A stretch of DNA of 64,000 nt from Escherichia phage Sa157lw, in the sequence record OK322699.1. The stretch is one strand, 5' to 3'. Shown in pieces: positions 1 through 64,000 of the stretch. Within the stretch, counting starts at the first letter, position 1. Each line of letters begins with the position of its first letter. The notes below the pieces were generated by a model that saw only the letters and a program-made list of their open reading frames with translations, was not told the origin of the DNA and did not search any database. The position numbers were made by a program, and so were the translations under genes.

Positions 1-12
1 TAGACACAACAA

Positions 13-34
13 TGAAAAAGAGGCCGAAGCCTCT
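13..34 (-). terminator. intrinsic terminator (agaggc-cgaa-gcctct, then T-run on minus strand)
   Basis: 6-bp GC-rich stem with tetraloop at 19-34; minus-strand reading continues into ttttcatt. Confidence 0.45.
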
Positions 35-256
35 TTAATCGTCATATTTGCCTGTCCTGAAATTCCATTTCCTGGCCTTGGATAGGTCAAGATCTTTGAA
101 TATATTACCGAAGATCTTTTTAAACCCTGACTCTTCTTCAAGATCTTTCGGTCTCTTGACAGGTTCTTGAACCATACCGCCTTCGGGTTTCCCCACATCA
201 GCGGTAGTGGTGGCCGGAGCCGAAGAGTCTTCTAGGTAATCCTGGAAGCTCTTCAT
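35..256 (-). CDS. hypothetical protein (73 aa)
   Basis: Intact ORF in the minus-strand gene series; stop abuts a hairpin plus T-run terminator at 13-34. Confidence 0.4.
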   Translation of the reverse strand: MKSFQDYLEDSSAPATTTADVGKPEGGMVQEPVKRPKDLEEESGFKKIFGNIFKDLDLSKARKWNFRTGKYDD

Positions 257-259
257 AGA

Positions 260-1069
260 TTACACCACAGCCAGTTCACAACGGGCGGAAGTTACAGAAT
301 GGCCGTCCGCGTCTTCTACAACACACCAGTACTCACCCTCAGAAGCAGCGGTGACAGCGTGGTTGACCAGAGACGCAGTCGCTGCTGTTGGGTTAACACC
401 AGCATCAATCACCACACCTTCGCCGCCAGGGGTGTCAGAGAAATACCACACATAAGAGTACGGCGCGGTGCCGCCAGCAGCAACGATAGTGAATGTCGCA
501 TCAGCGCCGTCGGCCACGTCCTGAGAAGCAGCCAGATCGGTTGTCAACGACAACAGTCCTGCGATGGTAATGACGGTAGAATCGGTGTGATTTCCTTCTA
601 CAGTAACACCATAAACTGTAACAGAACCAGACTGAAGCAGTTTGAATTTACCACCGCCGATATGGATCGCCTTCGTCAGGTCGCCAGAATACCAGTTCAC
701 TCCTTGATATGTTGCGTTCACAGGAGCAACAGTGGCCAGCAATTCAACGATTTGGCCTATTTCCCCGCTGGCCGTAGCCGGAGTAATGGTCAGACCTGTG
801 GTAAGAACAGCAGTCGGATCATGGATTTCATAAGAAACCTGGAAACCTACTGGCTTGGTCGGATCAACTTTGGTGACACCGTCCGCTTGCAGATTACTTT
901 TGGTCAGCAACGCATCAAGACCTTTACATTCGGTCAGGATCTCATCAGGATCTTGATTTAGGCTGGTTTTTTGCCAACCCTTTGCAACACCCGTCACGAC
1001 ATGATTGCGTTCGGTTTCCGGTTTGTTGCGGACAACTTCCGGCGCGACTAATACTGTGATTGTTGGCAT
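260..1069 (-). CDS. Ig-like domain protein, possibly Hoc-like capsid decoration protein
   Basis: Thr/Val/Gly-rich beta-strand sequence with an Ig-type Y-x-C signature (GEYWCVVEDADGHSV). Start moved to the ATG at 1067-1069, which has a GGAGG RBS; the ORF-track start at 1081 is GTG. Confidence 0.5.
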   Translation of the reverse strand: MPTITVLVAPEVVRNKPETERNHVVTGVAKGWQKTSLNQDPDEILTECKGLDALLTKSNLQADGVTKVDPTKPVGFQVSYEIHDPTAVLTTGLTITPATASGEIGQIVELLATVAPVNATYQGVNWYSGDLTKAIHIGGGKFKLLQSGSVTVYGVTVEGNHTDSTVITIAGLLSLTTDLAASQDVADGADATFTIVAAGGTAPYSYVWYFSDTPGGEGVVIDAGVNPTAATASLVNHAVTAASEGEYWCVVEDADGHSVTSARCELAVV

Positions 1070-1440
1070 GGTTTCCTCCACTCATCCAAATCGTTGTTCA
1101 GAGCCATCATCAGCTCGTTATCTGGTTCGTATGAACCGGAACATAAATCATCTCTCCAAACTCCTAACGTCAACAGCGCTGCCTTTAGACGAGGATGTTG
1201 GTTCTTATCCGTTTTCAACACCAGCATTCGACACACAGCTTCAGTTTCGAAAGTATTGAAAAGAATAATCAATTGATTGATAAGCACACGAGGACTTTTC
1301 CCTGGCACAAATCTCTTCAATGATTGATTAATTAGCGAAATTCGCTGAATGTCTACCATCAAATCATCCCGTGAGACACCAGCAGTGATATAGTGTCTCA
1401 GGGCATATTCCATCAAATTGCTTTCGTCAACGATAGCCAT
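1048..1440 (-). CDS. hypothetical protein (130 aa)
   Basis: Intact ORF, co-oriented with neighbours. Confidence 0.4.
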   Translation of the reverse strand: MAIVDESNLMEYALRHYITAGVSRDDLMVDIQRISLINQSLKRFVPGKSPRVLINQLIILFNTFETEAVCRMLVLKTDKNQHPRLKAALLTLGVWRDDLCSGSYEPDNELMMALNNDLDEWRKPCQQSQY

Positions 1441-1472
1441 ATTGAATTATAATCAGCAGTTATACACTGGGA

Positions 1473-1886
1473 TTATTTAATCTGGAGTTTTTCAGTCAAT
1501 TGAGAAATAATTTCATTCCGGTCGGTAGAAACAATCCCCAAAGGTTCGGCCAATGTTTTAAGATCATTGATGTCGAGCAAAAGAAGGACTTCAACCGTAA
1601 TATCTGTCGATACCACAGTGCCTGGTTTCATAGGCTTACCGAACTTGTCTAGCCCATATCGACGTAAAGTACCCGCCAGCCCCGTAAGTTCCGCGAGAAG
1701 CTCTTTCGTGCCGTCTTTGTATTCACAGACCCAACCGTAGTCACCAGCATAAACAATGCCGCCGTCGCCACCCTGAGGGATGTTATCCACCACACGCTGA
1801 AGATAACTTGGAAGTTTGTTTTCTTCCTGGGCGGTGATTTCCTGGGACGTTTGGGTATTTTCAATTTTCTTTGGTGTCTTCGCCAT
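1473..1886 (-). CDS. hypothetical protein (138 aa)
   Basis: Start chosen at the internal ATG (MAKTPKK) preceded by GGAG at 8 nt; ORF-track start 1982 is likely an upstream extension. Confidence 0.4.
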   Translation of the reverse strand: MAKTPKKIENTQTSQEITAQEENKLPSYLQRVVDNIPQGGDGGIVYAGDYGWVCEYKDGTKELLAELTGLAGTLRRYGLDKFGKPMKPGTVVSTDITVEVLLLLDINDLKTLAEPLGIVSTDRNEIISQLTEKLQIK

Positions 1887-2160
1887 GATCAGTTCTCCTA
1901 TAGACTGTAATGTATTTACCACAGCAATTGCAGCAATAAACGTGCATGGAATATCCGTCGTCATTGAAATCACACCCACCACAACGACAGAACAATTTCA
2001 CAAACTGGTCACCACTGACTTCTCTTGGAGGAAAATTCTTAAACGAGTATTCTCTGAGTTCACCCTCAAATTGGAATGAATCAACAAGGAACTTTGTTTT
2101 TCGGCGCAGTGATCCAAATGCCTGTTGCTCATACACGAAGTAAACATCTCTGGTTTCCAT
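1861..2160 (-). CDS. Cys-rich small protein (possible zinc-binding)
   Basis: Cys clusters CRCGGC and CCNCCGK in a 99-aa ORF. Confidence 0.35.
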   Translation of the reverse strand: METRDVYFVYEQQAFGSLRRKTKFLVDSFQFEGELREYSFKNFPPREVSGDQFVKLFCRCGGCDFNDDGYSMHVYCCNCCGKYITVYRRTDHGEDTKEN

Positions 2161-2213
2161 ATTAACCTCAAAGAAAAGGAGGCCGAAGCCCCCTCTTTTA
2201 TGTCAGTTCGCGG

Positions 2214-3797
2214 TTACTTGTACAGACCGTCAACGTCAATAGATTTATGTTGGCGGTTGTATTCCGTGGTGTAGTCATCCAACACGAGATATTCACAGCA
2301 GCGGATTTTACTAGAACCGTAATCATCAGTGATAGACACGATGTCTTTCGGGTTCAGCTTACAACGCACAACCCGCTGGCCCAGGCTACCGAAACATTGT
2401 TTCAGATACGCCAGAGAACAAACGTGAAGACCATAGGAGCACAGGTCTTTGTTGTTATCGTTCACGAATGAGCGAGCCATCCGGACGATAGTGCCAGGTG
2501 CGTTACTGACTTTACCTGTGCGCTTATCCATATAATTTCCGCGAACGGATTTGTATAGAATAATGTCGCCGTCTTCATGAATCTCAATGTCTGAGTATGC
2601 CATGAATTCATAGATCCGACCAGACTGAACCAGCGCGGCGCTCGGGTTTTGGAACATCTTGTCAAGGAAACGGCCCAAGCGTTCCAAGTTCGGATAATCG
2701 CCTTTTAATGCCAAAGCCAAAATGCGTTTGGCAACGGAAGTTCCGGTGATATCATAGCCACCCCAGCGAACACGGTTGTCTGAAAGATCAACCATGCCTG
2801 TAGTGAATTGTTTGATGGCTTCACGCGGTTTCATCAGAGTGTAAGCTGTTTTGACGTCACGATTTTTAATCGCTTCAACAATACGGTCATACGCCTGGTG
2901 GCTCGTTGTGATCGTTTCCGGTTTACCATCGACCACAATCACGATACTTTCCGGCAAAATCATGATCTGGTGTTCGTTCAGGAACACAGACAGTTCTTTT
3001 TCATTAAATGAATTCTGAGTTTGCTTGTCGCCTGTTTCTTCAACAACTGCAACCGTCTTGACCACGAATAATACGGATGACAATGCCAGACGAAGTGTAC
3101 GGCCTAAAATTGCATCAAAGTAACCCACGCGCCGACGGGCATCAAGGGAACCGCGCATCGGATATGTTTCACCGTCATGCTGTACGCTGATTTTCACACC
3201 ATCATTGACTTTAACCACGCCATCAACCAATGCAGTAGCCAGTTCTGCTAACGGCGAAATATTTTCTTCATTGAAGCGGCTTGACCGAGTTTCTAACGGT
3301 TTCAGTTCTTCGCTTCTGAAAAGTTTGGCCTGAATAGCAGCAGAGCTATCATAACGCATACAGATAAACACTGTTTGGTTTTCCAGGAAACGGCCAACAT
3401 ACCATTCTTCGCCTTCAGAATCGACAGACACCGAACCTTCCAGAACTTCATAGGTGTCGGGGATTTTGCCTTCTTCAGTCAATTCTTTAATTGGCGAAAT
3501 CACGACCACGTTATTAGATTCTTTGATGATACGAACCATCAGGGCACGGGCAATTGTTTTGGCACTGACACCATAAACTGATGCCAGAGAAGAATTGCTT
3601 TCACCTTTGCTGCTCTTGGTTTGTATTTCTTGAATCTGTTCAGTGGTCAGAGACTTAATCGAAGCCGGATCCACTCCCAGTTCTTTATCCGACACGCGTT
3701 GTATCATTGAGCGCGGTACGCCCAATTCACTGGCTATTGAACTTTGACTTCTGTTCTCATTCAACAGCTTGAGAATACGTTTTTCTATAGCATTCAT
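2214..3797 (-). CDS. rIIB: rIIB-like protein
   Basis: C-terminal stretch (...SYGLHVCSLAYLKQCFGSLGQRVVRCKLNPKDIVSI...) aligns by eye with T4 RIIB (...SRGLHVCSKSYIRHFGSSTSRVVKVKVHPRDVVSI...); N-terminal HTH-like segment; sits directly downstream of the rIIA homologue as in T4. Confidence 0.75.
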   Translation of the reverse strand: MNAIEKRILKLLNENRSQSSIASELGVPRSMIQRVSDKELGVDPASIKSLTTEQIQEIQTKSSKGESNSSLASVYGVSAKTIARALMVRIIKESNNVVVISPIKELTEEGKIPDTYEVLEGSVSVDSEGEEWYVGRFLENQTVFICMRYDSSAAIQAKLFRSEELKPLETRSSRFNEENISPLAELATALVDGVVKVNDGVKISVQHDGETYPMRGSLDARRRVGYFDAILGRTLRLALSSVLFVVKTVAVVEETGDKQTQNSFNEKELSVFLNEHQIMILPESIVIVVDGKPETITTSHQAYDRIVEAIKNRDVKTAYTLMKPREAIKQFTTGMVDLSDNRVRWGGYDITGTSVAKRILALALKGDYPNLERLGRFLDKMFQNPSAALVQSGRIYEFMAYSDIEIHEDGDIILYKSVRGNYMDKRTGKVSNAPGTIVRMARSFVNDNNKDLCSYGLHVCSLAYLKQCFGSLGQRVVRCKLNPKDIVSITDDYGSSKIRCCEYLVLDDYTTEYNRQHKSIDVDGLYK

Positions 3798-3829
3798 CTT
3801 GTAGTTCTCACTATGGGGTAATGGGGCTA

Positions 3830-6571
3830 TTATGCCCCGAGAATACGTTTTGAAATAGCCTTCACAAATCTAGTGGCATCTTCAATCGCATTATGCGCCG
3901 TTGGCTGATATTTTGACATCATGAATTTCACCAAACGATGACATTCAACTCGGTATCGGTTTTTGGCCTTTTGCTTTTGAGATATAGTGCTAGTGACCTT
4001 TATCTCATCAAATCCTTCAGCAGTTAATTTTTCATTCAATAAATCAACAACTTGAGTTAACTGGTTACAGGCGCGGAAAAATCTCGTAGTTGAGAAAGGC
4101 ATTTCTATACGATAATGTAATTCCTCAACAGCCTTGCGGAAATAACCGTACCCCGATCCAGACGGGTTTCGTTTGGCCAGCATACGAACAACCTTCCATT
4201 CTTCTTCAGTGATTTGTTGTTTCGCATAACCGATGATTGCTTTTGCCCTGTGTTGATGATGAGCATAGCCATCCGTAACTTCTCCATGGGAATCAATCAA
4301 CAGCTTGGCACCATAATCAATGCGATGAGACATGATGTTTATGCCCTTGCGAAGTTTCAGGAGTTTCTTAGATTCAAGCGCCTGAAATTCATCTTTATAA
4401 TGCTCAAGCAACATATCAAACACTGCGTCAATGGGGATGAATACTTCTGGGAATTTCTTCATCATCGGAACAGATTTACGACGCGCAAGAACGATTGTTG
4501 GATGCGCTCCCAGCAAATCAAACATGTTTTCGTTTCCATTCTCGCCGAACTTCGTTCTTTCCATCGCTTCACGCAAATGTCCAGCCGTGGATTGTCGTAA
4601 GGTATTACCATGAATTTTATGGATACCTTCTCGGCCAGATACTTCGATATATACGATCTTTTTGCCTGAATCAATAATATCTGAAACGGTTTTTCCATCC
4701 AATTCATAAACGCTGTCGAAGTTAAATGAATTGTAATGGAAACTAAACATCCCAGGATCTTTTTCAACGGTCGGGCGAACATATTCCATTTCATGCATGA
4801 AATAAACTTCATCCGGATTGAATAAATCGCCAAAAACCTCGATCAGTTTATCGGCAAAGACCAGGTAGTCCGGTGTTGTTTCTTGTACACCGATCCATGA
4901 TTCAAAATAAGACTTCAATTCCTCATGGTTGGTGAATGATTCTTTATGTGCCGCCAGCTGATTCCGATTACTGAAATAATTTTCATTCGGCTTGACGACG
5001 ATAACGACATTGAAGTTATTGCGTGCTGTTTGTATCTTCAGGTTTCGAGCACGATTCGAGTTATCAATAATAACAGCAATTTTTGATTTAGATTTCAACC
5101 AATTTCCGACAGAGTTCACATAAATGCTGTCGTGTACTACACCGTCGTCGTGTACTTCAATTTCGTAAGGACTACCAATAGACCGGAAAGGTGCATCCAC
5201 AGAGTAATCGCGCACGACGTCCGGCGCTCCGATATAACGGAACGTGCCTTTGTAGAAACGGTTATCTGCAGGAAATTCTCGCTCCACTAATTTACGGAAA
5301 CCACTACCGAACATATCGGTCAATTGAGCCTTCTTCATATAAAGCATAAGAGGACCCATAGATTCGGCCTGGCGAAGTTCATACATCTTCGCCTGCATAA
5401 TATTGTCAGCCACATATTTGAACACTCGGTTCAGGCTTTCACGGGTGAACTCGTCATATGACAAGTCTTCACGTGATGGAGGAACATTCAATTCTCCAAG
5501 TTCAAAGAATGTATAGGAACTCGGGAATTTCTCCAGCACCGAACGTATTTCAGAATCCAATTGCTCAAGATCTATCGGATAAGAAACCCCGCCCATAACG
5601 GCATAGTGGGTATTATCAGAATCAGACTTCGGCTGAATATACGTGTTGCCCACACGGTTTTCAAAATTGATGTCCTGCCAGCGGAAAGAATAACTGGCAT
5701 TTTCAACCTTCGGGCGCATTGATGGGCGCATAACTCGACCCAGACGGACCAGTTCTTGTTCAAATGCGGTAAATCGCTGATTCTTTACAGGCACTTTAAC
5801 AGTCAGACCATTGAACTCATCAGTGTCTTCTGGTTTCGGATCACGGGTATCCAAATCCTTGGTGATCAGGTCCACAGTAGGAATCCTGTCCGCATTCAGA
5901 TACATAAGAAAGCGATACAGTTTACCTTCATAACGACTTTCTACAGTAAATGAGTCCGACACTGCAAATGGGGATTTAGAACCCAGCCCGAACGCGCCGA
6001 TCTGCCCGTCGTCGTCCTCTTTGGTGCTGTGGAAGAGTGTGGTGTACAAACCAGGTCCACGGATGATCTCGCCATCCTCAGCGCGGAATACCAACACCCC
6101 ATTGTAATAACCAGGCGTCCCAATAACAGCAGTGCTGTCAGGGATTTCATCTTCCTTCACAACAATGTTGCCTTCGACAAGCACTTCATCTTCCCGCGCT
6201 GCGATAGGTTCCCCGATAATCATTTCTAACGGAAGGCCAATCCCATAATCCTTGATTTCCAACCATGGTTCCATAACATCAGGTAAATGGACCACAACGG
6301 GCGTCCCTTTGGGAGCAAGATGCTTGCTGTATCTTTGGGGCATAGGGGTAAGAGGGGCATAATGGGACGGCAACCAACGCTGTTGGCGATCACGCATATT
6401 ATGCGAGTCTATACCGTTACATAACGTCTCACGCAAAGATGCGGCCTCTTTATATTTGTAGAGACTTGAAAATAATGTTTCAAATAATTTATCCGTCATC
6501 TTGACATTAAATGTCTGTCCGACGATAGTGGAAGAAGAGCGCACGAAATGCTCAGACTTGCGCATTTTCAT
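3830..6571 (-). CDS. rIIA: rIIA-like protein (GHKL ATPase-like N-terminal region)
   Basis: Motifs GAFGLGSKSPF, VMGGVSYPID and NVPPSREDLSYDEF match T4 RIIA (GGFGLGSKSPF, IYGGIVYPID, IAPSREALSLDD). Confidence 0.8.
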   Translation of the reverse strand: MKMRKSEHFVRSSSTIVGQTFNVKMTDKLFETLFSSLYKYKEAASLRETLCNGIDSHNMRDRQQRWLPSHYAPLTPMPQRYSKHLAPKGTPVVVHLPDVMEPWLEIKDYGIGLPLEMIIGEPIAAREDEVLVEGNIVVKEDEIPDSTAVIGTPGYYNGVLVFRAEDGEIIRGPGLYTTLFHSTKEDDDGQIGAFGLGSKSPFAVSDSFTVESRYEGKLYRFLMYLNADRIPTVDLITKDLDTRDPKPEDTDEFNGLTVKVPVKNQRFTAFEQELVRLGRVMRPSMRPKVENASYSFRWQDINFENRVGNTYIQPKSDSDNTHYAVMGGVSYPIDLEQLDSEIRSVLEKFPSSYTFFELGELNVPPSREDLSYDEFTRESLNRVFKYVADNIMQAKMYELRQAESMGPLMLYMKKAQLTDMFGSGFRKLVEREFPADNRFYKGTFRYIGAPDVVRDYSVDAPFRSIGSPYEIEVHDDGVVHDSIYVNSVGNWLKSKSKIAVIIDNSNRARNLKIQTARNNFNVVIVVKPNENYFSNRNQLAAHKESFTNHEELKSYFESWIGVQETTPDYLVFADKLIEVFGDLFNPDEVYFMHEMEYVRPTVEKDPGMFSFHYNSFNFDSVYELDGKTVSDIIDSGKKIVYIEVSGREGIHKIHGNTLRQSTAGHLREAMERTKFGENGNENMFDLLGAHPTIVLARRKSVPMMKKFPEVFIPIDAVFDMLLEHYKDEFQALESKKLLKLRKGINIMSHRIDYGAKLLIDSHGEVTDGYAHHQHRAKAIIGYAKQQITEEEWKVVRMLAKRNPSGSGYGYFRKAVEELHYRIEMPFSTTRFFRACNQLTQVVDLLNEKLTAEGFDEIKVTSTISQKQKAKNRYRVECHRLVKFMMSKYQPTAHNAIEDATRFVKAISKRILGA

Positions 6572-6642
6572 AGTATAGAATTCCTATTCAGTTTCAAAGG
6601 GAACACATTATTGGGGTATGGGTATGATACTAGCGGGGGACT

Positions 6643-6670
6643 CAATAGAAAAAGCCTCCAAAAGGAGGCT
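6643..6670 (-). terminator. intrinsic terminator (agcctcc-aaaa-ggaggct)
   Basis: Perfect 7-bp stem followed on the minus strand by ttttct, downstream of the stop at 6680. Confidence 0.5.
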
Positions 6671-6679
6671 TAATCAGGT

Positions 6680-7033
6680 TTAACTCTGGTCTACATTTAC
6701 AACGGCAGCGTTAAAGTTGAATGTCGGATGGGTAGCGCCTGGCTCTAACGTTTCTTCCAGATAACCTGCGATATTCCGCACCACGGTTTTAGGCTCAGAA
6801 CGTGAAGGCTTCGTTGCTCCAAGTTCAATGATACTGGAAGTAACTTGTTCGACTTGGGTGTGAGCCACAACAAAATGGTAACGACTACCAAACGCCGCCA
6901 CTTCAACTTCTGTAATTTCCAAACCACTCAATTCAGAGCTGCTCAACTGCTTCACATTCAGTTGTGAACGAAGGTGTTCCACAATGTTGCTGTAAACATA
7001 TTGTGGCGTGATCAGCTGTTCAATAGAACTCAT
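6680..7033 (-). CDS. hypothetical protein (117 aa)
   Basis: ATG at 7033 with GAGG RBS; start overlaps upstream stop (ATGA). Confidence 0.45.
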   Translation of the reverse strand: MSSIEQLITPQYVYSNIVEHLRSQLNVKQLSSSELSGLEITEVEVAAFGSRYHFVVAHTQVEQVTSSIIELGATKPSRSEPKTVVRNIAGYLEETLEPGATHPTFNFNAAVVNVDQS

Positions 7034-7320
7034 GACATATCCTCATTTCTTTGGGGGTTATTGTTACTTAACCGGACGACCTCTGCTCGAAGGAAAAGGA
7101 TTTCATCGGCCATTATCTTTCCCTCTTCAAACATCACATGGCAACGTGATAATCTGGGTTCGCCTTCAGATAATGCGTGAAGACGATATTCAGGGATGAC
7201 ATCATTTACGGCGTTTCTTTTTGTTCTTTCCATGCGTCTTGGCCTTTTTATGACGACTAACGGAAGGACGGGCATGCCCAGGCTCCCCAGGGGTACAACC
7301 TTGGGCATAACGTTGGTCAT
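7030..7320 (-). CDS. hypothetical small protein (true start uncertain; may be only the C-terminal ~27 aa from 7113)
   Basis: ORF overlaps 7202-7408 in another frame; an internal ATG at 7113 has a GAGGGAAA RBS. Confidence 0.2.
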   Translation of the reverse strand: MTNVMPKVVPLGSLGMPVLPLVVIKRPRRMERTKRNAVNDVIPEYRLHALSEGEPRLSRCHVMFEEGKIMADEILFLRAEVVRLSNNNPQRNEDMS

Positions 7321-7408
7321 CCCAGAGGCGTCCTTTGTAAGACATATCTTCAGCCATCGCGGACAAGGCGAGGGTTGCTACAGCCGCAGCAGATAATGGT
7401 TTAGACAT
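7202..7408 (-). CDS. small secreted basic protein (signal-peptide-like N-terminus, Lys/Arg-rich C-terminus)
   Basis: MSKPLSAAAVATLALSAMA followed by a KKRRK tail. Confidence 0.3.
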   Translation of the reverse strand: MSKPLSAAAVATLALSAMAEDMSYKGRLWDDQRYAQGCTPGEPGHARPSVSRHKKAKTHGKNKKKRRK

Positions 7409-7847
7409 CTGTTTCTCCTTTTGCTGCATATGCCAGTGCTTTTACAATCATCACGGCCAATCCGATTGGGTCGCACGTACCTTCGAATTCTTGTTCTAAA
7501 ATCTCACGTATTTCATCAGAAGATTGTACTTCGGAGCAGTTCTTGCTCTGTCGACGTTGTTCTTGCTCAACGAGGTCTTTGAACAGAAGGTCTTTGAAAG
7601 AATACTCATCGAAGTTTTCCAGATACTGCTGGATACTTGGTTGTTTCGCATCCATCGTTCTACGCAGATTGCTGATAGTTGAACTCGCCTGTTCGCGGTG
7701 TTTGTTCATAACGGAAAAGTTCACGGGTTTCCCCCAAGCGTTCGTCACTGTGTTGGAACACACTTGTCCGAAGAGATCTTGGAAGGCGTCATCCAGATGA
7801 ATCAGCGCGGCGGCCAGTTCATCATAAGTTGGTTTTTGAGCAGTCAT
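7401..7847 (-). CDS. hypothetical protein (148 aa)
   Basis: Intact ORF in operon-like series. Confidence 0.45.
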   Translation of the reverse strand: MTAQKPTYDELAAALIHLDDAFQDLFGQVCSNTVTNAWGKPVNFSVMNKHREQASSTISNLRRTMDAKQPSIQQYLENFDEYSFKDLLFKDLVEQEQRRQSKNCSEVQSSDEIREILEQEFEGTCDPIGLAVMIVKALAYAAKGETDV

Positions 7848-8215
7848 TTTCGTTTATTCCTATTTTTAGATTTCTTGGCTTGACGTTTATGCTGAGCGGC
7901 TCCATACAAGCGCGGAGGCTTTTGATAACGCTGTGAGGCAATTATATCCCTGTAGTCGGCTTCGGCTTCACAGCAAGAAACATCCGTTCTTCGTAATTGC
8001 GCGACCGCTTGTGACACCAGCATTTTACGTTCGCTTTCTACCAGGTCATCACAAATTATCATGCGCTCGCCTGGTTCACAACGACGTTTGGGAATGTCGT
8101 CAACACTGATGCATTCCACCTCAACGCCTTTCAATTTTTCTTGAAGGATGATGGCCATAGTACGAGCGCCCACCCCTCCTCCAATAATTGCAATCTTTCT
8201 TGGCTTGTCAGACAT
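7844..8215 (-). CDS. hypothetical protein with dinucleotide-binding-like glycine motif
   Basis: KIAIIGGGVGART resembles a Rossmann GxGxxG/A motif; start placed at MSDKPRK. Confidence 0.35.
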   Translation of the reverse strand: MSDKPRKIAIIGGGVGARTMAIILQEKLKGVEVECISVDDIPKRRCEPGERMIICDDLVESERKMLVSQAVAQLRRTDVSCCEAEADYRDIIASQRYQKPPRLYGAAQHKRQAKKSKNRNKRK

Positions 8216-8221
8216 ATTACA

Positions 8222-8262
8222 TTCCATAAAAAGAGGATAGAGCAATAATACCCTATCCCCCT
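8222..8262 (-). terminator. intrinsic terminator, member of a recurring TTCAATAAA-hairpin family
   Basis: Hairpin ggatag/ctatcc followed on minus strand by tttttatgg; ccctttattgaagaacg motif is shared with 11083-11102. Confidence 0.4.
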
Positions 8263-8276
8263 TTATTGAAGAACGA

Positions 8277-8702
8277 TTAGTCTTTGGATTCTACTTTATC
8301 ACCGCGCAGATCCTGGACGGGTTTGCCATCCGGCGACATGATGTAGATGGTGTTAATTGTCTCAAACCAAGACAATTCATCAACTCCTTCAGTGTATGGA
8401 GTTACCGGAACTGAAGTTTTGATATGATCACCAACGTTATTTGGGGCACCATCAGACTTCAGCACTGGCTCCAGGAAGGCGAAACGGCCATTTGGATAAA
8501 TCACCCCGCCTTTGAACATGCGAATCTTCTTACGAGGATTATTCGCCTCACCAAGGCACACCACCAGATGATGGATCATCTCAGGACGGGTAAGCAACGT
8601 GTCGTCACGGATGATCCCCTGTTTGATAGCGGAGATCACCACTTCATCCAACAAAGCCTGTTGCTGTTCCAGAGTCAAAGATTCAGTAAGTTTCACGCTC
8701 AT
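8277..8702 (-). CDS. hypothetical protein (141 aa)
   Basis: Intact ORF. Confidence 0.45.
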   Translation of the reverse strand: MSVKLTESLTLEQQQALLDEVVISAIKQGIIRDDTLLTRPEMIHHLVVCLGEANNPRKKIRMFKGGVIYPNGRFAFLEPVLKSDGAPNNVGDHIKTSVPVTPYTEGVDELSWFETINTIYIMSPDGKPVQDLRGDKVESKD

Positions 8703-8705
8703 GGT

Positions 8706-9275
8706 CTAACCTTTGAAATTAATTGGGTTCTGAACCCCAGAGTCAAACGCGGCCTGGGTACGGGTATCGCTCACCACCTGACAGGTCTTGTCAAGATCGA
8801 TGCGAGGGTATCCAAAGATGCCAGCAATGACAGATCCAGGGAACTGGCCGAGTTTGGTTTCATAGATAGCACACGCGTCCAATTTCTTTGTCTGGCTGAT
8901 ACGGAATTCATCACGTCCTGAACTGATGACCACCTGAATTTCTTTGTACAGGCTTGAATCAAACTGGATGTTCTGTTCCTGGATCCATTGCATAACCGCC
9001 TTTGAACCATCAGCACCATAACGACCCTGGAAAGTATCTTTGATCACTTCTTTCAGACCGTCTTTGTACAGGCCAGGTATCTGAGCCGTCTCTTGTACTT
9101 TGTTTGTATAGTTGCTCAGATGGTTTTCAGAATCTTTATTGAACTTTTTGACTTGCTGTTCAATACGATTGAAATCATTGAAATAACTGACGAAACTACC
9201 AACACCGATTACAACAAAAGCCAGAATCGCCAAACCGATGATCCAACCAATTGAAATACCTTTACGCTGCGACAT
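8706..9275 (-). CDS. membrane-anchored protein (N-terminal TM helix, soluble C-terminal domain)
   Basis: Hydrophobic segment GWIIGLAILAFVVIGVGSFV near the N-terminus. Confidence 0.5.
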   Translation of the reverse strand: MSQRKGISIGWIIGLAILAFVVIGVGSFVSYFNDFNRIEQQVKKFNKDSENHLSNYTNKVQETAQIPGLYKDGLKEVIKDTFQGRYGADGSKAVMQWIQEQNIQFDSSLYKEIQVVISSGRDEFRISQTKKLDACAIYETKLGQFPGSVIAGIFGYPRIDLDKTCQVVSDTRTQAAFDSGVQNPINFKG

Positions 9276-9290
9276 CTTTACTTCCTCTTG

Positions 9291-10400
9291 TTAAAACAAA
9301 CGTTTGTAAGTGCGACCATTGTACTGCATATGGCCTAATATGAAAATTGCGGTAAACGGAACACAACCTAATAAAACGACGATAATCACTTCCCATGTCT
9401 TGAGGTCACGCCATTTCAGATACTCCATTTCCTTCATTTCAACGCGGTTATAGCCTTTGCTGATATTGACTGCAACTTCTTGGAATACTGATATCCCCAT
9501 GGGTTTGCCAGTCAATGAAAGACCGTTTCGGGAATGGAGTTCCATGTTATTCATCCCATCAGCAAATGACGTGGATTTACCCCAATTGATTTTCATATCC
9601 TTCGATATGTCAGTAACCACAATGACATCGTTCTTTTTACCACCGGACCATGCATATAGCAGCCCCTGAAAATATTCCACAGGCTGGCCAGAAGTCACTA
9701 CCCACACGATATTGACCTGACGTGATGCCCCCAATGTTTTCAAAGTGTTGTTCAGATAATCATTCCAATAATCAACGGGAATATCCATCCCTGACATATT
9801 CAGAACACGAGTCACCCGATAATAATCATACACCCTTGGATATGACGGGATATGGTCTTTGAACTTCTCAGCGAATTGTTGGTCAGATTTGGAGAATAAA
9901 GAATCCTTGTTCCCCAGAACATAGTTCATATATGCATGTTCACGAGCTGCAGGTTCTCCGATTTTAACTTGCGCCCAACGCGGAGGCTCTGTAGTACCCT
10001 GACGATCAATACGGTCAATGCTCAGATCACCGACGGTTGTTAATACGTCCCAATCAACGTCATAAGAGTGCTCATAGCACGTGCTGCAATGACGCGTTTG
10101 TGTACAAGATCGGTTATTTCCTGAACCAGAGCAAGAAGTTGTGTAATAGCACATACATTCATAAGAATGACTACAGCTTACCTTGTTTCGTTGCTTATCG
10201 GTAACGTATCCATTCAAAATTTCAACATCTCCCGAACTACCCAGGGAAAATGCAGCGTATGCTCCCGCCTGGATAAGACAGGATAATACAACCACTATCG
10301 CAGTAGCAATTAGCGTTTCTTTTGGTTCATGGGTTTTGCGATGGTAAACCACGAACAATATGGCTAAAATAATAGGGACCACAAACAGAAGGTAAATCAT
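9291..10400 (-). CDS. two-TM membrane protein with Cys-rich central domain
   Basis: Hydrophobic helices at both termini (LLFVVPIILAILFVV; VIIVVLLGCVPFTAIFIL) and a Cys-rich stretch (CSHSYECMCYYTTSCSG...CTQTRHCSTC). Confidence 0.5.
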   Translation of the reverse strand: MIYLLFVVPIILAILFVVYHRKTHEPKETLIATAIVVVLSCLIQAGAYAAFSLGSSGDVEILNGYVTDKQRNKVSCSHSYECMCYYTTSCSGSGNNRSCTQTRHCSTCYEHSYDVDWDVLTTVGDLSIDRIDRQGTTEPPRWAQVKIGEPAAREHAYMNYVLGNKDSLFSKSDQQFAEKFKDHIPSYPRVYDYYRVTRVLNMSGMDIPVDYWNDYLNNTLKTLGASRQVNIVWVVTSGQPVEYFQGLLYAWSGGKKNDVIVVTDISKDMKINWGKSTSFADGMNNMELHSRNGLSLTGKPMGISVFQEVAVNISKGYNRVEMKEMEYLKWRDLKTWEVIIVVLLGCVPFTAIFILGHMQYNGRTYKRLF

Positions 10401-10783
10401 AACACACCATCCACGAGTTGTTCCTTCGTCATACCAAGAAGTTGATTTTTATGACCTGATTCAGCTCCATTTTTCAACAACAGATCCCAACGTTCTTCAT
10501 GATACTGTGGAGTCATTGCATCGTCAAAAGAAACATGGTGGCGATGCATAATTGTTGCAACGGTATGAAGAACGATTGCTGTCGCTCTTTTTAAAGCACG
10601 TGTATCAGTGATATGGTCTTCATATTCAATACCCATCAAATCGAGTTCTTTCCGAATATATGCAATAGACAAATCACCTTCAGAATGCAATTTAACAATA
10701 GTCGCTTTCTTAGGATGTAACACGCCGTCTGTTTCTTTCATGAACAGATCGTACAAATATTGTTTGTATTCGGGGCGCATCAT
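10397..10783 (-). CDS. hypothetical protein (128 aa)
   Basis: Intact ORF, start overlaps upstream stop. Confidence 0.45.
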   Translation of the reverse strand: MMRPEYKQYLYDLFMKETDGVLHPKKATIVKLHSEGDLSIAYIRKELDLMGIEYEDHITDTRALKRATAIVLHTVATIMHRHHVSFDDAMTPQYHEERWDLLLKNGAESGHKNQLLGMTKEQLVDGVL

Positions 10784-11034
10784 CTCGTAATCCCTCCGGC
10801 ACAGATAATATTCAGTTCACCGCGACGGAAACCGCCTTGCCCCTCGCCATGTAGTAGACCAAACGCACTCTTGCCGGAATTTTTGTTGCCGTTCAGTATA
10901 TTCCAAAGAGCATCAGCATCGCCTAACTCAGTCATCTGGTATTTTGTTGGATTTTTATGATCTTCTTCCAGAATCACCGATACCATAGATTCAATATCGA
11001 GGGAGTCCATATCTTCAATTCGTTGCATTGCCAT
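10780..11034 (-). CDS. hypothetical protein (84 aa)
   Basis: ATG at 11034 with AAGGAA RBS. Confidence 0.4.
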   Translation of the reverse strand: MAMQRIEDMDSLDIESMVSVILEEDHKNPTKYQMTELGDADALWNILNGNKNSGKSAFGLLHGEGQGGFRRGELNIICAGGITR

Positions 11035-11045
11035 GATGTATTTCC

Positions 11046-11090
11046 TTGTAAAAGAAAGGGGAACGGGCTAATAATAACCCATTCCCCTTT
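11046..11090 (-). terminator. intrinsic terminator (ggggaacggg / cccattcccc hairpin)
   Basis: About 10-bp stem with one mismatch, then T-run on the minus strand; shares flanking motif with 8222-8276. Confidence 0.4.
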
Positions 11091-11115
11091 ATTGAAGAAC
11101 GCAATCGCAGTCAGA

Positions 11116-11283
11116 TTACTTTTTCTTCAGCTCTTCCAGCTTGGCTTCAATTTGGTCCAGAATCTCTTTACCTTTCTGGACGATGGCTTCACCGTCTTGC
11201 GCGTGTTTACGAAAAACCAGAGCGCCAGCAATGAAACCAACAACCACGCCTGGGAGCGCATACACCAACAGATCTTGTAACAT
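11116..11283 (-). CDS. small membrane protein (55 aa, below ORF-track cutoff)
   Basis: Manual translation MLQDLLVYALPGVVVGFIAGALVFRKHAQDGEAIVQKGKEILDQIEAKLEELKKK: one hydrophobic helix plus amphipathic tail. Confidence 0.35.
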   Translation of the reverse strand: MLQDLLVYALPGVVVGFIAGALVFRKHAQDGEAIVQKGKEILDQIEAKLEELKKK

Positions 11284-11321
11284 GATTTATATCCTCACTT
11301 TTATAAGCAAGGATATTTATA

Positions 11322-12557
11322 TCATCGTTTCAACAAAGACATGAGGTTTACACTGGTCGACTTCGGATTGTCCTCTATCTTCCGGACGGGCATTTTCAGA
11401 TTAGTGTAAACCTCAGATGGTTCCCAACGCGTACCCTGCTGCAGGTGCCATATATGTAGAGGAACACCTGTCTCAAAGAACACAGGCATCTTCCACTTCT
11501 GGACGCCAGGAACGTGCCCTGCAGGAGCTTTTTCGCATAACAGGGTATCTGGTAGCCAGAGGGAACGGGCTTCCCATAATGCCTTACAGGAGTACTCAGG
11601 CCAGATGCGTTCCATGTAGTCGATCTCATCCCAAGTACGCTCGGCATCCCACCCGATGTAACGAGTGTTTTTCAGACGGAAGAATTTCTTAAGCCAACAA
11701 GCACCGGAAGTCTCAAAGTTCAAACGATTGATGAACGTGATGTGACCAAACTCGGCGACACAATCTTTGAATGCCTGTTCAAGATCAGCCTCAAGGATGT
11801 CGCATTCTTCATCGGTGATAGGACAGCCGTTGATCTTTTTCTTTCCGTGCTTGGTCACCCAGTCGTCACGGTTTGACAAGAATGCCGCGCCGTTGCGGTT
11901 GGACTCACTACCATCACGGTCACGCAACATGAACCCAGGGACGTCGATCTGATACATGTTGCCGAATACCATGTTCAGGGCTTCCAGGAAGTTCCAGGCG
12001 CTCAGGCGACCGAAGTATTTCCACCCCATAGCCGTGTCCCATAGCTTAACGAATTGATCACTTTGCAGTTTAGTCTCCAACAACGGACGGAAAGCATCCA
12101 TCTGAGTACGACCAGCCAGCCAATCAATGTAGGACTGAACACACGGGATCATCTTCGATTTGCGATAGCGGCAATCAGTATCGAATCGCATACGCTCGAA
12201 GTTCAGGTTATACCAATCACAGAATCGCTTGAACTCTTGTGGTGACTGAGGCGGTACAGGAAACTCACTATAAATCGTCCATGGGCCAATCCCATTATAA
12301 CAACAGCCCCAAAGGAACGCCATCCAGATCTTGCGCTCGATCTTCTCAAGCTGCGTAATGCCTTCAGTGACTTCAATCGCATAATCCATCAGACGAACTT
12401 GTTGGTTGTGTTCTTCCGTATACGACAGCGCCTCCACCCATGCTTTGAGCAGATACATCCGATTCTCTGGCTTACGATAATCGATTGACAAATCAATTGG
12501 GTACTTCCATTCAGCCGGAGGCGTATAACCTGTCGGCATTTTAGATAGATGCGTCAT
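11322..12557 (-). CDS. hypothetical enzyme-sized protein (411 aa); possible DNA-modification or nucleotide-metabolism role
   Basis: Long intact ORF near a P-loop kinase and a HAD hydrolase; no motif recognised with confidence. Confidence 0.45.
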   Translation of the reverse strand: MTHLSKMPTGYTPPAEWKYPIDLSIDYRKPENRMYLLKAWVEALSYTEEHNQQVRLMDYAIEVTEGITQLEKIERKIWMAFLWGCCYNGIGPWTIYSEFPVPPQSPQEFKRFCDWYNLNFERMRFDTDCRYRKSKMIPCVQSYIDWLAGRTQMDAFRPLLETKLQSDQFVKLWDTAMGWKYFGRLSAWNFLEALNMVFGNMYQIDVPGFMLRDRDGSESNRNGAAFLSNRDDWVTKHGKKKINGCPITDEECDILEADLEQAFKDCVAEFGHITFINRLNFETSGACWLKKFFRLKNTRYIGWDAERTWDEIDYMERIWPEYSCKALWEARSLWLPDTLLCEKAPAGHVPGVQKWKMPVFFETGVPLHIWHLQQGTRWEPSEVYTNLKMPVRKIEDNPKSTSVNLMSLLKR

Positions 12558-12915
12558 CCTTCACCTCGGCTTCGAGTTGGATATCTTCAGGGTTTAAAAC
12601 GGGCTGGCCCAAAGACCAAATTGGAAGGAACCGACGGTCATTGGATACTACCCAGATTTGCTTGGCGGTTTTCGTTTTTTCAGAAATATAATGCTGGGCA
12701 TTAACCTGAGTCCGTGCCAGCCCAATTTGCCGCCATGCACCGAAATCTTTAGAAGATGGATTGGTGTTCAGCTGGAATTGGGGAATGATTTTATTCTGTT
12801 CCGGATAATATCGGACAGCGTTAATCATATTGGCATCGCCACGATAGTCAACAGCAATAGCAATGGCATTGCGTGGAATAAGAATTTTCATTTTAATTCC
12901 TTTTGAAACTTTCAA
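12541..12915 (-). CDS. hypothetical protein (124 aa)
   Basis: Intact ORF. Confidence 0.4.
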   Translation of the reverse strand: MKVSKGIKMKILIPRNAIAIAVDYRGDANMINAVRYYPEQNKIIPQFQLNTNPSSKDFGAWRQIGLARTQVNAQHYISEKTKTAKQIWVVSNDRRFLPIWSLGQPVLNPEDIQLEAEVKDDASI

Positions 12916-13096
12916 TTATGTTGTAAACGAACGGCGTTAATAAAGCAACACCGCCCGAATAATATAACGCGTAAACATTCAATATTTCGGTTGAGTCTAA
13001 TTCAACGATGCCCAAATATTTCATAACACCGACAAGCATAGCTGAAAAGCACATCACCAGACCGACGAACACAAAATATTTAGACATCTTTTTCAT
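12893..13096 (-). CDS. small membrane protein (67 aa)
   Basis: Two hydrophobic segments (YFVFVGLVMCFSAMLVGV; GGVALLTPFVYNII). Confidence 0.35.
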   Translation of the reverse strand: MKKMSKYFVFVGLVMCFSAMLVGVMKYLGIVELDSTEILNVYALYYSGGVALLTPFVYNIIESFKRN

Positions 13097-13099
13097 TAT

Positions 13100-14014
13100 C
13101 TACACCTTACGCATTAGCCCCAGAAGGGACACGGATGAGGTCTTTGGTTCTTCCTTGGCGACGGCCTTGTTTTTAGTTTTGGATGCCTTCTGCGGCTTCT
13201 CAGGCACTCTGTGAGCCAAAGGATCCTGACCGCCGACTTCACGCGTCATCGGATTGGTTTCGCAATAGCCGTAGAAGTCTTTCGACATCAGATTGTTAGC
13301 GCGGCAAACTGTGCCAAGCTGATGATAGATAGCATTACCCACCACCCACAACGGGGCGTCGAACGGCAACATAGCCAATTCGCTATCATTCCCAGTCTTG
13401 AATTCTTGGGTGTTCGTAACCGTTTGGTGGTACAAAACGTCTTGCCCACTGTAATCATCCACGGCAACATTCCAGCCCAGCGCCAGCATTTCAGATTTCG
13501 ACTTCTCGAACTCCTTGGAGTAAGATTCGTTGCGCGACCAGCCGGAATCCCCCGCTTCTTTACCAGAGCGTCCACGGATGCGGGCATCGTACTGATAGCG
13601 ATCAGGATACGCAAAGTACAGCAGCGCCAAAGAATCAATCGGATAGTTCTTGAACATCCATTCAGGACGCCACTTGTCCGACAGCATCAGGGGTTCGCCC
13701 TCACACACCAGGGTATATCCCTGAGCCAGCCAACCCTTGATGAGGTCGCGAGCAATATCCCCAGAGCCTGTGGCAGCATGAATGGCGTCCATAGAGGTCC
13801 AAGACGCCAGGCCGGATTTATTGGACACTGTGTATTGGCCGACGAAGATTAACTTCAGCTCTTCAAATTTCAGGCCGAAGGGGCGCGTCTTATCCCCAAC
13901 AGTGTACGACAATTCAGTCGGCTTCAGCTTAGTGCGGAGCCACTCGATGAACTGTACGACACGAGTGCCTTTACCCGTGCCGCTGGTTCCTTTGATTACA
14001 ATGATCTTTGCCAT
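13100..14014 (-). CDS. P-loop kinase (candidate dNMP kinase or 5-hydroxymethyl-dU DNA kinase-like)
   Basis: Walker A motif IKGTSGTGKGT at the N-terminus. Confidence 0.55.
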   Translation of the reverse strand: MAKIIVIKGTSGTGKGTRVVQFIEWLRTKLKPTELSYTVGDKTRPFGLKFEELKLIFVGQYTVSNKSGLASWTSMDAIHAATGSGDIARDLIKGWLAQGYTLVCEGEPLMLSDKWRPEWMFKNYPIDSLALLYFAYPDRYQYDARIRGRSGKEAGDSGWSRNESYSKEFEKSKSEMLALGWNVAVDDYSGQDVLYHQTVTNTQEFKTGNDSELAMLPFDAPLWVVGNAIYHQLGTVCRANNLMSKDFYGYCETNPMTREVGGQDPLAHRVPEKPQKASKTKNKAVAKEEPKTSSVSLLGLMRKV

Positions 14015-14319
14015 TATGCAGCATCCTCAATGCGCCAACTCACTCCACCCAACCAAGGTGCCCAAAACACGGCAACTTGCGGATGACCATTCTCAACAAA
14101 CTTCACTTTATACTGGTCATCAAAGTTATAGAAAATTTCGTCGTCATCAGGTGCCATACCGTTTTCAATCAGAACTCGTTTTAATTCCAACGCTGCGCCA
14201 ACGGAAGTTGGTGGATTCTGATTACGGATGAAGTTGTTTACATGGATAATGATACCATCCATATCACTGTCACCGGAACGCTTGTCAGGGCTTTCTACAA
14301 CTTTATTTTGTTCTTGCAC
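14014..14319 (-). CDS. hypothetical protein (101 aa)
   Basis: Intact ORF. Confidence 0.4.
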   Translation of the reverse strand: MQEQNKVVESPDKRSGDSDMDGIIIHVNNFIRNQNPPTSVGAALELKRVLIENGMAPDDDEIFYNFDDQYKVKFVENGHPQVAVFWAPWLGGVSWRIEDAA

Positions 14320-14328
14320 GATGTGCTC

Positions 14329-15171
14329 CTATCGGACATATTGATAATGAGAAACCAGGCGATTCACCACTTCATCGAGGTTACGATTTAAGAAGTCAAA
14401 GTGGTTTTGGCCTTCTACATGCTTAATATAAAGCATATCCTCGCAATTCGAAAGATCCAGTTTTTCATAATTGCCCTGAGGGACGAAGATGACGAAGATG
14501 TTATTCAGGGCACACGGCTCAACATACTTCGGATTGTCGTCGATCAGGACATCGCCAGCAAGCAGATGCTTTTCATCCGTGCTCACGAACCCATTAATCA
14601 ACGATTCAAAGTGATGGTATATGAACTGACGCTTGCTGCGTTCGTGTTCCGGTTCGCATTTTGTAACTGCCACCATTTCCACTTGCTCAAACTTCTGAAG
14701 GAGAGCGGCCTTTAAATTCGTAAGGAATTCAACAGCCCCTGGCAGTGGTGACATTCTGGAATACAGATCAGGCATACGCCACCAATCCATCGGATCACGT
14801 CCTGTTGGCGAATCCATCCACTGACCAGCAACGAATACACGGCGCGTTAACCAGGCCGGATGCGCGCGTTCACGCATGAGGATCGCCAGATCACCAGCGT
14901 GTGACATATAACACTCTTTGGTGATTGGTTGAAATTCAGATGGGTAGTCGTGACATCCCATATTTTCCGCAGCGGCTTTAGAATTAGAAATATTGAACCA
15001 TTCAACCCACGGCGATAGGGAATCAACCAGAGTCAAATCCACATCCACCAGAACGCGATATAACCCGCCAATTTTAGAACATGCGTCATACAGACCAACG
15101 TGATTATTCATCAGATTTCTCCACATTGTCATAACCAGTTGCGGTGCATTGCTCTTCGGTGCAATCGGCAT
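14329..15171 (-). CDS. HAD-superfamily hydrolase-like protein (possible nucleotidase)
   Basis: Motif I-like VLVDVDLTLVDS (DxDxT). Confidence 0.45.
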   Translation of the reverse strand: MPIAPKSNAPQLVMTMWRNLMNNHVGLYDACSKIGGLYRVLVDVDLTLVDSLSPWVEWFNISNSKAAAENMGCHDYPSEFQPITKECYMSHAGDLAILMRERAHPAWLTRRVFVAGQWMDSPTGRDPMDWWRMPDLYSRMSPLPGAVEFLTNLKAALLQKFEQVEMVAVTKCEPEHERSKRQFIYHHFESLINGFVSTDEKHLLAGDVLIDDNPKYVEPCALNNIFVIFVPQGNYEKLDLSNCEDMLYIKHVEGQNHFDFLNRNLDEVVNRLVSHYQYVR

Positions 15172-15448
15172 ACAGAACCACAGAAGATTCCTTCACGTAA
15201 GTGGTGCAGTGATAGGTTTCATCTTCCTGGATGGAATCATCATAATTGCAAACAGTTTGCAACGGACCAGGAGTCGTGTTGTCCAAAGCTGCATGTGCCT
15301 TGATGGTGTCTTCCATCTTATTCACCGCTTGCTGATTGGTGAACGTCGGCGCATCGAGGTCAACAGTAGACGCAACGTCCAGAAGGGTAGAGCATGCAGT
15401 GGTAGAGAAAGCCAGAGCACACACCAGAAGAATCTTATTGAGTTTCAT
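15104..15448 (-). CDS. putative lipoprotein
   Basis: MKLNKILLVCALAFSTTAC signal/lipobox-like N-terminus when started at internal ATG 15448. Confidence 0.4.
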   Translation of the reverse strand: MKLNKILLVCALAFSTTACSTLLDVASTVDLDAPTFTNQQAVNKMEDTIKAHAALDNTTPGPLQTVCNYDDSIQEDETYHCTTYVKESSVVLYADCTEEQCTATGYDNVEKSDE

Positions 15449-15464
15449 AACAATACCTGTTGTC

Positions 15465-15495
15465 AAAGGGATAACAGGGGGAATTATATCCCCCT
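15465..15495 (-). terminator. intrinsic terminator downstream of DNA polymerase
   Basis: Hairpin ggggga-attata-tccccc, T-rich on minus strand. Confidence 0.4.
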
Positions 15496-15508
15496 TTGTT
15501 TTATTGAA

Positions 15509-18505
15509 TCAACCTTTCTTGCCCATCATGGACAACAGATTAACTCGACGTTTGTGAGACCAACCAACCACGTCTAGAATAGATTGAATCGGCTCTATGA
15601 AGGTCTTTTCAAACGTGGTGTGATAATCTACCCACTTATCCAGCCCCAACTCCGGAGGGAGGAAGTCAGGGAAGGCTATGCGGTCGTTCCCCACAGGGTT
15701 CCCAGGTTTCAGGTTAATGATTTTAACCTTATCGCCAGATTCTATCGGCGGGAGACCGAGGTCTTCATGCTTGTCTATCAGCTTGTTGTACATAATACAA
15801 GCCTTGGCAGCAAAGTGTGTGCCACTGATATAATTTCCGTTGCCGTCTAACCACTTCTCAATATCACTAACGCCAGAGGCTTGAGCAATATCATCCACGG
15901 TTAATTCCATATATTCCTTCTTATAACCCGCGATCAATTCCTGAACTTCAGCCTCCGTCCCCAGAAGAACTTTCTCATAGCATTTAACCAGACGCTCACG
16001 ACACCATTCCGGCGTTGTAGATTTACGCGCTTCCAGACCTTTGAATTTGATCTTTGGCTTCTCATACTTGATGCCTTCGCTATCGTATACCGCCATGCAA
16101 TACATCTTCTTGGCTCGCCATACAGCAGACGATGCGATGACCTCACGTTCCCAGACCATGCGCTGCTCAAACCCGTTCATGGTATTACATAACAACTGCG
16201 CCCATTCGCTGGTTTTTGGCTGGTAATTCTCTTTGATCCATTGGTCAATGTTATCAACGAGTTTGTGATGGTCCTTTTCTTCAGGCCACAATTGCTTGAC
16301 CAGGCGTTCAATGCAAATGTAGTTGGAGTCAGTATCACCCGCGATAACAAAATCCTGACCAGTAGTGCCGCAAAGTTTGTTCAGATAATCATCGGTGTGG
16401 CGTTTGTTCCATTTGTTGATCAGCTGGCCGGAAGTGGTGATTGCTTCAGCGATGTTGATGTTGAAGTATTCTTTAAACCAGACGTTGGAGATTGCGCCAT
16501 AACCTGCGTTCATCAAGATCTTCAGACCTTGTTGTAACGTGTCTTGAGCAACCCCCAGATCTTCCCATTTATGCATGACTTCAGTCAGGTGATCAAGATC
16601 GATATGCTTGTGTTCTTCATACCATTCAGGATCGTAGAAACGAGACTTCATGGCAGACTCAAGGTGGAAATCACCTTTAGACATTTCCTTACACCAACCA
16701 GCCCATTGCTCATACTTCAGGCCAGTTGCTTTCTCTCCTTTACGGTCAGCGTATATGCCTCGCATAATTTCGGAAAGGAAGGACATCTTCTCATTACTGA
16801 AGAACTGAACGTTCGGGGTAAACGAAACGTTATATCGGCGTAGTGTTTCAAAATGGAATTCGCCCAGCGCGACCAATTCATCAACAACTTGTATGCGTTC
16901 ATCAATAGCACGCTGCAACTTGTCGTGAAGATTTTTGAGATGACGACGTTTATTCATCGGCGTTGTCATATCATTCATCGCTTTGGTCAATTCCTCACAC
17001 ATGGCCTCAATAATATCACGGCGTGTGTGCTTATCAGAAACGATAGTCTCTGGACCAAGGTTGTATTGCTGTATGATGTGGGGATACAGGGAGTTTAAGT
17101 CCTCAGAGAAGACCCAGAAATATATCCCTGGTGCAACCTCCATGACATATGCGCCTTCAAAATCTGTTGGCCCATCATAGACGCGCTGGATTTTCGGGAC
17201 AATCCCCTTCTCATAAAGACGATAATAGCACATCGCCAGCCACGGTGCTACAGTGCCGAGACCGTCTTCATAGTTGGATTTAGTGCGATAAGCCAATACA
17301 AACATCAGCTGTATCAAACGCAGTTTTTGTTCTAAGCGCCACACCAGCTTGACGTCTTTGATACCATATCGCGTATGCTTGCAATAATCATTGAAATAAA
17401 GGTCATACAATGATTTGCTTTCACTATAATCCAACTTCTTCTCACCGAGTTCACAATAAGCGATCCAGTCCAGTGAGTATTTTTCGCGGGTGGTGTAAGT
17501 GTGTTTCTTGTACACTTGCATGTAGTCCATCATTGGACAACCCACAAACTGATAAGACGTGACGTCGCCTTTACGGTCTTTGATGAAACGTTTCTTCAGT
17601 TTACCCCAAGGACTGAGACGCTGGGCTTCGGATTCACCAAGAACCTGCGTAATTCGTTCAACCAAATAGGGGCTATCGAACGTTTCAATGTTCCACCCCG
17701 TCCAACCGTCAAATTGACGCTGCGACCAGTAGTTAAGGAATGAACGCAGCAGATCCTGCTCGGTGACGAACTCCATATACTCAACCTGAAGCCCACCGAT
17801 TTCAGGATCGTTCTCATCATACCTGAACTTCGCGCGATCCTTGGAACACGGCATGCCCCAGACATAGAATTTATTGGTATTCATATCTTGGAGCTGTATC
17901 AGCGTAATAGGGAACGCCGCATTCATGTTCTGTGTGATTTTACCGTTACTGTCAATTATAGGGAATTGGTCAGTCACGTTGTTGGAAATAAAGGAACCAG
18001 GGAAATGCTCCCGAACGAAGTCATGGTTGGCCAGTACTTGCTTATGGAAACGACGAACCCGCGCCTCGCTGCCTTTAAACGTGTGAGATTCGATCGTTGC
18101 GTGTGGGAATGGACCTTTAGTCATTTCTCCGTCACGCCAACCAGCCGAGAACACTTCGATATCCACGTTGGCGATGTGGATATTTGAATAATCAGGTGTG
18201 ATCATCCCAGGAAAACTATGGGCGATGAATTGATATGCATAATCCGTTTGTCCATACACCGCAGCGCCTTCGACCTCCTTGTACTCCTCAAGATAGTTGT
18301 CAGCGTCGCGCATTGATGCAAACTTTTTAGACACCAACGGTTCGTTGAGGAGGCCAATCTTTTCAACTTTGGAATAATCAGCTGTGGGTAAATACAAGGT
18401 GGGTTCGAATTTCTTACGCAACATGCGGCGATTGCCGTTGTCGTCTGCGATACGAATCAGAAGGTCGTTACCCTGTCGGGCAACGTTCGTATAGAAAACA
18501 GTCAT
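15509..18505 (-). CDS. family B DNA polymerase (T4 gp43-like)
   Basis: Exo I DIE (HIANVDIEVF), motif A DLNSLYP, motif C GDTDS; N-terminus MTVFYTNVA parallels T4 MKEFYISIE. Start set at ATG 18505 (GGAG RBS) rather than upstream ORF-track start 18607. Confidence 0.9.
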   Translation of the reverse strand: MTVFYTNVARQGNDLLIRIADDNGNRRMLRKKFEPTLYLPTADYSKVEKIGLLNEPLVSKKFASMRDADNYLEEYKEVEGAAVYGQTDYAYQFIAHSFPGMITPDYSNIHIANVDIEVFSAGWRDGEMTKGPFPHATIESHTFKGSEARVRRFHKQVLANHDFVREHFPGSFISNNVTDQFPIIDSNGKITQNMNAAFPITLIQLQDMNTNKFYVWGMPCSKDRAKFRYDENDPEIGGLQVEYMEFVTEQDLLRSFLNYWSQRQFDGWTGWNIETFDSPYLVERITQVLGESEAQRLSPWGKLKKRFIKDRKGDVTSYQFVGCPMMDYMQVYKKHTYTTREKYSLDWIAYCELGEKKLDYSESKSLYDLYFNDYCKHTRYGIKDVKLVWRLEQKLRLIQLMFVLAYRTKSNYEDGLGTVAPWLAMCYYRLYEKGIVPKIQRVYDGPTDFEGAYVMEVAPGIYFWVFSEDLNSLYPHIIQQYNLGPETIVSDKHTRRDIIEAMCEELTKAMNDMTTPMNKRRHLKNLHDKLQRAIDERIQVVDELVALGEFHFETLRRYNVSFTPNVQFFSNEKMSFLSEIMRGIYADRKGEKATGLKYEQWAGWCKEMSKGDFHLESAMKSRFYDPEWYEEHKHIDLDHLTEVMHKWEDLGVAQDTLQQGLKILMNAGYGAISNVWFKEYFNINIAEAITTSGQLINKWNKRHTDDYLNKLCGTTGQDFVIAGDTDSNYICIERLVKQLWPEEKDHHKLVDNIDQWIKENYQPKTSEWAQLLCNTMNGFEQRMVWEREVIASSAVWRAKKMYCMAVYDSEGIKYEKPKIKFKGLEARKSTTPEWCRERLVKCYEKVLLGTEAEVQELIAGYKKEYMELTVDDIAQASGVSDIEKWLDGNGNYISGTHFAAKACIMYNKLIDKHEDLGLPPIESGDKVKIINLKPGNPVGNDRIAFPDFLPPELGLDKWVDYHTTFEKTFIEPIQSILDVVGWSHKRRVNLLSMMGKKG

Positions 18506-18584
18506 TGTTTGTCTCCGGTTAACCGTGCCGTCAGCACGTCCCCGTAATTTAACCGAGGAACGTTCAATGACCAAGGAGTTTAAA

Positions 18585-19157
18585 ATGGCAATCCCCTTTG
18601 TGAGCATGATTCCAGGGGCGCTAAAGCAACTCTGGAATCTTGGGACTGATTTGGTGCAATATAAGCGGGAAATTGTTCAGGCTAAACACGATGTTAAACT
18701 GGAGGCAATAAAGTCTTCTTCAGAATGGGAACTTTCTAAGATTACCGAAGTCGGCGGATCTTGGAAAGATGAATTCTGGACAATCGTTTTGGCTGTTCCC
18801 GCTATCCTTGTTATGATCGCTCCGGTTGTGGAACTTCTAATGTTCCCCACCGAGTATCATAAAGGGGATTTCATCAAAGCAGTAATTGATGGTATGCAAG
18901 CCCTTGAAACAGCGCCTGATTGGTATACTGCTTCGCTATTGACAGCAATTAGTGCATCATTCGGTATCAAGGGGTACAACCATTACAAAAGCAATAGCCG
19001 GAAGGCGCAAGCTGTGGATGCTCTCAAACAGTTTGGGGTCAAAGTGGTTAACAAAGATCCCACTGTTGTTACTCAGTCGGGTTCTCCCGATCTTGAGTCT
19101 GCTCCCCCAGCTGGGTCTACTGCGACCTCTGGTGCGTGGCCTGATCTGAAGAAATAA
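18585..19157 (+). CDS. membrane protein, divergent from DNA polymerase
   Basis: ATG 18585 with AAGGAG RBS; hydrophobic helix FWTIVLAVPAILVMIAPVVELLMF. Confidence 0.5.
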   Translation: MAIPFVSMIPGALKQLWNLGTDLVQYKREIVQAKHDVKLEAIKSSSEWELSKITEVGGSWKDEFWTIVLAVPAILVMIAPVVELLMFPTEYHKGDFIKAVIDGMQALETAPDWYTASLLTAISASFGIKGYNHYKSNSRKAQAVDALKQFGVKVVNKDPTVVTQSGSPDLESAPPAGSTATSGAWPDLKK

Positions 19158-19198
19158 GTTCAAGGGGAGGAAACTCCCCTTTCTTTTGGTGTTAGGGA

Positions 19199-19411
19199 AT
19201 GAAAGTGGTAAACAAGAGATTGCTCGTCACCCAAGGCGGGGCGACGATAGTACGTGGACGGATATATGAACAAACCAAGCTGGGTGATCATAAGACTCGT
19301 CTGACGGTTAAAGCCCCCGACGGCGGTTGGCCAACAAAGGTGATTGTCCCAGACGGCCTCATAGAACGAGGGACGGCGACGTATAAGGGAGCAGAGTTCA
19401 AAATTTATTAA
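19199..19411 (+). CDS. hypothetical protein (70 aa)
   Basis: Intact ORF. Confidence 0.35.
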   Translation: MKVVNKRLLVTQGGATIVRGRIYEQTKLGDHKTRLTVKAPDGGWPTKVIVPDGLIERGTATYKGAEFKIY

Positions 19412-19506
19412 AATATTTATTGAATAAAGTTTACTTCTTCAATAACTGGCGTATACTTCTAATTGTAGTACGAACAAACAACAATCTGAAGAGAAGGAAA
19501 TACATC

Positions 19507-20064
19507 ATGGCAATCGAAATTATCGCTCAATCAAAATCAGGCAAGACTGTAATGTACGGCACTGAAGAAGGCCGCTGCATCATCAACTACGGCACTATCA
19601 CTGGCGAGTCTCCAGAGAAAGGTGGCCGCTATCTGGTTGAGTACGGTTCACGCCTGCTAATGGTAAGCAAAGTCGATGGTCGTGAAATCATGATTCCTCG
19701 TAAAGAATACTTTGACTCACGCTCTGCCGCGATGACTTTCTTCCTCTTCCAGAAACGCCACGAACTCTTCGTTGAAGCGAAAGACGCAGGTCTGGACGAC
19801 GCGACGGCTGAGCTGATTGCCGAAGGTAAAATGACTCTCGAAGCTGCTCTGGGAGACATGGATTGCGAAGCCGAAGCACATTATATTGAATATTCCGCAT
19901 ATCAGAACGAATGTGAAGATGATCCGGAAGACGACGGATTCGACCCTGACCTCCACGGCGGTGAAGACGATAACACCCCTTCCTTAGAAGTTCTGATGGC
20001 TGGCGGCCAGGCCGCGTGGGAATGGCAGAACGAGAAGAACGCCTGGCTGGATTCCCGTATCTAA
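19507..20064 (+). CDS. hypothetical protein with acidic C-terminus
   Basis: Start at MAIEII with GAAGGAAA RBS; Asp/Glu-rich tail. Confidence 0.45.
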   Translation: MAIEIIAQSKSGKTVMYGTEEGRCIINYGTITGESPEKGGRYLVEYGSRLLMVSKVDGREIMIPRKEYFDSRSAAMTFFLFQKRHELFVEAKDAGLDDATAELIAEGKMTLEAALGDMDCEAEAHYIEYSAYQNECEDDPEDDGFDPDLHGGEDDNTPSLEVLMAGGQAAWEWQNEKNAWLDSRI

Positions 20065-20112
20065 TTGACTGAAGCCCCTTCGGGGGCTTACTTTGAACTG
20101 AAGGACTATATC

Positions 20113-20265
20113 ATGATTTTAATCTTATGGTTTGTATTCACATTTCTGGCCATGGCCGACATCGGCAAGTATCACGTTCTCCCAAGCGACCTGACCGTCC
20201 TGCTATACGGCATAGTTTCGTTTGTGCTGGGTTCCTTGCGCGCCCATATGAGGACTATATCATGA
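20113..20265 (+). CDS. small membrane protein (50 aa)
   Basis: GAAGGA RBS; ILILWFVFTFLAM hydrophobic core; same RBS-spacer motif (ggactatatcATG) as next gene. Confidence 0.3.
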   Translation: MILILWFVFTFLAMADIGKYHVLPSDLTVLLYGIVSFVLGSLRAHMRTIS

Positions 20266-20804
20266 GCACCCCAAAAACTCCTGTCCGTATCGCTGTTGAG
20301 CCTCTGCTGGTTGATGCTGAGAATGCTGCTGAGCAGTACGCGAACAAAATCATCAAGAACATAATGGACGATCTAGCATCCAACGGCTGGGACGTTGAGA
20401 AGTGCGCTCCGTGGCCATCTTCGGTTGGCGTCAAGTTTGGTGATCCAGATTACCAACGAATGAAATCAAAACACGCACTCTACCGTTCTTTGACCCAGGC
20501 AGTGAATCCTTCTTACACACCTGGGAAGCCGGATATTGTCAAAGCTGATCCTGAGCGCCATGCTCTGTTTGTCAAGGAAGCACGTCGAAACGCTGCGATG
20601 CAATATGAGTCTTTCATTTGTAAACTGGAAAACAAAATTGGTGGTCATAGCGCGGCTGTACTGAACGGTTCCCATGTATGGGGTTATTCAATCCTGACCG
20701 TGACTACACCAGAGGGGATCGAGCGCTGGAAGACTCAGACGATTATCAATATGTCCAAGTTGGGCAAACTTTTTAACCAATATCCAACGAGGAAGGTGAA
20801 ATGA
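20262..20804 (+). CDS. hypothetical protein (180 aa)
   Basis: Start at MSTPKTP with GAGGA RBS. Confidence 0.5.
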   Translation: MSTPKTPVRIAVEPLLVDAENAAEQYANKIIKNIMDDLASNGWDVEKCAPWPSSVGVKFGDPDYQRMKSKHALYRSLTQAVNPSYTPGKPDIVKADPERHALFVKEARRNAAMQYESFICKLENKIGGHSAAVLNGSHVWGYSILTVTTPEGIERWKTQTIINMSKLGKLFNQYPTRKVK

Positions 20805-21175
20805 TGAAAAACTTCGCACAAGAATTACAGACTACGATTGATCAGGCTCAGATTTGGGAAGCCATGGGGATAGTTGAAAAAGCCGTCGATATCTTTGTTT
20901 GCAAAATGAAGAAGCAACTCGTTTCCCAAGCAAAACGCGGAGTTGAAATTGATGACATGGTGTACGCTGTTGGTGGCCATAGGTTTGACGAAATATTAAC
21001 AGCATTCCAACAGGCACATAAGTCTCAAAAATACCCAACAGACAGGCAAGTCGAAAAGTTCAAAACATTGTTGGTGGCGAGTCTTCTGAAGGAAGGTTTG
21101 AAGTTCGAATTACACAAGGATGAAAGGACAGATGTCGTAACAATGAGATTCACAGTATACACAAACGATATCTAA
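20801..21175 (+). CDS. hypothetical protein (124 aa)
   Basis: Start overlaps upstream stop. Confidence 0.45.
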   Translation: MMKNFAQELQTTIDQAQIWEAMGIVEKAVDIFVCKMKKQLVSQAKRGVEIDDMVYAVGGHRFDEILTAFQQAHKSQKYPTDRQVEKFKTLLVASLLKEGLKFELHKDERTDVVTMRFTVYTNDI

Positions 21176-21201
21176 AATAAAGGGGCTTAATGCCCCTTTG
21201 T

Positions 21202-21660
21202 TTATTTCCCATCCCAAAAGTCGTCTTCATCGTCTACTTCATCAAACGCAGAATCCAATTCTTCGTCAGAGTACTCTGGAAGGCGACCATTCTGTTTCAG
21301 ATATTCAATCTCGTCATCTTCCAATTGAAGATCCGTTGCTATAAACAGTGCTCCGGTCTCTTCATCATGTTCAATGCTATAAGACGTATATTCAGAACCC
21401 TGAACTGTAATGATGATAGATGTCGGATCTTCTGGATCCACGTGAGCTTCAAACGGGATACCGTCAATTGGGGCGTCTTCTAAGAACGTTGCAAGGGCTA
21501 CGGCAGCGCGGACAACATCCGTGCCCTGTACCGATGCATAAATTTCTTCTGCACCCGTTTCCCCGCGCTCAAAGAATTCAATCGTAGTTCCGTCTTGAAC
21601 ACCAGTCCAGATAGGCATATCTGCTGGGGAATCAGATTCAAATAATTTCGAAATTGGCAT
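21202..21660 (-). CDS. highly acidic protein (152 aa)
   Basis: Very high Asp/Glu content throughout (e.g. DSAFDEVDDEDDFWDGK). Confidence 0.5.
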   Translation of the reverse strand: MPISKLFESDSPADMPIWTGVQDGTTIEFFERGETGAEEIYASVQGTDVVRAAVALATFLEDAPIDGIPFEAHVDPEDPTSIIITVQGSEYTSYSIEHDEETGALFIATDLQLEDDEIEYLKQNGRLPEYSDEELDSAFDEVDDEDDFWDGK

Positions 21661-21695
21661 GGCAATGTCCTCTTGAATAAAACGCTTTGGACTAT

Positions 21696-22144
21696 TTAGG
21701 CTTCTCTGGTCGCCAACCCTGGCTTAAACACCACCATTTCCTCAACGTTATTGGCACTCATAGAGGCTATAGAATCGAACCCTTTGTTGACAAGTTCTTT
21801 CACATTATCATGTATCTTACCAGGCTTTATCCCCAACTCTCGCATTTTATTTTCCCACACCGAAACATTGTTGGAATCTATTACAAGAGTCTTCTTGGCC
21901 TTGACACGAAATGCCATGACAATAGGTTCACCAGATTGACGATAGCGCACGGCATTTTCTGCGTAGATCTGTGCCTTTCCGGATCCCCTGTCAGGTAAAA
22001 CCCAGCACCCATCGTACCAGAGTCAGTCTGGCCAAATTTTTCAAAATCAAATATATCGAATTCAACATTAGACCCATGATACAAAACGATATTCGTAAAA
22101 TCAGGTAGCGTTGATTCGCGATAAAATTCTAGAAAGGTTTTCAT
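21696..22144 (-). pseudogene. gene split by a frameshift at a C4/G4 homopolymer (N-part 21881-22144, C-part 21696-21950)
   Basis: Two overlapping same-strand ORFs in different frames; joining at the run at 21985-21988 gives one continuous ~139-aa protein (...GAGFYLTG|GSGKAQIYAENAV...). Confidence 0.45.
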
Positions 22145-22183
22145 AGATACCCCACACTGGTCGTATGGGGTATTTAGGATGGA

Positions 22184-23611
22184 TTAGCTGGGGACAAACT
22201 CATTCACAGGGACATGTTCGGGGATTGATAATTCAGGACAAGCAGCTTTCATCGCTTCCAGATATGGCTTGCTCCCCACGATCCAAAACAATGAGTTCTC
22301 ATTAAGCAATTCTGGTTTGTGTTCCTGTATCCATGTCATGACCTTACCTTCATAACGAGGATGCAACTCAATATCCCCCCACTGGTAATCCATGAGGTCG
22401 TTGTAACGAACCCAATTAGTGGTATGAAGATCCCAATGGTGTACCTCAAAGCGAGGAAGCACGATATCCGGCTCGTTCTTTGGCCTGATACCACTTAGGA
22501 GGCCAGCCAACGAAACGCTCTTAGAGGCATGCGGAAGATCCTTCTTACCATACACATAGTCTGGGTTGTCGTGATAGCGACGAGTGAAATCAGTTATGTG
22601 AGGGAGGTTTGCTTGCTTACCGATAATGCGCAAACGACTTTCAATGAAATCTAATCGGTTAGGTCCAATCCCGATCAGATAGACATTCTTCAGATTTGGT
22701 TTCGGATGCATCGCCAAACCTGTCAGGATACTGGTGCACGAATTACAAGAACCAGCAGGAATGATCAGATCAGTGATATGGTCTGGGATATTGGCAACCT
22801 GCTCACCACCCAGCATATGGAATCCAGCAATGCGTTCTGGTGAATGAACGGTATGATCCAATGTAATGCCATATTCCAGATAATACGCCTTTGGATTTAA
22901 TTGTTCAATGAGTTTCTTACAGCGCGGCTGAATGGTGCTATTGTAACCAGATCCAACAAAGTTAAATTCACTACCAAACCATGCTGACATTGAAACCATA
23001 TCATGGTTCATGCATGTGGTTGGTTTAGTGGCACCCAGCACAGTGGTTGTCTTGCCGCCGAAATGCCGTGAGACTGCCGTCGCCATAGGGGACTGCGGAC
23101 TACCAACGACAGTACCATGGATAAGATCTGGGGATCCTCCCGCTTTAAGATGCTCCATCATGAGCCAGATGGCCTGACGGAGTTTGCTGCCATTGATCCC
23201 CTGCTTGCCGTTCTCATAGTGGGACAGGGGCGCAAAGTAATCTTCACGCTTGAACCAAACCTTCTGATCGGTTTCTGGATTGGCGACGAGTTCACACGGG
23301 GTGTGCTTGTAGAGGTAGTCTTCCCAGTGCACCAGATTGCGGTCGAGGGAGAGAGTGGTGAATATAGACTTGCTGTGGTGCTGGGAGATTACACCATTTG
23401 GTAATGGCTGCACAGAACAGAGTTCTTCACAAATTTTCTTTGTGTCGATCGCCTGAGGTATGCCAGCGGCTGACATCTCTTCTTTCAAGGCGGCGGCAGT
23501 CCATTCTTCTAAAGTATCGCGATCGATACCGTCGGGAAAGATAAAGGGGCTGGCGGTTTCTTCGACTGCCTGTTTGGTGTGATCTATAAGTTTCTGAAGT
23601 TTGTCGTTCAT
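22184..23611 (-). CDS. enzyme-sized protein (475 aa), weakly PLP-dependent-enzyme-like
   Basis: GINGSKLRQ and Gly/Ser-rich loops loosely resemble fold-type II PLP enzymes; not a confident assignment. Confidence 0.4.
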   Translation of the reverse strand: MNDKLQKLIDHTKQAVEETASPFIFPDGIDRDTLEEWTAAALKEEMSAAGIPQAIDTKKICEELCSVQPLPNGVISQHHSKSIFTTLSLDRNLVHWEDYLYKHTPCELVANPETDQKVWFKREDYFAPLSHYENGKQGINGSKLRQAIWLMMEHLKAGGSPDLIHGTVVGSPQSPMATAVSRHFGGKTTTVLGATKPTTCMNHDMVSMSAWFGSEFNFVGSGYNSTIQPRCKKLIEQLNPKAYYLEYGITLDHTVHSPERIAGFHMLGGEQVANIPDHITDLIIPAGSCNSCTSILTGLAMHPKPNLKNVYLIGIGPNRLDFIESRLRIIGKQANLPHITDFTRRYHDNPDYVYGKKDLPHASKSVSLAGLLSGIRPKNEPDIVLPRFEVHHWDLHTTNWVRYNDLMDYQWGDIELHPRYEGKVMTWIQEHKPELLNENSLFWIVGSKPYLEAMKAACPELSIPEHVPVNEFVPS

Positions 23612-23680
23612 TCTATTTCTCCTGTAGGCATTGGCTTATCATAGCGTATCTACAGGAGTATAGAAAAGGAGAATCTCGGC

Positions 23681-24382
23681 TTACTTCTTGAACAGACGAA
23701 GGAACTTCATCATGTTATCCATGAAAGTCGGCTTCTTGACCTTTTGTTTTACCGGAGCGCCCTGATCATTCAGAACACGACTGGCCGGAGGAGTAGGCGG
23801 TGTCGGGATTGAACTGTCATGTTTAACAACCGGAGCACCACTGGCCAGAGGAGTTGGCTTCAAAGATTTAATTGCCTGATCCAAATAGGAATTGTCCACG
23901 ACACTCACGTCTTCACCGACCGTAACGCATGGTTTGATTAGAACGGATTTCTTAGATTGCTCATATTGATGAGCAATATCCATATATTTCTTGCGCTCTG
24001 CGTAGAAATCAACATTCTTTACTTTACGGCGGCGAGCAGTAGAACTCTCTTCACCATAGAAATCATAACCATTTTTGAATAACCAATTCACGGCTTGCTC
24101 AAATGTATTGAACACCATATACAGACCGCGTCGACCATTTACCATGTCGTCTTCGCTGGAATAACCAATGAATACCGCTTGCCCTTTCTTGTTGATATCA
24201 AAAGGAGTACACACACCAGTTTCTTCAAGTGATCGCGGAGAAAGATGCCCGTCCCGATAGATATATGCCGGATACAAGAACTCATTCAGAGTACGTTTGT
24301 TCCCTTTGTATGTGTACAGGCGAGCAAATGGAGGCAGGTCACAAACGATATCGTTGTAATCCCAAATCGTAACATTACGCAT
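23681..24382 (-). CDS. hypothetical protein (233 aa)
   Basis: Intact ORF. Confidence 0.45.
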   Translation of the reverse strand: MRNVTIWDYNDIVCDLPPFARLYTYKGNKRTLNEFLYPAYIYRDGHLSPRSLEETGVCTPFDINKKGQAVFIGYSSEDDMVNGRRGLYMVFNTFEQAVNWLFKNGYDFYGEESSTARRRKVKNVDFYAERKKYMDIAHQYEQSKKSVLIKPCVTVGEDVSVVDNSYLDQAIKSLKPTPLASGAPVVKHDSSIPTPPTPPASRVLNDQGAPVKQKVKKPTFMDNMMKFLRLFKK

Positions 24383-24453
24383 GTTGTTTCCTCAAATCAA
24401 TGAAGGGGTTTATAAACGGTTAAATTTTAAACCCCTCTTCCTCATTGAACAAA

Positions 24454-24972
24454 TCAAATACTAGTCATATAGAGTGGGACAACCTGCTCAGCGATAAACA
24501 CGACCTCGGTAATGGTAAAATCACCACCATAAGAGTACAGTTTCATTTGCGCCCCGTTGGTCGCCAGGTTCCCATCCTTGTCAACACTGAAGAACGTAAT
24601 GAAAGACAAAGTGTCCGGCGGCGGTACGCTAGCATCACGACTTCTTGATAACTGGTTCCCCACAGAACCCACAAAATCTAATATCATGGTTCTATTAGAA
24701 GTAGACCCAGACCATGATCCGACAATATTAACCTTCACAGGAAGAATAGAATCATAGGGAAACGCATGAAATTTGTGATCTGATAATTTAAAGAACGGAG
24801 CCAAACCAGTAGGAGAAGAAGGGTTTGGTGTCTTCCCATCCAACTCAGTTAACAAATCTATTCCAGTTGCCCCAGAAGTTAGCAGTTGTGACAATCCAGA
24901 AAATCTGACTTCTGTTTTAATGCGGTGGGTCTGAAGCATATTCCCCAAATAGGGAGATGTCAAAATAGCCAT
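24454..24972 (-). CDS. hypothetical protein (172 aa)
   Basis: Intact ORF. Confidence 0.45.
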   Translation of the reverse strand: MAILTSPYLGNMLQTHRIKTEVRFSGLSQLLTSGATGIDLLTELDGKTPNPSSPTGLAPFFKLSDHKFHAFPYDSILPVKVNIVGSWSGSTSNRTMILDFVGSVGNQLSRSRDASVPPPDTLSFITFFSVDKDGNLATNGAQMKLYSYGGDFTITEVVFIAEQVVPLYMTSI

Positions 24973-24981
24973 ATCTCCCCC

Positions 24982-25215
24982 TTAAGAAACGATAACCGTC
25001 GCATCAGAATTAATTGCCTTAACCCATCCCACCGTCGGCGGGGTTAAAACGACCATATTTCCTTGATATATGATATGCGCGTTGTTACCCGTTGGAGCGC
25101 TGGGGCTATCACACAGATACACAGAACCGTGAGTCACTTGAAGAGTTTTCAAAGATGTGCCGTCTGAGACTTGCGTCCATGTACTTGCGTTTGGTGTGAT
25201 CTTAGCAGTTGCCAT
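24982..25215 (-). CDS. hypothetical protein (77 aa)
   Basis: Intact ORF just downstream of the tRNA-cluster terminator. Confidence 0.4.
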   Translation of the reverse strand: MATAKITPNASTWTQVSDGTSLKTLQVTHGSVYLCDSPSAPTGNNAHIIYQGNMVVLTPPTVGWVKAINSDATVIVS

Positions 25216-25250
25216 AATAGACCTCCTTTACAAGTCAGATCTATTTATTA

Positions 25251-25285
25251 CAGACAAAAAGAAGCCCGATCGTCCTGATCGGGCT
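25251..25285 (-). terminator. intrinsic terminator at the 3' end of the tRNA cluster
   Basis: Perfect 9-bp stem agcccgatc/gatcgggct with 5-nt loop; minus strand continues tctttttgtc. Confidence 0.55.
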
Positions 25286-25508
25286 ATGTTAAACCATCGT
25301 GGGGATGGAAAGACTACTCACAGCAATTTCTGATAATGGGCGTTGGGAGAGTGCGTCGGGAATCGAACCCGAAATCGTCAGGACGCTGAAAGCTATTTGC
25401 ATTTCACTTGCATATCCTGCGACTTTCTTAACTTCCTTAACCCCAGATTGTTATGAAGTCAGCATGCACACCTTCTTCATCTTCAGGAAGTCACACTCAT
25501 TATTCTGA

Positions 25509-25594
25509 TTGCTTCAACTGGATTCGAACCAGTGACCTCAGGCACCTTGTTCTCTCGAAACTTTCCTGCGCTCTACCACTCGAGCTATGAAGCA
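25509..25594 (-). tRNA. tRNA-like element (canonical acceptor, D-arm and T-arm; anticodon arm does not fold canonically)
   Basis: Acceptor tgcttca/tgaagca, D-arm gctc-gagtggta-gagc and T-arm actgg-ttcgaat-ccagt are textbook, but the 36 nt between cannot be folded by eye. Confidence 0.4.
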
Positions 25595-25597
25595 ATT

Positions 25598-25686
25598 TGG
25601 CGGAAGGTGAAGGATTCGAACCTTCGGGGGCTAAAAGCCCCACTCGATTAGCAGTCGAGTCCCTTAAACCTCTCGGGCAACCTTCC
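25598..25686 (-). tRNA. tRNA-Ser (GCU), type II with long variable arm, CCA encoded
   Basis: Hand fold: acceptor ggaaggt/accttcc, 3-bp D-stem, anticodon arm ctcga-cuGCUaa-tcgag, variable hairpin gggc-tttt-agccc, T-arm gaagg-ttcgaat-ccttc. Confidence 0.8.
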
Positions 25687-25690
25687 AATT

Positions 25691-25774
25691 TGGAGCGGGA
25701 GAACAGGATTCGAACCTGTCCAGTGATCGTCGCCGATGATCAGTCGGCTACTGGCCAACCCCTATGGCTCCCGC
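25691..25774 (-). tRNA. tRNA-like element with GAU anticodon-like loop (possible Ile), non-canonical D region, CCA encoded
   Basis: Perfect acceptor gcgggag/ctcccgc, T-arm acagg-ttcgaat-cctgt, hairpin gccga-cuGAUca-tcggc; extra nucleotide before the 3' acceptor strand and no clean D-arm. Confidence 0.4.
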
Positions 25775-26249
25775 GAAATTTGGACGGGCTTCACACCCGA
25801 TTGAGCATTTGATCTGCCGTAGCCCAACTCCCCGCGCTTCACAGCGCCGATTGGTTAACTGGCGACCAGTGCCTTCTGGTTCGATCTCCTGGAACTTTAC
25901 AGGCTTCGCGCCCGACCATTTCTGGAAGTTGGGGCATCGTTTCCGATGTGGAGTCACCCCATTTTATACACAGCTGGCTGCAACGCTTACTGTGTTTGGT
26001 CTACCGCTACGTGCTGGGCCACGCTCGAGGACATCGGCCATCCTTCCTCAGCTAATCCACGCAGCGGCAGATTTGTATCAGAGTGTCCGGTGTAGCTTTC
26101 CGTGAGGTGCGCACTACTGTAGCCTCTACACTCTGAAATTGTTTGAAGTAGGTCTCACTCCCCTGGGTATCTGTATCCTGCAGCCTTACATTGGCAGCTA
26201 TCGCGCGATTCGCACTTCCGAAGGCGCTTCGAGATACTCTACTTCAATT

Positions 26250-26325
26250 TGGCGACGATGGCAGGACTTGAACCTGCGACATACGATTTAACAGACCGCC
26301 GTTCTACCGACTGAACTACATCGTC
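26250..26325 (-). tRNA. tRNA-Asn (GUU), CCA encoded
   Basis: Hand fold: acceptor gacgatg/catcgtc, D-arm gttc-agtcggta-gaac, anticodon arm gcggt-cuGUUaa-atcgt, T-arm gcagg-ttcaagt-cctgc. Confidence 0.85.
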
Positions 26326-26326
26326 A

Positions 26327-26527
26327 TTATCCGTGCTTGTTTGCTTCAATTGCCCTTAATTGGGCATCAGCGTCAGCTTTGGTGTCATGTGTCCCAAGAA
26401 CCTTCGTCTTGGTGTGGTCAAGGACAACCCACTTGTCGCCTCGCTTTTCAACAAACTCAACAATCTCTTTGTTGTCAGTAGAGAGGCCATCCCACTCAGC
26501 AAGAAACTCACCGAACGTTTTCATCAT
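26327..26527 (-). CDS. small hypothetical protein (67 aa) between tRNA genes
   Basis: ORF fits exactly between tRNA-Asn and tRNA-Met. Confidence 0.3.
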   Translation of the reverse strand: MMKTFGEFLAEWDGLSTDNKEIVEFVEKRGDKWVVLDHTKTKVLGTHDTKADADAQLRAIEANKHG

Positions 26528-26644
26528 ACTCACCAATCGTTTATTGAACAACTGGTTTATTTAGGTGCTCCCGAGGCGGTATTTTAATCCCGCGATCCCA
26601 TCTCGCCTGTCGTAGACCGGAGCATGCTGACAGTCCAACATATT

Positions 26645-26720
26645 TGGTGACCCTGGCTGGACTTGAACCAGCGACCAATCGATTATGAGTCGACTGCTCT
26701 AACCACTGAGCTACGGGGCC
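26645..26720 (-). tRNA. tRNA-Met (CAU; elongator-type or lysidine Ile2), CCA encoded
   Basis: Hand fold: acceptor ggccccg/cagggtc (one C-A mismatch), D-arm gctc-agtggtta-gagc, anticodon arm gtcga-cuCAUaa-tcgat, T-arm gctgg-ttcaagt-ccagc. Confidence 0.75.
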
Positions 26721-26828
26721 AAAATTGGCGGGGTCTGAGGCTTTTCACCTCACCTGCTGGATTGGCCTCCAGCTGTTCTCTCTGGGGACTCGCTGTCCGG
26801 ACAGCTATCCCTTAAACTATCGCCCCTT

Positions 26829-26943
26829 AATTCATATTGCTGTGGGTAATACCAAAGCGGAGGTTTGGAATCTCTCGCCCTATAGCGACCTTTAAACCGT
26901 TTGATCAGTCCGATCCAAAGGACTACCCACAGCAATATGAATT
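26829..26943. repeat. perfect 20-bp inverted repeat (26829-26848 / 26924-26943) around a 75-nt spacer
   Basis: aattcatattgctgtgggta is the exact reverse complement of tacccacagcaatatgaatt. Confidence 0.9.
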
Positions 26944-27150
26944 TGTTGTGTCCAATCAAGGACTGTCAACCTTTTATCCCGTTTGTGCATGATCAGTTCA
27001 TGCAGGCCTCTTTGTGCGCCTCACAGCAACGCGCTTCTGTAGGTCATTGACTTGCACCGTAGTCTCACCACAGGCGTTTATTTTTCCAGGGCTTTCCACT
27101 TACAAGTCTTAACCAGATCGGGATACGGGCTTGTAAGATCAGATTGGACA

Positions 27151-27228
27151 CAACTTTGATGGCTCTAGGACTAAAGATCCCGCGTCACCCATAGACTTGG
27201 TTTATAAAATCTAGAGCCATCAAAGTTG
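27151..27228. repeat. perfect 18-bp inverted repeat (27151-27168 / 27211-27228) around a 42-nt spacer
   Basis: caactttgatggctctag vs ctagagccatcaaagttg. Confidence 0.9.
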
Positions 27229-27608
27229 CAACCAATGTCGCAACTCGCACTTCAGCGTCTTCGTCTCGCTTCAGCACTTGTCCTCTACGCTCGGACCAAA
27301 CGAGGCTGGCCGACAGAAACATGACACCACTCATCACTAGAGCGAGGATGTGGTTGATAGCCACGATGTTACATCTCTGTCGCAGAGTGATCACACTTGT
27401 CAGGATGATCACTGTTTTGCGAACTTGAAAATACTGCGCCTGTCTCGGGTTTCCCCTTAGTTCGGCCTCTCATTGTTCGTCTAGTCAGGGAGCTACCCTT
27501 GATGACCAGCTTATTTTGAGATCTTCGCCAGCACCCACTAGTGTCTAGAATATGTAGGTGTCGAGGTCTGCAAGGCATTGCCCTATTTCATACAACGCTC
27601 TCTCAAGT

Positions 27609-27744
27609 ACGCAAATCGAAGTTCTCTGGGCTTAACAGGTTCGACCCAACATGTTGTATATCGCCTAACTTGCTCATGGGACGGACACATCTGTGTACAG
27701 ACCTTGAGGGTTAAAAGATATACCCAAAGAACTTCGATTTGCGT
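27609..27744. repeat. perfect 17-bp inverted repeat (27609-27625 / 27728-27744) around a 102-nt spacer
   Basis: acgcaaatcgaagttct vs agaacttcgatttgcgt. Confidence 0.85.
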
Positions 27745-27889
27745 TGTGGGGGCAAACCCCCACACGGCTACTTCTTTGACAGGGATTGCTAGCCCTGGGG
27801 ATTCCACTGTTTAAGGCTTTATCCCATAACGCCTGAGGCGCGTTTTAACTTATTGAGCTTGCATAACTGCAAACTGATGCGCTGTGAGA

Positions 27890-28022
27890 CACATCTTTGA
27901 GGGCACTCAGTGTACAACAGGCTCCGATATTTCATAGGGCATTACTGCCTCGGATTTAAGTTGCCTTTCTCCTGAAACTCCATGCAGTCTCGCGTCTGAC
28001 GCGGAATGCCCTCAAAGATGTG
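27890..28022. repeat. perfect 16-bp inverted repeat (27890-27905 / 28007-28022) around a 101-nt spacer
   Basis: cacatctttgagggca vs tgccctcaaagatgtg; right arm ends at the tgg of the adjacent tRNA-like 3' module. Confidence 0.85.
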
Positions 28023-28146
28023 GAGCCGTTTTAGGGAGTCGAACCCAAATGCTTGGCCAGCGCTGACCTTACATCCCATCTGACTTAGGCAACCCACCTC
28101 TGCTTACTCAGGAGCTTATCCCCTTTGGACAGTCAGATATAACGGC
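28021..28146 (-). ncRNA. tRNA-like 3' module (CCA, acceptor, T-arm) whose only matching 5' acceptor strand is ~120 nt away
   Basis: tgg-a-gccgttt-taggg-agtcgaa-cccaa at 28021-28048; complementary aacggc only at 28141-28146. Confidence 0.25.
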
Positions 28147-28148
28147 TT

Positions 28149-28217
28149 TGGGATTGGAGGAAGGACTCGAACCTTCTCATGTACGCTCCTGATTTCTCAG
28201 AAGTAGCCTGCTCCCAT
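28149..28217 (-). tRNA. short tRNA-like element (about 69 nt with CCA), anticodon arm atypical
   Basis: CCA-discriminator-acceptor attggag, T-arm gaagg-actcgaa-ccttc, 5' strand atgggag (one mismatch); central ctga-gaaa-tcag hairpin has a 4-nt loop. Confidence 0.3.
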
Positions 28218-28434
28218 CGACCTATTAAGTACACGCTCCGCTCATTGTTCGGCGGGAGCTTATTAATCACACCCTCCCGCCTATTGTTAGTGCGCCGAAT
28301 TTTGTTATGAGGAATCGGAAGACCTCACTGGTGTATGGCTATTAAGCTACTGCCAGGAACGTGTTATCATTAGCGATTATTTTTGTGGTCAGTTTCTAAA
28401 AACCCGCAAAGTCACGCACAACGAAAACGAAAAC

Positions 28435-28499
28435 CTGTTTGAGTCCTAAACCTACCTGTCTTGGTCTCACATCGCTATGAGTGGCCAGGACTCAAACAG
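28435..28499. repeat. perfect 13-bp inverted repeat (28435-28447 / 28487-28499) around a 39-nt spacer
   Basis: ctgtttgagtcct vs aggactcaaacag. Confidence 0.8.
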
Positions 28500-29289
28500 C
28501 TTGCCGTTCAGTGAGTTAACTATACTTTGTAACCCGTTATTGATAAAACCTTTTATTTTTGTTGACGAGGGTGTGGAATCGAACCACACTTCTGAGCGCT
28601 GCCCCGTGTCACCAATGCACCACCTCACCATCGATTTGCCGGAACTTACGCATCCGGCCTCGCCTGTTGGTGATCCTTCGAATCCGGGAAGATTAGTAGG
28701 AACTATGAATCAAGTTAATTCGACCAACAGGAATCCTCGTGTTGCCCTTTGACGCAACATTATGAACCCTCTATGAAGACTCATAATGTTGTCGGCGTGA
28801 TGGAGATTAGCGCCCCCGACCTCCCCTTATATGTTGGTGTCGACTTGCCAACGGGGTGCTCTCATTCTTCTGAGCTAATCACGCTACAACAGGGAGTTTC
28901 GTTCTCCGACGGTCAAGTGCGTCCACTGACACCAGCGAGGTGGATGTGACGCCTCTATTCACACAAGCCCCAGAGACTAGGGGTTCACTGTTTTCGGTTT
29001 CAAGCCTACTCACACTGTGCTGTTTCCCTCATGTTTGATACTTTACTGCAAGCCAGCCAATTTGAAAAATCCTCTCCCCTTTGAATTACACTGCCCACAG
29101 CAGTGCGGACGAACCTTCATTCAAAACCGGATGCGCCGAAATGGGCGACTGTGTACCGGACTGATCAGGTCGACCCAGGAGAGAGCAGGTAATCCCGATC
29201 AGGAGGATGAGGAGTAACATCATGTAAAACATAGTGTTCCCTCCCTTCCATGCAACTAACTTTACCGCATTTATTTATTGAATAAAGCG

Positions 29290-29859
29290 TTATTTTATCA
29301 ATTCTAACTTCACAACGCGGCGCAGAAGATAAACATATTCACCAGACGCTTCATGCGACATATAATGTGTAGAAGGGGTGGAATGGTTGTTCTGGGTTTC
29401 TTTTAACCCAACGCGTTCAGCCCAACCATTAATGGAGTTCCCGTAAAACCCGATAATCGCGCCGAAATAAATGCGCTGGCTTTCTGGTTCTAAAATATAG
29501 TTGACAGTGAAGCAGATGTCAGAACGAATAGATTCTAATTTTATACCAACCCGACCTTCAGAGAATTCGTTGCGAACATACAAATGACGAAAACGATCGC
29601 GCCGCGCTTGTGATGACTCTTCCAATTCTTGGCGAAGTGAGGATGTTGCATCGATATTAAATGAAAATGTCGGGTTTTGTAGATCGGTACGGGCTAACTC
29701 TAATGCTGATTCAACAACACGGCGGTAATTAATATTTTTGCCAGTCAGACGTTTCACTTCTTCTGTAATTGTTCCGAAAGGAATTTTTGTAGCACGTTCC
29801 CCTTCGTATTTTGCTAACAAAGGAATGATGTGTTTCATTATTGCTGTATTAATGTGCAT
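29290..29859 (-). CDS. hypothetical protein (189 aa)
   Basis: Intact minus-strand ORF at the edge of the non-coding region, divergent from the structural module. Confidence 0.45.
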   Translation of the reverse strand: MHINTAIMKHIIPLLAKYEGERATKIPFGTITEEVKRLTGKNINYRRVVESALELARTDLQNPTFSFNIDATSSLRQELEESSQARRDRFRHLYVRNEFSEGRVGIKLESIRSDICFTVNYILEPESQRIYFGAIIGFYGNSINGWAERVGLKETQNNHSTPSTHYMSHEASGEYVYLLRRVVKLELIK

Positions 29860-30222
29860 TTCCTGAGCCTCGTCAAATTAATTAAATGTCCCCACTATTA
29901 TATTGGGAATATGTTTATTGAATATAACCCCAAGAAAGGCCAATAAAATAATGACAGCGATTATTAATAGGTAAAAACTACTTTTCTACAACATCAAGAA
30001 ACTGTATCTTAACGCGGTGCCCTTCGAGTTGTGAGTGTTAACGAACAACGAGAAGCAGCCTCCATGGCTGCGGAATGGGACTGCCTGTCAAGGCGGTGTT
30101 ACGAGCGAGGGCGTCAGCCCCCTCGCGAGTATATTCGAATAAATTAACGCGCGAGAGCGTTTTGATTCCCTTTGGCTAAATATCTTCAACACCATATTCA
30201 AACTCAGGTGATGGAGATTATC

Positions 30223-32004
30223 ATGGCCACGCAAACAGTTCCTTCACTCGACGTCAGAGCCTTTGAGTACATTATCAAACAGCGAATGAAAGCTGATCCC
30301 ACCTTTAAAGATTATGACTTTGAAGGTTCTGGTCTTAGTGCTATTATTCGTTTGTTGGCATCTGATGCGAACGCCATAGCCTTTATGCAGAACATGCTTA
30401 ATGGTGAAGGCCATTTAAAAACAGCAAATCAACGTTCTAATGTTGGTTTGTCTGCTGCTTTTCTTTCTTATACCCCCGACAACTATCGGGCGGCATACAT
30501 GTATGCCAACATCAAAGTAACGCCGTATGACGCCAGTACAGCTCCTAATGAGATCATTATGGACCGCCGTGTGATGTTCGTTGGGGCGAAGGATGGGAGT
30601 TCCTACAACTTTACTGTTGAAAAACCCGTGTCCGCCACGTTGACAACAGACGGTTATTACATGTTCAACAACGTGAAACTGATTCAGGGTAACTGGTTGT
30701 ACAAGACATATGATGTTGAAGGAAGCGCGATTTCGACTTATACGATACCTTCGGAAAATGTTGATATCAATCATCTGGTCGTACAGGTACAGGAATCAGA
30801 GTCCTCTGATGTTTCAACGACATACCAGAGATACAACAGTCCGTTCGACCTGAATCAATATGCATATCTCTATTTTGTGGAATTAGGGATAGATGGCCTG
30901 TATGTGTTTGAGTTCGGAGATGGTTATCTGTCTCGCCGAGTAGAAGATGGCAACGTTATTTTCCTCCAGTATTTAGAAACTTCTGGTGCTGAAGGTAATG
31001 ACATCACTAGTTTATCTTCCGCATCTTCGATAGGCGGGTTTAACCAGGTTGATATAGAATTGGTTTCCGAACGCAGTGCGGGTGGGGGAGATCCGGAATC
31101 TATTGAAGATACGAAGCGTCTGGCACCTTTGGCTTATCAGGCTGATGGCGCTGCCGTTACGGAAACCGATTACGGTGTTTTAACTGAACGCTTGTTTTCT
31201 AACGTTGCCCGTGCTAAATCATATGGGGGTGATACGCTTTCCCCTCCGGATTCTGGTTACGTTTATATCGCTGTGATACCATCTGTTGGGGAGACTCTTT
31301 CAGACGCAGAGAAGGCTGATATCGTTGCCGCGTTGGACAAATACAACGTTGGGTCCATCACCCCCAAAGTGGTAGATTCTGAGATCACATATATCCAAGT
31401 CACCACGACTATATTTTGGGATCCGACTTCGACAGTTTATGTTGAAGAACAGATGAAAGTCGTAGTTGGCAACAGTATTGTCAAATGGGGCGAAAACAAT
31501 CTCGGTGGATTTGATCAGTTGTTCGACAAAGAGATATTGCAGGAAGCAATTACGAAAATGGAACGTTCCATTAACTCAAATATCACGTCTGTCGGTTATA
31601 AACGTCATTTCAAACCCGATTATGGTGTGTTGGATAGCTTTACTTTCAGTTATGGGAGAAGCATTAAACCTGGTTCTGTGAAAATAACAGGGTTTAAACC
31701 GCTTCCGGCCGAAGTTGATTTCACATATTATATGCGCGATGACAATGGCGATTTGAACATGTATAAAGTGAACAACAACGACACCACTAAAGAATTTTTG
31801 GTTCAAAAGACTGGTGTTGTGGATTACGCCAACGGCGTCGTAGATCTTCAGCAGATTACGGTTTCAAACTATAATACTGAAGGAGTAACGATCGTTGTGC
31901 TACCAGATGGCCTGAATCAGAATATACAGGCTTCACAAAACCAGGTATTCAAAATCGGTGATGTGGTTGTTACGCCAGAGGTGCGCTATGTCCAAAGATC
32001 TTAA
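30223..32004 (+). CDS. baseplate wedge protein, T4 gp6-like
   Basis: N-terminal DYDFEGSGLSAIIRLLASDAN matches T4 gp6 LDYDFEGSRLNVLCDLLAYN; start placed at ATG 30223 (GGAG RBS) inside ORF-track ORF 30172-32004. Confidence 0.75.
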   Translation: MATQTVPSLDVRAFEYIIKQRMKADPTFKDYDFEGSGLSAIIRLLASDANAIAFMQNMLNGEGHLKTANQRSNVGLSAAFLSYTPDNYRAAYMYANIKVTPYDASTAPNEIIMDRRVMFVGAKDGSSYNFTVEKPVSATLTTDGYYMFNNVKLIQGNWLYKTYDVEGSAISTYTIPSENVDINHLVVQVQESESSDVSTTYQRYNSPFDLNQYAYLYFVELGIDGLYVFEFGDGYLSRRVEDGNVIFLQYLETSGAEGNDITSLSSASSIGGFNQVDIELVSERSAGGGDPESIEDTKRLAPLAYQADGAAVTETDYGVLTERLFSNVARAKSYGGDTLSPPDSGYVYIAVIPSVGETLSDAEKADIVAALDKYNVGSITPKVVDSEITYIQVTTTIFWDPTSTVYVEEQMKVVVGNSIVKWGENNLGGFDQLFDKEILQEAITKMERSINSNITSVGYKRHFKPDYGVLDSFTFSYGRSIKPGSVKITGFKPLPAEVDFTYYMRDDNGDLNMYKVNNNDTTKEFLVQKTGVVDYANGVVDLQQITVSNYNTEGVTIVVLPDGLNQNIQASQNQVFKIGDVVVTPEVRYVQRS

Positions 32005-32842
32005 TAATGGTCACAATGGGGTTAAGTATGAAACCCCGTTGTTTTACCAAAACGATTTTCCTCTGTTCATCGAGTTCATGGACACGTTCTTTAATTGGCT
32101 GTATCGGCAGCAGGGCTTCACTCAAGAAGAAATTTTGGCATATCTGGCAGACACTTCGAGTTGGATGAATCCTGAGAGTGAAGATTCACCTGTTAAACAA
32201 CTCATAGATTTAAAGGCCGACAAAACGCCAGGTTCTGAAGCCAAAGATTATTTGTCAGATAAATTTTTGGTCAGAACATTTGAGAACATGATGGCTCTTG
32301 ATGCCGAGATGCTGCTAGACGCTGATGGAAGGCCGTTGCTTTCTATTGAAGACAAGAACAAGCAGATAGACGACTGGTATAATGATTTTGGGTTTCAACG
32401 AACTGTCGATAAATCATTTCAAGAATTTGGACATTTTATTCCAGTCGGTTCGGATTCTTTATTGACGGCCACGGGCGATACGTTCTCTGTTTATATTGAA
32501 GGAACTAAACGAAGAACTCTGGATCATCCGCGTTGGCTGAAATTGTTGAAACACATCTATAAAATACGTGGAACAAAGAAAGCGATTGAATTGTTCTTTT
32601 GGATATATTTCGGTTGTCCAGTCAGCGTCTATTTTACGAAAGAAGACATAGGCGGACTGGACGGAAATTTTGAATGTGACGGCACGACAGGGATGCGTGA
32701 TGATTACTATTATGATGAATACACTTATGTTATAGGAGTCCCAGGCGACGTATCTGATTTTGAAGGTGTGTTTGAGCGCGTCTTCCGTCAGCATTTCCAT
32801 CCTGCTGGATTTACTGTATTCCTAGAAAGCACAAGGAGCTAA
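31988..32842 (+). CDS. putative baseplate/tail structural protein (284 aa)
   Basis: Follows gp6-like gene with overlapping start (AGGT RBS); structural role inferred from position only. Confidence 0.45.
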   Translation: MSKDLNNGHNGVKYETPLFYQNDFPLFIEFMDTFFNWLYRQQGFTQEEILAYLADTSSWMNPESEDSPVKQLIDLKADKTPGSEAKDYLSDKFLVRTFENMMALDAEMLLDADGRPLLSIEDKNKQIDDWYNDFGFQRTVDKSFQEFGHFIPVGSDSLLTATGDTFSVYIEGTKRRTLDHPRWLKLLKHIYKIRGTKKAIELFFWIYFGCPVSVYFTKEDIGGLDGNFECDGTTGMRDDYYYDEYTYVIGVPGDVSDFEGVFERVFRQHFHPAGFTVFLESTRS

Positions 32843-32844
32843 AA

Positions 32845-34035
32845 ATGGCCGATTTCCTGAGTCAATATACAGGTCAGCAGATAGATCAGATATTGGGTTC
32901 TGTTGACGACAAAGTAAGTAAAAACGACGTCATTGATGATTTTGAAGTCAGTGACCCATTGTTTCCGCCTTCTGCTCGCCTGACTTATGAGTTGAAAAGG
33001 TCTGTGGATACGATTAATGATACCCTGACCAACAAAGTTATAAGAACGGATAGTGGCGAACAGACAATCAACGGTAAGAAGACATTTAATGCGCTGTTGG
33101 TTACTAACGGGGGAATCCAAGTCCCCACTGGGAAATCTGTTTCAATCGCGGACGAACCAACCAACTCAACAGACGGTGTCAACCTGAGTATGTTGAGGAA
33201 ACATGGTGTCAGTGAAGACACCGCGCCAGATGGGTCTGGTTTGGCTGGGGAATTATTGACTTCCGGATATTACAAATTCAAACTGGATTTTAACAGATTG
33301 GCTGCGTATACGGAATTAACTCTCCCAACATCAGTTCCCGTGCAAACAGATTCTGGAGTTCGCACATGGTCAATGACTGCATTTTTTAATGCGTTATTTG
33401 CCGACAACCGTTTTAACGGTTATGTAACGACGACCACGTATGATGCCGACATGTTGAGTCTGGAGTCTCAGCTTAACAATATCAACACGACGTTGAACGG
33501 CAAAGTCAACACGTCAACTTACAACACAAAAATGGCTTCGTTGGATTTGAGTATATCCAACATTAACACATCTTTGAGCAACAAGGTTGAGGTCAGCACA
33601 TATAATACGAAGATGACTTCCTTGGACGGCAGTATCAGTTCTCTTACGACTGGTAAGGTCGATGTATCAACGTATAATGCCAAAATGGCCACAATTGATA
33701 ACAGTTTGGGGAACGCTGTTTATCGCACCAAAACAAACTTGTCATCACTGACGGTATCGGCTTCTGGAACAACAGCTCTGCCAGACTTTGATTTGGTGAA
33801 ACTTTGCCAGATATTGGTAACAGCACAATGGGGTACAGGAGATGTCGTAGACACATATCGAGTCACCATAACTCGAGATGGGACGATTAAGTCTGAGCTG
33901 CTGATCCAGAAAAGTACGAGCGGAACTGTGACGTTTACGGGTTCTGTAGTTGGTGGGAAACTGAGGATTTCTGTTGTCAATGCCAATACGACAACACCTT
34001 GCTCAGTCGATTATTCTATTACAGCATCTTTCTAA
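32845..34035 (+). CDS. tail fiber protein with internal ~20-aa tandem repeats
   Basis: Repeats V(N/S)TSTYNTKM(A/T)SLD.SIS..; Ser/Thr/Asn-rich fibrous composition. Confidence 0.6.
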   Translation: MADFLSQYTGQQIDQILGSVDDKVSKNDVIDDFEVSDPLFPPSARLTYELKRSVDTINDTLTNKVIRTDSGEQTINGKKTFNALLVTNGGIQVPTGKSVSIADEPTNSTDGVNLSMLRKHGVSEDTAPDGSGLAGELLTSGYYKFKLDFNRLAAYTELTLPTSVPVQTDSGVRTWSMTAFFNALFADNRFNGYVTTTTYDADMLSLESQLNNINTTLNGKVNTSTYNTKMASLDLSISNINTSLSNKVEVSTYNTKMTSLDGSISSLTTGKVDVSTYNAKMATIDNSLGNAVYRTKTNLSSLTVSASGTTALPDFDLVKLCQILVTAQWGTGDVVDTYRVTITRDGTIKSELLIQKSTSGTVTFTGSVVGGKLRISVVNANTTTPCSVDYSITASF

Positions 34036-34037
34036 AA

Positions 34038-34044
34038 CTAAATA
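34038..34044 (+). promoter_or_regulatory. CTAAATA late-promoter-like motif upstream of first tailspike gene
   Basis: The heptamer recurs 20-45 nt upstream of at least eight structural-gene starts; resembles T4 late promoter TATAAATA. Confidence 0.3.
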
Positions 34045-34077
34045 CCCCTAGATGACATGAATACATTTAGGGGTATT
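34041..34077 (+). repeat. 10-bp-stem hairpin (aataccccta / taggggtatt) at gene junction before first tailspike
   Basis: Perfect complement; variant of the element before the second and third tailspike genes. Confidence 0.6.
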
Positions 34078-34081
34078 ACAA

Positions 34082-37000
34082 ATGGCCAACAAACCAACAC
34101 AGCCTCTTTTCCCTTTGGGTTTAGAAACTTCGGAGTCTTCGAACATAAAAGGCTTCAACAACTCCGGCACCATAGAGCATTCCCCTGGTGCAATATTGAC
34201 GTTCCCTGAAGATACTGATGTTGCGGGTCTCCCATCTTCTGTGCGTTACAATCCTGATAGTGATGAATTCGAAGGTTATTACGAAAATGGCGGGTGGTTG
34301 TCTTTGGGTGGTGGCGGAATACGCTGGGAAACGCTCCCATACGCTCCCTCCAGCAATCTGTTAGAAGGGCGCGGCTATCTCATTAATAACTCCACTGGGA
34401 CTTCTACGGTGGTTCTTCCTTCCCCTACGCGCGTTGGTGACTCGGTTACAATTTGTGATGCCTATGGTAAATTCGCGACGTATCCATTGACCGTATCTCC
34501 AGCGGGAAATAACCTGTACGGCTCCACCGAAGATATGACGATATCCACCGATAACGTGTCGGCGACTTTCACTTGGTCTGGTGCTGAGCAGGGTTGGGTT
34601 GTTACATCTGGTGTTGGCCTCGGTCAAGGTCGTGTGTACAGTCGAGAGATTTTCACTCAAATTTTAGCATCTGATACAAATGAAGTGACTCTCAACATCC
34701 CTCCGACAATTGTGGACGTGTACACTGATGGGAAACGCCTTACAGAATCCAAATATTCTTTAAATGGAAACGTAATCACTTTCGACCCTTCTTTACCTGC
34801 TGGCACTGAATTGCAGGTAATAGAATATACTCCGATTCAGTTAGGTACTGGCGGCGGGGGTTCGGGCGCTTCTGCAATCACCTGGATTTACAATGGCGGA
34901 TCCGCTATCGGCGGCGAAACCGAAATAACGCTAGACATCGTTGTAGATGATGTTCCGGCTATTGATATAAACGGGTCTCGTCAGTACAAAAATCTTGGAT
35001 TCACGTTCGACCCATTGACGAGTAAAATCACTCTGACGCAAGAACTGGAACCAGAAGATGAAGTTGTTGTGGTTATAAATGGGACACCAAACATTTATAA
35101 CCAGATCGATCGTTCTTTACAGGAAGTTGCTCGCGCCTACAATTTTACAAATGCTCAAGTTATTTTGAGCAACGATTATACTTCTGCACTGGATAATAAA
35201 GTCGTTATTTATGATACGACATCCCAACGTTCTTGGGGGATTCCATCTGGAATTCCAGCAGGTTCTACAGTGGTTTCCGTCAATGGGGATCAACTGAAAT
35301 ACAAAAATGGATCAACTGAAACCACTGTTACATTGGTGAGCGTACCAGGTAGTGCAGAGAAGTTGAAGAACGATCTGGCGTCGAACTCTGGCGCGGGCAT
35401 GTTGAAAACTTCTAGAGGTGATACCGTAGAAGAAGAATTGACTTTTATTAATCAGAATATGGTCGTTCAAATTTCAGATTTCGCGAGCCTTAGAACTTTA
35501 GTGCCAGCCACAGCGGGCATCCGAGTCAAATTGAAAGGTTATTATTCTGGTTCTGAAATCGGTGGCGGAGAATTCATTTCCGTCGCTGGTGATGCTGTTG
35601 ATGATGCTGGGATGATTGCTCGAGTGTCAAGCAGCTTTTATTGGAAGAGAATTATCGACAAACATATTACTCCTGGTATGTATGGCATCAAAGGGAATCT
35701 TCCAGAAGATCCGGCAGTGAAACTGAACGCTATGTTTACGGCTGCGGCTGCGGCTAACGCTTATGTCTTACTGAACGATGTTGATACTCTGGTCTGTAAA
35801 AGCCCTGTCGTGATCCCAGCACATTCATTAGTGTACGGCAACAAACGGACCATATTGAAACGTGATGCATCGTTGTCATATGCTAATGATTTCTTGACAA
35901 TTATGAATGATTCATATGTCAAGGGGATCTATGTTGATGGTAGCCGTTTAGATTCTCAGACTCCTCTAGAAGCAGTTTTGGTGCGCATCGCTGGGAATGT
36001 GACTATCCATAAGAGCGAGATCCGAAACAATGCTGGCTATGGCGTTGTTGGTAACGCAGTCCCTGGCATTCGTATCACCAAGAACATTTTTTCCAACTTC
36101 GCCAAAGGTTGTGTGGCTATGTTTGGCGACGGAACGGCGACGAGTGATGATCTGCAAATTAATGATAACAGATTCTTTAACCTGGGCGCGGGAACCATTT
36201 ATGTTGGCGGTTACTCAAACTTCCTTGTCGACAAAAACGTCGGAAGAGGCACTTACGTGGGTTCTCCAGGAAACCGTCTGTATGTTGTGACCAATACCAA
36301 CGGGACTATCACCCAAAGCGCTGGGCCAGATTTTGGGGCGCTGAAAACGGGTATGTTCTTTGTATTGCCTGGTGGTTCTGAACATATGATAACTGCTGTC
36401 AACAGCCTTACAAGTGTGACAGTAACCCCACCACCGCCGTCGAACGCCACAGTTCGTGCAATCGCAGGGACAGGGGATCTTCTGGGCATCCAATCATGCT
36501 CCTACGGCACCATCAGCCGTAACAACCTGACCGATTGTGTGACTTACGGAACTGGTGGAGGCACGATGGAGGGGAGCACTCTGGGTTGCAATTATGTCAC
36601 TTGGGAAGACAACTTCATCCGCAACACAGGTAAGAACGGAATCAACGTCGGGCAATCAGGTGCTGGGGTCGCCACGTGTTCTATCCTGAGGAACACTCTG
36701 ATACAGGTTGGTAACGGCGGTCAGGGTGTTGGCCCAGCGTATCTTCTGCCTTGGTTCGATACGGTAGGTATCGCTCTGTATCAGGGAAACCCAGGTTATA
36801 TGGCGAATATGGACGTCAGTGATAACAACGTCTCTACATGGTCTGGCGATCTGAATGACGGCGCTGCTTGGTTTGGTATGAGCGGTTGTACGGAAGCCAC
36901 TGTGACTTGTACAGGCAACAAATCTTCTGGTTATTCCGACGGCTATGTTCGTGGAGATATATTAGAAGTCACGTTGACAGGTTATGGTACAGGGGCGGCT

Positions 37001-37255
37001 GCGACTTCATTCGTTAGTGATGGTGAGTCTATACAGATAACCGTTCAAACAGGTACTTCACCAACAGCTTCTCCTTATTTTTCAGTGCGGAAGGCGATCC
37101 GCACCCGCCATCAACCGATGATAACGGCGCAGATCGTCACCACAACTGGGAACATGTCTCATTGTTGGGGTATGCAATCTAGTACAGCAGGAAACTGGAT
37201 GGTGGGTCAGAATACAACTCCTTCAGGGGTCACGACGTATTACGCAAAAGGGTAA
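34082..37255 (+). CDS. tailspike protein 1 (1057 aa; beta-helix-like repeats)
   Basis: First of four tandem large genes; N-terminal module resembles that of 39518-42283; periodic Gly/Asn/Thr-rich repeats suggestive of a right-handed beta-helix. Confidence 0.7.
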   Translation: MANKPTQPLFPLGLETSESSNIKGFNNSGTIEHSPGAILTFPEDTDVAGLPSSVRYNPDSDEFEGYYENGGWLSLGGGGIRWETLPYAPSSNLLEGRGYLINNSTGTSTVVLPSPTRVGDSVTICDAYGKFATYPLTVSPAGNNLYGSTEDMTISTDNVSATFTWSGAEQGWVVTSGVGLGQGRVYSREIFTQILASDTNEVTLNIPPTIVDVYTDGKRLTESKYSLNGNVITFDPSLPAGTELQVIEYTPIQLGTGGGGSGASAITWIYNGGSAIGGETEITLDIVVDDVPAIDINGSRQYKNLGFTFDPLTSKITLTQELEPEDEVVVVINGTPNIYNQIDRSLQEVARAYNFTNAQVILSNDYTSALDNKVVIYDTTSQRSWGIPSGIPAGSTVVSVNGDQLKYKNGSTETTVTLVSVPGSAEKLKNDLASNSGAGMLKTSRGDTVEEELTFINQNMVVQISDFASLRTLVPATAGIRVKLKGYYSGSEIGGGEFISVAGDAVDDAGMIARVSSSFYWKRIIDKHITPGMYGIKGNLPEDPAVKLNAMFTAAAAANAYVLLNDVDTLVCKSPVVIPAHSLVYGNKRTILKRDASLSYANDFLTIMNDSYVKGIYVDGSRLDSQTPLEAVLVRIAGNVTIHKSEIRNNAGYGVVGNAVPGIRITKNIFSNFAKGCVAMFGDGTATSDDLQINDNRFFNLGAGTIYVGGYSNFLVDKNVGRGTYVGSPGNRLYVVTNTNGTITQSAGPDFGALKTGMFFVLPGGSEHMITAVNSLTSVTVTPPPPSNATVRAIAGTGDLLGIQSCSYGTISRNNLTDCVTYGTGGGTMEGSTLGCNYVTWEDNFIRNTGKNGINVGQSGAGVATCSILRNTLIQVGNGGQGVGPAYLLPWFDTVGIALYQGNPGYMANMDVSDNNVSTWSGDLNDGAAWFGMSGCTEATVTCTGNKSSGYSDGYVRGDILEVTLTGYGTGAAATSFVSDGESIQITVQTGTSPTASPYFSVRKAIRTRHQPMITAQIVTTTGNMSHCWGMQSSTAGNWMVGQNTTPSGVTTYYAKG

Positions 37256-37265
37256 TATTGAATGC

Positions 37266-37272
37266 CTAAATA
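37266..37272 (+). promoter_or_regulatory. CTAAATA late-promoter-like motif
   Basis: Same heptamer, 34 nt upstream of ATG 37306. Confidence 0.3.
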
Positions 37273-37302
37273 CCCCATATTGGACATCCTTTATGGGGTA
37301 TT
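37269..37302 (+). repeat. 10-bp-stem hairpin (aataccccat / atggggtatt) immediately before tailspike 2 start
   Basis: Identical stem to the element at 39479-39512. Confidence 0.65.
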
Positions 37303-37305
37303 ATC

Positions 37306-39402
37306 ATGATTTCTCAATTCAATCAGCCACACGGCTCCACTTCAATATTTGTTAACAAACAATCTATCGCTCGAAATTTCGGTGTCAAAGAAGACGAAGT
37401 CGTTTATTTCACTGCTGGTATTGATCTCAGTGGATTTAAAGTAATTTATGATGAGTCTACCCAACGGGCTTATTCTCTTCCTTCGGGTATTGTTTCAGGA
37501 ACGACTGCGATAAGTCTGAACGAACAAGCCATCCTCACTCATTCCGCTGGCTCTGTTGACCTTGGGGAATTAGCAGTAAGCCGCGAAGAATATGTGACTT
37601 TACCTGGTTCTTTTAATTTCGGCCATACCATTAATGTGAAAAATGAACTTCTTGTTCACGATGATAAAAAATATCGATGGGATGGTTCACTTCCTAAAAC
37701 TGTCGATGCTGGCTCAACACCTGAAACATCTGGTGGCGTTGGTATTGGTACATGGCTGAGTGTTGGTGACGCAGCATTTAGACAGGAAGCCAACAAAAAA
37801 TTCAAATATTCAGTAAAGTTATCTGATTATTCTACATTACAGGATGCAGCGACAGCAGCCGTAGATGGATTGCTTATTGATGTTGACTACACTTTTACTG
37901 CAGATGAGAGTGTAGATTTTAGCGGTAAAGTTTTAATCATTGAATGCAAGGGAAAATTCATTGGCGATGGTATGTTGGTTTGGAATGGTTTGGGTGCGGG
38001 TTCAGTAATTAAGAAACCGCACATGCATACTAAAACTACGCCGTATACTGTTTACCGATTCGATGCAAACGGTAATTGGGTTACAGACCCAACACAAGTT
38101 CTGGCATCTGTTCAGCAGCGTTTGGATGTTGGATATAAGCCAAATATTAACGATTTAGATATTTGGGACGACCTTCCTGATAATGTAAAAAATCAGGTTG
38201 CTGGTGCTACTTTGCGAATAATGAGCGGCGATAATATCATCGTAGAGAACCCAGAAGCTACATTTGGTGGTTATCTATTTACTTTATGTAATAGGATTCT
38301 TGTTAAGAATCCACGCAATTTTATTGCTTTGGAATCGGGCATTACATTTGAGAACCATCATACAACTGCATGGGGTACTGGCAACTGGGTTGTTGGGGGT
38401 GAGATTAAATATGGCTCTGGTTCCGCTGTACTGTTCATTCGCAATGATGGTGGTACAGACCATGATGGTGGAGTAAGGGATTTAATATCCTATCGCGTTG
38501 GAGAATCTGGTGTTAAAACCTATCAAAATGAAATAGGTGGTCGTTCAGCCAGGAACTACCGTTTAGTGTTCGACAATATAACTACAATCCAGTGTTACTA
38601 TGATGGTATTGATGTTAATGCTGACACAGGGTCGCCAACTGAACGTGTGGATGACTACTCACTCGCAGAGTATCCATGGTTCCACCTACCTACTCAACAT
38701 ATCATCCGTAATATTATTACTCGTGATTGTATGGGGATTGGTGCTTGGTGGGATGGTCAGAAAAATATTATTGATAATGTTGTTACTTATGAGGCCCATA
38801 AGGAAGGCGTCTTCGATAGGGGTACTAACAATGATATTACTAACATTACTGTAGTAGGTGCGAATAAGGATTTAACTAACCTAAATCAGATTACCTGTGA
38901 GGGAGGTAGTAGACTTCGTGGTATTAACATCCATGCATATACTACACAAGGTTACGCTATATACGCTCCGTCTTCAGAAGTAAGTAATGTTTCCTGTGCT
39001 GGTTCCGGTACTAAGAAATTACTATGTACCTATATAAGCGATATTCAGGGAGGTAATATCAATGTTCAGCATAGTGCCAACCAAATGACACTTGCAATGC
39101 AACCTGCTATGGGTGGTACTACAAACCCATCTTTGCTTATGACGGCAGATTGCCAGGTTGCTACACCAGGGGGTGAGGCAAGTATTGTCAAGCTTTCGGC
39201 AATTCAGGAGGGTGTACGTGTAGGTGAGTTTCAGCTTAACCGCTTAGGCTTTAAGCATATGAGTATACCTGCTGCCCCTTTACAATTACCAGAGAGCGCT
39301 CTGGAACATAATTCATCTATAGGATTCTTCTTCGGAAGTGACGGAGCATTGAGGTTGCTTGCTAAAAAACCAGATGGAAGTTATGTAACATACACACTTT
39401 AA
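37306..39402 (+). CDS. tailspike protein 2 (698 aa)
   Basis: N-terminus MISQFNQPHGSTSIFVNKQSIARNFGVKEDEVVYFTAG...YDESTQRAYSLPSGI parallels that of 42338-44128. Confidence 0.7.
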   Translation: MISQFNQPHGSTSIFVNKQSIARNFGVKEDEVVYFTAGIDLSGFKVIYDESTQRAYSLPSGIVSGTTAISLNEQAILTHSAGSVDLGELAVSREEYVTLPGSFNFGHTINVKNELLVHDDKKYRWDGSLPKTVDAGSTPETSGGVGIGTWLSVGDAAFRQEANKKFKYSVKLSDYSTLQDAATAAVDGLLIDVDYTFTADESVDFSGKVLIIECKGKFIGDGMLVWNGLGAGSVIKKPHMHTKTTPYTVYRFDANGNWVTDPTQVLASVQQRLDVGYKPNINDLDIWDDLPDNVKNQVAGATLRIMSGDNIIVENPEATFGGYLFTLCNRILVKNPRNFIALESGITFENHHTTAWGTGNWVVGGEIKYGSGSAVLFIRNDGGTDHDGGVRDLISYRVGESGVKTYQNEIGGRSARNYRLVFDNITTIQCYYDGIDVNADTGSPTERVDDYSLAEYPWFHLPTQHIIRNIITRDCMGIGAWWDGQKNIIDNVVTYEAHKEGVFDRGTNNDITNITVVGANKDLTNLNQITCEGGSRLRGINIHAYTTQGYAIYAPSSEVSNVSCAGSGTKKLLCTYISDIQGGNINVQHSANQMTLAMQPAMGGTTNPSLLMTADCQVATPGGEASIVKLSAIQEGVRVGEFQLNRLGFKHMSIPAAPLQLPESALEHNSSIGFFFGSDGALRLLAKKPDGSYVTYTL

Positions 39403-39416
39403 TTTATCTTGAGCAA

Positions 39417-39445
39417 AAACCCCGCTTTGGCGGGGTTCTTATTAT
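39417..39445 (+). terminator. intrinsic terminator (aaccccgc-tttg-gcggggtt)
   Basis: GC stem then T-rich run after stop at 39402. Confidence 0.5.
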
Positions 39446-39475
39446 ACCTTTGTTCATAAATTTTATTAGTTCAGA

Positions 39476-39482
39476 CTAAATA
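39476..39482 (+). promoter_or_regulatory. CTAAATA late-promoter-like motif
   Basis: Same heptamer, 36 nt upstream of ATG 39518. Confidence 0.3.
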
Positions 39483-39512
39483 CCCCATATTGGCAAATCC
39501 TTATGGGGTATT
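39479..39512 (+). repeat. 10-bp-stem hairpin (aataccccat / atggggtatt) immediately before tailspike 3 start
   Basis: Same element as 37269-37302 with a different loop. Confidence 0.65.
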
Positions 39513-39517
39513 TTCAA

Positions 39518-42283
39518 ATGACCAGAAATGTAGAAGAATTATTCGGCGGCGTAATCACAGCTCCCCACCAGATTCCTTTCACGTATAAATCAAATGTCGG
39601 TGGAGAAACTTTCATTTCTCTACCTTTCTATCCTGTCGCTGGTGTTGTCACAATTAACGGCGGGGTGCAAGTTCCGTTAGACAACTTCGAAATAGACGGG
39701 AATACGTTAAACCTCGGGCGCGCATTGTCTAAAGATGACGTGGTTTATTGCCTGTTCGACAAAATCCTTTCACCAGAAGATACTTCTAAAGGTATTCGAA
39801 TATACAAATTTCAAGCCGTGGGTGGAGAAACTGAATTCACGCCTGACTTTACTTCTTATGGTGTCCAGTCTCTTTATATCGGTGGTGAGTACAAAACTCC
39901 TGATATAGAATATTCATACAACAGTACGACTGGGAAAGTTTCCTTACAAACTGCGCTGACTGCAGGGGTGTGGGTTGTTGCGGAGATGTCTGTTAAACAA
40001 CCGAATATCAGTCCGGCGTTCGATCGCAGTATCCAAGAAATTGCCCGTTCGGCTAACGTAAAAGACTCTGAAGTCATTGTCAGCACTGATACCATATCTT
40101 TACTCGACGACAAGAAAGTTGTTTATGATTCAGCGGCGCAGATTATTTATGGTTTACCAACTATCCCTGATGGTTCAGTGATTTCTTCTGTTAGTAATGG
40201 GCAACTTACTTATAATCCAGGTAATGTTGTAGTGGATTTGTTGCCTTTAGAAGATTCATTTATTAATGTGATAAACACTCTGGGGCGCAATGATGGTGCC
40301 AAGTATATCGGAGAATGCCATTCTGTTGCTGATCTCAGGAATACTGAACCCACTATGGATGGACAACGCATTATTCTTAAGCAACACACTGCGGGTACTC
40401 TTCTTGGTGGAGGGGTATTCCGTGCGTTAATTGATGGTACAGGAAAGACTGATGATAACGGCACTGTGATCAAAACTGTTGGAGGCGCAGCCTGGTTACG
40501 TGTTAATGCTGATAGAGTTAACCCATTCATGTTTGGTGCTTTGGGCGGTTCTAATGATGATACTATTCCAGTACAATCTTGTGTGGACAGTGGTAAGGCC
40601 ACACAATTAACTGGTGTACATTACGTTAGCAATATCCGGTTAAAATATAATACGTCGTCTATTTATGGGTCTGGATTACATTACTCCAGGTTGCATCAGT
40701 TGCCTTCTGCTACTGGGAATTGTATTACCATAAAAGATACATGCTCCCTTATTGTATTAGACTCCTTTGGGGTATATGGCACAGGTGCACAACAAGGCAC
40801 ATCATTTACTGCGGGTACAACAGGTATCTATATAGAAACTCCTTCAGGTCTCTCAGCTGATTATCCGTTCCACACTACCGCAGACCCAAGACGCGACTTG
40901 TGTATTTCTAAGGTCCATATAGCAGGTTTTGATGAATATGGGTTAAATATTGATAGTGGTAACTTTAGTGTTACTACAGATTCTCTTTTAGTCAACCACA
41001 TCAATCAGGTGGGCGTCCGTTGTGCTACTACTGATTGGACTTGGACAAATATCCAGGTTAATACCTGCGGTAAACAATGTCTGGTTCTTGATGGTTGTGG
41101 TAATGGTCGTATTATTGGTGGTAAATTCATTTGGGCTAACTGGCAACCTTATGGTACAGTAGGACAGTTCCCAGGCATTACTATTAATAATAGCCAGAAT
41201 ATGGTTATTAATGGTATTGAGGTACAAGATTGTGGCGGGAATGGCATTGAGATTAGCGATTCATATTCAATTTCCATGAACGGATTGAACACCAATCGTA
41301 ACGGCATCAACGCTAACAACACTTTCTACAACATCGTATTTAACAAAAGTGATGCAGTTATCAACGGATTCGTAGGACTCAATTATGCCGCGAATAGTGG
41401 TTCAGGTGCTAACTCTAGTGCGGGCAATTTTCAGTTCCTGTCTAATGATTGCAGCGTCACCATTAATGGTGTGGTTGAGACTGGTTATATGGGCATTAAC
41501 TTTATTGGTGATAACAATATTATCAACCCCACAAATTCCGACCTGAGCATTAACGGATTGGTTAATTATTCCAAGACTGGTTTGCAAACCATGAACGAGA
41601 CCCCTACATTTGATGGTGTTAGCACTACACCTGTTTATGTAAGTGTCCCATCTTCTGTAGGGCAAGTAAATGGTCTGAGACTATCACAAGCCAACAAAGA
41701 TAAATTACTGTACTCAAGAACAGCAGGTCCAGAAGGTATTACCATGGCTGCTGTTGTAGTACCTACCATATCTGGAGCTGAAGTATTTAACTTCATGGCC
41801 ATTGGTTCAGGGTTTAGTGATACATCCAACAGTCTTCATCTTCAATTAGTTATAGACGCTTCCGGAAAACAAACAATTGCTTTGCTATTGGGGGGCGATG
41901 GTACAACCCAAATTTTATCTGGGGATTTACCTAACGACCTTAAACTACAAAGTGGTGTGCCATATCATATAGCTATTGGTGCTAAACCTGGATATTTCTG
42001 GTGGAGTATTCTTAATATTCAGACGGGTAAGAGAATCAGACGGTCATTCCGAGGCGCTTATTTAGCTGTACCATTTAATTCTATATTCGGATTAACTTCT
42101 TCATTAACATTCTTCTCGGATAGCAATGCTGGTGGGGATGCCTGTTCTGGTGTAGGTGCTAAAGTGTATGTTGGTATGTTCTCTTCTGAGAATGATTATG
42201 TAGCTTCACGGTACTACAACCTGATTAATCCTGTAGACCCTAATAAGTTAATTAGTTACCGTATATTGGATTCTTCTATTTAA
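39518..42283 (+). CDS. tailspike protein 3 (921 aa; start at ATG 39518 after the hairpin)
   Basis: ORF-track start 39503 lies inside the hairpin; by analogy with 37306 the ATG at 39518 is preferred. Confidence 0.7.
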   Translation: MTRNVEELFGGVITAPHQIPFTYKSNVGGETFISLPFYPVAGVVTINGGVQVPLDNFEIDGNTLNLGRALSKDDVVYCLFDKILSPEDTSKGIRIYKFQAVGGETEFTPDFTSYGVQSLYIGGEYKTPDIEYSYNSTTGKVSLQTALTAGVWVVAEMSVKQPNISPAFDRSIQEIARSANVKDSEVIVSTDTISLLDDKKVVYDSAAQIIYGLPTIPDGSVISSVSNGQLTYNPGNVVVDLLPLEDSFINVINTLGRNDGAKYIGECHSVADLRNTEPTMDGQRIILKQHTAGTLLGGGVFRALIDGTGKTDDNGTVIKTVGGAAWLRVNADRVNPFMFGALGGSNDDTIPVQSCVDSGKATQLTGVHYVSNIRLKYNTSSIYGSGLHYSRLHQLPSATGNCITIKDTCSLIVLDSFGVYGTGAQQGTSFTAGTTGIYIETPSGLSADYPFHTTADPRRDLCISKVHIAGFDEYGLNIDSGNFSVTTDSLLVNHINQVGVRCATTDWTWTNIQVNTCGKQCLVLDGCGNGRIIGGKFIWANWQPYGTVGQFPGITINNSQNMVINGIEVQDCGGNGIEISDSYSISMNGLNTNRNGINANNTFYNIVFNKSDAVINGFVGLNYAANSGSGANSSAGNFQFLSNDCSVTINGVVETGYMGINFIGDNNIINPTNSDLSINGLVNYSKTGLQTMNETPTFDGVSTTPVYVSVPSSVGQVNGLRLSQANKDKLLYSRTAGPEGITMAAVVVPTISGAEVFNFMAIGSGFSDTSNSLHLQLVIDASGKQTIALLLGGDGTTQILSGDLPNDLKLQSGVPYHIAIGAKPGYFWWSILNIQTGKRIRRSFRGAYLAVPFNSIFGLTSSLTFFSDSNAGGDACSGVGAKVYVGMFSSENDYVASRYYNLINPVDPNKLISYRILDSSI

Positions 42284-42337
42284 AAATATACCCCTCTTCG
42301 GAGGGTATTTACTAGAGAAAAACAGGAGATTCTTATT

Positions 42338-44128
42338 ATGAATCCGCAATTTGCTCAACCGAAAGGTTCTACTTCAAAAGAAACGAACAAAGATAGCATT
42401 GCCCGTAAATTTGGGTGTAAAAAGTCGGAAGTCGTTTATGCCAAAGCAGGACAGTCCTTGTCTGGTTATAAAGTGATCTATGATAAGGTGTCTCAACGTG
42501 CCTATTCTCTTCCTTCTAACATTGATGCTGTAACGGTCACCAGTTTAGTTGACGGCATCCTTACGCACTCTGGAGGCACCGTAGATTTAAATGAATTGGC
42601 AATGACACGCCGCGAGTTTATTACTTTGCAAGGAGACTTTGTTTCCGGTGTTACCGTCAATGCTAAGCATGAAGTGATCGCATACGGAAATAGCCGATTC
42701 CGTTGGGACGGGGATCTGCCGAAAGTTGTTCCCCCTAATTCAGAACCTGTCATACCAGATTGGGTTAACGTTGATGCCAACCCAGCACTGTCTGAATTAG
42801 CGAAATCTGTTGGCTCGTCTCTGGTGGGATATAAACCAACGGGGACAACCACTACGACTGGTACGGTCAAAGGAAAATTGGATAGTTTTATTGATTTTGC
42901 AAATGACTATTGCGGTGGCCCAATTACAGGACAACCTGATCTCACTTCTCAATTACAACAAGCAATTATTGATGCTTTTAATTCTGGTATTGCCGACATT
43001 AAGATTGTTGGGGATTTTTATATATCTGGCATGATATTATGGTATCCAGGTGTTCGATTGATTGGTGGACGTTATGACTCTACATTGATACGCGTTTCCA
43101 ATACTTTCCCAGTGGGTGGGACAATGTTTCGTTCTTACCGTCCTCCACTGTGGGCGGCGGGTTGTCATGGTCTATCTCTTGAAAATGTGTATTTGGTAGG
43201 CCGCGCCGCCAAGGACGTTTATGGCATAGATATCAATGATGCATCTTATTTTAATCTTGAAGGTGTGCGTCTGGATCTGTTTGATAAAGCAATTTCTTTT
43301 AATAGATGGATTGATGAAACTCGTGTAGACACGAGCGGTACAATTACCTATCCCAACGCGCATAGTGCCGAAATGGGTGGCCAATCATATTTTGGTACAA
43401 TAACTCGTTGCTACGCAGGCAATTGCGTCACGTGCGTTGATTTTAATGGTGTGGTAAACCGTTGTACATTTATTAGCAACACATGGACAACTAGTGATCT
43501 GGCATATAATTTCAGCAACCCGCGTGGAGTTTATGAAACTAACACATTCATCACTTGTAATATTGAAGGTGTGAAGAGTGCATTTGAATGGTTCTTTTCT
43601 ATAAATTCACCATATCACAATGTGTGGATTAATACGAGCATCGATAACGGGAACCCAGATATCACGAGTTTAGCGAAAGATGGTGGTCGACAGACATTTA
43701 TTGGTTTAGCGATTTTCCCTTATGGAAACCCATCGTTGGTTAATTGGTATGGAATTAACCCCAATGGTCATCGGAGTACTGTCTTGGGTACTGATCTTGG
43801 GGAAAATTTACCAGAAGATCAGTTAAAAACTCAGGTTCGGGAAGAATTACACACTTTAACAGGTATTGCCAACAAGCAATGGGCTGGACAACAAGTAACT
43901 GAGACAATTCCCGCCAATGGTTACAAAGCATTGAATATTAGCGTGCCAGGATTAAAAGGTAACTCAGCAGTTATTGCTTCATTATCTGCCATATATCATG
44001 GTATTACAGTTGATGCCGCCAGCAACAACACTGGTACAGTTTCAGTAATAATAAGCAATTACACAGGTTCTCCAATTGATGTAAATGCTTACCTGAGTGT
44101 CACAGGCATAGCCAAAAGTTTCTTGTGA
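42338..44128 (+). CDS. tailspike protein 4 (596 aa)
   Basis: N-terminus MNPQFAQPKGSTSKETNKDSIARKFGCKKSEVVYAKAG...YDKVSQRAYSLPSNI homologous to that of 37306-39402. Confidence 0.7.
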   Translation: MNPQFAQPKGSTSKETNKDSIARKFGCKKSEVVYAKAGQSLSGYKVIYDKVSQRAYSLPSNIDAVTVTSLVDGILTHSGGTVDLNELAMTRREFITLQGDFVSGVTVNAKHEVIAYGNSRFRWDGDLPKVVPPNSEPVIPDWVNVDANPALSELAKSVGSSLVGYKPTGTTTTTGTVKGKLDSFIDFANDYCGGPITGQPDLTSQLQQAIIDAFNSGIADIKIVGDFYISGMILWYPGVRLIGGRYDSTLIRVSNTFPVGGTMFRSYRPPLWAAGCHGLSLENVYLVGRAAKDVYGIDINDASYFNLEGVRLDLFDKAISFNRWIDETRVDTSGTITYPNAHSAEMGGQSYFGTITRCYAGNCVTCVDFNGVVNRCTFISNTWTTSDLAYNFSNPRGVYETNTFITCNIEGVKSAFEWFFSINSPYHNVWINTSIDNGNPDITSLAKDGGRQTFIGLAIFPYGNPSLVNWYGINPNGHRSTVLGTDLGENLPEDQLKTQVREELHTLTGIANKQWAGQQVTETIPANGYKALNISVPGLKGNSAVIASLSAIYHGITVDAASNNTGTVSVIISNYTGSPIDVNAYLSVTGIAKSFL

Positions 44129-44133
44129 TCAAA

Positions 44134-44160
44134 CAACCCCGCTTCGGCGGGGTTTTTATT
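44134..44160 (+). terminator. intrinsic terminator (aaccccgc-ttcg-gcggggtt + T-run)
   Basis: Perfect GC stem, tttttattt after stop 44128. Confidence 0.55.
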
Positions 44161-44183
44161 TCTATCTGTCTGTTGGCTGTATA

Positions 44184-44190
44184 CTAAATA
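44184..44190 (+). promoter_or_regulatory. CTAAATA late-promoter-like motif
   Basis: 33 nt upstream of ATG 44223; a second TATAAATG lies just downstream. Confidence 0.3.
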
Positions 44191-44222
44191 TCTCTATAAA
44201 TGGCACTCGATGGAGCATCAAA

Positions 44223-47200
44223 ATGCAATCTACAAATCTAAACCGTCGCCCGTATTGGGACGACTGGAATCCTGGAAAACGGTTTTCACGGATTCTTTTT
44301 CGCCCGATGCCTATTAAGGTTCAGACACGTGAACTGAACCAGATGCAGACTATTCTACAAGACCAGATTGAAAAGCTGGGAAACCATCTGTTCAAAGATG
44401 GATCTATGGTTATTCCTGGCGGTCTGACGATTACTAACGCCGCTGTGTCTATGAAATTCACCCTGGCTGGTGGCACTGAGTTCACTGATCTGGAAGGGAT
44501 TACTGAACTTTATGTTCTGGGAAAAGACAATAACGCCAAAGCGCGTGTGCTATCTCTTGAACGTGATCTGTCTGCTCCGGATACGATGTTGGCCATCCTT
44601 GAAATGACAGAAGTGGGTAATGCAGATGGCTTCCACGTCAACGACAATCTGTATTTCCAAACTTATGACGTCAATGACAACTTCATTCGTATTGGTTATG
44701 GTATCGCAGCTGCGGTGACTGGTTCTATCGTCGCTCGTATGACGAAGGGCGTTTACTTCATTCGTGGGATGTTCCTTGATGTTGATGACGCGACTCTCAT
44801 CGTCGATAAAACTTCAAACACTTCTTCCCATCGCGTCGGGTTTAAAGTCACCGAAACCATCGTGACTGAATCTGAAGACGAATCCCTTTATTCAAACGCT
44901 CAGGGAACGATTAACTCCAAAGCCCCAGGCGCTCATCGTCTTCGAATAGATCTGGTCTTATCTCGATTTGATTATGATGCTGTGGTTGAAGACTTTGTTG
45001 AACTGGCCAAAGTTCGTGATGGTAAAATCCAGTCTATGGTGACTCAGTCCACCTATAATATTCTGGAAGACACGTTGGCTCAACGGACGTATGAAACCAA
45101 CGGCGATTACAACGTTTCAACGCATCAGATCGACATCCGCGAACACCTGAAAGTCAATAACAATGGTGGTGTATTCAATGCTGCTGATGGCGGCGACGAA
45201 AGTAAATTCGTGTCTGTAATGAAACCAGGTATTTCCTATGTTCGCGGTCGTCGTATCGAAAACGTCGGGGAAGAGTTGGTGATCGTTGACAAGGCACGGG
45301 ATACCGATGTCCTGAATAACACGCCTGTCGCAGTTGCTACAGGGAATTATCTGGTCACCAAGAACTCCAAAGGTGTTCCAGTAATATCTCGCACAGTGCG
45401 ATACAAGTTATTGAACGCATCTGGCGCTGCTCAAGCCACGGCGTTGTGTATATCCGCTGAACGCAATTCAACTGAATTCCGTCTGTACATGCGTGATTTG
45501 GTTGTGACTGGGGACGCGTCCACTATCACCAAAGTGTCTTATGAAGAAAGTGGGATCACCATGTTCTCTGCCGAACTGGAATCCAACCAGTTTAACCAGA
45601 GTTCTATGGTAGACCTGATCTTCTCTCTTCCGGTCTTCGGTGTTAAAACATTAGCGCCAACAGGTTCCGTGGATATCAACTACACAGTCCTCAGAACTTA
45701 TAAGGTGACGCTAGACAGCAGCGGTTCTGGTTCTATTTCAGCCCCGCTGGGATATAGTTTCTCTCCTGAATTTTCGTTGTATTCTTCTGCGAAATCCGAT
45801 GGTTCAGAAGCGCAATTTGATATCTCTGGCTCTTTGTCACTGACTGGTTCTCCGGTGGGTTCGGCTTTGCAGATTTCCCTGGGTAGCGGTAATGCTAACC
45901 AGTCAATCAATTTGCTGGCACTGATGATCCGCACTACGGCCACGATCAAAACGAAGACGATAACTGAAACCACAGAGTCTGTGACTTTTACTTCCCAAAC
46001 CAGTAGACCTCTGGCAAATCACGACGGCTGGAAATTGGTATCTGTCAAAAATGATACTGGCGCGGACGTGACTTCGAGCTTCACCCTCGACGGTGGTCAA
46101 CGCGATGCGGGATATTACAAGGCTAATCTGTTATCCACCGCCGGAGCCATTTCAGGGACGTATACGGTGGTGTATCAATACTTCGCGCATAGTTCGGGGG
46201 ATTTCTTCTCAGCGGATTCGTATACTTCAATGGATTACAAAGATATCCCGAATTATACATCCTCCACATCAGGGGCGGTGTATGGTTTGGCCGATAGCCT
46301 TGATTTCCGTCCGAAAATTACCAACGGGACATCCGACACTGATATGGTTCGCCCGAATACGGCTGTCATCCTGGACACAGAGTATTATTTGCCTCGTATC
46401 GACGCGATTTATCTGGCAGATAATGGCGTGTTTGGTGTAGCCCGTGGCATCAGTTCCAACAACCTGGCGTCCCCAGCAATACCTGCAAACTCCATGCGTT
46501 TGTATGAACTGTTGATTCCCCCATACACGCCGAATATCGATGATATACAAATTCGCACCATCGATAACCGTCGTTATACGATGCGTGATATCGGTAAACT
46601 GGAAACGCGTATTTCCAACGTTGAATACTACACCTCTCTGTCGCAGCTGGAATCTTCGGCGATGACACAACAGGTATTTGATCCAATCACGGGTAATCCG
46701 CGATTCAAAAACGGTATCGCCGCCGATCCATTCAAAGACTTCCGTCTTATTGATGATCTGTCTGAAGATTGGATGGGATCTATCGATACGGAAAATGGAC
46801 GTTTGCGTCCGTTTGTTCAACAGAACGCCGTTGACATGACTCCAGTAGGCTGGAACAAAGTGATGGATGGTATGGTGGTTTGTAACTACACGCCTGAAAT
46901 CTCCGTAAACCAAGAATACGCGACGACGACGATCAACGTTAACCCGTATGCTGTATTCAACTGGGAAGGTTTCTTGAAGATTAACCCGACCACGGATTAC
47001 TGGTTTGAAAACTACTATGTCGCCCCGCGTGTTATCAATGAAACGATCAACACTCGTGGTACTGTACAAGAAGGTTCGGTGTACGGGACGTGGCGTACTG
47101 TTTCTGTTTCTGATCGTGTTTGGGAGCCGCATGGCGCTGGTGGTGTGTGGTGGGGATACCGCTATCGCACGACTGTTTCTGCCCGTGATGTCACCACATA

Positions 47201-49061
47201 CACATACACGGACAAAACAACCACGACCATGACTGGCGAACAGATTGTGGAAACGCAGGTTATCCCATACATGCGCGAAATTGATATTTCTTTCGACGCT
47301 TCTGGGTTGCGACCTTTCACTCGCATGTATGCATTCTTCTCAGGTCGTGATGTGAATCTGTATTGCAAGCCGAATGGCGGTAATTTTGGTGACCCAATCA
47401 CCACTGATGCCAATGGCGCAGTCAAAGGCGTGTTCCGCGTTCCTCAGAACGATACGATCAAGTTCAACACAGGTGACAACGTGTTCCGCTTAACGGATAG
47501 CCCTGTTGACAGTAAATCTGCAGATGATACGCTGACCAATGCTGAAATTGTTCACAAGTCTTTCGGTAAGAAACAAGGGATTCAAAAGACCTTTGTCAAC
47601 ACTCGAGTTCTGGGTTATACCGCAAGCACCAGCACCGAAACCAGCACTTCTGAAGTTGTGGTCGATCAATGGCGTGATCCAATTGCCCAATCGTTTATGG
47701 TGGCAACTAAGATCGGTGGTGAATATATCGAAGGCGTGGAAGTATTCTTCTCCACCAAGTCACGTGATGTTCCGATCACCCTGGAAATTCGCGAGATGGA
47801 GAATGGATTACCGTCCCATACCGTCATAACTCGTAAAACTTTGAACCCGTCTGAAGTGACGATCTCTACAGACTCTTCCGGCGGAACGAAGTTCACCTTC
47901 GATTATCCGGTGTACTTGCAAGCATCGACTGAGTTTGCTATTGTTTTGTTGGCGAATACTCAGGATTACAACGCGTATATCGCGGAAATGGGCAAGAAAA
48001 ACCTTTTGTCCAACGAATATATCGCCAAGCAGCCGTATACAGGGGTGTTCTTCACTTCTTCAAACGGTTCAACATGGTCTCCCAACCAGATGGCAGATAT
48101 GAAGTTCCGTGTTTATCGTTGTAACTTTGCTGCTGGACAGAACGTTGTAACATTTGATCCGAAACTTGGACCGAAACAACGTCCGCTGGGATTGAACACT
48201 CTCAACTGTGTGAGCGGGTCTTCTGTCGTGACCGTGTTTGCGCCTGGTCATGGTTTGGTTGCTGGGAACAATGTTACTCTGTCTGAATTGACAGGTGGCT
48301 GTGGATTTACTCCTGAACAACTTAACAAAACATTTACCGTGACAGATGCGAGCTATACTTCATTCAAGATCGATGTCGGTTCAGCGGCAGACAGCAACGG
48401 GCAAATCGGCGGGGATAATGCTTCATTCTTGGGCAATTATCTGGTTGACATGTTCTATGCCAGTGTCACCAATTCAGCTCTGGAAGGTTCAATTCTGAAA
48501 TTGGAATATCGCTATCGCGATGCTACTTCCAATTCTATGTCTGATTGGGCTGAATTTGAAACTGACACTGACGTGGCGTTGCCGACTGAAGGGATCTATC
48601 GTCAGGTTGGGGATTTCCAGATCCGAGCCACCATGACGCGCAGTGAAAACAACGTGTACACCGCTCCAATGATTGATGGCGATGACCTGAGCGTAATCTT
48701 CAACTCATACGGCGTGGATCCATTTGAAGATGTCTTCAAATATGTGACAAAAGACATCGGATTTGATAACCCATGTTCGACTGTGAAGTTGTTCTTTGGT
48801 GCAATGCTCCCATCTCAGTCTTCTATGAAGGTGCAGGTGAAACTTCTTAGAGCAGGTCAGGAGATGGATAGTGTGGCTTGGGAAGATGTTACTCCAACGT
48901 CGCCTCTGGTCAACGACGGTTCTACATTCTTTGAATATGAATACGACAAGACTGTGGCGAGCAATAACCCGTTTGTTGGCCTGAAAGTCCGAGCGCTTGT
49001 ACGGGGGAACCGCGTTGCTCCTCCATCATTCAAAGACTTCCGTCTTATTGCTCTGGCATAA
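44223..49061 (+). CDS. large virion structural protein (1612 aa); putative baseplate or tail fiber component
   Basis: Single uninterrupted ORF between tailspikes and neck genes; function inferred from position only. Confidence 0.55.
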   Translation: MQSTNLNRRPYWDDWNPGKRFSRILFRPMPIKVQTRELNQMQTILQDQIEKLGNHLFKDGSMVIPGGLTITNAAVSMKFTLAGGTEFTDLEGITELYVLGKDNNAKARVLSLERDLSAPDTMLAILEMTEVGNADGFHVNDNLYFQTYDVNDNFIRIGYGIAAAVTGSIVARMTKGVYFIRGMFLDVDDATLIVDKTSNTSSHRVGFKVTETIVTESEDESLYSNAQGTINSKAPGAHRLRIDLVLSRFDYDAVVEDFVELAKVRDGKIQSMVTQSTYNILEDTLAQRTYETNGDYNVSTHQIDIREHLKVNNNGGVFNAADGGDESKFVSVMKPGISYVRGRRIENVGEELVIVDKARDTDVLNNTPVAVATGNYLVTKNSKGVPVISRTVRYKLLNASGAAQATALCISAERNSTEFRLYMRDLVVTGDASTITKVSYEESGITMFSAELESNQFNQSSMVDLIFSLPVFGVKTLAPTGSVDINYTVLRTYKVTLDSSGSGSISAPLGYSFSPEFSLYSSAKSDGSEAQFDISGSLSLTGSPVGSALQISLGSGNANQSINLLALMIRTTATIKTKTITETTESVTFTSQTSRPLANHDGWKLVSVKNDTGADVTSSFTLDGGQRDAGYYKANLLSTAGAISGTYTVVYQYFAHSSGDFFSADSYTSMDYKDIPNYTSSTSGAVYGLADSLDFRPKITNGTSDTDMVRPNTAVILDTEYYLPRIDAIYLADNGVFGVARGISSNNLASPAIPANSMRLYELLIPPYTPNIDDIQIRTIDNRRYTMRDIGKLETRISNVEYYTSLSQLESSAMTQQVFDPITGNPRFKNGIAADPFKDFRLIDDLSEDWMGSIDTENGRLRPFVQQNAVDMTPVGWNKVMDGMVVCNYTPEISVNQEYATTTINVNPYAVFNWEGFLKINPTTDYWFENYYVAPRVINETINTRGTVQEGSVYGTWRTVSVSDRVWEPHGAGGVWWGYRYRTTVSARDVTTYTYTDKTTTTMTGEQIVETQVIPYMREIDISFDASGLRPFTRMYAFFSGRDVNLYCKPNGGNFGDPITTDANGAVKGVFRVPQNDTIKFNTGDNVFRLTDSPVDSKSADDTLTNAEIVHKSFGKKQGIQKTFVNTRVLGYTASTSTETSTSEVVVDQWRDPIAQSFMVATKIGGEYIEGVEVFFSTKSRDVPITLEIREMENGLPSHTVITRKTLNPSEVTISTDSSGGTKFTFDYPVYLQASTEFAIVLLANTQDYNAYIAEMGKKNLLSNEYIAKQPYTGVFFTSSNGSTWSPNQMADMKFRVYRCNFAAGQNVVTFDPKLGPKQRPLGLNTLNCVSGSSVVTVFAPGHGLVAGNNVTLSELTGGCGFTPEQLNKTFTVTDASYTSFKIDVGSAADSNGQIGGDNASFLGNYLVDMFYASVTNSALEGSILKLEYRYRDATSNSMSDWAEFETDTDVALPTEGIYRQVGDFQIRATMTRSENNVYTAPMIDGDDLSVIFNSYGVDPFEDVFKYVTKDIGFDNPCSTVKLFFGAMLPSQSSMKVQVKLLRAGQEMDSVAWEDVTPTSPLVNDGSTFFEYEYDKTVASNNPFVGLKVRALVRGNRVAPPSFKDFRLIALA

Positions 49062-49113
49062 ATAATGTTGAAAGGTGGGCGTAAAGCCCACCAAACCAAT
49101 AGAGGATAAAGAT

Positions 49114-49362
49114 ATGCGTGGAATGAAAGTACAGGGGCACGCATCCATGTTGAGAAGCAGTTCTTGTCCAGGCGCGATCATTTGTACTGATCATGCTGCA
49201 GGTATGGCTGCATTGCAAGCCCGTCAACGCAACGAAACCCGTGAAGCCACCATTGTTGAACAATCAAACCAGATATCGAATCTGGAGGCGACGATCAAAA
49301 TGATGGCCGAAAAGTTGGGGATAGAAATCCCCGAAGGAGGTCAGAATGGCGACGCAAGCTGA
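49114..49362 (+). CDS. hypothetical protein (82 aa)
   Basis: ATG 49114 with AGAGGA RBS. Confidence 0.35.
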   Translation: MRGMKVQGHASMLRSSSCPGAIICTDHAAGMAALQARQRNETREATIVEQSNQISNLEATIKMMAEKLGIEIPEGGQNGDAS

Positions 49363-49687
49363 AAGATCTGGGCTTGATATCCGTGGTATCTTGACTGCTG
49401 TCGTGGCTTCTGCATTGGTCTCGGCGGCGTCGTTCCTTTGGTTTATGGGTGGGATGGAAACACGCGTGAATGTATTGGAGCGAGATTCTAATAAAATGGA
49501 TCAGGTCCTTCAAAAGGTGAATGACATGAGTGAGCGCATGGCGATCATGAATACAGACCTCGCATATGTCAAACAAAATATGGCTGAGTTAAAACTCAAT
49601 AGCAGCAGCCTATCAGACGATGTCCGCACATTGCGGATTACTGTATCTGATTTGCAGCAACGAGGGAATAACAATGGCCGTCAATAA
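49346..49687 (+). CDS. membrane-anchored coiled-coil protein (113 aa)
   Basis: GGAGG RBS; hydrophobic segment ILTAVVASALVSAASFLWFM then heptad-like region. Confidence 0.4.
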   Translation: MATQAERSGLDIRGILTAVVASALVSAASFLWFMGGMETRVNVLERDSNKMDQVLQKVNDMSERMAIMNTDLAYVKQNMAELKLNSSSLSDDVRTLRITVSDLQQRGNNNGRQ

Positions 49688-50426
49688 AATTCGCGACAAG
49701 AAATCTTTTATGAACTATGTCTTGCGTAAATTGGGCGCTCCGGTCATCCAAATTAACCTTGACAGTTCACAAGTAGAAGATGCTGTTGATGATGCTCTAC
49801 AGAAGTTTTGGGAATATCATCGCGACGGTAGCCAAGATGCGTTCTTCCTGTACCAAGTTAAGCAAGAAGATATCGACAAGGGTTATATTGAATTCCCAGA
49901 AGATATTGACGATGTGATTGAAGTTATCCCTGGACCTCCTATTGAGTCAATTGGAAACTGGGCAACTCCTCAATGGCAAATGGCCCAAGCCATGCTTGTA
50001 CCAAAAGCGGCGCTTGTGTCTATTCGTCTCATTGATTACGTTTCCATGCAACAGCGCCTGTCTGATATCACAAGCGTCTTGAATGTTCGTCGTAATTTTG
50101 TGTACAAGAAGTTCCAGCGACGCCTTTACCCGCAATTTGCTGCCACCATTGATGAAACTCTGGCTTTCCGTTGTTATCAGAATATCGACCCCGAATCGGA
50201 AGAAAACGCTGAAGCATGGAATGACATGTGGTTGAAAGCGTATGCGACTGCATTGGTTAAGCGCCGTTGGGCTGAGGTGCTTAAGAAGGCAAGAGGCATC
50301 CGTCTCCCAGGTGGTATCGAACTGGATGGTGATAGTATGTTCAGTGAGGCCGAGACCGAGATAGAGCGGTTGGAGGAAGAATTGCGTACTGGTCAGCAAT
50401 ACCCTATCGATTTTATGATGGGATAA
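49674..50426 (+). CDS. neck protein, T4 gp13-like
   Basis: LRKLGAPVIQINLDSSQVEDAVDDALQKFWEYHRDG vs T4 gp13 [36 protein letters not shown]; C-terminal LPGGIELDGDSMFSEAETEIERLEEEL also matches. Confidence 0.75.
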   Translation: MAVNKIRDKKSFMNYVLRKLGAPVIQINLDSSQVEDAVDDALQKFWEYHRDGSQDAFFLYQVKQEDIDKGYIEFPEDIDDVIEVIPGPPIESIGNWATPQWQMAQAMLVPKAALVSIRLIDYVSMQQRLSDITSVLNVRRNFVYKKFQRRLYPQFAATIDETLAFRCYQNIDPESEENAEAWNDMWLKAYATALVKRRWAEVLKKARGIRLPGGIELDGDSMFSEAETEIERLEEELRTGQQYPIDFMMG

Positions 50427-50429
50427 GAG

Positions 50430-50457
50430 AAGGCGGGATAACCCGCCTTTCTTTTTA
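50430..50457. terminator. bidirectional intrinsic terminator (aggcggg-ataa-cccgcct)
   Basis: Between convergent genes 49674-50426 (+) and 50455-50667 (-); T-run on plus, A-run upstream. Confidence 0.5.
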
Positions 50458-50667
50458 TAACTTGATGTCGCGTTCGGAAGGATTTGAATTTGCTAGAATA
50501 TAACCATCAACCACGTTCTTTTCATCCCACCATTCAATAAAATCATTCCCATCTTTGCCTTTAATAAGACCCACAATGTTATAAGAATTATTTGCGACTT
50601 TAGCGTCCACACAGATAATTCTCACACGCCTTCCGTCACGAGTTTCTTTAATATCTTCAACCTTCAT
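50455..50667 (-). CDS. small hypothetical protein (70 aa), opposite strand within the structural module
   Basis: Only minus-strand ORF in a non-overlapping gap. Confidence 0.3.
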   Translation of the reverse strand: MKVEDIKETRDGRRVRIICVDAKVANNSYNIVGLIKGKDGNDFIEWWDEKNVVDGYILANSNPSERDIKL

Positions 50668-50728
50668 TTATCAATTCCTCAAAAGAATTAATGATTGACT
50701 AAATACCTTCAAAATTGAGGGTAAAGTC

Positions 50729-51370
50729 ATGGCTACTTCAAAATATTTCAACTATACAGCACACCAAGGTACTCAGAAATTAATTGACGACTTGGTGGTC
50801 GAGATGATACAACTACGTGGGATTGACGTCAAGTATATCCCACGTTCCATCGTTGAAAAATACCCAATTTTAAACGAGGCTGAACATAAATTCGACCAGG
50901 CGTTCGATATCGAAGTATACATGCAAGATTACCAAGGCTTTAACACCCAAATGTGGGAGAAGTTTGGCGGTATTCAATTACAAGATGAAGTGACGTTCAC
51001 CATTGCTCGTCGCCGTTTTTCGGAAGTGATTGGTAATGGGCCAGGACTTGAGCAGATGCCTCAAGAAGGTGATTTGATATACCTCCCAATGGCGAACAAG
51101 ATATTCAAAGTGAATAACCCGAATAACGACGAAGAATTTATGCAATTCGGTAAATGGTACACATATTCCTTACCGTGCACGTTGTTCCAATATGGTAATG
51201 AAGATTTTGATACTGGTGTATCTGAAATTGACGACATCGATAAACGTTTACAAGATCTAGACGGCGATGGTGTCTATAAAGATGCCAGTCTACAGACAGA
51301 TAACCAATTTGCGGACGAAATAGAGAAAGATCTTTCGCCCAATAAAATGAAGATAGACTTCGGGGAATAA
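50729..51370 (+). CDS. putative neck protein (T4 gp14 position)
   Basis: Synteny: between gp13-like and terminase genes; CTAAATA motif at 50699-50705. Confidence 0.5.
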   Translation: MATSKYFNYTAHQGTQKLIDDLVVEMIQLRGIDVKYIPRSIVEKYPILNEAEHKFDQAFDIEVYMQDYQGFNTQMWEKFGGIQLQDEVTFTIARRRFSEVIGNGPGLEQMPQEGDLIYLPMANKIFKVNNPNNDEEFMQFGKWYTYSLPCTLFQYGNEDFDTGVSEIDDIDKRLQDLDGDGVYKDASLQTDNQFADEIEKDLSPNKMKIDFGE

Positions 51371-51372
51371 TC

Positions 51373-52071
51373 ATGGCCAGACCATTTGAAAAATATTTCT
51401 ACCATGAATCGTTGTTGAAATACATTCATGTCTTCAACGCTATCATGTCAGATTTAAAAGTCAAAACCGAACGTGGCTTGATGGAAATCCCGCTGCATAT
51501 GGCTATTGGCCGTCGCAATGACCTCAACAGGAACGTGCCAGCCAATATGCTGCCATTTGCGACTATGTCCTTCGGTCAATTCGAAATTAATAAACAAGTG
51601 ACCAAGTCGTATCATAATCAGATATCGACTGCAACTGCGCGGTCCAAACAACGAATTCCGATCATTATAGATTTTGAATATAACATCAGAACGAAGAAAC
51701 TGGTCGAAATGCTACAGGTGTTGGAACAAATTTATTCTGTGTTCACTCCTTCTATTGATTGTCAGATAAAAGACAACGATACGTTATCTCAAGATCAAAA
51801 CGTGAAGATTATGTTGACATCCCATACCATTTCCGATAACTGGGAAGGGGATGCCGCTGAATCACCCCATATAGATTGCACCTTTAATTTTCAATTACAT
51901 GGGCACATTTATGGCGAAGATTATTGGGTCGATGACGGCTCTGGCGGTGGTGATCCGAACGTTATCAAAGAGATAATTATTGAAATGTCTAATGATTTGA
52001 ACACGCCATGGTCGGAACTGCCTGAGTGGTTCCGAGTTGACAAAGATGGCATACATCATCCGGAGGATTGA
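51373..52071 (+). CDS. putative tail completion/sheath stabiliser protein (T4 gp15 position)
   Basis: Synteny only. Confidence 0.45.
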   Translation: MARPFEKYFYHESLLKYIHVFNAIMSDLKVKTERGLMEIPLHMAIGRRNDLNRNVPANMLPFATMSFGQFEINKQVTKSYHNQISTATARSKQRIPIIIDFEYNIRTKKLVEMLQVLEQIYSVFTPSIDCQIKDNDTLSQDQNVKIMLTSHTISDNWEGDAAESPHIDCTFNFQLHGHIYGEDYWVDDGSGGGDPNVIKEIIIEMSNDLNTPWSELPEWFRVDKDGIHHPED

Positions 52072-52754
52072 TCATGAGCAATATGTCAGAAAGGTTACTT
52101 GCGACGCTAGACGCGGTGACTGCCAGAGATGAAGTTGGTAAGGAGGCGATGGAAGCCGTCTCTCCACGTCCAGGTATTGACTTCGATGAAAAAACGGGCG
52201 AGTGGTTTGGTGAACGCCCAGAAGGTTATCAGCCGATTCCAGAACCTCCATCATTGGAAGATATCGCGTCCAAAGAATCCAAGGTTCCGGAGTTTGCGGA
52301 TACTGATGCCACAACAGATTACAAGCGGATACGCGATACAACATACGCCATGCAGGAAGCCACGATGTTCATGATGGGGCAAGCTGCTAAATTAGCTGCA
52401 TCTACCGAAGCCCCAAGAGCGTTTTCCGTGTTTCGTGAATTGGGCGAACTCATGCGCGGCCTGAACAAAGACCTGATGGAAAACCAAAAAACCATCAAAG
52501 CTGTGACAGGGGATAAAGAACCGCCGACTGATGACACAACCGTGGATGTTACCACTTCACCCGACGGGACCACAACAGTATCTGTTGGGAAGAAAGCGAG
52601 ATCTTCGCGCGATTTATTGAAAACGATCGAAGATGCACGCCGCCGCGCTGAAGAACGCGCCCAGGCAAAAGCCACCCAACAAACCGAAGATGAAATTATC
52701 GACGGTGAAACGGTTGACGTGAAGGAAGAAGACGATGGCGTATCAGAAGCGTGA
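52068..52754 (+). CDS. terminase small subunit (T4 gp16-like)
   Basis: ...TDYKRIRDTTYAMQEATMFMMGQAAKLAASTEAPRAFSVFRELGELM resembles T4 gp16 ...[47 protein letters not shown]; immediately upstream of large subunit. Confidence 0.7.
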   Translation: MIMSNMSERLLATLDAVTARDEVGKEAMEAVSPRPGIDFDEKTGEWFGERPEGYQPIPEPPSLEDIASKESKVPEFADTDATTDYKRIRDTTYAMQEATMFMMGQAAKLAASTEAPRAFSVFRELGELMRGLNKDLMENQKTIKAVTGDKEPPTDDTTVDVTTSPDGTTTVSVGKKARSSRDLLKTIEDARRRAEERAQAKATQQTEDEIIDGETVDVKEEDDGVSEA

Positions 52755-54945
52755 TATAGAATATGCTCCGATAAAAACGGGGTTTAAAATCGACGACGTG
52801 AAATTGCGTATGGACCAGACGTTCATGCGCAAGCCTTCTGTGCGCGCTCCACGAGTCGAGTTGATGCTAACAGATGAACAAGAAGACGAATTTGTTGAAT
52901 GTTCAATGGACGCGCATTACTTCGCTGCCAATTACTACAAGATAACGACAATCGATAAAGGCTTCATCCTTTTCGATATGCATGATTATCAGAAACAATT
53001 ATTTCACGATTTTCAAGATTATCGTTTCAATGCCGTTGTCCAGGCGCGTCAGTCCGGTAAATGCGTCCGTGGTGATACTCTTGTTTATGTCTATGATACA
53101 GTCAGTCAACAAGAGTTGCATCTCACCATAGAAGAGCTTCACAAGCGCTTCGAAGGACCGAACCATGCTGTGCCACTGAATACCATTGGCAACCACAATA
53201 AGTTTGTAGACAGCCGTTTCGGGAAACGATATTTTGTTGAGTCCGACACTGGCTGGGTTCCGGTTATTGCCGCTCATAAAACGAAAGAATACGCTGAATA
53301 CGTGGTCAGGACTGAAACCGGACGCACAATTCATGTCGCAGATGAGCACATGTTCTTCAATGAATATGGGCGCGAAGTATTTGCTAAAGACATGGAGGCC
53401 GGAGATGCCATAATGACCCAGGAGGGAATAGAATTCATCTCTGAGATCTGGGAGACTGGTGAGTACCACCACATGTATGACTTGCAAGTCAAGTCCAGCG
53501 ATCAACGTTATTACACGAATGGGTTCCTCAGCCATAATACCACGGTCGTGGCTGCGTTTCTTCTTTGGTATGCGATGTTCCACTCAGACAAAGAAATCGC
53601 GGTACTGGCAAACAAAGAGAAACAAGCGATTGAAATTCTTGACCGTATCAGGAAGGCGTATCAGGACCTCCCATTCTTCCTTCAGCAGGGTTGTGAGAAG
53701 TTTGGTTCTACACTGATAGAGTTTGAGAACGGCTCTAAGATATATGCTTATGCAACGTCTTCGGACTCTATTCGTGGTCGTTCTGTATCTCTCTTGTACG
53801 TGGACGAAGTCGCATTCATCGAAAATGACTTTGAATTTTGGGAATCAACATTCCCAGCGATCGCATCTGCTGATACTTCACGTTGTATTCTGACCAGTAC
53901 TCCGAAAGGCCAGCGAGGGTTGTTCTATGATATCGTCACCAAAGCAGACCCGCGCCATCCGCAATACAACGACTTCCATCTTACCGAAGTCCCTTGGTAC
54001 AAGGTTCCGGCGTACACCAAAGACCCTGATTGGGAAACCAAACAACGCGCTCGTCTGGGGGATGCCCGTTTTGACCAGGAATTTGGAATCAAGTTCCGTG
54101 GTTCTGTAGGTTCATTGATACCAGCCAAATGCTTGGATAAAATGACATCCAAGTTATATCGAGAGCCTAATGAGTTCACCAAAATTTACAAGGAATATGA
54201 CCCGCAACGCATCTACTTCGGGATCGCAGATACGGGGAAAGGTGTTGAAGGAGATTATTCGGTTCTGACAATTCTGGATATAACGGAATACCCGCATGTC
54301 ATAGCGGCCAAGTACAGGAACAATACAATACCTCCGATGATGTATGCATACACGATAGCTGATATGTGTACTGAATACGGGGAATGCCCTGTCCTTGTCG
54401 AGACGAATAACGACGTTGGTGGACAGGTTATCACGATCTTGTATCAAGAAATTGAGTATCCAGAGATCATATTCACGTCGACGGATAACAAAGGGACAGG
54501 GAAACGGATTGGTGGTCGTAAACCAGAGCCAGGCATTAACACCAACAGGAAAGTGCGATCTATTGGTTGTGCTAACCTGAAAGCGCTTATTGAGAAAGAA
54601 ATGTTGGTGATTGAAGATCAAGACACGATAGATGAACTCAGCACATTCGTGTTCCGTGGTGCGCGTTATGAAGCAGATGATGGATGTCACGACGACTGCG
54701 TTATGCCGTTGGTATTATATTCTTGGGCAGTTAAACAAGAATGGTTCAGTGATCTGACTTCTACCAGTATTTCTCAAGACATGAGAAATAGAATGTCTTC
54801 GACTGAGTCACAACAAGTATTCCCATTTGGTGGTTTAGTCGTGGGAGACACTCCATCTGGAACTGAGCATCTCCCTGGGTTCGGTGGTGTTCAAGTCTTC
54901 GACGAACGTTCAGGGATGACAATGGACGAGTGGTTTAAGAATTGA
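52735..54945 (+). CDS. terminase large subunit (T4 gp17-like), interrupted by a mini-intein
   Basis: Walker A reads ARQSGK|C...HN|TTVVAAFLLWYAMFH; without the insert it becomes ARQSGKTTVVA, matching T4 gp17 SRQLGKTTVVA. Confidence 0.9.
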   Translation: MAYQKRDIEYAPIKTGFKIDDVKLRMDQTFMRKPSVRAPRVELMLTDEQEDEFVECSMDAHYFAANYYKITTIDKGFILFDMHDYQKQLFHDFQDYRFNAVVQARQSGKCVRGDTLVYVYDTVSQQELHLTIEELHKRFEGPNHAVPLNTIGNHNKFVDSRFGKRYFVESDTGWVPVIAAHKTKEYAEYVVRTETGRTIHVADEHMFFNEYGREVFAKDMEAGDAIMTQEGIEFISEIWETGEYHHMYDLQVKSSDQRYYTNGFLSHNTTVVAAFLLWYAMFHSDKEIAVLANKEKQAIEILDRIRKAYQDLPFFLQQGCEKFGSTLIEFENGSKIYAYATSSDSIRGRSVSLLYVDEVAFIENDFEFWESTFPAIASADTSRCILTSTPKGQRGLFYDIVTKADPRHPQYNDFHLTEVPWYKVPAYTKDPDWETKQRARLGDARFDQEFGIKFRGSVGSLIPAKCLDKMTSKLYREPNEFTKIYKEYDPQRIYFGIADTGKGVEGDYSVLTILDITEYPHVIAAKYRNNTIPPMMYAYTIADMCTEYGECPVLVETNNDVGGQVITILYQEIEYPEIIFTSTDNKGTGKRIGGRKPEPGINTNRKVRSIGCANLKALIEKEMLVIEDQDTIDELSTFVFRGARYEADDGCHDDCVMPLVLYSWAVKQEWFSDLTSTSISQDMRNRMSSTESQQVFPFGGLVVGDTPSGTEHLPGFGGVQVFDERSGMTMDEWFKN
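53062..53538 (+). mobile_element. mini-intein (159 aa, no homing endonuclease domain) in the terminase P-loop
   Basis: Begins Cys (CVRGDTLVYV), block-B-like GRTIHVADEH, ends ...FLSHN with +1 Thr; length multiple of 3. Confidence 0.8.
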
Positions 54946-54948
54946 TCA

Positions 54949-54955
54949 CTAAATA
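54949..54955 (+). promoter_or_regulatory. CTAAATA late-promoter-like motif
   Basis: 43 nt upstream of tail sheath ATG 54998. Confidence 0.3.
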
Positions 54956-54997
54956 TCTTTCAAATTGAGCGAAACTCTACCGAGAAGGAATAACATT

Positions 54998-56893
54998 ATG
55001 GCAACTCAAAGCTTCAGCGTTGCGCCGTCCGTACAGTGGACTGAGCGTGATGCCACGCTTCAGACTTCTCCGTCCGTGGTTGTTCAGGGCGCGACAGTCG
55101 GCAAATTTCAATGGGGTGAAGTCGAACTCCCAGTGCTGGTGACTGGTGGTGAGACGGGTTTGGTGAAGAAATTCTTCAAACCTAATGACAGCACTGCGAC
55201 AGATTTCCTTGTGATTGCAGACTTTTTGTCTTACAGCTCTATGGCATGGGTCACTCGTGTTGTTGGTCCTCTGGCCAAGAACTCTGTCACCAAAGGCCAG
55301 ACAGCCATCACGATCAAAAACAAGCTGGATTTTGAAACAGCAAGTCCGTCAGCGTCTATCACTTGGGCTGGTCGTTATCCAGGATCTCTGGGGAATGACA
55401 TCGCCATCAATGTTTGTGACTCCGCTGGATTCCCGACATGGGAATTCCGTAACAACTTTGCGTACGCACCTCAGTCTGGTGAATTCCATGTTGTGGTTGT
55501 AGACAAAGTTGGGCGCATTACTGACTCTGCTGGTGCGGTTGGTCAGGTTGACCGTATCTCTGTTTCTGGCACGGCAACCGCAGCTGGCACCATCAGTGTG
55601 GCGGGTGAAGATATCGCATATCTGGATACTGATACTCCGGCCACTTTGGCGACCAAAATTGGCGCGGCGCTGACGGCGCTAACAGATGTTTATTCTTCTG
55701 TCGTTGTTAAGTCTAACACTGTCATCGTGACCCATAAAGCCATTGGTCCCCAGACAGTTACTGCTATTGTTCCAGATGATAAGGGGCTGACTGCAACCGC
55801 CGTGATTACCACTGTTGGCGCATCTGGTTCTATTATCGAAAAATACGAACTCATGCAGAACACACAGGGTTCCAAAAAGTCCGATGGCGCGAATGCGTAC
55901 TTCAAAGATGTCATCAATGATACATCAAATTGGGTGTACACCTTCGCCACCGCTCTGGCCGCAGGTGTTGTTGAATTAGAAGGCGGCGTAGACGACTACA
56001 ATATCAACCGTGTCGCGGCTATCCAAGTTCTGAACAACGCCGAAGCATATGATGCGAAGCCAGTATTTGCATACTGTGAAGAGTTGATTGAACAACAGGC
56101 ATTAATCGACTTGTCTACCGAGCGAAAAGACACCGTTTCCTTCGTGTCGCCTTTGCGTGATACTGTGGTCGGCAACCGTGGCCGTGAGATGGACGATGTG
56201 GTCGCTTGGCGTGAAAGTCTGGTGCGCGACTCCTCCTATTTCTTCATGGACGACAACTGGGCATACGTGTACGATAAATACAACGATAAGATGCGCTGGA
56301 TCCCTGCTTGCGGCGGTACAGCGGGTGTTTGGGCACGTAGTATTGAAATCGCGGGTATCTACAAATCTCCTGCGTTCCACAACCGTGGCAAATACAACAA
56401 CTACAATCGAATGGCGTGGTCTGCGTCTTCCGATGAACGTGCCGTGTTGTACCGCAACCAGATTAACAGCATCGTGACCTTCTCCAATGAAGGTATCGTG
56501 TTGTATGGTGACAAAACTGGTCTGACTCGTCCGTCTGCTTTCGATCGTATCAATGTTCGCGGTCTGTTTATTATGGCAGAACAGAACATCGCTGCAATCG
56601 CCAAATATTACCTTGGTGAGAACAATGATGCGTTCACTCGCAGTCTGTTCAGCAACGCTGTTCGTCCTTATATTCGCCAGCTGGCAAATATGGGTGCGAT
56701 CTACGATGGTAAAGTCAAGTGTGACGAAGATAACAACACTGCTGACGTTATTGCGGCAAACCAGATGGTCGCTGGTATCTGGCTGAAACCGGAATACAGC
56801 ATCAATTGGGTGTATCTTGACTTTGCTGCAGTTCGTCCGGATATGGAGTTCTCGGAAATTGAATCCGGCGGCGGCATCGTTGCTGCTTCTTAA
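54998..56893 (+). CDS. tail sheath protein (T4 gp18-like)
   Basis: VGKFQWGEVELPV vs T4 AGKFQWGPAFQIK; C-terminal YVYDKYNDKMRWIP...VLYGDKTGLTRPSAFDRINVRGLF...NDAFTRS matches T4 gp18. Start at ATG 54998 (AGAAGGAA RBS). Confidence 0.9.
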   Translation: MATQSFSVAPSVQWTERDATLQTSPSVVVQGATVGKFQWGEVELPVLVTGGETGLVKKFFKPNDSTATDFLVIADFLSYSSMAWVTRVVGPLAKNSVTKGQTAITIKNKLDFETASPSASITWAGRYPGSLGNDIAINVCDSAGFPTWEFRNNFAYAPQSGEFHVVVVDKVGRITDSAGAVGQVDRISVSGTATAAGTISVAGEDIAYLDTDTPATLATKIGAALTALTDVYSSVVVKSNTVIVTHKAIGPQTVTAIVPDDKGLTATAVITTVGASGSIIEKYELMQNTQGSKKSDGANAYFKDVINDTSNWVYTFATALAAGVVELEGGVDDYNINRVAAIQVLNNAEAYDAKPVFAYCEELIEQQALIDLSTERKDTVSFVSPLRDTVVGNRGREMDDVVAWRESLVRDSSYFFMDDNWAYVYDKYNDKMRWIPACGGTAGVWARSIEIAGIYKSPAFHNRGKYNNYNRMAWSASSDERAVLYRNQINSIVTFSNEGIVLYGDKTGLTRPSAFDRINVRGLFIMAEQNIAAIAKYYLGENNDAFTRSLFSNAVRPYIRQLANMGAIYDGKVKCDEDNNTADVIAANQMVAGIWLKPEYSINWVYLDFAAVRPDMEFSEIESGGGIVAAS

Positions 56894-56899
56894 AAGATC

Positions 56900-56928
56900 A
56901 ACCCCGCTTCGGCGGGGTTTTCCTTTAT
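56900..56928 (+). terminator. intrinsic terminator (aaccccgc-ttcg-gcggggtt)
   Basis: GC stem and T-rich run after stop 56893. Confidence 0.55.
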
Positions 56929-56949
56929 CCCACATATTTGAGTTATTGA

Positions 56950-57408
56950 ATGATATACGCATACAAAATTGAAATGGTTTGTAATGGAAAGGTCTACATC
57001 GGTGTGACCAATGACCCACAACGAAGATATGATCAGCATTTTGCGAATGCCTTTCATCATGGCGTCCAAAGTGAATTGTATGACGCCATGCGTAAGTATG
57101 GAACATCTGGATTTACTTTCGTTGTAATTGCTCAGACCGATGAAGTCCATAAATGGGAATTAGAGAAGCAACTCATCGCTCAATATAATTCTTATGAGAT
57201 GGGTTACAACATGAATAAAGGCGGTAATGATGGAAGTCATATGCTGGGTAAAACTGCAGCAAAATTGACATCCACAGGTGAACACATTGGTCTTGTTTCT
57301 CTCATAGATCCCCGTTGGGAATTGTGTGAAATCGAACCTGTTTCAAGTAATGTTCATCATAGTTTCGATCTTTCTTCTATGAAGATTAAAAGATTGACGA
57401 CTAATTAG
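56950..57408 (+). CDS. free-standing GIY-YIG homing endonuclease (152 aa)
   Basis: IYAYKIEMVCNGKVYIGVTNDPQRRYDQH is a GIY-YIG core; inserted between sheath and tube genes that are adjacent in T4. Confidence 0.7.
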   Translation: MIYAYKIEMVCNGKVYIGVTNDPQRRYDQHFANAFHHGVQSELYDAMRKYGTSGFTFVVIAQTDEVHKWELEKQLIAQYNSYEMGYNMNKGGNDGSHMLGKTAAKLTSTGEHIGLVSLIDPRWELCEIEPVSSNVHHSFDLSSMKIKRLTTN

Positions 57409-57438
57409 AATTGTGTACTCTTATTTGGAGATATAAAA

Positions 57439-57972
57439 ATGGCGACAGTCAATGAGTTTCGCGCAGCCATGTCACGAGGGGGCGGCGTACAACGCCAACA
57501 CCGCTGGCGTGTGACTGTAAACTTTCCTTCTTTTGTTGCTGGTTCCGACACAATTCGCGACGTGTCCTTGCTGGCTGTAACTACCAACACCCCGACAGGT
57601 CAGCTGGGTGAAATTCTGGTGCCCTGGGGTGGTCGTGAACTTCCATTCCCAGGCGACCGTCGTTTCGAAGCACTGCCTGTAACATTCATTAACGTTGTGA
57701 ACAACGCGCCGTACAACGCATTTGAAGTGTGGCAGCAATTCATCAATGGTAGTGAAAACAACCGTGCCAGCGCGAATCCAGATGATTATTTCCGTGATAT
57801 CATCATGGAGCTTCTGGATGCGAATGACAATGTCACCAAGACATGGACTTTGCAGGGTGGCTGGCCTCAAAACCTCGGCCAATTGGAACTCGATATGTCT
57901 GCGATGGACTCTTATACACAGTTCACCGTCGATCTGCGTTATTTCCAAGCCGTGTCAGACAAATCTTTATAA
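57439..57972 (+). CDS. tail tube protein (T4 gp19-like)
   Basis: C-terminal TKTWTLQGGWPQNLGQLELDMSAMDSYTQFTVDL vs T4 gp19 TKEIEIKGLWPTNVGELQLDWDSNNEIQTFEVTL. Confidence 0.85.
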   Translation: MATVNEFRAAMSRGGGVQRQHRWRVTVNFPSFVAGSDTIRDVSLLAVTTNTPTGQLGEILVPWGGRELPFPGDRRFEALPVTFINVVNNAPYNAFEVWQQFINGSENNRASANPDDYFRDIIMELLDANDNVTKTWTLQGGWPQNLGQLELDMSAMDSYTQFTVDLRYFQAVSDKSL

Positions 57973-58039
57973 TGTCCTCGGTGCTGGGGGAATCATATTC
58001 CCCCTCACTAATTACAAGAAAATGTTGAGGACTTAGATC

Positions 58040-59722
58040 ATGGCTGGATACGGCAGAGGGTTCTTCGGTTTGTTTGGCGGCGGCGGTTTGGTGAACGCTA
58101 AAGTCGACACCGATAAGTTAGCCCAAAAACAAGATGAACGGTTGCTAACCAAAGCGACAGTTGTTGCTCTGGACGACGCTCAAGACGGTTCTATAATCCT
58201 TCAGGGTGGTGCGAACACCTACAACTATGTTGGCGTTGAAAGTGAACTTCTCAGCGTTAAAACAGTTGTGGAAGAATATCAGTCCATGGCTCAACAGCCT
58301 GAAATTCGCAAAGCGGTGGACATTATTGTCAATGATGTTGTCACCTGTGAGGAAGATGAAACTCCAGTGACAGTAAACCTTGACAAAGTTGAAGGGATAT
58401 CTGATACTGTTAAAGAATCTATCACTGAATGCTTCAAAGAAGTTATGCACTTGATGGACTTTGACAATACGGCATATCAGAAGATCCGGAAATGGTATGT
58501 TGACGGTCGACAAGCATATCATGTCATCGTTGATCCCACGAATAAAAAAGGCGGGATCAAGAAATTAGTTATGCTTGATTCTCGTTGCATTCGTCCTGTC
58601 TATATCGTTGAGAAGGCGATGCGTGAAGGCGGTATTGAAGCAATAGAATCCGTAACATTGAAGTATTATTACAACCCGAATTATAATCGAAACCAATTCA
58701 CTGGCCAATCTGGTACTTCCCAGAACTTCCAGCCTTCACAGCAAGAACTCGTATTCGATGACGAAAGCATTGTTTACATCGATAGTGGTGAAGAGCCATT
58801 GGCCAATGGTATTGTCCCAGGCCTTTTAAATCCTGCTATCCGTCCGTTGAACAACCTGGTTACGACTGAAGATGCGACTGTAATTTATGCCATCACTCGC
58901 GCCCCTGAGAAACGCGCATTCTATCTTGACGTCGGTACTCTCGGTAAGAAATCTGCTGAAGAATACATGACCATGATGATGGGTAAATTCAAAAACCGCA
59001 ACGCATATGACCGCACCACTGGTAAGATAACAGGTAATGCCCATCTTATGGGTATTGCAGAGGATTATTGGTTGCCGCGCCGCGAAGGTCAGAATGCTAC
59101 AGAGATCGCGACTGTTGGGGGTGGGAATCAATTGGGTGAAATGGATCACGTGAACTATTTCCGTGAAAAACTCTATGATGCTCTAATGATCCCTAAGAGC
59201 CGCCTCCAAGAGGAAGGATCTATTAACATTGGGGGTTCTAACCTTGCGGAGATTACACAGGAAGAGCTGCGTTTCAGCAAGTTCTGTGCTGGGTTACGTC
59301 GTCGTTACTCCCATTTCTTTATGGAGTTTTTACGTCGCCAATTAATTTTGAAAGGCGTGACTGACGAAAAAGATTGGAATGAAAAAATCAAGCCGTTTAT
59401 TAAGTTTGAATTCACTTCTGATAGCTATATTCGTGAGCAACAAGAAAACGCCATATTAAATGATCGCCTGGCTTCTCTGAACACTGTTGAGCCTTTTGTT
59501 GGTTCTATATTCTCCATCGATTATGTCATGCGGAATGTTCTGCGTATGTCAGACGAAGAAGTTAAAGAACAACAGGCTAAGATCGCGGAAGAGAAGAAGA
59601 AAGGTCTCTATCCGAAGGTTCAAGCAGATGAAACTGGCAATTATAGTGGTTCAGATGTTAGTCCGTTGAAGTTTAAACCTGAGACTCTCCCATTCTCCGG
59701 TTCAACAGACGATAGTATTTAA
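58040..59722 (+). CDS. portal protein (T4 gp20-like)
   Basis: IRKWYVDGRQAYHVIVDP and VIYAITRAPEKRAFYLDVGT...GKITGNAHLMGIAEDYWLPRREGQNATEI match T4 gp20. Confidence 0.9.
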   Translation: MAGYGRGFFGLFGGGGLVNAKVDTDKLAQKQDERLLTKATVVALDDAQDGSIILQGGANTYNYVGVESELLSVKTVVEEYQSMAQQPEIRKAVDIIVNDVVTCEEDETPVTVNLDKVEGISDTVKESITECFKEVMHLMDFDNTAYQKIRKWYVDGRQAYHVIVDPTNKKGGIKKLVMLDSRCIRPVYIVEKAMREGGIEAIESVTLKYYYNPNYNRNQFTGQSGTSQNFQPSQQELVFDDESIVYIDSGEEPLANGIVPGLLNPAIRPLNNLVTTEDATVIYAITRAPEKRAFYLDVGTLGKKSAEEYMTMMMGKFKNRNAYDRTTGKITGNAHLMGIAEDYWLPRREGQNATEIATVGGGNQLGEMDHVNYFREKLYDALMIPKSRLQEEGSINIGGSNLAEITQEELRFSKFCAGLRRRYSHFFMEFLRRQLILKGVTDEKDWNEKIKPFIKFEFTSDSYIREQQENAILNDRLASLNTVEPFVGSIFSIDYVMRNVLRMSDEEVKEQQAKIAEEKKKGLYPKVQADETGNYSGSDVSPLKFKPETLPFSGSTDDSI

Positions 59723-59763
59723 AGTTCAACTAAATATAGAAAATTAATTCGGAGATCAAAATC

Positions 59764-59934
59764 ATGAGCGCAATTGATATCGTTCGTGCAGTAATTGACG
59801 GTGACACTGAAACTGCTGTTGCAGAATGCAACATGGAACTTGATGCACGTAGTCAAGAACTATTGAACCAAGGCACAGCATATGTTCTGGATTCTATCGC
59901 AGCCGATATGAATTCAAACAACAACGGCCAGTAA
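59764..59934 (+). CDS. small protein (56 aa) at prohead-core position; below ORF-track cutoff
   Basis: Manual ORF with CTAAATA motif at 59730-59736 upstream. Confidence 0.3.
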   Translation: MSAIDIVRAVIDGDTETAVAECNMELDARSQELLNQGTAYVLDSIAADMNSNNNGQ

Positions 59935-59942
59935 GGAGATGC

Positions 59943-60260
59943 ATGATGGAAATCACAGAGATCGCCACGTTCGCTGATTTCCTGGCCTCTCGTATGGACG
60001 AGCAGCGAGTCATCGATAAAGTGAACGCTCGTGGTAAACGCCGCCGCCGCTTGAAATGTGCCCCTGGGTTCAAATTGTCGGCTGATGGTTCACGTTGTGA
60101 AGTTATGGACGCCAGCGAACGTCGTGTTCGCAAGATCGGCAACCGCAAAGCCCTCCGCTCTAAAAAGCGTATGGGAATGGGCTATCAACGTAAAATCGAG
60201 CGCCGCAAGAAAAAGGCTATGAAGTTCCGCAAAATGATGGGACTGAGTAAGAACAAGTAA
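59943..60260 (+). CDS. basic small protein (105 aa), possible prohead core/internal protein
   Basis: Arg/Lys-rich (KRRRRLK, RRKKKAMKFRK); sits between portal and prohead protease. Confidence 0.4.
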   Translation: MMEITEIATFADFLASRMDEQRVIDKVNARGKRRRRLKCAPGFKLSADGSRCEVMDASERRVRKIGNRKALRSKKRMGMGYQRKIERRKKKAMKFRKMMGLSKNK

Positions 60261-60267
60261 GGAGTTT

Positions 60268-60936
60268 ATGATGAAACTGTTGCGTGAGATCACAGCGATA
60301 GGGAAGGATCTTCAAATCGGTGAGGCCACAACCTCAACTGGTGGGAAGGCCATGTTCATCGAAGGTCCGTTTGTGATGTGTAACCAAGTCAACCGTAACG
60401 GGCGTAACTATGATCTACAGAAAGTGGGTATTCCTGCTGTCGAAGCATACGACAAAGAGTATATCCAAGATCGTCGCGCAATCGGTGAAGTCACACATCC
60501 TGACTATCCTTTCCCTAATTTAGTGGAAGCTGCGCTCAAAACCGAATCCCTTCGATGGGAAGGCACTAATGCCATCGGTCGGGCGAGAATTTTAAACACA
60601 CCAAAAGGCCAAATCATTCGTGCATTGGCCGAAGCAGACTTCAATCTGGCCGTATCTACTCGTGGCCTGGGTGAGACTAAGTCGGTAAGCGGTTATGATG
60701 ATGTTCAGCCTGGCTTTATGCTTACCGCCGTTGACGCAGTTGACCGTCCTTCTGGACAAGTTTGTTATGTTAAGGCTGTGAGTGAATCTGTTGAATGGCA
60801 GCTGGACGAGGCTTCGGGTATTTGGATGCCTCGTGATGTTAAAGGGAAAGTTGTAGACCAGTTGGTGAAAGCCAATATCCAGGTTGAAGACGATTTCCTG
60901 CGCCGCCTTGATGCAGCATTGAATCATCTGGGCTGA
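60268..60936 (+). CDS. prohead core protease (T4 gp21 position)
   Basis: Synteny and size (222 aa). Confidence 0.55.
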   Translation: MMKLLREITAIGKDLQIGEATTSTGGKAMFIEGPFVMCNQVNRNGRNYDLQKVGIPAVEAYDKEYIQDRRAIGEVTHPDYPFPNLVEAALKTESLRWEGTNAIGRARILNTPKGQIIRALAEADFNLAVSTRGLGETKSVSGYDDVQPGFMLTAVDAVDRPSGQVCYVKAVSESVEWQLDEASGIWMPRDVKGKVVDQLVKANIQVEDDFLRRLDAALNHLG

Positions 60937-60947
60937 ATTTCAGCTCA

Positions 60948-60954
60948 CTAAATA
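60948..60954 (+). promoter_or_regulatory. CTAAATA late-promoter-like motif
   Basis: 29 nt upstream of scaffold gene ATG 60983. Confidence 0.3.
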
Positions 60955-60982
60955 CTGAAAAATCGTTCAGAAGGAAACTATC

Positions 60983-61822
60983 ATGAAACCTGAATTGCAA
61001 AATCTGTTTGAAGGCGTTAACGGCATCAGCCCAGATTTCCTGGATAAAGTATCCAATTTGCTGGAATCGAAAGTTGAAGCGGCTCGTCTGAAAGCTATCC
61101 AAGAAACCGAAGCAGCTGGCAACGTCGAGCGCCTGAATCTGGTAGAATCTCACCAGAAAGAAATCGCCGACCTGAAAGAAAATTTCATTCTGCAATTGGC
61201 TGGGAAAGTTGACTCATTCCTCAACGCGGTGGTTGAAGAATGGGCTAACAAAAATGCCCCAGCTATTGACGCTCAGATCAAAACTGAAGCTGCTGAACGC
61301 TTCCTCACTGGTTTCTCCAACGTGCTGAAAGAAGCAGGTGTGAGTTTCGCTACTGACCCAGACGGTCAGATTGCCGCCCTCACCAGTCGCCTTGCTGAAG
61401 CAGAACAACGCGCCAACATGGCTAATACAGAGTTGAGCCAACTCAAAGAAAGCGAGACTAAACGCCAGCGCACCGACGTAATTGATCGCATTTGTGAAGG
61501 TATGGTTGACACCAAGAAAGACACTGTTGTCAACCTGCTGGAAGGTATTGAATTCCAGACCGAGTCTGAATTCGAATCGCGTGTTCGCACCTTCCGTAAT
61601 CTGGTAGAAGGTAAAGATGACTTCTCTGACAAAGTCGGTAAAGACAATGAAAAGGGTAAGCCAGATGGCGACAAGGCTGAAAAAGACATCAAAGAAGGTA
61701 AGAAACAGAAAAAAGAAGGTGATGATGTTGACGACGATAAAGACGACGACGACAAAGACGAAGTTGGCAAAGAAGTCAACGAAGCCGTCCGTCGCCAGAT
61801 CAGCGCCATTCTGAACGGCTAA
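60983..61822 (+). CDS. prohead scaffold protein (T4 gp22 position)
   Basis: Coiled-coil-like, charged sequence with poly-acidic tail (DDVDDDKDDDDKDE), immediately upstream of major capsid gene. Confidence 0.6.
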   Translation: MKPELQNLFEGVNGISPDFLDKVSNLLESKVEAARLKAIQETEAAGNVERLNLVESHQKEIADLKENFILQLAGKVDSFLNAVVEEWANKNAPAIDAQIKTEAAERFLTGFSNVLKEAGVSFATDPDGQIAALTSRLAEAEQRANMANTELSQLKESETKRQRTDVIDRICEGMVDTKKDTVVNLLEGIEFQTESEFESRVRTFRNLVEGKDDFSDKVGKDNEKGKPDGDKAEKDIKEGKKQKKEGDDVDDDKDDDDKDEVGKEVNEAVRRQISAILNG

Positions 61823-61913
61823 TTTTAGCAGCCACAGCCCTCGAAAGGGGGCTTGATTTTGAACTACTAAGTAATTTCAACTTAACTGAATATCAATGTA
61901 AGGAACGAGCATC

Positions 61914-63236
61914 ATGACTAAGAAACTTGTAACCGAAGAAATGCGCAAACAGTGGCTGCCAGTTCTCCAAAAAGAATCTGAAGCCATCCAACCTCTGTCT
62001 GCCGAAAACGTAACCATCCGTCTGATGCAAAACCAGGCCGAGTGGAACGCTAAAAACCTGGGCGAATCCGACGCTCCTGGTTCTGTAAACAGCACTGTCG
62101 GTAAATGGCAGCCAGTCCTGATCGACATGGCAAAACGTCTAGCGCCGATCAACATCGCAATGGACTTCTTCGGCGTTCAGCCGCTGTCTGGTCCTGATGG
62201 TCAGATCTTCGCACTGCGTGCTCGCCAAGGTGTTGGTGACGGTTCTACTACCGCTCAGGCGCGTAAAGAACTGTTCATGAACGAAGCCGATTCCGGCTAC
62301 TCTGGTGATGGCACTGTACAGGCTGGTGACCCGTCAGGCTTCAGTCAGGCTGAGATCGAAGGTTCCGGCTCTGTCGTGACCACTATCGGTAAAGGTATGC
62401 CGTCAACCGACGCGGAACTGCTGGGTACTACCACCAATCCGTGGGCGCGTGTTGGTATTACCGTTCAGAAAGCGACCGTTACTGCCAAGTCTCGCGGCCT
62501 GTATGCTGATTACAGCCATGAACTGCGTCAGGATATGATGGCAATTCACGGCGAAGACGTGGACAATATCCTGTCTGACGTGATGGTAACTGAAATTCAG
62601 GCGGAAATGAACCGTGAATTCATCCGCACCATGAACTTCAGTGCTGTTCGTTTCAAAAAATTCGGCACCAACGGTGTTGTTGATATCGCACAGGACATCT
62701 CCGGTCGTTGGGCGCTGGAAAAATGGAAATTCCTGACTTTCATGCTGGAAGTCGAAGCGAATGGTATCGGCGTTGACACCCGTCGTGGTAAAGGCAACCG
62801 TGTTCTGTGTTCTCCGAACGTGGCGTCTGCTCTGGCGATGTCCGGCATGCTGGACTATGCTCCGGTTCTGCAGGAAAACACCAAACTGGCTGTTGACCCG
62901 ACTGGTCAGACCTTCGCGGGTGTTCTGTCCAACGGCATGCGCGTCTATGTTGACCCATATGCTGTAGCAGAATATATCACCCTGGCGTATAAAGGCGCGA
63001 CCGCGCTGGATGCTGGTATCTTCTTCGCACCGTATGTGCCGCTGGAAATGTACCGTACTCAGGGTGAAACCACCTTCGCTCCGCGTATGGCGTTCAAAAC
63101 CCGTTACGGCATCTGTGCTAACCCGTTCGTTCAGATTCCGGCTAACCAAGACCCGCAGGTTTACGTGACTGCTGACGGTATTGCTCAAGACAGCAACCCA
63201 TACTTCCGTAAAGGTCTCATCAAATCTCTGTTCTAA
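61914..63236 (+). CDS. major capsid protein (T4 gp23-like)
   Basis: FGVQPLSGPDGQIFALRA, NPWARVGITVQKATVTAKSRGL...EIQAEMNREF and YKGATALDAGIFFAPYVPL...FKTRYGICANPF match T4 gp23. Confidence 0.9.
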   Translation: MTKKLVTEEMRKQWLPVLQKESEAIQPLSAENVTIRLMQNQAEWNAKNLGESDAPGSVNSTVGKWQPVLIDMAKRLAPINIAMDFFGVQPLSGPDGQIFALRARQGVGDGSTTAQARKELFMNEADSGYSGDGTVQAGDPSGFSQAEIEGSGSVVTTIGKGMPSTDAELLGTTTNPWARVGITVQKATVTAKSRGLYADYSHELRQDMMAIHGEDVDNILSDVMVTEIQAEMNREFIRTMNFSAVRFKKFGTNGVVDIAQDISGRWALEKWKFLTFMLEVEANGIGVDTRRGKGNRVLCSPNVASALAMSGMLDYAPVLQENTKLAVDPTGQTFAGVLSNGMRVYVDPYAVAEYITLAYKGATALDAGIFFAPYVPLEMYRTQGETTFAPRMAFKTRYGICANPFVQIPANQDPQVYVTADGIAQDSNPYFRKGLIKSLF

Positions 63237-63255
63237 TCAACAGGTTTTGATAAAC

Positions 63256-63285
63256 AAACCCCGCCATGTGCGGGGTTTTTCTTTA
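63256..63285 (+). terminator. intrinsic terminator (aaccccgc-catgt-gcggggtt + T-run)
   Basis: After major capsid stop 63236. Confidence 0.55.
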
Positions 63286-63372
63286 TAGGGATTCACTATA
63301 AGACCGCTAATAGTTTTCAATAAGTGGGCAATGAACGATCATTACCTAACTTTCACAACTGGAACGCTACTC

Positions 63373-63567
63373 ATGGCTAAAGAAACTCTGACTAAAGAAA
63401 ACTCTAACTTCGCAGAATGGCATGCAGAATTAGAGCGTGTCGCTCGTTCTCAACATGGCTCTGCCGCCGATGCTATGGCGTGGCATGAAGATTATGAGTC
63501 TGGCAAAACCCCGCGTCAGGCTTGGGAAGATGAATGGGGGTGGAATGATGCAGACTCTAATTCGTAA
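63373..63567 (+). CDS. small hypothetical protein
   Basis: Start at MAKETL inside ORF-track ORF 63331-63567. Confidence 0.3.
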   Translation: MAKETLTKENSNFAEWHAELERVARSQHGSAADAMAWHEDYESGKTPRQAWEDEWGWNDADSNS

Positions 63568-63778
63568 GATATATCTGGATAAGAACTATTTGGAATCCAA
63601 AATCGAAGTTTTCTCGGCTCAAAAAATAATTGAAGACGGTGAAACGAGATATTATCTGAAACCTGACCTTTATCTTCCAGGAAGTAGTTTGAATCGCGAT
63701 ATAATTCAGTCGGACGGTATTACTGTTCGTTGGGAAATGGCGTCACAGGAAGACAACTGTCATAGCATAACACTTTGA
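63545..63778 (+). CDS. small hypothetical protein
   Basis: Start at MMQTL with G-rich RBS; overlaps upstream stop. Confidence 0.3.
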   Translation: MMQTLIRKIYLDKNYLESKIEVFSAQKIIEDGETRYYLKPDLYLPGSSLNRDIIQSDGITVRWEMASQEDNCHSITL

Positions 63779-63793
63779 AGAGAGATCTATATT

Positions 63794-64000
63794 ATGTCAA
63801 AAGAAAAATACATATTCATCAGCCCCGCTACGAAGGAGTTCTTCATCTCCGACGTGAAAGATCGTGTTGAGAAGTTCCGCTACATGCGCAGCTATGGTCT
63901 GGCATCCGGTGATATTGATTATCAGTCACTGGACAATGATCGCCAAGATCTGATCGACGACGGTTGGCGTTTAGTTCCGTCCCCTCAGTACATTCATATC
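63794..64000 (+). CDS. hypothetical protein, 3'-truncated by window end
   Basis: ORF MSKEKYIFISPATKEFF... runs off the window. Confidence 0.3.
   Translation, partial: MSKEKYIFISPATKEFFISDVKDRVEKFRYMRSYGLASGDIDYQSLDNDRQDLIDDGWRLVPSPQYIHI

What the first reader, a model, noticed from the sequence alone, without database searches (positions are those of the whole stretch)
27609..27744. Perfect 17-bp inverted repeat around a 102-nt spacer containing a T-arm-like motif
Arms acgcaaatcgaagttct / agaacttcgatttgcgt. The spacer contains caggttcgaccc, and a small gggggcaaaccccc hairpin follows at 27748-27761, so a larger structured RNA is plausible.
Basis: seen in the sequence. Interest (0 to 1): 0.55.

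Follow-up and report, generated by a model that had tools for sequence, protein, structure and literature searches.

The report
Conserved long-stem phage RNA module
The inverted repeat is real and is the closing stem of a conserved, Y-shaped non-coding RNA on the opposite strand, one of about seven long hairpins in the gene-free stretch beside the tRNA genes of ViI/CBA120-like (Ackermannviridae) phages; it matches no described RNA family and its function is untested.

Summary
Perfect 17-nt arms lie at 27609-27625 and 27728-27744, extending to 22 nt, or 23 bp on the minus strand where the single mismatch becomes a G.U pair. The window is a Kuttervirus, a ViI/CBA120-like Salmonella phage. The hairpin lies in the ORF-poor tRNA region, in the same orientation as the tRNAs. 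Orthologues exist in Kuttervirus, Taipeivirus, Agtrevirus and RPN242-like phages. All keep a 21-27 bp stem; 8 of 20 pairs show compensatory double changes, and G.U pairs far outnumber A.C pairs. This points to an RNA read from the minus strand, not the plus strand. The 'T-arm' motif is on the antisense strand, is not conserved and occurs at chance frequency. No tRNA or Rfam family matches. The element is one of about seven long hairpins (17-26 bp) packed into 26829-28791. Sister stems survive in relatives where their interior is deleted, so the double-stranded RNA itself appears to be selected. My best inference, untested, is that these are RNase III-type processing stems that punctuate a polycistronic tRNA/ncRNA precursor, and that this one also carries a conserved three-way-junction core. 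The closest analogues are the T4 stable RNAs RNAC and RNAD, whose function is unknown. It is a new RNA family of a known kind, of moderate interest.

The parts
27722..27744 (-). P1 5' strand of the long closing stem (ACGCAAAUCGAAGUUCUUUGGGU)
   Evidence: locate it. It pairs with 27609-27631. Covariation is shown.
27609..27631 (-). P1 3' strand (GCCCAGAGAACUUCGAUUUGCGU). Its last 7 nt also belong to the closing stem of the next domain.
   Evidence: locate it. The stem is 21-27 bp in all 20 distinct orthologues.
27632..27721 (-). Conserved core of about 90 nt, forming a three-way junction. Arm A is a UUAACC...GG hairpin extended by an xCAC/GUGx helix, about 27716-27667. The junction strand GGCGAUA..ACAA lies at 27665-27651. 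Arm B (P4) is a hairpin with a GGG loop at 27655-27634.
   Evidence: Invariant columns are listed. P3 and P4 are predicted independently in each clade with compensatory changes. The detailed pairing of the interior remains uncertain.
27745..27764 (-). Small 8-bp G/C hairpin (UGUGGGGG-UUUG-CCCCCACA) that abuts P1 on its 5' side. It is an optional neighbour.
   Evidence: locate it. It is present in some Kuttervirus genomes and in Agtrevirus, with a different loop. It is absent from Taipeivirus and bering-type Kuttervirus.
27416..27615 (-). Next domain (D4b). It is closed by UUUGCGUACUUGAGAG (27615-27600) pairing with UUUUCAAGUUCGCAAA (27431-27416), which re-uses the end of the P1 3' strand.
   Evidence: locate it. 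In Taipeivirus the MFE fold stacks the two helices end to end. The third strand co-varies with the P1 arms in Agtrevirus.
26829..28791 (-). Array of sister long hairpins on the same strand. HP1 is 28791-28755, HP2 28508-28426, HP3 28022-27890, HP4 (this finding) 27744-27609, HP5 27382-27311, HP6 27236-27143 and HP7 26943-26829.
   Evidence: locate them. HP6 covariation affects 6 of 23 pairs. Mismatches are G.T 54 against A.C 15.
25509..26720 (-). Co-oriented tRNA genes downstream: Met 26720-26645, Asn 26325-26250, Ile 25774-25691, Ser 25686-25598 and a degenerate tRNA 25594-25509.
25263..25285 (-). Strong intrinsic terminator-like site at the end of the tRNA/ncRNA unit.
   Evidence: 9-bp stem with 6 G-C pairs, followed by TCTTTTTGTC.

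Best explanation
The inverted repeat is the closing helix (P1, 21-27 bp) of a roughly 136-nt Y-shaped non-coding RNA module. The module is transcribed from the minus strand as part of a long, ORF-free tRNA/ncRNA transcription unit of Ackermannviridae phages. That unit runs from downstream of the phrog_3788 gene, through 26.7-29.1 kb and the tRNAs, to the terminator at 25263.

**Shown:**
- The structure is under purifying selection at the RNA level.
- It is single-copy, syntenic and specific to this phage family.
- It belongs to an array of about seven stems, each roughly two helical turns long.

**Inferred mechanism:** The near-perfect two-turn stems are double-stranded-RNA processing signals, most likely for host RNase III. 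They would cut the polycistronic precursor into separate stable RNAs: tRNA-like modules, conserved domains and tRNAs. For this module, cleavage in P1 would release a hairpin-capped three-way-junction core with its conserved GGCGAUA..ACAA junction strand. It would also free the lower 3' strand to close the next domain (D4b).

What the released core does is not known.
For: **Identity and context**
- The window is a Kuttervirus, 98% identical to Salmonella phage vB_Hercules_SET.

**RNA-level selection**
- In P1, 8 of 20 pairs have changes on both sides and 97.9% of cells are paired. No shuffle out of 500 reached the observed values, and slid controls fall to 21-49% paired.
- All 20 distinct orthologues keep 21-27 bp.
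- G.U pairs outnumber A.C pairs 35 to 5 in P1 and 54 to 15 over all long repeats in the region.
- Stems are longer on the minus strand at every locus.

**Not coding**
- Indels of 1, 2, 5 and 9 nt separate the clades inside the element.

**Transcription unit**
- The tRNAs are co-oriented.
- There is one strong terminator, at 25285-25263, and no convincing internal terminator.

**The stem itself is selected**
- HP3 keeps a 19-23 bp stem whether its interior is 4, 48-50 or 85-96 nt.
- HP6 keeps 19 bp with a 4-nt loop in Limestonevirus.
- The D4b stem persists with a 24-28 nt loop in phage May.
- Stem lengths of 17-27 bp match the roughly two-turn double-stranded RNA that E. coli RNase III needs (established knowledge).

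**Placement and precedent**
- Hairpins abut other modules with no linker. HP3 starts at the CCA of a tRNA-like module, and HP7 starts 2 nt after domain D6b.
- T4 makes the stable RNAs RNAC and RNAD from its tRNA cluster.
Against: - There are no expression or cleavage data. No RNA-seq study of these phages was found.
- RNase III sequence determinants and antideterminants were not evaluated.
- This module, unlike HP3 and HP6, never loses its interior, and the interior has invariant nucleotides. P1 could therefore simply clamp a functional core.
- Seven RNase III sites in about 2 kb is more than processing alone would seem to require.
- G.T asymmetry would also arise if the non-template DNA strand folded.
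- Limestonevirus and Miltonvirus-like phages lack this module, so it is not essential to the family.
Confidence: 0.45

Rival explanations
1. It is a stable small RNA whose long 5'/3' helix is a protective clamp and is not cleaved. The conserved three-way-junction core would be the active part, binding a phage or host protein or RNA.
For: - The core has many invariant positions: CUUAA.CC, GGCGAUA, ACAA and a GGG loop.
- The core is retained in every clade that has the element.
- Its shape recalls RNAs with a terminal helix and a functional junction.
- T4 RNAC and RNAD are stable RNAs from a tRNA cluster.
Against: - A clamp does not need 21-27 near-perfect pairs.
- Sister stems persist without any cargo.
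- There is no excess of antisense targets for the core in this 64-kb window: 9 complementary 10-mers against about 10 expected.
Confidence: 0.25
2. It is one domain of a single very large multi-domain RNA of about 2.3 kb, a functional analogue of the phage-associated GOLLD and ROOL RNAs that lie near tRNA genes. The long helices would act as architectural struts.
For: - Modules abut without linkers and share strands, in an A / A' / A'' arrangement at HP4-D4b and HP6-D6b.
- Several segments are 90-100% conserved across genera whose neighbouring protein is only 62-69% identical.
Against: - Modules are gained and lost independently. HP7, the D4b interior, the HP3 interior, this module and an STnc100-like insert all vary.
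- Linkers are hypervariable and homology breaks at module ends.
- Rfam finds no GOLLD or ROOL match.
Confidence: 0.12
3. The array consists of double-stranded-RNA decoys or sponges. These could titrate RNase III or another host factor that binds or senses double-stranded RNA, as a counter-defence.
For: Selection acts on the double-stranded stems themselves, and there are many of them in a presumably abundant tRNA-operon transcript.
Against: This is purely inferential. No partner protein was identified. The adjacent conserved proteins have no recognisable RNA-related domain.
Confidence: 0.08
4. It is a DNA-level element, such as a cruciform or single-strand hairpin serving replication, recombination or packaging.
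For: - It is a perfect palindrome-type repeat.
- Mosaic breakpoints coincide with the arm end.
- Several deposited genomes are numbered from this neighbourhood.
Against: - There is a strong strand-asymmetric excess of G.T over A.C.
- The interior is conserved.
- The element is co-oriented with the tRNA genes.
- The start points of those records are arbitrary.
Confidence: 0.05
5. It is a tRNA-like RNA or a degenerate tRNA.
For: - A GGTTCGA motif is present.
- Genuine tRNA-like modules with T-arms do exist nearby on the minus strand, at 28039, 28167 and 28579.
Against: - The motif is on the antisense strand.
- It is not conserved.
- It occurs at chance frequency.
- ARAGORN and Rfam are negative.
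Confidence: 0.02

Closest known systems
Phage T4 stable RNAs RNAC (species 1) and RNAD (species 2)
   Same: They are small, stable, structured non-coding RNAs encoded inside the tRNA cluster of a T4-related myovirus, co-oriented with the tRNAs. Their function is still unknown.
   Different: There is no sequence or model similarity: model R1 scores at most 10 bits on the T4 region. RNAC folds as a tRNA-like RNA with a T-arm and acceptor end, whereas this module has a 21-27 bp closing helix and no T-arm. The Ackermannviridae region is far larger, at about 2.3 kb with many modules.
RNase III processing hairpins (T7 early-region sites; rRNA precursor stems)
   Same: They are double-stranded helices about two turns long, placed between functional units of a polycistronic transcript. 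The host is an enterobacterium that has RNase III (established knowledge).
   Different: Cleavage has not been demonstrated here. T7 sites carry internal loops and separate mRNAs. These stems are near-perfect, separate non-coding modules, and this one encloses a conserved junction core.
phi29 pRNA and bacterial Y RNAs (YrlA)
   Same: The resemblance is in overall shape only: a long helix formed by the 5' and 3' ends, plus a multi-branch functional domain.
   Different: There is no Rfam match at E <= 10. The sense strand has no T-arm-type tRNA mimic. The packaging system is T4-type rather than phi29-type. A search for rsr/Ro was not done.
STnc100 / PasD prophage sRNAs (RF02076)
   Same: A member of this family occupies the same ncRNA island in Taipeivirus, between D4b and HP6. 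The island therefore hosts exchangeable sRNA modules.
   Different: It is a different module. The window has no STnc100 match, and HP4 is unrelated to it.
GOLLD and ROOL large phage RNAs
   Same: They are phage-borne, lie next to tRNA genes, are ornate, and have unknown function (established knowledge).
   Different: There is no model match. This region is modular, with independent gain and loss of modules.

Membership tests
tRNA / tRNA-like (RF00005, ARAGORN) | Cloverleaf with a T-arm (GTTCRANYC loop) and an acceptor stem on the transcribed strand | tested here: not met
   ARAGORN and Rfam at gathering score and at E <= 10 find nothing at 27600-27770. The GGTTCGA motif is antisense and not conserved.
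Any Rfam 15 family | Covariance-model score at or near the gathering threshold | tested here: not met
   No hit overlaps 27600-27770 even at E <= 10.
RNase III substrate | Uninterrupted double-stranded RNA helix of about 20 bp or more | tested here: met
   The stem is 23 bp in the window and 21-27 bp in all 20 distinct orthologues.
RNase III substrate | Absence of antideterminant base pairs in the proximal and distal boxes | not tested
   The cleavage register is unknown, so the rules could not be applied reliably.
RNase III substrate | rnc-dependent cleavage in vivo or in vitro | not testable with these tools
   This needs experiments.
T4 RNAC/RNAD-type stable RNA | Encoded within the phage tRNA cluster on the tRNA strand | tested here: met
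T4 RNAC/RNAD-type stable RNA | Sequence or structure homology to RNAC or RNAD | tested here: not met
   Model R1 with filters off scores at most 10 bits on the T4 tRNA region. The folds differ.
Intrinsic terminator | G+C-rich hairpin followed by a U-run | tested here: not met
   The scan lists no site at 27600-27770 on either strand, and no T-run follows either hairpin.
MITE or other mobile inverted-repeat element | Multiple dispersed copies and variable insertion sites | tested here: not met
   There is one copy per genome, always syntenic. E. coli genomes hold no copy. The array modules are not paralogous, with best z = 3.6.
Protein-coding small ORF | Reading frame preserved among relatives | tested here: not met
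   Indels of 1, 2, 5 and 9 nt inside the element separate the clades.
Bacterial Y RNA (YrlA) | tRNA-like domain, a Ro-binding helix and a linked rsr gene | tested here: inconclusive
   There is no Rfam hit and no T-arm on the sense strand. The presence of an rsr gene in the phage was not examined.

The most novel reading that the evidence does not exclude
Ackermannviridae phages carry a roughly 2.3-kb 'hairpin array'. It would be a dedicated locus of at least seven double-stranded RNA stems of two helical turns each, kept by selection even when their cargo is lost. This locus would act as a programmed double-stranded RNA system: either a bacterial-virus analogue of a clustered pre-small-RNA locus processed by RNase III, or a double-stranded RNA decoy against a host factor. 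HP4 would be its cargo-bearing member, and strand re-use (A / A' / A'') would couple cleavage of one module to folding of the next.
Probability: 0.2. Interest if true: 0.8.

Novelty: new member of a known kind. Interest (0 to 1): 0.55.

Why it matters
ViI/CBA120-like phages are widely used as biocontrol and therapy candidates against Salmonella, E. coli O157 and Klebsiella. Their '2 kb region with no genes' has been unexplained since 2011.

This analysis shows that the region is a dense set of RNA structures supported by covariation. Parts of it are more conserved than the neighbouring proteins. That gives annotators a concrete RNA family to add.

It also gives experimenters a defined target. 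Strand-specific RNA-seq, rnc hosts and compensatory mutants could show what the stable RNAs that phages co-transcribe with their tRNAs actually do. That question has been open since T4 RNAC and RNAD were described.

Tried and rejected
- **tRNA or T-arm reading: rejected.** The motif is antisense, not conserved and at chance frequency, and ARAGORN and Rfam are negative.
- **Known RNA family: none.** There is no match at E <= 10. STnc100 matches only a different module, and only in Taipeivirus.
- **Terminator: rejected**.
- **Coding ORF: rejected.** Indels that break the reading frame separate the clades.
- **Mobile element or repeat family: rejected.** The element is single-copy and syntenic, E. 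coli genomes hold no copy, and the modules are not paralogous.
- **Antisense targets of the core within the 64-kb window: no enrichment**.
- **Wider homologues.** IMG/VR and metagenome scans seeded with the neighbouring phrog_3788 protein returned only known Ackermannviridae-type genomes.
- **Neighbouring proteins.** PHROGs, Pfam and a PDB sequence search gave no RNA-related function.
- **Literature.** No transcriptome or ncRNA study of these phages was found.
- **Interior pairing.** The consensus fold is only partly resolved. MAFFT misaligns arm B, and alternative pairings for the CC/GG segments could not be told apart.
- **Loop-loop CCC/GGG contact.** A pRNA-like kissing interaction was considered, but both triplets are invariant, so covariation cannot test it.

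Full report
**1.

The sequence contains perfect 17-nt arms at 27609-27625 and 27728-27744, separated by 102 nt. The repeat extends to 22 nt with one mismatch. Read on the minus strand, that mismatch is a G.U pair, and the helix has 23 contiguous pairs, 27744-27722 with 27631-27609.

The motif caggttcgaccc (27636-27647) and the GGGGGCAAACCCCC hairpin (27748-27761) are also present. The small hairpin is really an 8-bp stem at 27745-27764 that abuts the long stem with no linker.

Chance does not explain the repeat. The 64-kb window has seven perfect inverted repeats of at least 13 nt with a loop of at most 200 nt, against a mean of 0.13 in Markov simulations. Six of the seven lie within 26829-28499. 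Fold z-scores are -7.7 on the minus strand and -6.7 on the plus strand.

**2. Genomic context**

The window is a Kuttervirus (Ackermannviridae; ViI/CBA120-like). The 4.5 kb around the finding are 98% identical to Salmonella phage vB_Hercules_SET and 91-97% identical to CBA120, SFP10, PhaxI and others.

The hairpin lies in an ORF-poor stretch of about 4 kb. The features on the minus strand are:

- the phrog_3788 gene, function unknown, at 29290-29859, and a 48-codon lipobox ORF at 29086-29232;
- about 2.3 kb with no credible gene;
- tRNA-Met, Asn, Ile and Ser, plus a degenerate tRNA;
- a strong terminator-like site at 25285-25263.

[quoted passage not shown] No transcriptome or ncRNA study of these phages was found.

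**3. Comparative evidence**

blastn finds the element in 242 phage records. All are Ackermannviridae-type genomes, at 95-100% identity in Kuttervirus and about 72% in Klebsiella Taipeivirus.

A covariance model built from 12 representatives finds exactly one sense-strand copy per genome in Kuttervirus, Taipeivirus, Agtrevirus and RPN242-like phages, at 101-163 bits. It finds none in Limestonevirus. In Miltonvirus-like phages it gives only generic long-hairpin matches, at similar scores on both strands. E. coli genomes have no copy.

The arms differ between clades but always pair:

| Clade | Arm sequence |
|---|---|
| Kuttervirus | ACGCAAAUCGAAGUUCUYUGGGU |
| Taipeivirus | CACAAAUCGAAGUGCCYUGAC |
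| Agtrevirus | CGCAAAGURGAGUCCUCUGGAC |

- Of 20 P1 pairs, 8 show changes on both sides and 97.9% of cells are paired.
- None of 500 shuffles reached the observed values.
- Sliding the partner by 1-3 columns drops pairing to 21-49%.
- All 20 distinct sequences keep 21-27 bp.

**4. The functional strand is the minus strand, at the RNA level**

Non-Watson-Crick positions in P1 are G.U on the minus strand in 35 cells, against 5 A.C cells. Across all long repeats in the region the count is G.T 54 against A.C 15. Every shared locus gives a longer stem on the minus strand than on the plus strand: 25 against 21 pairs, 25 against 19, 24 against 21 and 20 against 18.

This strand is the one that carries the tRNAs. 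Together with the lack of an internal terminator, it makes a minus-strand transcript the parsimonious reading. A folded non-template DNA strand cannot be formally excluded.

Coding is excluded, because indels of 1, 2, 5 and 9 nt separate the clades inside the element.

**5. Anatomy**

P1 closes a core of about 90 nt that is conserved beyond what pairing requires. Invariant positions include UUAA.CC, GG, GGCGAUA, ACAA and GGG.

Independent folds of each clade agree on a three-way junction:

- **Arm A** is a UUAACC...GG hairpin extended by an xCAC/GUGx helix, with C-G to U-A exchanges.
- **The junction strand** is single-stranded and reads GGCGAUA(N)ACAA.
- **Arm B** is a short hairpin whose stem changes between clades (GUU/AAC, GUUG/CAAC, UAU/AUA, AUGA/UCAU) while its loop keeps GGG.

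The exact interior pairing is not settled.

It is not conserved, and the heptamer is at chance frequency. ARAGORN and Rfam, down to E <= 10, find nothing here.

**6. The hairpin is one of an array**

Allowing G.U pairs, the minus strand carries the following hairpins:

| Hairpin | Window coordinates | Stem |
|---|---|---|
| HP1 | 28791-28755 | 17 bp |
| HP2 | 28508-28426 | 18-23 bp |
| HP3 | 28022-27890 | 19-23 bp |
| HP4 (this finding) | 27744-27609 | 21-27 bp |
| HP5 | 27382-27311 | 20 bp |
| HP6 | 27236-27143 | 23-26 bp |
| HP7 | 26943-26829 | 22-25 bp |

The orthologues of HP2, HP3, HP6 and HP7 show compensatory changes; HP6 has double changes in 6 of 23 pairs. The modules are not paralogues of one another.

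The most informative result is that the stems outlive their interiors:

- HP3 keeps its stem with a 4-nt loop (RPN242, P01), a 48-50 nt interior (SKML-39, May) or an 85-96 nt interior (Kuttervirus, Magnus).
- HP6 is a 19-bp stem with a 4-nt loop in Limestonevirus.
- The D4b closing stem persists with a 24-28 nt loop in phage May.

Selection therefore acts on the two-turn double-stranded RNA helices themselves.

The modules abut one another. HP3 begins at the CCA of a tRNA-like module, and HP7 begins 2 nt after domain D6b. The 3' strand of HP4 is re-used as the 5' strand of the stem that closes the next domain (27615-27600 with 27431-27416). Its third partner co-varies with the HP4 arms in Agtrevirus, and in Taipeivirus the two helices stack end to end in the MFE fold. 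The same three-strand layout recurs at HP6/D6b.

Linkers between modules are hypervariable, and homology among Kuttervirus genomes breaks exactly at the arm end, 27744-27746.

**7. Most likely mechanism (inferred)**

A long untranslated precursor carrying tRNAs, tRNA-like RNAs and conserved domains would be punctuated by near-perfect helices of two turns. These are the classical substrate of RNase III in enterobacteria. Cleavage would separate the modules.

For HP4, cleavage would leave a hairpin-capped junction core. It would also release the lower 3' strand to close domain D4b.

I put about 0.9 on 'functional minus-strand structured RNA' and about 0.45 on the RNase III punctuation mechanism. 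The rivals are:

- a non-cleaved stabilising clamp around a functional core (0.25);
- a domain of one giant RNA (0.12);
- a double-stranded RNA decoy (0.08);
- a DNA-level element (0.05);
- a tRNA-like RNA (0.02).

**8. Comparison with known systems**

The nearest precedent is T4, which makes the stable RNAs RNAC and RNAD from its tRNA cluster. Their roles are still unknown. RNAC folds as a tRNA-like RNA with a T-arm, much like the tRNA-like modules elsewhere in this region. HP4 has no similarity to either T4 RNA.

The T7 and rRNA RNase III sites are the mechanistic analogue. phi29 pRNA and Y RNAs resemble HP4 only in outline. GOLLD and ROOL share only the association with phages and tRNAs.

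HP4 meets no family definition that I could test, so I file it as a new RNA family of a known kind.

**9. Verdict**

This is a genuine, selected RNA structure that is undescribed in the libraries searched. Interest is moderate (0.55). The locus as a whole is more interesting than this single hairpin.

Noticed in passing
window 26945-27154 (minus strand; core 26958-27142): There is an ultra-conserved non-coding domain (D6b, about 185 nt) closed by a perfect 13-bp long-range stem, 27154-27142 with 26957-26945. It is 91% identical even in Dickeya Limestonevirus, where the neighbouring protein is only about 68% identical. Rfam has no match.
   Followed up: partly
window 28742-28941 (minus strand): A second ultra-conserved non-coding block is 88-100% identical across Kuttervirus, Taipeivirus and Agtrevirus. 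It includes a cloverleaf-like element (about 28884-28797) with a 7-bp acceptor-type stem GCGUGAU/AUCACGC and a D-arm-like UAGCUCAG...GAGAGC. It has no canonical T-loop, and ARAGORN and Rfam do not call it.
   Followed up: partly
window 28022-28147, 28150-28218, 28563-28739 and about 25345-25440 (minus strand): These are tRNA-like modules with a genuine T-arm (GGUUCGAnUCC), a 3' acceptor strand and in some cases an encoded CCA. They carry large insertions, for example 125 nt from GCCGUUA to AAACGGCUCCA. They resemble T4 RNAC in design and are missed by tRNA finders. Two of them are absent from other genera.
   Followed up: partly
window 25509-25594 (minus strand): This is a tRNA (Rfam 48.7 bits) with about 13 extra nucleotides in the anticodon-loop region. 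ARAGORN misses it. It matches the 'degenerate tRNA of undetermined specificity' noted for CBA120.
   Followed up: no
L003 2459-2673 (-), L020 7729-7942, L023 7786-8000: Taipeivirus phages carry a match above the gathering score to the prophage sRNA family STnc100 (RF02076, 49-54 bits). It lies in the same ncRNA island, between the D4b domain and HP6. The Kuttervirus window has no such match.
   Followed up: partly
window 27416-27615 and 26945-27236: A three-strand layout (A, A', A'') occurs twice. The 3' arm of a long hairpin can also pair with a downstream near-copy of the 5' arm, closing the next domain. The third strand co-varies with the arms in Agtrevirus, which suggests strand exchange or coaxial stacking between neighbouring modules.
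   Followed up: partly
window 27744-27889: This is a hypervariable linker. In many Kuttervirus genomes (bering, phage 38, EP75, SJ2 and others) homology stops exactly at the arm end (27744-27746), and about 145 nt, including the G5/C5 hairpin, are replaced by an unrelated segment of about 48 nt.
   Followed up: yes
window 28519-28546 (minus strand): A sigma-70-like promoter match (TTATCA-16-TATAGT) sits in a 92%-conserved A/T-rich segment just upstream of HP2. It may be an internal promoter of the ncRNA region. The number of promoter-like sites in the region is at chance level.
   Followed up: no
L021 6473-6763 (Serratia phage KNP4); L043, L044: Miltonvirus-like phages lack HP4 but have three different long hairpins (25, 22 and 19 bp; loops 25-39 nt) at the equivalent position. 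One arm (CAUAACUGAGAGGG) resembles the HP3 arm variant CACAUCUGAGAGGG.
   Followed up: no
phage database records MN871475.1 and OR844942.1: Records named 'Pseudomonas phage Pa-sanjiao' and 'Enterococcus phage Efm 3-10' are 98.8% identical to this Kuttervirus region. Their host labels look doubtful.
   Followed up: no
MT074476.1 156765-156785; MT074472.1 198-219: Two deposited Kuttervirus genomes (kage and bering) annotate the left arm of this inverted repeat as a 'repeat_region' with no further comment. The repeat had therefore been seen before but not interpreted.
   Followed up: yes

Follow-up and report, generated by a model that had tools for sequence, protein, structure and literature searches.

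The window, the 64-kb stretch of DNA analysed here, comes from a Kuttervirus phage of Salmonella/E. coli (Ackermannviridae, CBA120/ViI-like). On its minus strand, which is also the strand of the Ser, Ile, Asn and Met tRNAs of the surrounding cluster, four features follow one another: a tmRNA-like module with the tag ANDNTFLAVA, a T-arm/CCA module named TL-A, a tRNA-like element of 126 nt, and a hairpin framed by a long stem. In the well-studied CBA120/ViI family, which is of therapeutic interest, annotations of a 4.3-kb stretch show nothing or only spurious small ORFs. This stretch is a chain of conserved, covarying structured RNAs, among which the 126-nt tRNA mimic is conserved best. The tRNA/ncRNA region is strongly mosaic between phages. 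A stem-closed module at 26943-26829 is gained or lost as a precise unit, and CBA120 and its relatives carry a homing endonuclease gene inserted in the region. Odd tRNA-like genes are present as well, among them a tRNA with a 22-nt insert in the anticodon loop and an 84-nt "tRNA-Ile" that Rfam scores weakly, and a terminator-like site lies at 25285-25263. Literature searches on tRNA-like RNAs, ncRNAs or tmRNA of Ackermannviridae found nothing relevant.

A first-pass annotation of this DNA had described a 16-bp inverted repeat whose right arm runs into a tRNA-like 3' module. The repeat is exact, with CACATCTTTGAGGGCA at 27890-27905 and its reverse complement at 28007-28022, and the right arm does abut such a module, positions 28021-28048 of the plus strand being the reverse complement of UUUGGGUUCGACUCCCUAAAACGGCUCCA. 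The displaced 5' strand assigned to this module was also correctly located: GCCGUU at 28146-28141 is the only sequence in the roughly 950 nt upstream on the RNA strand that pairs perfectly with the acceptor strand, and the only wobble-tolerant partner within about 650 nt. Its limits, given as 28140-28146, had to be amended. A28140 faces A28031 in an A.A mismatch, so that the acceptor stem consists of six Watson-Crick pairs and one mismatch. The pairing is supported by a compensatory change of U5-A68 to C5-G68 in the GOT/MK13/N6 lineage (three phages), and the pair C3-G70 is invariant. The reading as a minus-strand tRNA-like gene with acceptor strands about 120 nt apart therefore stands, while the proposed insertion into a tRNA was not upheld, nor was interruption by an intron, since the intervening arms covary and no anticodon loop is found. 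Of the composite processed RNA offered as an alternative, the need for processing is supported. Only a 2-nt spacer lies behind the CCA of the preceding module and the hairpin starts inside the CCA of the element itself, so the transcript must be processed.

The element extends from G1 at 28146 to A76 of the CCA at 28021 (minus strand) and resembles a cloverleaf that does not decode. Behind the 5' strand of the acceptor (28141-28146), the position of the D arm is occupied by a long branched arm of 63 nt (28077-28139), defined by covariation and the consensus fold, with an outer stem AUCUGACU/AGUCAGAU, three inner hairpins and the invariant sequence AAAGGGGAUAAGCUCCUGAGUA. The second arm, at the position of the anticodon arm (28047-28076), has 5+5 bp around an AA/AA internal loop and is capped by a GYGC tetraloop. 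It is followed by the T arm GGG/UUCGACU/CCC (28034-28046), the stem of which can be extended to five layers with a U-A and a U.U. The acceptor 3' strand AAACGGC (28031-28025), the discriminator U (U73, 28024) and the encoded CCA (28023-28021) were read from the sequence and from an alignment of 12 phages. With a canonical tRNA the element shares the 7/5 geometry of acceptor and T stem, a T loop of the UUCRANY type (UUCGACU), U8-A9 after the acceptor, and the discriminator followed by an encoded CCA. Unlike a canonical tRNA it is 126 nt long and has neither a D arm nor a 7-nt anticodon loop, the second arm ending in a loop of four nucleotides; once the long arm is taken away, neither a D arm nor an anticodon arm remains. 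The element thus retains the parts that are read by the tRNA-processing and tRNA-binding machinery, namely a seven-layer acceptor on a five-layer T stem, the T loop, U73 and CCA, and in it the conserved branched arm replaces the D arm and the GYGC-capped hairpin the anticodon arm. The weak points of the fold are the T stem, with three G-C pairs plus U-A and U.U, and the A.A mismatch of the acceptor.

The alifold consensus of the element is a four-way junction. In the alignment of nine distinct sequences 99.1% of the cells are paired, and eight pairs are changed on both sides between lineages, compared with 0-2 in slid controls and 0 of 500 shuffles; this covariation stems essentially from two lineages, and the independent events are therefore few. 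Of the pairs in helices 2 and 5 of the long arm, six are changed on both sides, and the second arm varies from A-U to G-C at pair 74-99 and by U.G/U-A and C-G/U.G exchanges. The T arm is unchanged across 12 phages. A discriminator U is shared by 11 of the 12 aligned phages; CECAV050 has A, as does the metagenome locus L031. Single-nucleotide indels are confined to loops. G.U pairs make up 54 of the 351 pair cells and would be A.C mismatches on the plus strand, which favours an RNA of the minus strand. Taken by itself, the element has an unremarkable folding energy (z = -1.35).

By BLAST, the element was found in 201 phage records, with at least 95% identity in 194 of them. The carriers belong to the genera Kuttervirus, Taipeivirus and Agtrevirus, and the flanks are mosaic. 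The boundary of the BLAST module falls exactly at 28146, also in phages with unrelated sequence upstream. The element is dispensable, being absent from Agtrevirus AG3 and reduced to its last 13 nt in the Menlow lineage. A covariance model of the element (R1) gave a single match in the window, at 155 bits. Pattern scans of IMG/VR and metagenomes returned almost solely the same phage lineage; at two loci (L029 and L030) a 19-mer was matched and model R1 was not. A coding reading was rejected, as the overlapping ORF of 51 amino acids (27942-28097, minus strand) is absent or altered in relatives. With default settings ARAGORN reported no tRNA or tmRNA at the element, and Rfam gave no tRNA or intron match there at the gathering threshold or at E up to 10. 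Neither program called a standard tRNA with different boundaries, the outcome that the first-pass annotation had named as speaking against it.

The hairpin behind the element (27890-28022, minus strand) has a stem that begins with the C-A of the CCA end. Its 5' arm CACAUCUUUGAGGGCAUUC (28004-28022) and 3' arm GAGUGCCCUCAAAGAUGUG (27890-27908), both identified by repeat search, fold and covariation, enclose a multi-hairpin interior of 95 nt (27909-28003; cargo type A), for which unrelated sequence is substituted in other phages. In the repeat search the arms extend to 24 nt with 88% complementarity (27890-27913 and 27999-28022). The minus-strand hairpin folds with -58.5 kcal/mol, compared with -36.6 +/- 3.6 for shuffles (z = -6.1). 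Perfect inverted repeats of at least 16 bp with loops of at most 200 nt number four in the window, all within 24.9-29.4 kb, versus 0.0 in first-order Markov simulations. Across eight variants with six unrelated interiors, the 19-bp frame is 94.7% paired and 8 of its 19 pairs are changed on both sides. In the K751/Menlow lineage the 3' arm reads GAUGGA in place of GAUGUG, a change which keeps the pairing with the UCCA end after a 2-nt deletion. Cargo A, found in 117 phage records, shows an internal compensatory change from GGCAGUAAUGCC to GGCGGUAACGCC, and "empty" variants consist of a 40-nt hairpin with the same outer stem. The position of the hairpin is constant in every relative, directly after the CCA or after the tag module. 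The hairpin is a frame, the stem of which is kept and the contents of which are swapped between phages. With 19 contiguous pairs, one of them U.G, the stem provides the near-perfect double strand of about two turns expected of an RNase III stem.

The first-pass annotation did not extend to the cassette behaviour of the hairpin, nor to the tag module and the second T-arm/CCA module directly upstream. The tmRNA-like tag module (28249-28513, minus strand) lies about 100 nt upstream of the element and behind a sigma-70-like promoter (28519-28546; TTATCA, 16-nt spacer, TATAGT). The first hexamer is TTATCA in the window and TTGTCA in most relatives, and equivalent TTGACA promoters precede the tag module in phages MK54, DS8 and tootiki. 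The module contains a hairpin (28499-28435), the resume codon GCU (28374-28372), which opens the tag ANDNTFLAVA with its two stop codons UAA UAG (28374-28339), a pseudoknot-like hairpin, and a further hairpin (28281-28251), the loop of which, GGUGUGAUUAAUAAG, is conserved. As a peptide the tag is conserved, the changes in its codons being synonymous and in the third position, and its versions in different families are ANDNTFLAVA, ANDDVVLMAA, ANDSEVLMAA, ANEEMYLAVA, ANDNVFLAVA, ANDNAFRVAA and ANEDTYLAVA. ARAGORN at default found no tmRNA at the tag module, and the Rfam model tmRNA_permuted scored 20.6 bits, under its gathering score of 47. The tag template was present in 647 phage records, which represent at least six phage groups. 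Of 5,426 E. coli genomes, 144 contain it, and the one region inspected there is a lambdoid prophage.

TL-A (28149-28248, minus strand) has a T arm GAAGG/UUCGAGU/CCUUC (28176-28160) and a 3' strand CUCCAAU followed by C and CCA (28151-28149), after which an AA spacer leads to the element. Comparison of the window with RCIP0012 shows covariation in the T stem of TL-A and in an internal stem. Candidates for its 5' partner are GAUGGGAG at 28219 and a 4-bp GGAG, or the module may be read as a minihelix. A one-piece tmRNA from 28616 to 28149, called by ARAGORN under relaxed settings (-ps80), was rejected: its 5' strand AUUGGUG is AUAGGUU in RCIP0012 with an unchanged 3' strand, and lies in an indel module that is missing from May, Menlow and N6. 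In 24 of the 26 tag-bearing Ackermannviridae sequences examined (window included), the T arm of the element is found 231-769 nt downstream of the resume codon, and in sequences that lack TL-A the element comes right after the tag module (231-232 nt). A tag module lacking a downstream T arm is found in AG3, DS8, SP154 and the Menlow lineage. Phage SE131 (Grimontviridae) likewise has two T-arm modules behind its tag module, and R1 matches the second of them (18.6 bits, E about 5e-4).

We consider it probable that the minus strand from 28146 to 28021 is a genuine, separately folding RNA gene, the product of which mimics a tRNA and is unable to decode. The location of element and hairpin just downstream of a tmRNA-like tag gene argues for a real structured RNA rather than a broken tRNA. 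Most likely the element is matured by tRNA-processing enzymes. It would be co-transcribed with the phage tRNA/ncRNA cluster from the promoter at 28546-28519 and possibly from others upstream. To judge by its shape, RNase P would cut 5' of G28146 and at once free the CCA-AA end of the preceding T-arm module. The 3' end would call for an endonucleolytic cut, since the 19-bp helix starting inside the CCA would block 3' exonucleases. The product may be a stable tRNA-like RNA of 126 nt, a functional analogue of species 1 RNA of phage T4, and its role would most plausibly be to bind or titrate a factor that recognises tRNA. SmpB and the trans-translation machinery are the leading candidate target because the tmRNA-like tag module lies immediately upstream, and a functional link of the element to the tag RNA is possible.

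The frame stem would most probably act in the same transcript as a double-strand-specific (RNase III-type) processing or stabilising stem that brackets exchangeable cargo. In rRNA operons, processing stems bracket 16S and 23S rRNA. Like those stems and the RNase III sites of phages (T7 early RNA, lambda), the frame is a long near-perfect helix that flanks structured RNA inside a polycistronic non-coding transcript, and is kept by compensation while the enclosed RNA differs. Unlike them, it holds a cargo of only 10-100 nt which is not conserved between phages, and its stem starts from inside a CCA end.

The tRNA-like domain (TLD) of tmRNA is a natural object of comparison, having an acceptor, a T arm and CCA and no anticodon, as the element does. 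According to PMC4131195, where Mao et al. 2009 is cited, RNAs that consist of a TLD only (mycobacteriophage DS6A) inhibit tmRNA, perhaps by titrating SmpB. A reading that overlaps with ours goes a step further and takes the tag RNA (28513 to 28249) and TL-A, the element or both to act together in a tmRNA-like system, either tagging nascent host proteins with ANDNTFLAVA or hijacking or inhibiting host trans-translation. Such a partnership, which we regard as no better than tentative, draws on the presence of a tag frame with a tmRNA-type resume context 100-230 nt upstream of the element (tag 28374-28339, element from 28146), on the conservation of the tag as a peptide with tag-like variation between families, on the regular succession of tag and T arm in Ackermannviridae, and on the trailing T-arm modules of SE131. 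However, the element has C3-G70 rather than G3.U70 and a discriminator U rather than A73, so that it lacks the alanine identity set that all known tmRNAs have. Its large branched arm and second arm replace the D-loop analogue and the P2 helix of a TLD, and no P1 or P2 pairing joins it to the tag template in either a one-piece or a permuted two-piece arrangement, because the element closes on itself. Rfam tmRNA models found nothing in it beyond a 13-nt match to the T loop. RNase P would cut the element away from the tag module, and that module persists in the four cases above that have no T arm behind it. The relaxed ARAGORN tmRNA is of no help to this reading either, given the unconserved 5' strand.

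It is unlikely that the inverted repeat is an element of the DNA, such as the ends of a mini-transposon, a hotspot of recombination or homing, or a cruciform, with the RNA fold being incidental. The exchange of interiors between phages as cassettes, the precise gain or loss of the module at 26943-26829 and the homing endonuclease gene of CBA120 and its relatives would fit such an origin, as would a conserved A.C mismatch in the frames of Taipeivirus and AG3, which pairs as G.U on the other strand. The 16-24-nt arms also correspond to the terminal inverted repeats of a miniature inverted-repeat transposable element. However, dispersed copies and an evident target-site duplication were not found: the arm sequence forms a single pair in the 64-kb window, with one weakly similar arm at 27149, and the 271-nt unit of element and hairpin was not matched in any of 5,426 E. 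coli genomes, so that a host origin was likewise rejected. Even the "empty" variants make a hairpin on the same outer stem. Moreover, the stem is phased to the CCA end and its pairing was restored after a deletion, neither of which a transposon end needs, and the G.U pairs favour an RNA of the minus strand.

Decay of a tRNA into a pseudogene with insertions, the inverted repeat being incidental debris, is very improbable. Odd tRNA-like genes do lie nearby in a highly mosaic region, but near-identity in 194 genomes of three genera with swapped neighbours, compensatory changes inside the supposed insertions, and the restriction of single-nucleotide indels to loops all oppose it. Group I introns occur in some bacterial and phage tRNA genes, and the 120 nt between the acceptor strands could suggest a tRNA gene interrupted by a group I or other intron and spliced to a decoding tRNA; this is the least probable reading of all, since Rfam gave no group I (RF00028) or tRNA match at E up to 10, 126 nt are too short for a tRNA plus a group I intron, removal of either arm yields no 7-nt anticodon loop or D arm, and ARAGORN with intron options found no tRNA at the locus at default or near-default thresholds, only an implausible and rejected 77-nt "tRNA-Leu(cag)" at 28097-28021 being returned at the 80% threshold.

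Judged by its build, the closest known analogue of the tRNA mimic is T4 species 1 RNA (rnaC), which RNase P frees from a dimeric precursor and whose T loop contains T and pseudouridine. Its structure is backed by 14 compensated pairs. Both RNAs are closed by an acceptor-like stem, which is followed in the same order by a long arm (about 60 nt), another hairpin that has no anticodon loop, and a canonical T arm (GGUUCGAAUCC in rnaC, GGGUUCGACUCCC in the element). Both are of stable-RNA size (139 nt for rnaC) and lie on the tRNA strand within a phage tRNA cluster, a few nucleotides behind a structured non-tRNA RNA, which in T4 is rnaD (species 2 RNA). In contrast to the element, rnaC has two U.U mismatches in its closing stem, no encoded CCA and no stem-framed cassette behind it, and a tag reading frame is lacking in rnaD. 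Model R1 did not match rnaC; its best score in the T4 tRNA region was that of tRNA-Thr (17 bits). BLAST with rnaC returned 751 records, mostly from T4-type phages that infect E. coli and Shigella (two that were inspected are Straboviridae); this set is disjoint from the Ackermannviridae that carry the element, and no sequence homology between the two RNAs was detectable. The function of T4 species 1 RNA is unknown (PMC3014915). The element would give T4 species 1 and 2 RNAs, a puzzle for fifty years, an independent counterpart of comparable build in another phage family. This speaks for non-decoding tRNA mimics in phage tRNA clusters being a selected class and no oddity of T4.

An exhaustive survey of 2014 reportedly found no phage ssrA outside mycobacteriophages and Bacillus phage G. 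The tmRNA-type tag template described here was missed by standard tools and was reached by following the 126-nt element. A speculative and at present doubtful extension is that the element, TL-A and the framed hairpins are parts of an unrecognised, widespread phage system centred on a tag template derived from tmRNA. Its message-like and its tRNA-like parts would be encoded as separate modules that fold by themselves, and the phage would use them to redirect or stop host ribosome rescue. If so, host proteins would be tagged with a phage degron, or SmpB would be titrated by tRNA-like decoys that cannot be charged. Cooperation of the tRNA mimic with the tag RNA would give virulent phages a new means of manipulating trans-translation, and is directly testable in E. 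coli and Salmonella.

A tRNA-like element behind the tag module in the Felixounavirus tootiki (CGGGGCG...CGCCUCG-A-CCA, with G3.U70) was considered as an alanine-type TLD homologous to the 126-nt element, and this was rejected. In Rfam it scores 33 bits as a tRNA, model R1 gave no match to it, and G3.U70 is not conserved, being G3-C70 in phi92. It is a member of a widespread family of D-armless tRNAs with the anticodon loop CUUCUAA, which also includes phi92, the jumbo phage SE_PL and the Streptomyces phage Stanimal; the copies of phi92 and SE_PL have no tag module upstream and possess promoter-like sequences of their own.

The 126-nt minus-strand RNA running from G1 at 28146 to the last A of its CCA at 28021 is an unannotated, conserved, non-decoding tRNA mimic, joined to a covarying stem-closed hairpin (27890-28022, minus strand; the frame, with its interior as cargo). 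BLAST of the neighbourhood splits into modules, one of which starts exactly at 28146 and ends at 28005 in phages such as PhiSH19, May and IME250, where the sequence upstream of this start is unrelated to the window. The first-pass annotation had reported a tRNA-like 3' module at 28021-28048 and a displaced 5' strand, and both were found: the module reads UUUGGG-UUCGACU-CCCUA-AAACGGC-U-CCA on the minus strand, and 28146-28141 holds the sole GCCGUU found on that strand over the ~950 nt upstream. The RNA folds into a four-way junction of an acceptor stem of six pairs, a long branched arm (28139-28077), a second arm of 5+5 bp with a GYGC tetraloop (28076-28047) and a T arm (28046-28034), all on the minus strand. 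In tRNA numbering, G1-C72 to U6-A67 are followed by A7.A66, and U8 and A9 come next. Five layers (U-A, U.U and three G-C) make up the T stem, its loop is UUCGACU, and U73 and CCA complete the 3' end. The resulting 7/5 stack of acceptor and T stem is the geometry measured by tRNA-processing enzymes.

An alignment of the element from 12 phages of Kuttervirus, Taipeivirus and Agtrevirus (nine distinct sequences) showed standard pairs in 99.1% of the pair cells. Eight pairs, located in the acceptor stem, the long-arm stem, a distal hairpin and arm 2, were changed on both sides, the changes stemming essentially from two lineages; 0-2 were obtained with the 3' partners slid by 1-3 columns, and none of 500 shuffles reached eight. 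The RNA strand is the minus strand, since 54 of the 351 pair cells are G.U by tally. Folding energy alone was not unusual (z = -1.35), and the overlapping 51-aa ORF was not conserved. The covariance model built on this alignment, R1, gave a single hit in the window (155 bits), and BLAST recovered the element from 201 phage records, in 194 of which it is at least 95% identical. We are highly confident that the element is a real structured RNA gene.

Deposited annotations are blank at the element and hairpin or hold spurious hypothetical proteins, and Rfam gave no tRNA, intron or other family at the element. The definitions of a tRNA, the tRNA-like domain (TLD) of tmRNA, an intron-containing tRNA and a MITE each fail on at least one defining feature. 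A tRNA-like gene with a large insertion, or a composite RNA, had been proposed earlier; the tRNA-like part stands, and an interrupted tRNA, like a decoding tRNA, is ruled out because there is no anticodon loop anywhere. No standard tRNA was called by ARAGORN at default or near-default thresholds, intron options included. The first-pass observation was correct and its interpretation right in part: the element is a conserved tRNA mimic.

Its closest analogue is T4 species 1 RNA (rnaC), which we folded from the T4 tRNA region and aligned with diverged relatives in Citrobacter phage Moon and Yersinia phage fHe-Yen9-01. In the rnaC consensus, which is supported by 14 compensated pairs, a closing stem is followed by a long arm, then by a second arm with a 6-nt loop and finally by a T arm. 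The arm order is the same as in the element and the sizes are similar; sequence homology between the two was undetectable. In contrast to the element, rnaC has neither an encoded CCA nor a framed hairpin. The roles of the T4 species 1 and species 2 RNAs remain unknown (PMC3014915). The element looks like a species-1-type RNA and, by analogy, would work like one, yet it is not filed as a family member; it is a previously unannotated variant of the RNA type that T4 species 1 RNA exemplifies.

The 16-bp inverted repeat noted earlier beside the tRNA-like module is exact (27890-27905/28007-28022) and extends to 24-nt arms with 88% complementarity. As minus-strand RNA the hairpin has a folding energy of -58.5 kcal/mol (z = -6.1). 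Perfect inverted repeats of at least 16 bp with loops of up to 200 nt occur four times in the window, all within 24.9-29.4 kb, where simulations gave none. The frame helix comprises 19 contiguous pairs starting at the C-A of CCA, directly past the discriminator. Across relatives the outer stem is kept and the interior differs: cargo A (95 nt) is found in the window, GOT, MK13, N6, Vi01, K751 and Menlow, cargo B, with a T-arm-like hairpin, in PhiSH19, cargo C in May and RCIP0012, cargo D, with two T-arm-like hairpins, in IME250, cargo E in AG3, and an "empty" 40-nt hairpin in fGhEcl02 and CECAV050. With the arms cut out by hand and linked by an artificial loop, the 19 pairs of eight variants were 94.7% paired, and eight pairs were changed on both sides versus at most two in slid controls. 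The K751/Menlow lineage has a 2-nt deletion after CCA, and its 3' arm is changed from GAUGUG to GAUGGA, so that the UCCA end is still paired. Selection therefore targets a helix kept in register with the tRNA-like 3' end, as opposed to the interior. Apart from a weak relative at 27149, the window holds no further copy of the arm, and the element together with the hairpin had no match among 5,426 E. coli genomes.

The window belongs to Kuttervirus (Ackermannviridae, Cvivirinae), and its 4.3 kb at 25000-29300 match Salmonella phage vB_Hercules_SET at 98%, as well as ~90 other CBA120/ViI-like phages. This RNA region, in which no ORF exceeds 113 aa, extends from a tail-needle-knob gene (24454-24972, minus strand) to a conserved gene of unknown function (29290-29859, minus strand) adjoining the baseplate wedge gene (30172-32004, plus strand). 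Within the RNA cluster, tRNA-Met and tRNA-Asn flank a conserved 74-aa ORF (26327-26551, minus strand; phrog_3684, unknown function), which the AG3 record describes as similar to Aeromonas phage Aeh1 p176. The minus strand encodes every recognisable RNA gene, and a terminator-like site (25285-25263, minus strand) closes the cluster. ARAGORN called tRNA-Ser, "Ile", Asn and Met. The 84-nt "tRNA-Ile(GAU)" (25691-25774, minus strand) has an apparent long extra arm, scores just 23 bits in Rfam, to the tRNA-Sec model, and is placed on the opposite strand in one deposited record. The tRNA at 25509-25594 (minus strand; Rfam 48.7 bits), which has no ARAGORN call and is labelled tRNA-OTHER/Undet in relatives' records, encodes no CCA and carries a 22-nt anticodon-loop insert where the Rfam model expects nine central anticodon-arm positions.

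The neighbourhood consists of consecutive self-closing modules, with stems of 13-23 bp that each enclose 40-185 nt and covary between genera. Besides the framed hairpin (28022-27890), they lie at 28499-28435, 27744-27609, 27236-27143 (one arm is 13/16 like the frame arm), 27154-26945 and 26943-26829, all on the minus strand. Module ends coincide with block boundaries between phages, and at least 26943-26829 is a precise unit, either present or absent. Several further minus-strand tRNA-like RNAs with CCA-like ends are found here. Just downstream of the tRNA genes, a ~130-nt RNA with the element's four-way layout (25475-25345; z = -2.6) has a closing stem GGUGUGC/GCACUCU, two arms, a T arm CGGG-UUCGAUU-CCCG and a CCA-like end (C-CCA). 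A non-canonical 91-nt RNA (28884-28794) has 25 nt inserted where an anticodon loop would be, together with a non-standard T loop, and its AG3 counterpart scores 24 bits to tRNA. A second non-canonical RNA, of 67 nt (28629-28563; GGUGAGG...CCUCGUC-A) lies within an indel module missing in May, Menlow and N6. Directly upstream of the element is the T-arm/CCA module TL-A (28248-28149; GAAGG-UUCGAGU-CCUUC-CUCCAAU-C-CCA; T arm 28176-28160, CCA end 28149), separated from G28146 by an AA spacer. Comparison of the window with RCIP0012 shows covariation in the T stem and in an internal stem of TL-A, a module missing in many relatives. The Salmonella sRNA family STnc100 (RF02076), absent from the window, was found by Rfam in the same array of relatives at 48.8 bits versus a gathering score of 47 (Klebsiella phage K751, L008 3445-3659; Serratia phage IME250, L006 3287-3500; partial, L010 3477-3586).

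The array also contains a tmRNA-type tag template. The first sign was weak matches, of 20-30 bits, to permuted tmRNA models of Rfam, whose gathering score is 47. Read on the minus strand, AAAAAUAAUC / GCU AAU GAU AAC ACG UUC CUG GCA GUA GCU UAA UAG (28374-28339) encodes ANDNTFLAVA followed by two stops, with a resume-codon context; the peptide is similar to ANDENYALAA, the E. coli tag. It is identical in other Kuttervirus and Taipeivirus phages, whose codons differ at three third positions (GCU/GCA, AAU/AAC, AAC/AAU), and other lineages have ANDDVVLMAA or ANDSEVLMAA. A tag with the following pseudoknot-like hairpin was found in 647 phage records spanning many families, including Felixounavirus (ANDNVFLAVA), Klebsiella and Shigella siphophages (ANEEMYLAVA, ANDDVVLMAA), Grimontviridae SE131 (ANDNAFRVAA), SSU5 (ANEDTYLAVA) and N4-like SP154. 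A sigma-70-like promoter precedes the module in the window (28546-28519, minus strand) and in the other families, and the region 28249-28546 (minus strand) holds a further hairpin with the conserved loop GGUGUGAUUAAUAAG. Among 5,426 E. coli genomes, 144 carry the module, and the single genome inspected (WP4-S18-ESBL-08) has it in a lambdoid prophage, in the gap that separates the Q antiterminator gene from the holin gene. There (L043 2170-3200, blank in the PGAP annotation) the tag module, encoding ANEEMYLAVA plus a stop, follows a terminator-like hairpin and is flanked by stem-framed modules, one of them around a T-arm-like hairpin GGCGG-UUCGACU-CCGC. ARAGORN at default settings and Rfam gathering thresholds missed the tag module everywhere, and in an exhaustive survey of 2014 the only phages listed with ssrA were mycobacteriophages and Bacillus phage G (PMC4131195).

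The G3.U70/A73 alanine identity is absent from all nearby tRNA-like modules, none of which is joined to the template by P1/P2-type helices, and in AG3, DS8, SP154 and Menlow no T arm follows the tag module; it is therefore a tmRNA-derived module and not a canonical tmRNA. The 9-mer AUAAGCUCC occurs both in the element and in the terminal hairpin of the tag module. T4 rnaD (species 2 RNA) differs in having no tag frame; an 8-mer, CGGCGCAC, is common to its 3' end and the tag module. Since R1 matches a second tRNA-like RNA past the tag module of SE131 at 18.6 bits, there is a hint that the element's family may extend past Ackermannviridae.

The element begins two nucleotides past another CCA end, and its own CCA is fused to the conserved frame helix. 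It would be co-transcribed with the cluster, and RNase P would cut at G28146, trimming the upstream module too. An endonuclease, most plausibly RNase III because the frame is a 19-bp near-perfect helix, would cut the frame and release the 3' end and the cargo, and a stable 126-nt RNA would accumulate. Maturation at the predicted ends appears somewhat probable. As a tRNA mimic, the RNA would most likely act as a decoy or partner. The foremost candidate target is the set of trans-translation factors, such as SmpB, because a tag template lies upstream and TLD-only RNAs reportedly inhibit tmRNA (PMC4131195). A functional tie between the element and the tag RNA is a tentative idea, and rather unlikely.

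A loop motif, GAGUA(A)G or, in longer form, (C)YGAGUA(A)G, was observed in the element (28105-28095, CCUGAGUAAGC), T4 rnaD (CCUGAGUAAGG), T4 rnaC (CCGAGUAGCG, twice) and a widespread D-armless tRNA family (CCGAGUAAGU). The latter has a conserved anticodon loop CUUCUAA (UCU) and CGAGUAA in its variable region. Members occur in Felixounavirus (tootiki, L036 865-949), phi92-like phages, jumbo phages and a Streptomyces phage (others at L040, L041 and L042); they have no ARAGORN call, score 33 bits to Rfam tRNA and are tRNA-OTHER in some records. The copies of phi92 and SE_PL are preceded by their own promoter-like sequences.

Follow-up and report, generated by a model that had tools for sequence, protein, structure and literature searches.

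Hairpins upstream of three tailspike genes in phage Sa157lw as candidate switches joining a late-promoter-like box and the ribosome-binding site

Three of the four tailspike genes of Escherichia phage Sa157lw are preceded by a stable hairpin that carries a late-promoter-like box in its 5′ arm and the Shine-Dalgarno sequence of the gene in its 3′ arm, and we consider it fairly probable that each hairpin works as a combined late promoter and ribosome-binding-site switch, as in T4 e, soc, 49 and I-TevI. The anatomy of the hairpins, their predicted stability and conservation, the co-variation of their arms, their genome-wide association with TAAATA and their sense-strand bias come from the sequence analysis, and we infer the transcription start sites, the occurrence of read-through and the effect on translation. 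The DNA analyzed, called the window below, was 64,000 nucleotides of the record OK322699.1.

Organization of the tailspike cluster

The window belongs to a Kuttervirus (Ackermannviridae), a Vi01/CBA120-like Salmonella/E. coli phage, and its tailspike region was 98–99.8% identical to that of Salmonella phage AR2819. Four open reading frames on the + strand, in the order tsp4, tsp3, tsp2 and tsp1, lie between the baseplate wedge genes and a vrlC-like gene, and the same layout is found in CBA120, Vi01, PS5 and others. Comparison with solved structures and Pfam indicated that all four encode tailspikes, as originally predicted. The product of tsp4 (34082..37255, 1057 aa) has N-terminal baseplate-anchor and assembly domains followed by a beta-helix receptor-binding part; its residues 1–339 matched CBA120 TSP4-N (7REJ, E 1.4e-205), and a Pfam Beta_helix match (PF13229) was also found. 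tsp3 (37306..39402, 698 aa) encodes a Tail_spike_N module and a P22/9NA/Det7-type endorhamnosidase (PF09251, P22 tail-spike). tsp2 (39518..42283, 921 aa) encodes a close homologue of the O157-specific CBA120 TSP2 and matched 5W6P. Its reading frame could start at 39503 (926 aa) or at 39518 (921 aa), and the full-length CBA120 TSP2 structure 6W4Q (921 aa) aligned over residues 1–921 with the frame from 39518 (2023 bits), which ruled out ATG 39503 as the true start. tsp1 (42338..44128, 596 aa) encodes a Tail_spike_N module and a receptor-binding part; the DNA of the latter was 99.5% identical to Vi01 TSP1, and the C-terminal part gave no match in Pfam or PDB. Sa157lw has a mix of a Vi01-type TSP4 and TSP1, a 9NA/P22/Det7-type TSP3 and a CBA120-type TSP2.

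The N-terminal modules had been predicted to be shared in pairs. For TSP3 and TSP1 this was borne out, with PF18668 (Tail_spike_N) in both and 55% identity over residues 1–139 (E 4e-41). TSP4 and TSP2 are also related, but not at the extreme N-terminus: residues 275–543 of TSP4 and 100–348 of TSP2 were 31% identical (E 3e-29), and TSP4 has an additional anchor domain, about 270 aa long. The expected branched multi-specificity apparatus, with conserved N-terminal modules and unrelated C-terminal parts, is the known Ackermannviridae TSP1-4 complex, which has already been described (PMC8825819, PMC11721090).

Hairpins before tsp4, tsp3 and tsp2

The hairpins of the original prediction were found before 37306 and 39518 with the arms AATACCCCAT/ATGGGGTATT, and before 34082 in a variant form with the arms CCCCTAGATG/CATTTAGGGG. 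The variant, HP4 (34041..34077, +), has a 14-bp stem including one G·U pair and a 9-nt loop (−19.1 kcal/mol, z −5.7), and in its 3′ arm the Shine-Dalgarno sequence, GGGGT, occupies 34070–34074, 7 nt ahead of ATG 34082. HP3 (37269..37302, +) has an 11-bp stem and a 2-bp inner stem (−19.6 kcal/mol, z −3.9) with the arms at 37269–37278/37293–37302, and GGGGT at 37295–37299 is 6 nt ahead of ATG 37306. HP2 (39478..39513, +) has a 12-bp stem and a 2-bp inner stem (−18.7 kcal/mol, z −3.9) with the arms at 39479–39488/39503–39512, and GGGGT at 39505–39509 is 8 nt ahead of ATG 39518. All three stand 3–5 nt upstream of their tsp starts, and RNA folding of 200 dinucleotide shuffles gave none as stable as HP4, HP3 or HP2. 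The tsp3-upstream and tsp2-upstream modules of the window were 85% identical over 41 nt.

Control of translation had been suggested with reference to an in-frame ATG at 39503 inside the stem. This ATG exists in the 3′ arm of HP2, with no Shine-Dalgarno sequence ahead of it, and is incidental; the GGGGU in the 3′ arm is what supports translation control.

Late-promoter-like box in the 5′ arm

The 5′ arm of the hairpins equals the family motif CTAAATAcCcc, a T4-like late-promoter box, which is the signature regulatory motif of the Ackermannviridae (formerly Viunalikevirus) according to Adriaenssens et al. 2012 as quoted in PMC7283392. Exact copies of CTAAATACCCC open all three tailspike hairpins, at 34038..34048 for tsp4, 37266..37276 for tsp3 and 39476..39486 for tsp2 (all +), and the predicted late transcript starts are about 34049–34052, 37277–37280 and 39487–39490, respectively. 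One more exact copy is at 22177 (−). The four copies in the window compare with 0.63 expected, and none of 100 shuffles reached four. TAAATA boxes were found 20–50 nt upstream of many virion gene starts, and the late genes with an upstream box included those for the wedge, tsp4, tsp3, tsp2, vrlC, neck, sheath, scaffold, hub, tail lysozyme and endolysin. The box (A/C)CTAAATA has 6 of 8 matches to the 8-bp T4 box TATAAATA, which stands roughly one helical turn ahead of the transcription start. A gp55-like late sigma factor, a gp33-like co-activator and a gp45-like sliding clamp (gp122, gp158 and gp90) have these roles by the annotation of AR2819 only, and their genes are outside the window. We infer from the sequence that TAAATA is a late promoter.

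T4 late promoters have an AT-rich segment downstream of the box (PMC2988020). Just after the hairpin boxes this melting segment is absent, and CCCC stands there instead, but at the hairpin-less boxes (44184, 54949, 59730 and 60948) the downstream sequence is AT-rich, as it is in T4. The box of the vrlC-like gene (44184..44190, +; ATG 44223) is an internal contrast, with AT-rich sequence downstream, no CCCC and no hairpin (z +0.46). Since GGGGTAT follows all four exact CTAAATACCCC sites in the window and AT-rich sequence follows the hairpin-less boxes, ‘cCcc’ tracks the hairpin and not the promoter. The GC-rich CCCC in the segment to be melted, unlike T4 late promoters, might weaken the promoter.

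Conservation and RNA character of the stems

The hairpins were conserved among relatives, HP4 and HP2 in the four genera Kuttervirus, Agtrevirus, Limestonevirus and Taipeivirus, and HP3 in Kuttervirus only. Across the four genera, the stems were invariant and the loops variable. The few changes seen in stems left the bases paired (gp34, G-C to C-G; the wedge gene, U·G to C-G, with the C-G pair in Taipeivirus; tsp4, G·U to G-C), and in one locus (L017) a U-to-C change disrupted one outer HP3 pair. A search of IMG/VR with the TSP4 N-terminus gave 14 loci, mostly Kuttervirus, so a covariation test on orthologues alone would be underpowered, and the paralogous sites were compared instead. Arm duplexes between sites had a mean of −16.6 kcal/mol for cognate and −8.3 kcal/mol for non-cognate arms, and none of 100,000 permutations was as good. 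In an alignment (A1) that mixed paralogues and orthologues, with the structure derived from the same sequences, 90.9% of cells were paired against 76.0 ± 1.5 after shuffling (0/500 reached it), the covariation score was 0.400 against 0.146 (0/500), 7 of the 12 pairs changed on both sides, and slid controls were 33–54% paired. An independent annotation of Klebsiella phage Magnus also places a ribosome-binding site on the GGGT within the 3′ arm.

The stems hold 29 G·U pairs, and at 7 of 8 sites the sense-strand hairpin folded 2–5.5 kcal/mol more stably than its antisense counterpart, which points to a coding-strand RNA rather than a DNA cruciform. It is very improbable that the inverted repeat acts as DNA, either as the site of a dimeric phage regulator or as a cruciform modulating the late promoter. 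A near-perfect palindrome does lie over the promoter box, and HP2 and HP3 share the loop sequence ATATTGG..CCTTTAT, which is also kept across genera. However, the arm spacing is not constant among sites (4 to 18 nt), G·T pairs are mismatches in DNA, and the arms differ between sites with pairing kept, which is the signature of a structure and not of a protein recognition sequence.

The same design at other genes

The hairpins proved not to be peculiar to the tailspike junctions, because the same design stands ahead of about seven non-tailspike genes. About 10 genes genome-wide share the order of box, hairpin and Shine-Dalgarno sequence, including the endolysin (a PF11860 muramidase) and a RuvC-like resolvase. 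In AR2819, 9 of 68 TAAATA sites had a qualifying hairpin (5′ arm overlapping TAAATA, 3′ arm ending at most 12 nt from an ATG that opens an ORF of 45 codons or more), compared with 4 of 1686 sites over 14 hexamer permutations. In the window, the gp6-like baseplate wedge gene (30176..30225, +; ATG 30223) reads CTAAATA-TCTTCA ... TGGAGAT-TATC-ATG, the neck protein gene (50699..50731, +) has the arms TACCTTCA/TGAGGGTA (z −4.0), and the ART-PolyVal-like gene (22142..22177, −; ATG 22144) has CTAAATACCCCATAC/GTGTGGGGTAT (z −4.3). The design was also found with a T4-type TATAAATA box at 11281..11320 (−; ATATCCTTGCTT/AAGTGAGGATAT, z −4.2). A weaker case is that of a 77-aa gene (25213..25248, −; AATAAATAGATCT/AGGTCTATT), whose orthologue in locus L025 has a compensatory G-C to C-G change.

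A further TAAATA hairpin at 38406 was rejected as a chance match, being inside the tsp3 coding sequence with no long-ORF start codon after it. Public viral contigs were scanned for CTAAATACCCC-N(6-30)-GGGGTAT, and Ackermannviridae genomes were returned together with many unrelated contigs, roughly the chance number for an 18-base pattern; the pattern presupposes pairing and is thus biased, and this result was set aside.

Terminators and RNA processing

Intrinsic terminators were found after tsp3 (39415..39443, +; AACCCCGC-TTTG-GCGGGGTT followed by a T-rich tail) and after tsp1 (44132..44160, +), the second being a 90% identical copy of the first. Between tsp2 and tsp1 there is a weak terminator-like hairpin (42288..42310, +; CCCTC-TTCG-GAGGG then TATTT, z −1.0), which we considered as a variant of the promoter hairpin and rejected, as it has no TAAATA, a weak fold and a terminator-like form. 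The Shine-Dalgarno sequence of tsp1 is AGGAG at 42325–42329, and since there is no TAAATA box before tsp1, it is probably co-transcribed with tsp2.

A terminator function had been proposed for the hairpins themselves, which would make them intrinsic terminators or attenuators and each tailspike gene its own transcription unit. They do stand directly after stop codons in intergenic DNA, several hairpins of this design have U-rich sequence behind them (UAUUUUC for tsp2 and endolysin, UAUUUUU for gp83 and resolvase), and A-tract/U-tract stems are typical of strong or bidirectional terminators. But a consensus terminator scan flagged the nearby true terminators (39418–39437, 44135–44154 and 42292–42305) and none of HP4, HP3 and HP2, which have no T-run after the stem; ACAAAUG (tsp4) and AUCAUG (tsp3) follow instead, and those U's that do occur are complementary to the AAATA box. 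HP2 also stands 35 nt behind a canonical terminator, with the same arrangement at CBA120 tsp3, and a terminator would leave unexplained the TAAATA 5′ arm and the constant Shine-Dalgarno 3′ arm 3–8 nt from the AUG. We therefore regard terminators as an unlikely explanation.

The scan found no terminator between gp52 and tsp4 and none between tsp4 and tsp3. With none at the latter junction, the end of the tsp4 message could be set by a processing or stability signal. Exonucleases working 3′-to-5′ are commonly halted by a stable stem-loop behind a coding region, and RegB-like and RNase H-like nucleases are annotated in the phage, which would suit hairpins that serve RNA stability or processing, by 3′-end protection or by RNase cleavage into monocistronic units. 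Such elements would not predict the strict TAAATA and Shine-Dalgarno geometry (3–8 nt from AUG), nor hairpins at genes whose upstream neighbor is on the opposite strand (wedge, neck). A permissive Rfam scan of 33900–44300 gave sub-threshold chance matches only, and we think this explanation improbable.

Cassette edges and recombination

The hairpins had also been suggested as a recombination site for swapping tailspike cassettes. In alignments across relatives, homology with CBA120 and Sajous1 resumed exactly at 37266, and homology with Vi01 and three other genera resumed at 39470–39475. The blocks of homology open either where a hairpin module starts or at a terminator. The tsp3-upstream modules (terminator and hairpin) of CBA120 and Sajous1 matched the tsp2-upstream module of the window with 77% and 90% identity, respectively, and receptor-binding domains are described as being exchanged among TSP positions as well as among genera (PMC11721090). 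Together with the likeness of the two upstream modules in the window, these findings would fit hot spots or cassette boundaries, with conserved palindromes promoting the exchange of receptor-binding cassettes between phages and positions.

However, for every variable cassette the other (5′) edge falls within a gene (35133–35175, 37742–37781, 40246–40257 and 42488–42588), at the junction of N-terminal and receptor-binding domains and with no hairpin, and ordinary terminators mark two of the four 3′ edges (42285–42292 and 44132–44150). No recombinase is annotated among AR2819 gp50–gp65, and the two-ended hairpins with a nearby recombinase of a site-specific cassette system (integron attC, shufflon or invertase type) were not found at the cluster. 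The hairpins also precede single-copy, non-mosaic genes (endolysin, resolvase, neck and wedge), and the G·U pairs and sense-strand bias speak against a DNA structure. As the 5′ edges are inside genes, ordinary homologous recombination suffices, and its action through the conserved intergenic and N-terminal block accounts for the pattern. The hairpin is part of a conserved module (promoter, hairpin and N-terminal domain) serving as a homology arm. Of the suggested recombination site, the 3′ edges at hairpins or terminators are the part that agrees with the alignments, and we find it unlikely that the hairpins themselves promote the exchange.

Proposed promoter and ribosome-binding-site switch

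In the proposed switch, the 5′ arm, made of the 3′ part of the (C)TAAATA box and the next 4–9 bases (CCCC...), would act as an anti-Shine-Dalgarno sequence, and the 3′ arm would consist of the Shine-Dalgarno sequence of the gene (GGGGU, GAGGGU or GGAGGU) plus AU(U), ending 3–8 nt before the AUG. RNA coming from upstream would contain both arms and fold, so that the ribosome-binding site would be hidden and the downstream gene poorly translated. A gp55-type late sigma factor would start RNA about 5–8 nt after TAAATA, and this late RNA, without most or all of the 5′ arm, would be freely translated. tsp4, tsp3 and tsp2 would each be expressed from their own late promoter and not from read-through, and tsp1, with no box, would ride on the tsp2 transcript through the weak terminator. 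The stem begins within TAAATA, which means that a transcript started anywhere downstream of the box would lose at least 4–5 pairs and one with a T4-like start 9–11. For tsp4, tsp3 and tsp2, the Shine-Dalgarno window was predicted to be unpaired with a probability of 0.00–0.11 in read-through RNA and 0.39–0.51 in RNA starting 6–8 nt after the box.

Some observations speak against a gate. Shine-Dalgarno exposure in the late RNA is predicted to be about 0.3–0.5 and not 1. The upstream neighbors of the wedge and neck genes are on the opposite strand, which puts the source of read-through in doubt. The strong terminator 35 nt upstream of HP2 should leave little read-through there, so a gate looks redundant at tsp2. 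The upstream stop codon is 5 nt (tsp4) or 12 nt (tsp3) before the stem, and at these two genes a terminating ribosome could open the hairpin, coupling translation instead of blocking it.

A wider reading of the switch, which we put forward tentatively as plausible but somewhat short of probable, is that ‘cCcc’ is an anti-Shine-Dalgarno sequence and not a promoter contact, that about 10 genes (the three tailspike genes, endolysin, resolvase and the neck and wedge proteins among them) form a regulon tied to their own late promoters, and that the tailspike module, 35–40 nt long and near-identical at the tsp3/tsp2 junctions and across genera, is also a fixed 3′ homology anchor. Such an anchor would let receptor-binding cassettes move between phages and positions with their expression undisturbed.

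Ackermannviridae phages (CBA120, Det7, S117, SPTD1 and others) have been engineered by tailspike swaps to re-target Salmonella, E. coli and Klebsiella. If the hairpins gate translation, such constructs would have to leave promoter, hairpin and N-terminal module undisturbed, or carry compensating changes in both arms; otherwise a new tailspike would perhaps be transcribed but untranslated, or made in the wrong amount for a balanced TSP1-4 complex. The signature motif would also gain a functional reading, each tsp gene would be a defined transcription and translation unit, and a mechanism known from a few genes of T4 would also be at work in a second phage family, and more widely there, virion genes included.

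Comparison with known systems

The hairpins share an intergenic stem-loop and some downstream U's with rho-independent terminators, but differ from them in having no U-run, loops of 9–18 nt and only 4 G-C pairs. Compared with the TSP1-4 complex of CBA120, Det7 and Vi01 (7REJ, 6W4Q, 5W6P, 6NW9 and 4OJ5), the Sa157lw cluster shows no essential difference, as the gene order, the assembly modules at the N-terminus, the variable and probably beta-helical receptor-binding parts and their mosaic exchange are alike. The family motif CTAAATAcCcc is identical in sequence to that in the tailspike hairpins, and the literature covered here reports it as a linear motif only. The Ackermannviridae literature searched, which did not cover the original 2012 motif paper, gave this linear motif and gene annotations, with no hairpin description or transcript map found and no mention of pairing between the motif and the downstream GGGGUAU(U).

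T4 translational gating by a hairpin that sequesters the ribosome-binding site was reportedly described by McPheeters et al. in 1986. The T4 genes e (lysozyme), soc, 49 (endonuclease VII) and I-TevI have such a hairpin with a late promoter in its 5′ strand (PMC3014915). Sa157lw is like T4 in the TATA-like late box in or at the 5′ strand, in the Shine-Dalgarno sequence in the 3′ strand before the AUG, in late transcripts predicted to be without the 5′ strand, and in the use of the design at an endolysin and a Holliday-junction resolvase, the gene classes of T4 e and 49. It is unlike T4 in that the AUG is outside the helix, the phage family is another one, the box is CTAAATA and not TATAAATA, and a fixed CCCC anti-Shine-Dalgarno sequence lies within the signature motif. 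The use is also wider: some 10 genes in each genome have the design, among them the three tailspike genes and other virion genes inside late clusters, and it is not confined to genes exposed to early read-through. The tailspike cluster is already well described, and the hairpin switch is probably a T4-type mechanism in the Ackermannviridae.

Organization of the tailspike gene cluster

A nucleotide database search with the 10.4-kb tailspike region matched 399 phage records. The top match was Salmonella phage AR2819 (Kuttervirus, Ackermannviridae), with 99.8% identity over 84% of the query, followed by Vi01, CBA120, PS5, Marshall, and others; the equivalent region of AR2819 is flanked by baseplate wedge genes and a vrlC-like gene. 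Gene identities were assigned by comparison with solved structures, and all four consecutive tailspike genes of the original prediction were matched, namely TSP4 (34082-37255, +; residues 1-339 match CBA120 TSP4-N, 7REJ, E 1e-205), TSP3 (37306-39402, +; residues 1-166 match CBA120 TSP3 and residues 156-698 the 9NA/Det7/P22 endorhamnosidase fold, PF09251), TSP2 (39518-42283, +; residues 1-921 aligned to full-length CBA120 TSP2, 6W4Q), and TSP1 (42338-44128, +; N-terminus matching the TSP1/TSP3 N-terminal module). The proposed sharing of N-terminal modules is real in both pairs (TSP3 and TSP1 are 55% identical across residues 1-139, and TSP4 275-543 is 31% identical to TSP2 100-348), but in TSP4 the module shared with TSP2 has an internal position. 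The cluster is the already published branched TSP1-4 complex (PMC8825819, PMC11721090), and this part of the observation is already known. The cluster (34082-44128) is also a mosaic: tsp4 and tsp3 are ~98% identical to those of Vi01, PS5, and AR2819, tsp2 matches AR2819 and Sajous1 at 97-98% identity and CBA120 at 92%, and tsp1 is 99.5% identical to Vi01, AR2819 having a different tsp1.

Hairpins and terminators at the junctions

The hairpins predicted before tsp4, tsp3, and tsp2 were recovered with matching sequences. RNA folding gave -19.1 kcal/mol (z -5.7) for HP4 (before tsp4, 34041-77), -19.6 kcal/mol (z -3.9) for HP3 (before tsp3, 37269-302), and -18.7 kcal/mol (z -3.9) for HP2 (before tsp2, 39478-513), and for each of them 0 of 200 shuffles folded equally well. 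The junction before tsp1 is unlike the other three and has a short CCCTC-TTCG-GAGGG stem followed by TATTT (z -1.0). The terminator scan flagged this stem as terminator-like on both strands and flagged strong terminators at 39418-39437 and 44135-44154, but none of HP4, HP3, and HP2; the region had no Rfam family match. The strong terminators after tsp3 (39415-39443) and tsp1 (44132-44160) are mutual copies, 90% identical, and tsp3 itself is preceded only by its hairpin, 10 nt past the tsp4 stop codon. Within the tsp3 coding sequence, TAAATA followed by a stable hairpin (38406-38470, +; -17.4 kcal/mol) was found in every phage that has this P22-type receptor-binding part, and it is probably due to chance or coding constraint.

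A late-promoter-like box in the 5' arm and a ribosome-binding site in the 3' arm

Every tailspike hairpin starts within an exact CTAAATACCCC, an 11-mer that occurs 4 times in the window vs 0.63 expected. CTAAATAcCcc is one of two published "unique regulatory motifs" of Ackermannviridae (PMC7283392). The CTAAATA part is similar to the T4 late box TATAAATA, boxes of either kind sit 20-50 nt 5' of many virion gene starts, and a late sigma factor, a gp33-like late transcription factor, and a sliding clamp are annotated in the AR2819 record. Boxes lacking a hairpin (44184 before vrlC, 54949, 59730, and 60948) are followed by AT-rich sequence and not by CCCC, so the "cCcc" of the signature motif tracks the hairpin and not the box. 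At 44184-44201 (+), 5' of the vrlC-like gene, two overlapping TATA-like boxes (CTAAATATCTCTATAAAT) without a hairpin were seen, and this double arrangement is kept in CBA120 and MK-13.

In all cases the 3' arm consists of a Shine-Dalgarno (SD)-like run and AU(U), and its end lies 3-8 nt 5' of the AUG. As this run, tsp4, tsp3, and tsp2 have GGGGU, the neck gene has GAGGGU, the endolysin gene GGAGGU, and gp14 GAGGA (gp numbers are AR2819 genes), and in the Klebsiella phage Magnus record the ribosome-binding sites of the first two tailspike genes are independently annotated on GGGT in the 3' arm. The ATG at 39503 within the HP2 stem, previously linked to translational control, is present and in frame, but it is not the start of the solved TSP2 and has no preceding SD. 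The gp6-like wedge gene starts at ATG 30223 (593 aa) in the CBA120 annotation and at TTG 30172 (610 aa) in the AR2819 record; the former is most likely correct and the latter unlikely, because the late box and hairpin fall between the two positions. RegA-like (translational repressor) and RegB-like genes are annotated in AR2819 (L002 20766-21230 and 45417-46034). RegB cuts GGAG within SD sequences, and the hairpin-gated genes mostly have GGGGU instead, which we speculate could spare them from RegB.

Genome-wide occurrence

The complete AR2819 genome was searched for hairpins whose 5' arm overlaps TAAATA and whose 3' arm ends ≤12 nt from the ATG of a long ORF. Such hairpins were present at nine of the 68 TAAATA sites, vs 4 of 1686 sites across 14 control permutations of the hexamer. 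The nine precede tsp4, tsp3, tsp2, and the genes for the neck protein, gp83 (DUF7217), gp140 (endolysin; PF11860 muramidase plus peptidoglycan-binding domain), gp155 (RuvC-like resolvase), gp30 (ART-PolyVal-like), and gp14; under a relaxed rule, the gp6-like wedge gene and gp34 join them. Non-tailspike sites in the window lie at 30176(+), 50699(+), 22177(-), 11320(-), and 25248(-), and the endolysin and resolvase hairpins at 3909-3948 and 15029-15062 of AR2819 (L003). The hairpin design is thus not specific to tailspike junctions. The ART-PolyVal-like gene (21700-22144, -) encodes 149 aa in AR2819 and CBA120; in the window copy a frameshift near residue 57 interrupts the gene, leaving an ORF of only 87 aa from ATG 22144 and the remainder in another frame.

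Conservation and nature of the structure

The tsp4 and tsp2 hairpins have identical arms in Agtrevirus and Limestonevirus, and Taipeivirus HP4 keeps pairing with its inner three pairs changed; the coding DNA around these hairpins is just 65-75% identical. The tsp3 hairpin is confined to Kuttervirus, and in its place Agtrevirus MK-13 carries a terminator together with an AGGAG leader of the tsp1 type. Among relatives the stems are constant and the loops variable. Pairing-preserving stem changes were found at gp34 (G-C to C-G, in the relative's locus L025) and in Magnus at the wedge gene (U·G to C-G) and tsp4 (G·U to G-C); one outer pair was broken in another relative (L017).

At paralogous sites, bases +1 to +9 after the box vary and their partner bases vary along. 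Cognate arm duplexes averaged -16.6 kcal/mol vs -8.3 for non-cognate ones, and 0 of 100,000 permutations were as good. In a 23-sequence alignment, 90.9% of cells were paired vs 76.0 ± 1.5 when shuffled (33-54% for slid structures), the covariation score was 0.400 vs 0.146 shuffled, and 7 of 12 pairs varied on both sides, figures which pool paralogues and orthologues on a structure derived from the same sequences and are not a probability. These co-variation statistics support a selected structure. The stems hold 29 G·U pairs, and at 7 of 8 sites the sense-strand hairpin is 2-5.5 kcal/mol more stable than the antisense one. The two arms are 4 to 18 nt apart, depending on the site. A structure in coding-strand RNA fits these features better than a cruciform or a dimeric protein site does.

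Cassette edges and recombination

The hairpins had also been proposed as recombination sites for swapping tailspike cassettes, with breakpoints expected at them across relatives. In blastn of window 32001-46000 against ten relatives, conserved blocks started at 37266, the first base of the HP3 box (CBA120, Sajous1), at 39414-39420 (terminator) or 39470-39475 (HP2; Vi01 and three other genera), at 42285-42292, and at 44132-44150; they ended within tsp4 (35133-35175), tsp3 (37742-37781), tsp2 (40246-40257), and tsp1 (42488-42588). Each variable cassette therefore spans from the junction of the N-terminal and receptor-binding domains to the stop codon, and the hairpin is part of the conserved block 3' of it. 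Breakpoints thus coincide with hairpins on one side but fall elsewhere on the other, and the same hairpins occur at non-mosaic genes, so a dedicated recombination role, though conceivable, is unnecessary. The tsp3-upstream and tsp2-upstream modules of the window are near copies (85% over 41 nt), and the Sajous1 tsp3-upstream module is 90% identical to the window tsp2-upstream module over 103 nt. In some Kutterviruses the entire tsp3-upstream intergenic module, with its terminator and promoter-hairpin, copies the tsp2-upstream one at 77-90% (window 39414-39516 compared with Sajous1 L012 5258-5360 and CBA120 L005 17361-17444).

A proposed late-promoter-linked translational gate

Our analysis suggests that the hairpins are best accounted for by a translational gate of the T4 type that has a late promoter embedded in it, draws on the family signature motif, and is used genome-wide. 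With a T4-like start 5-8 nt past the box, the 5' ends of late tsp RNAs would fall at about 34049-52, 37277-80, and 39487-90, so that these RNAs would be without the 5' arm. The predicted P(unpaired) of the SD window is 0.00-0.11 in read-through RNA and increases to 0.39-0.51 in late RNA. The cluster would then consist of three self-contained late units, each with its own box, anti-SD, SD, and gene. The tsp1 gene would share a transcript with tsp2 by read-through of the weak terminator, and strong terminators lie after tsp3 and tsp1. We lean moderately towards this arrangement of three gated units with tsp1 riding on the tsp2 transcript. Weak points of this reading are that a strong terminator precedes HP2, that the wedge and neck sites come after genes of the opposite strand, and that the melting region is GC-rich, unlike in T4. 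Another is that a ribosome which terminates 5-12 nt 5' of HP4 or HP3 might unfold the stem, so that translation would be coupled and not blocked. In the literature covered, the 2012 key paper aside, we found no description of CTAAATAcCcc pairing with a downstream SD. The finding matters chiefly to those engineering these phages.

In T4 e, soc, 49, and I-TevI, a helix sequesters the ribosome-binding site in transcripts from upstream, and late promoters sit in the DNA for the 5' strand of the helix, so that late transcripts lack it and are well translated (PMC3014915). In T4 the late box is found about one helical turn 5' of the transcription start, with AT-rich DNA after it (PMC2988020), whereas the melting region here is GC-rich. 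The hairpin anatomy is otherwise the same in this phage, and so are two of the gene classes, lysis enzyme (e) and junction resolvase (49) in T4, endolysin and RuvC-like resolvase here.
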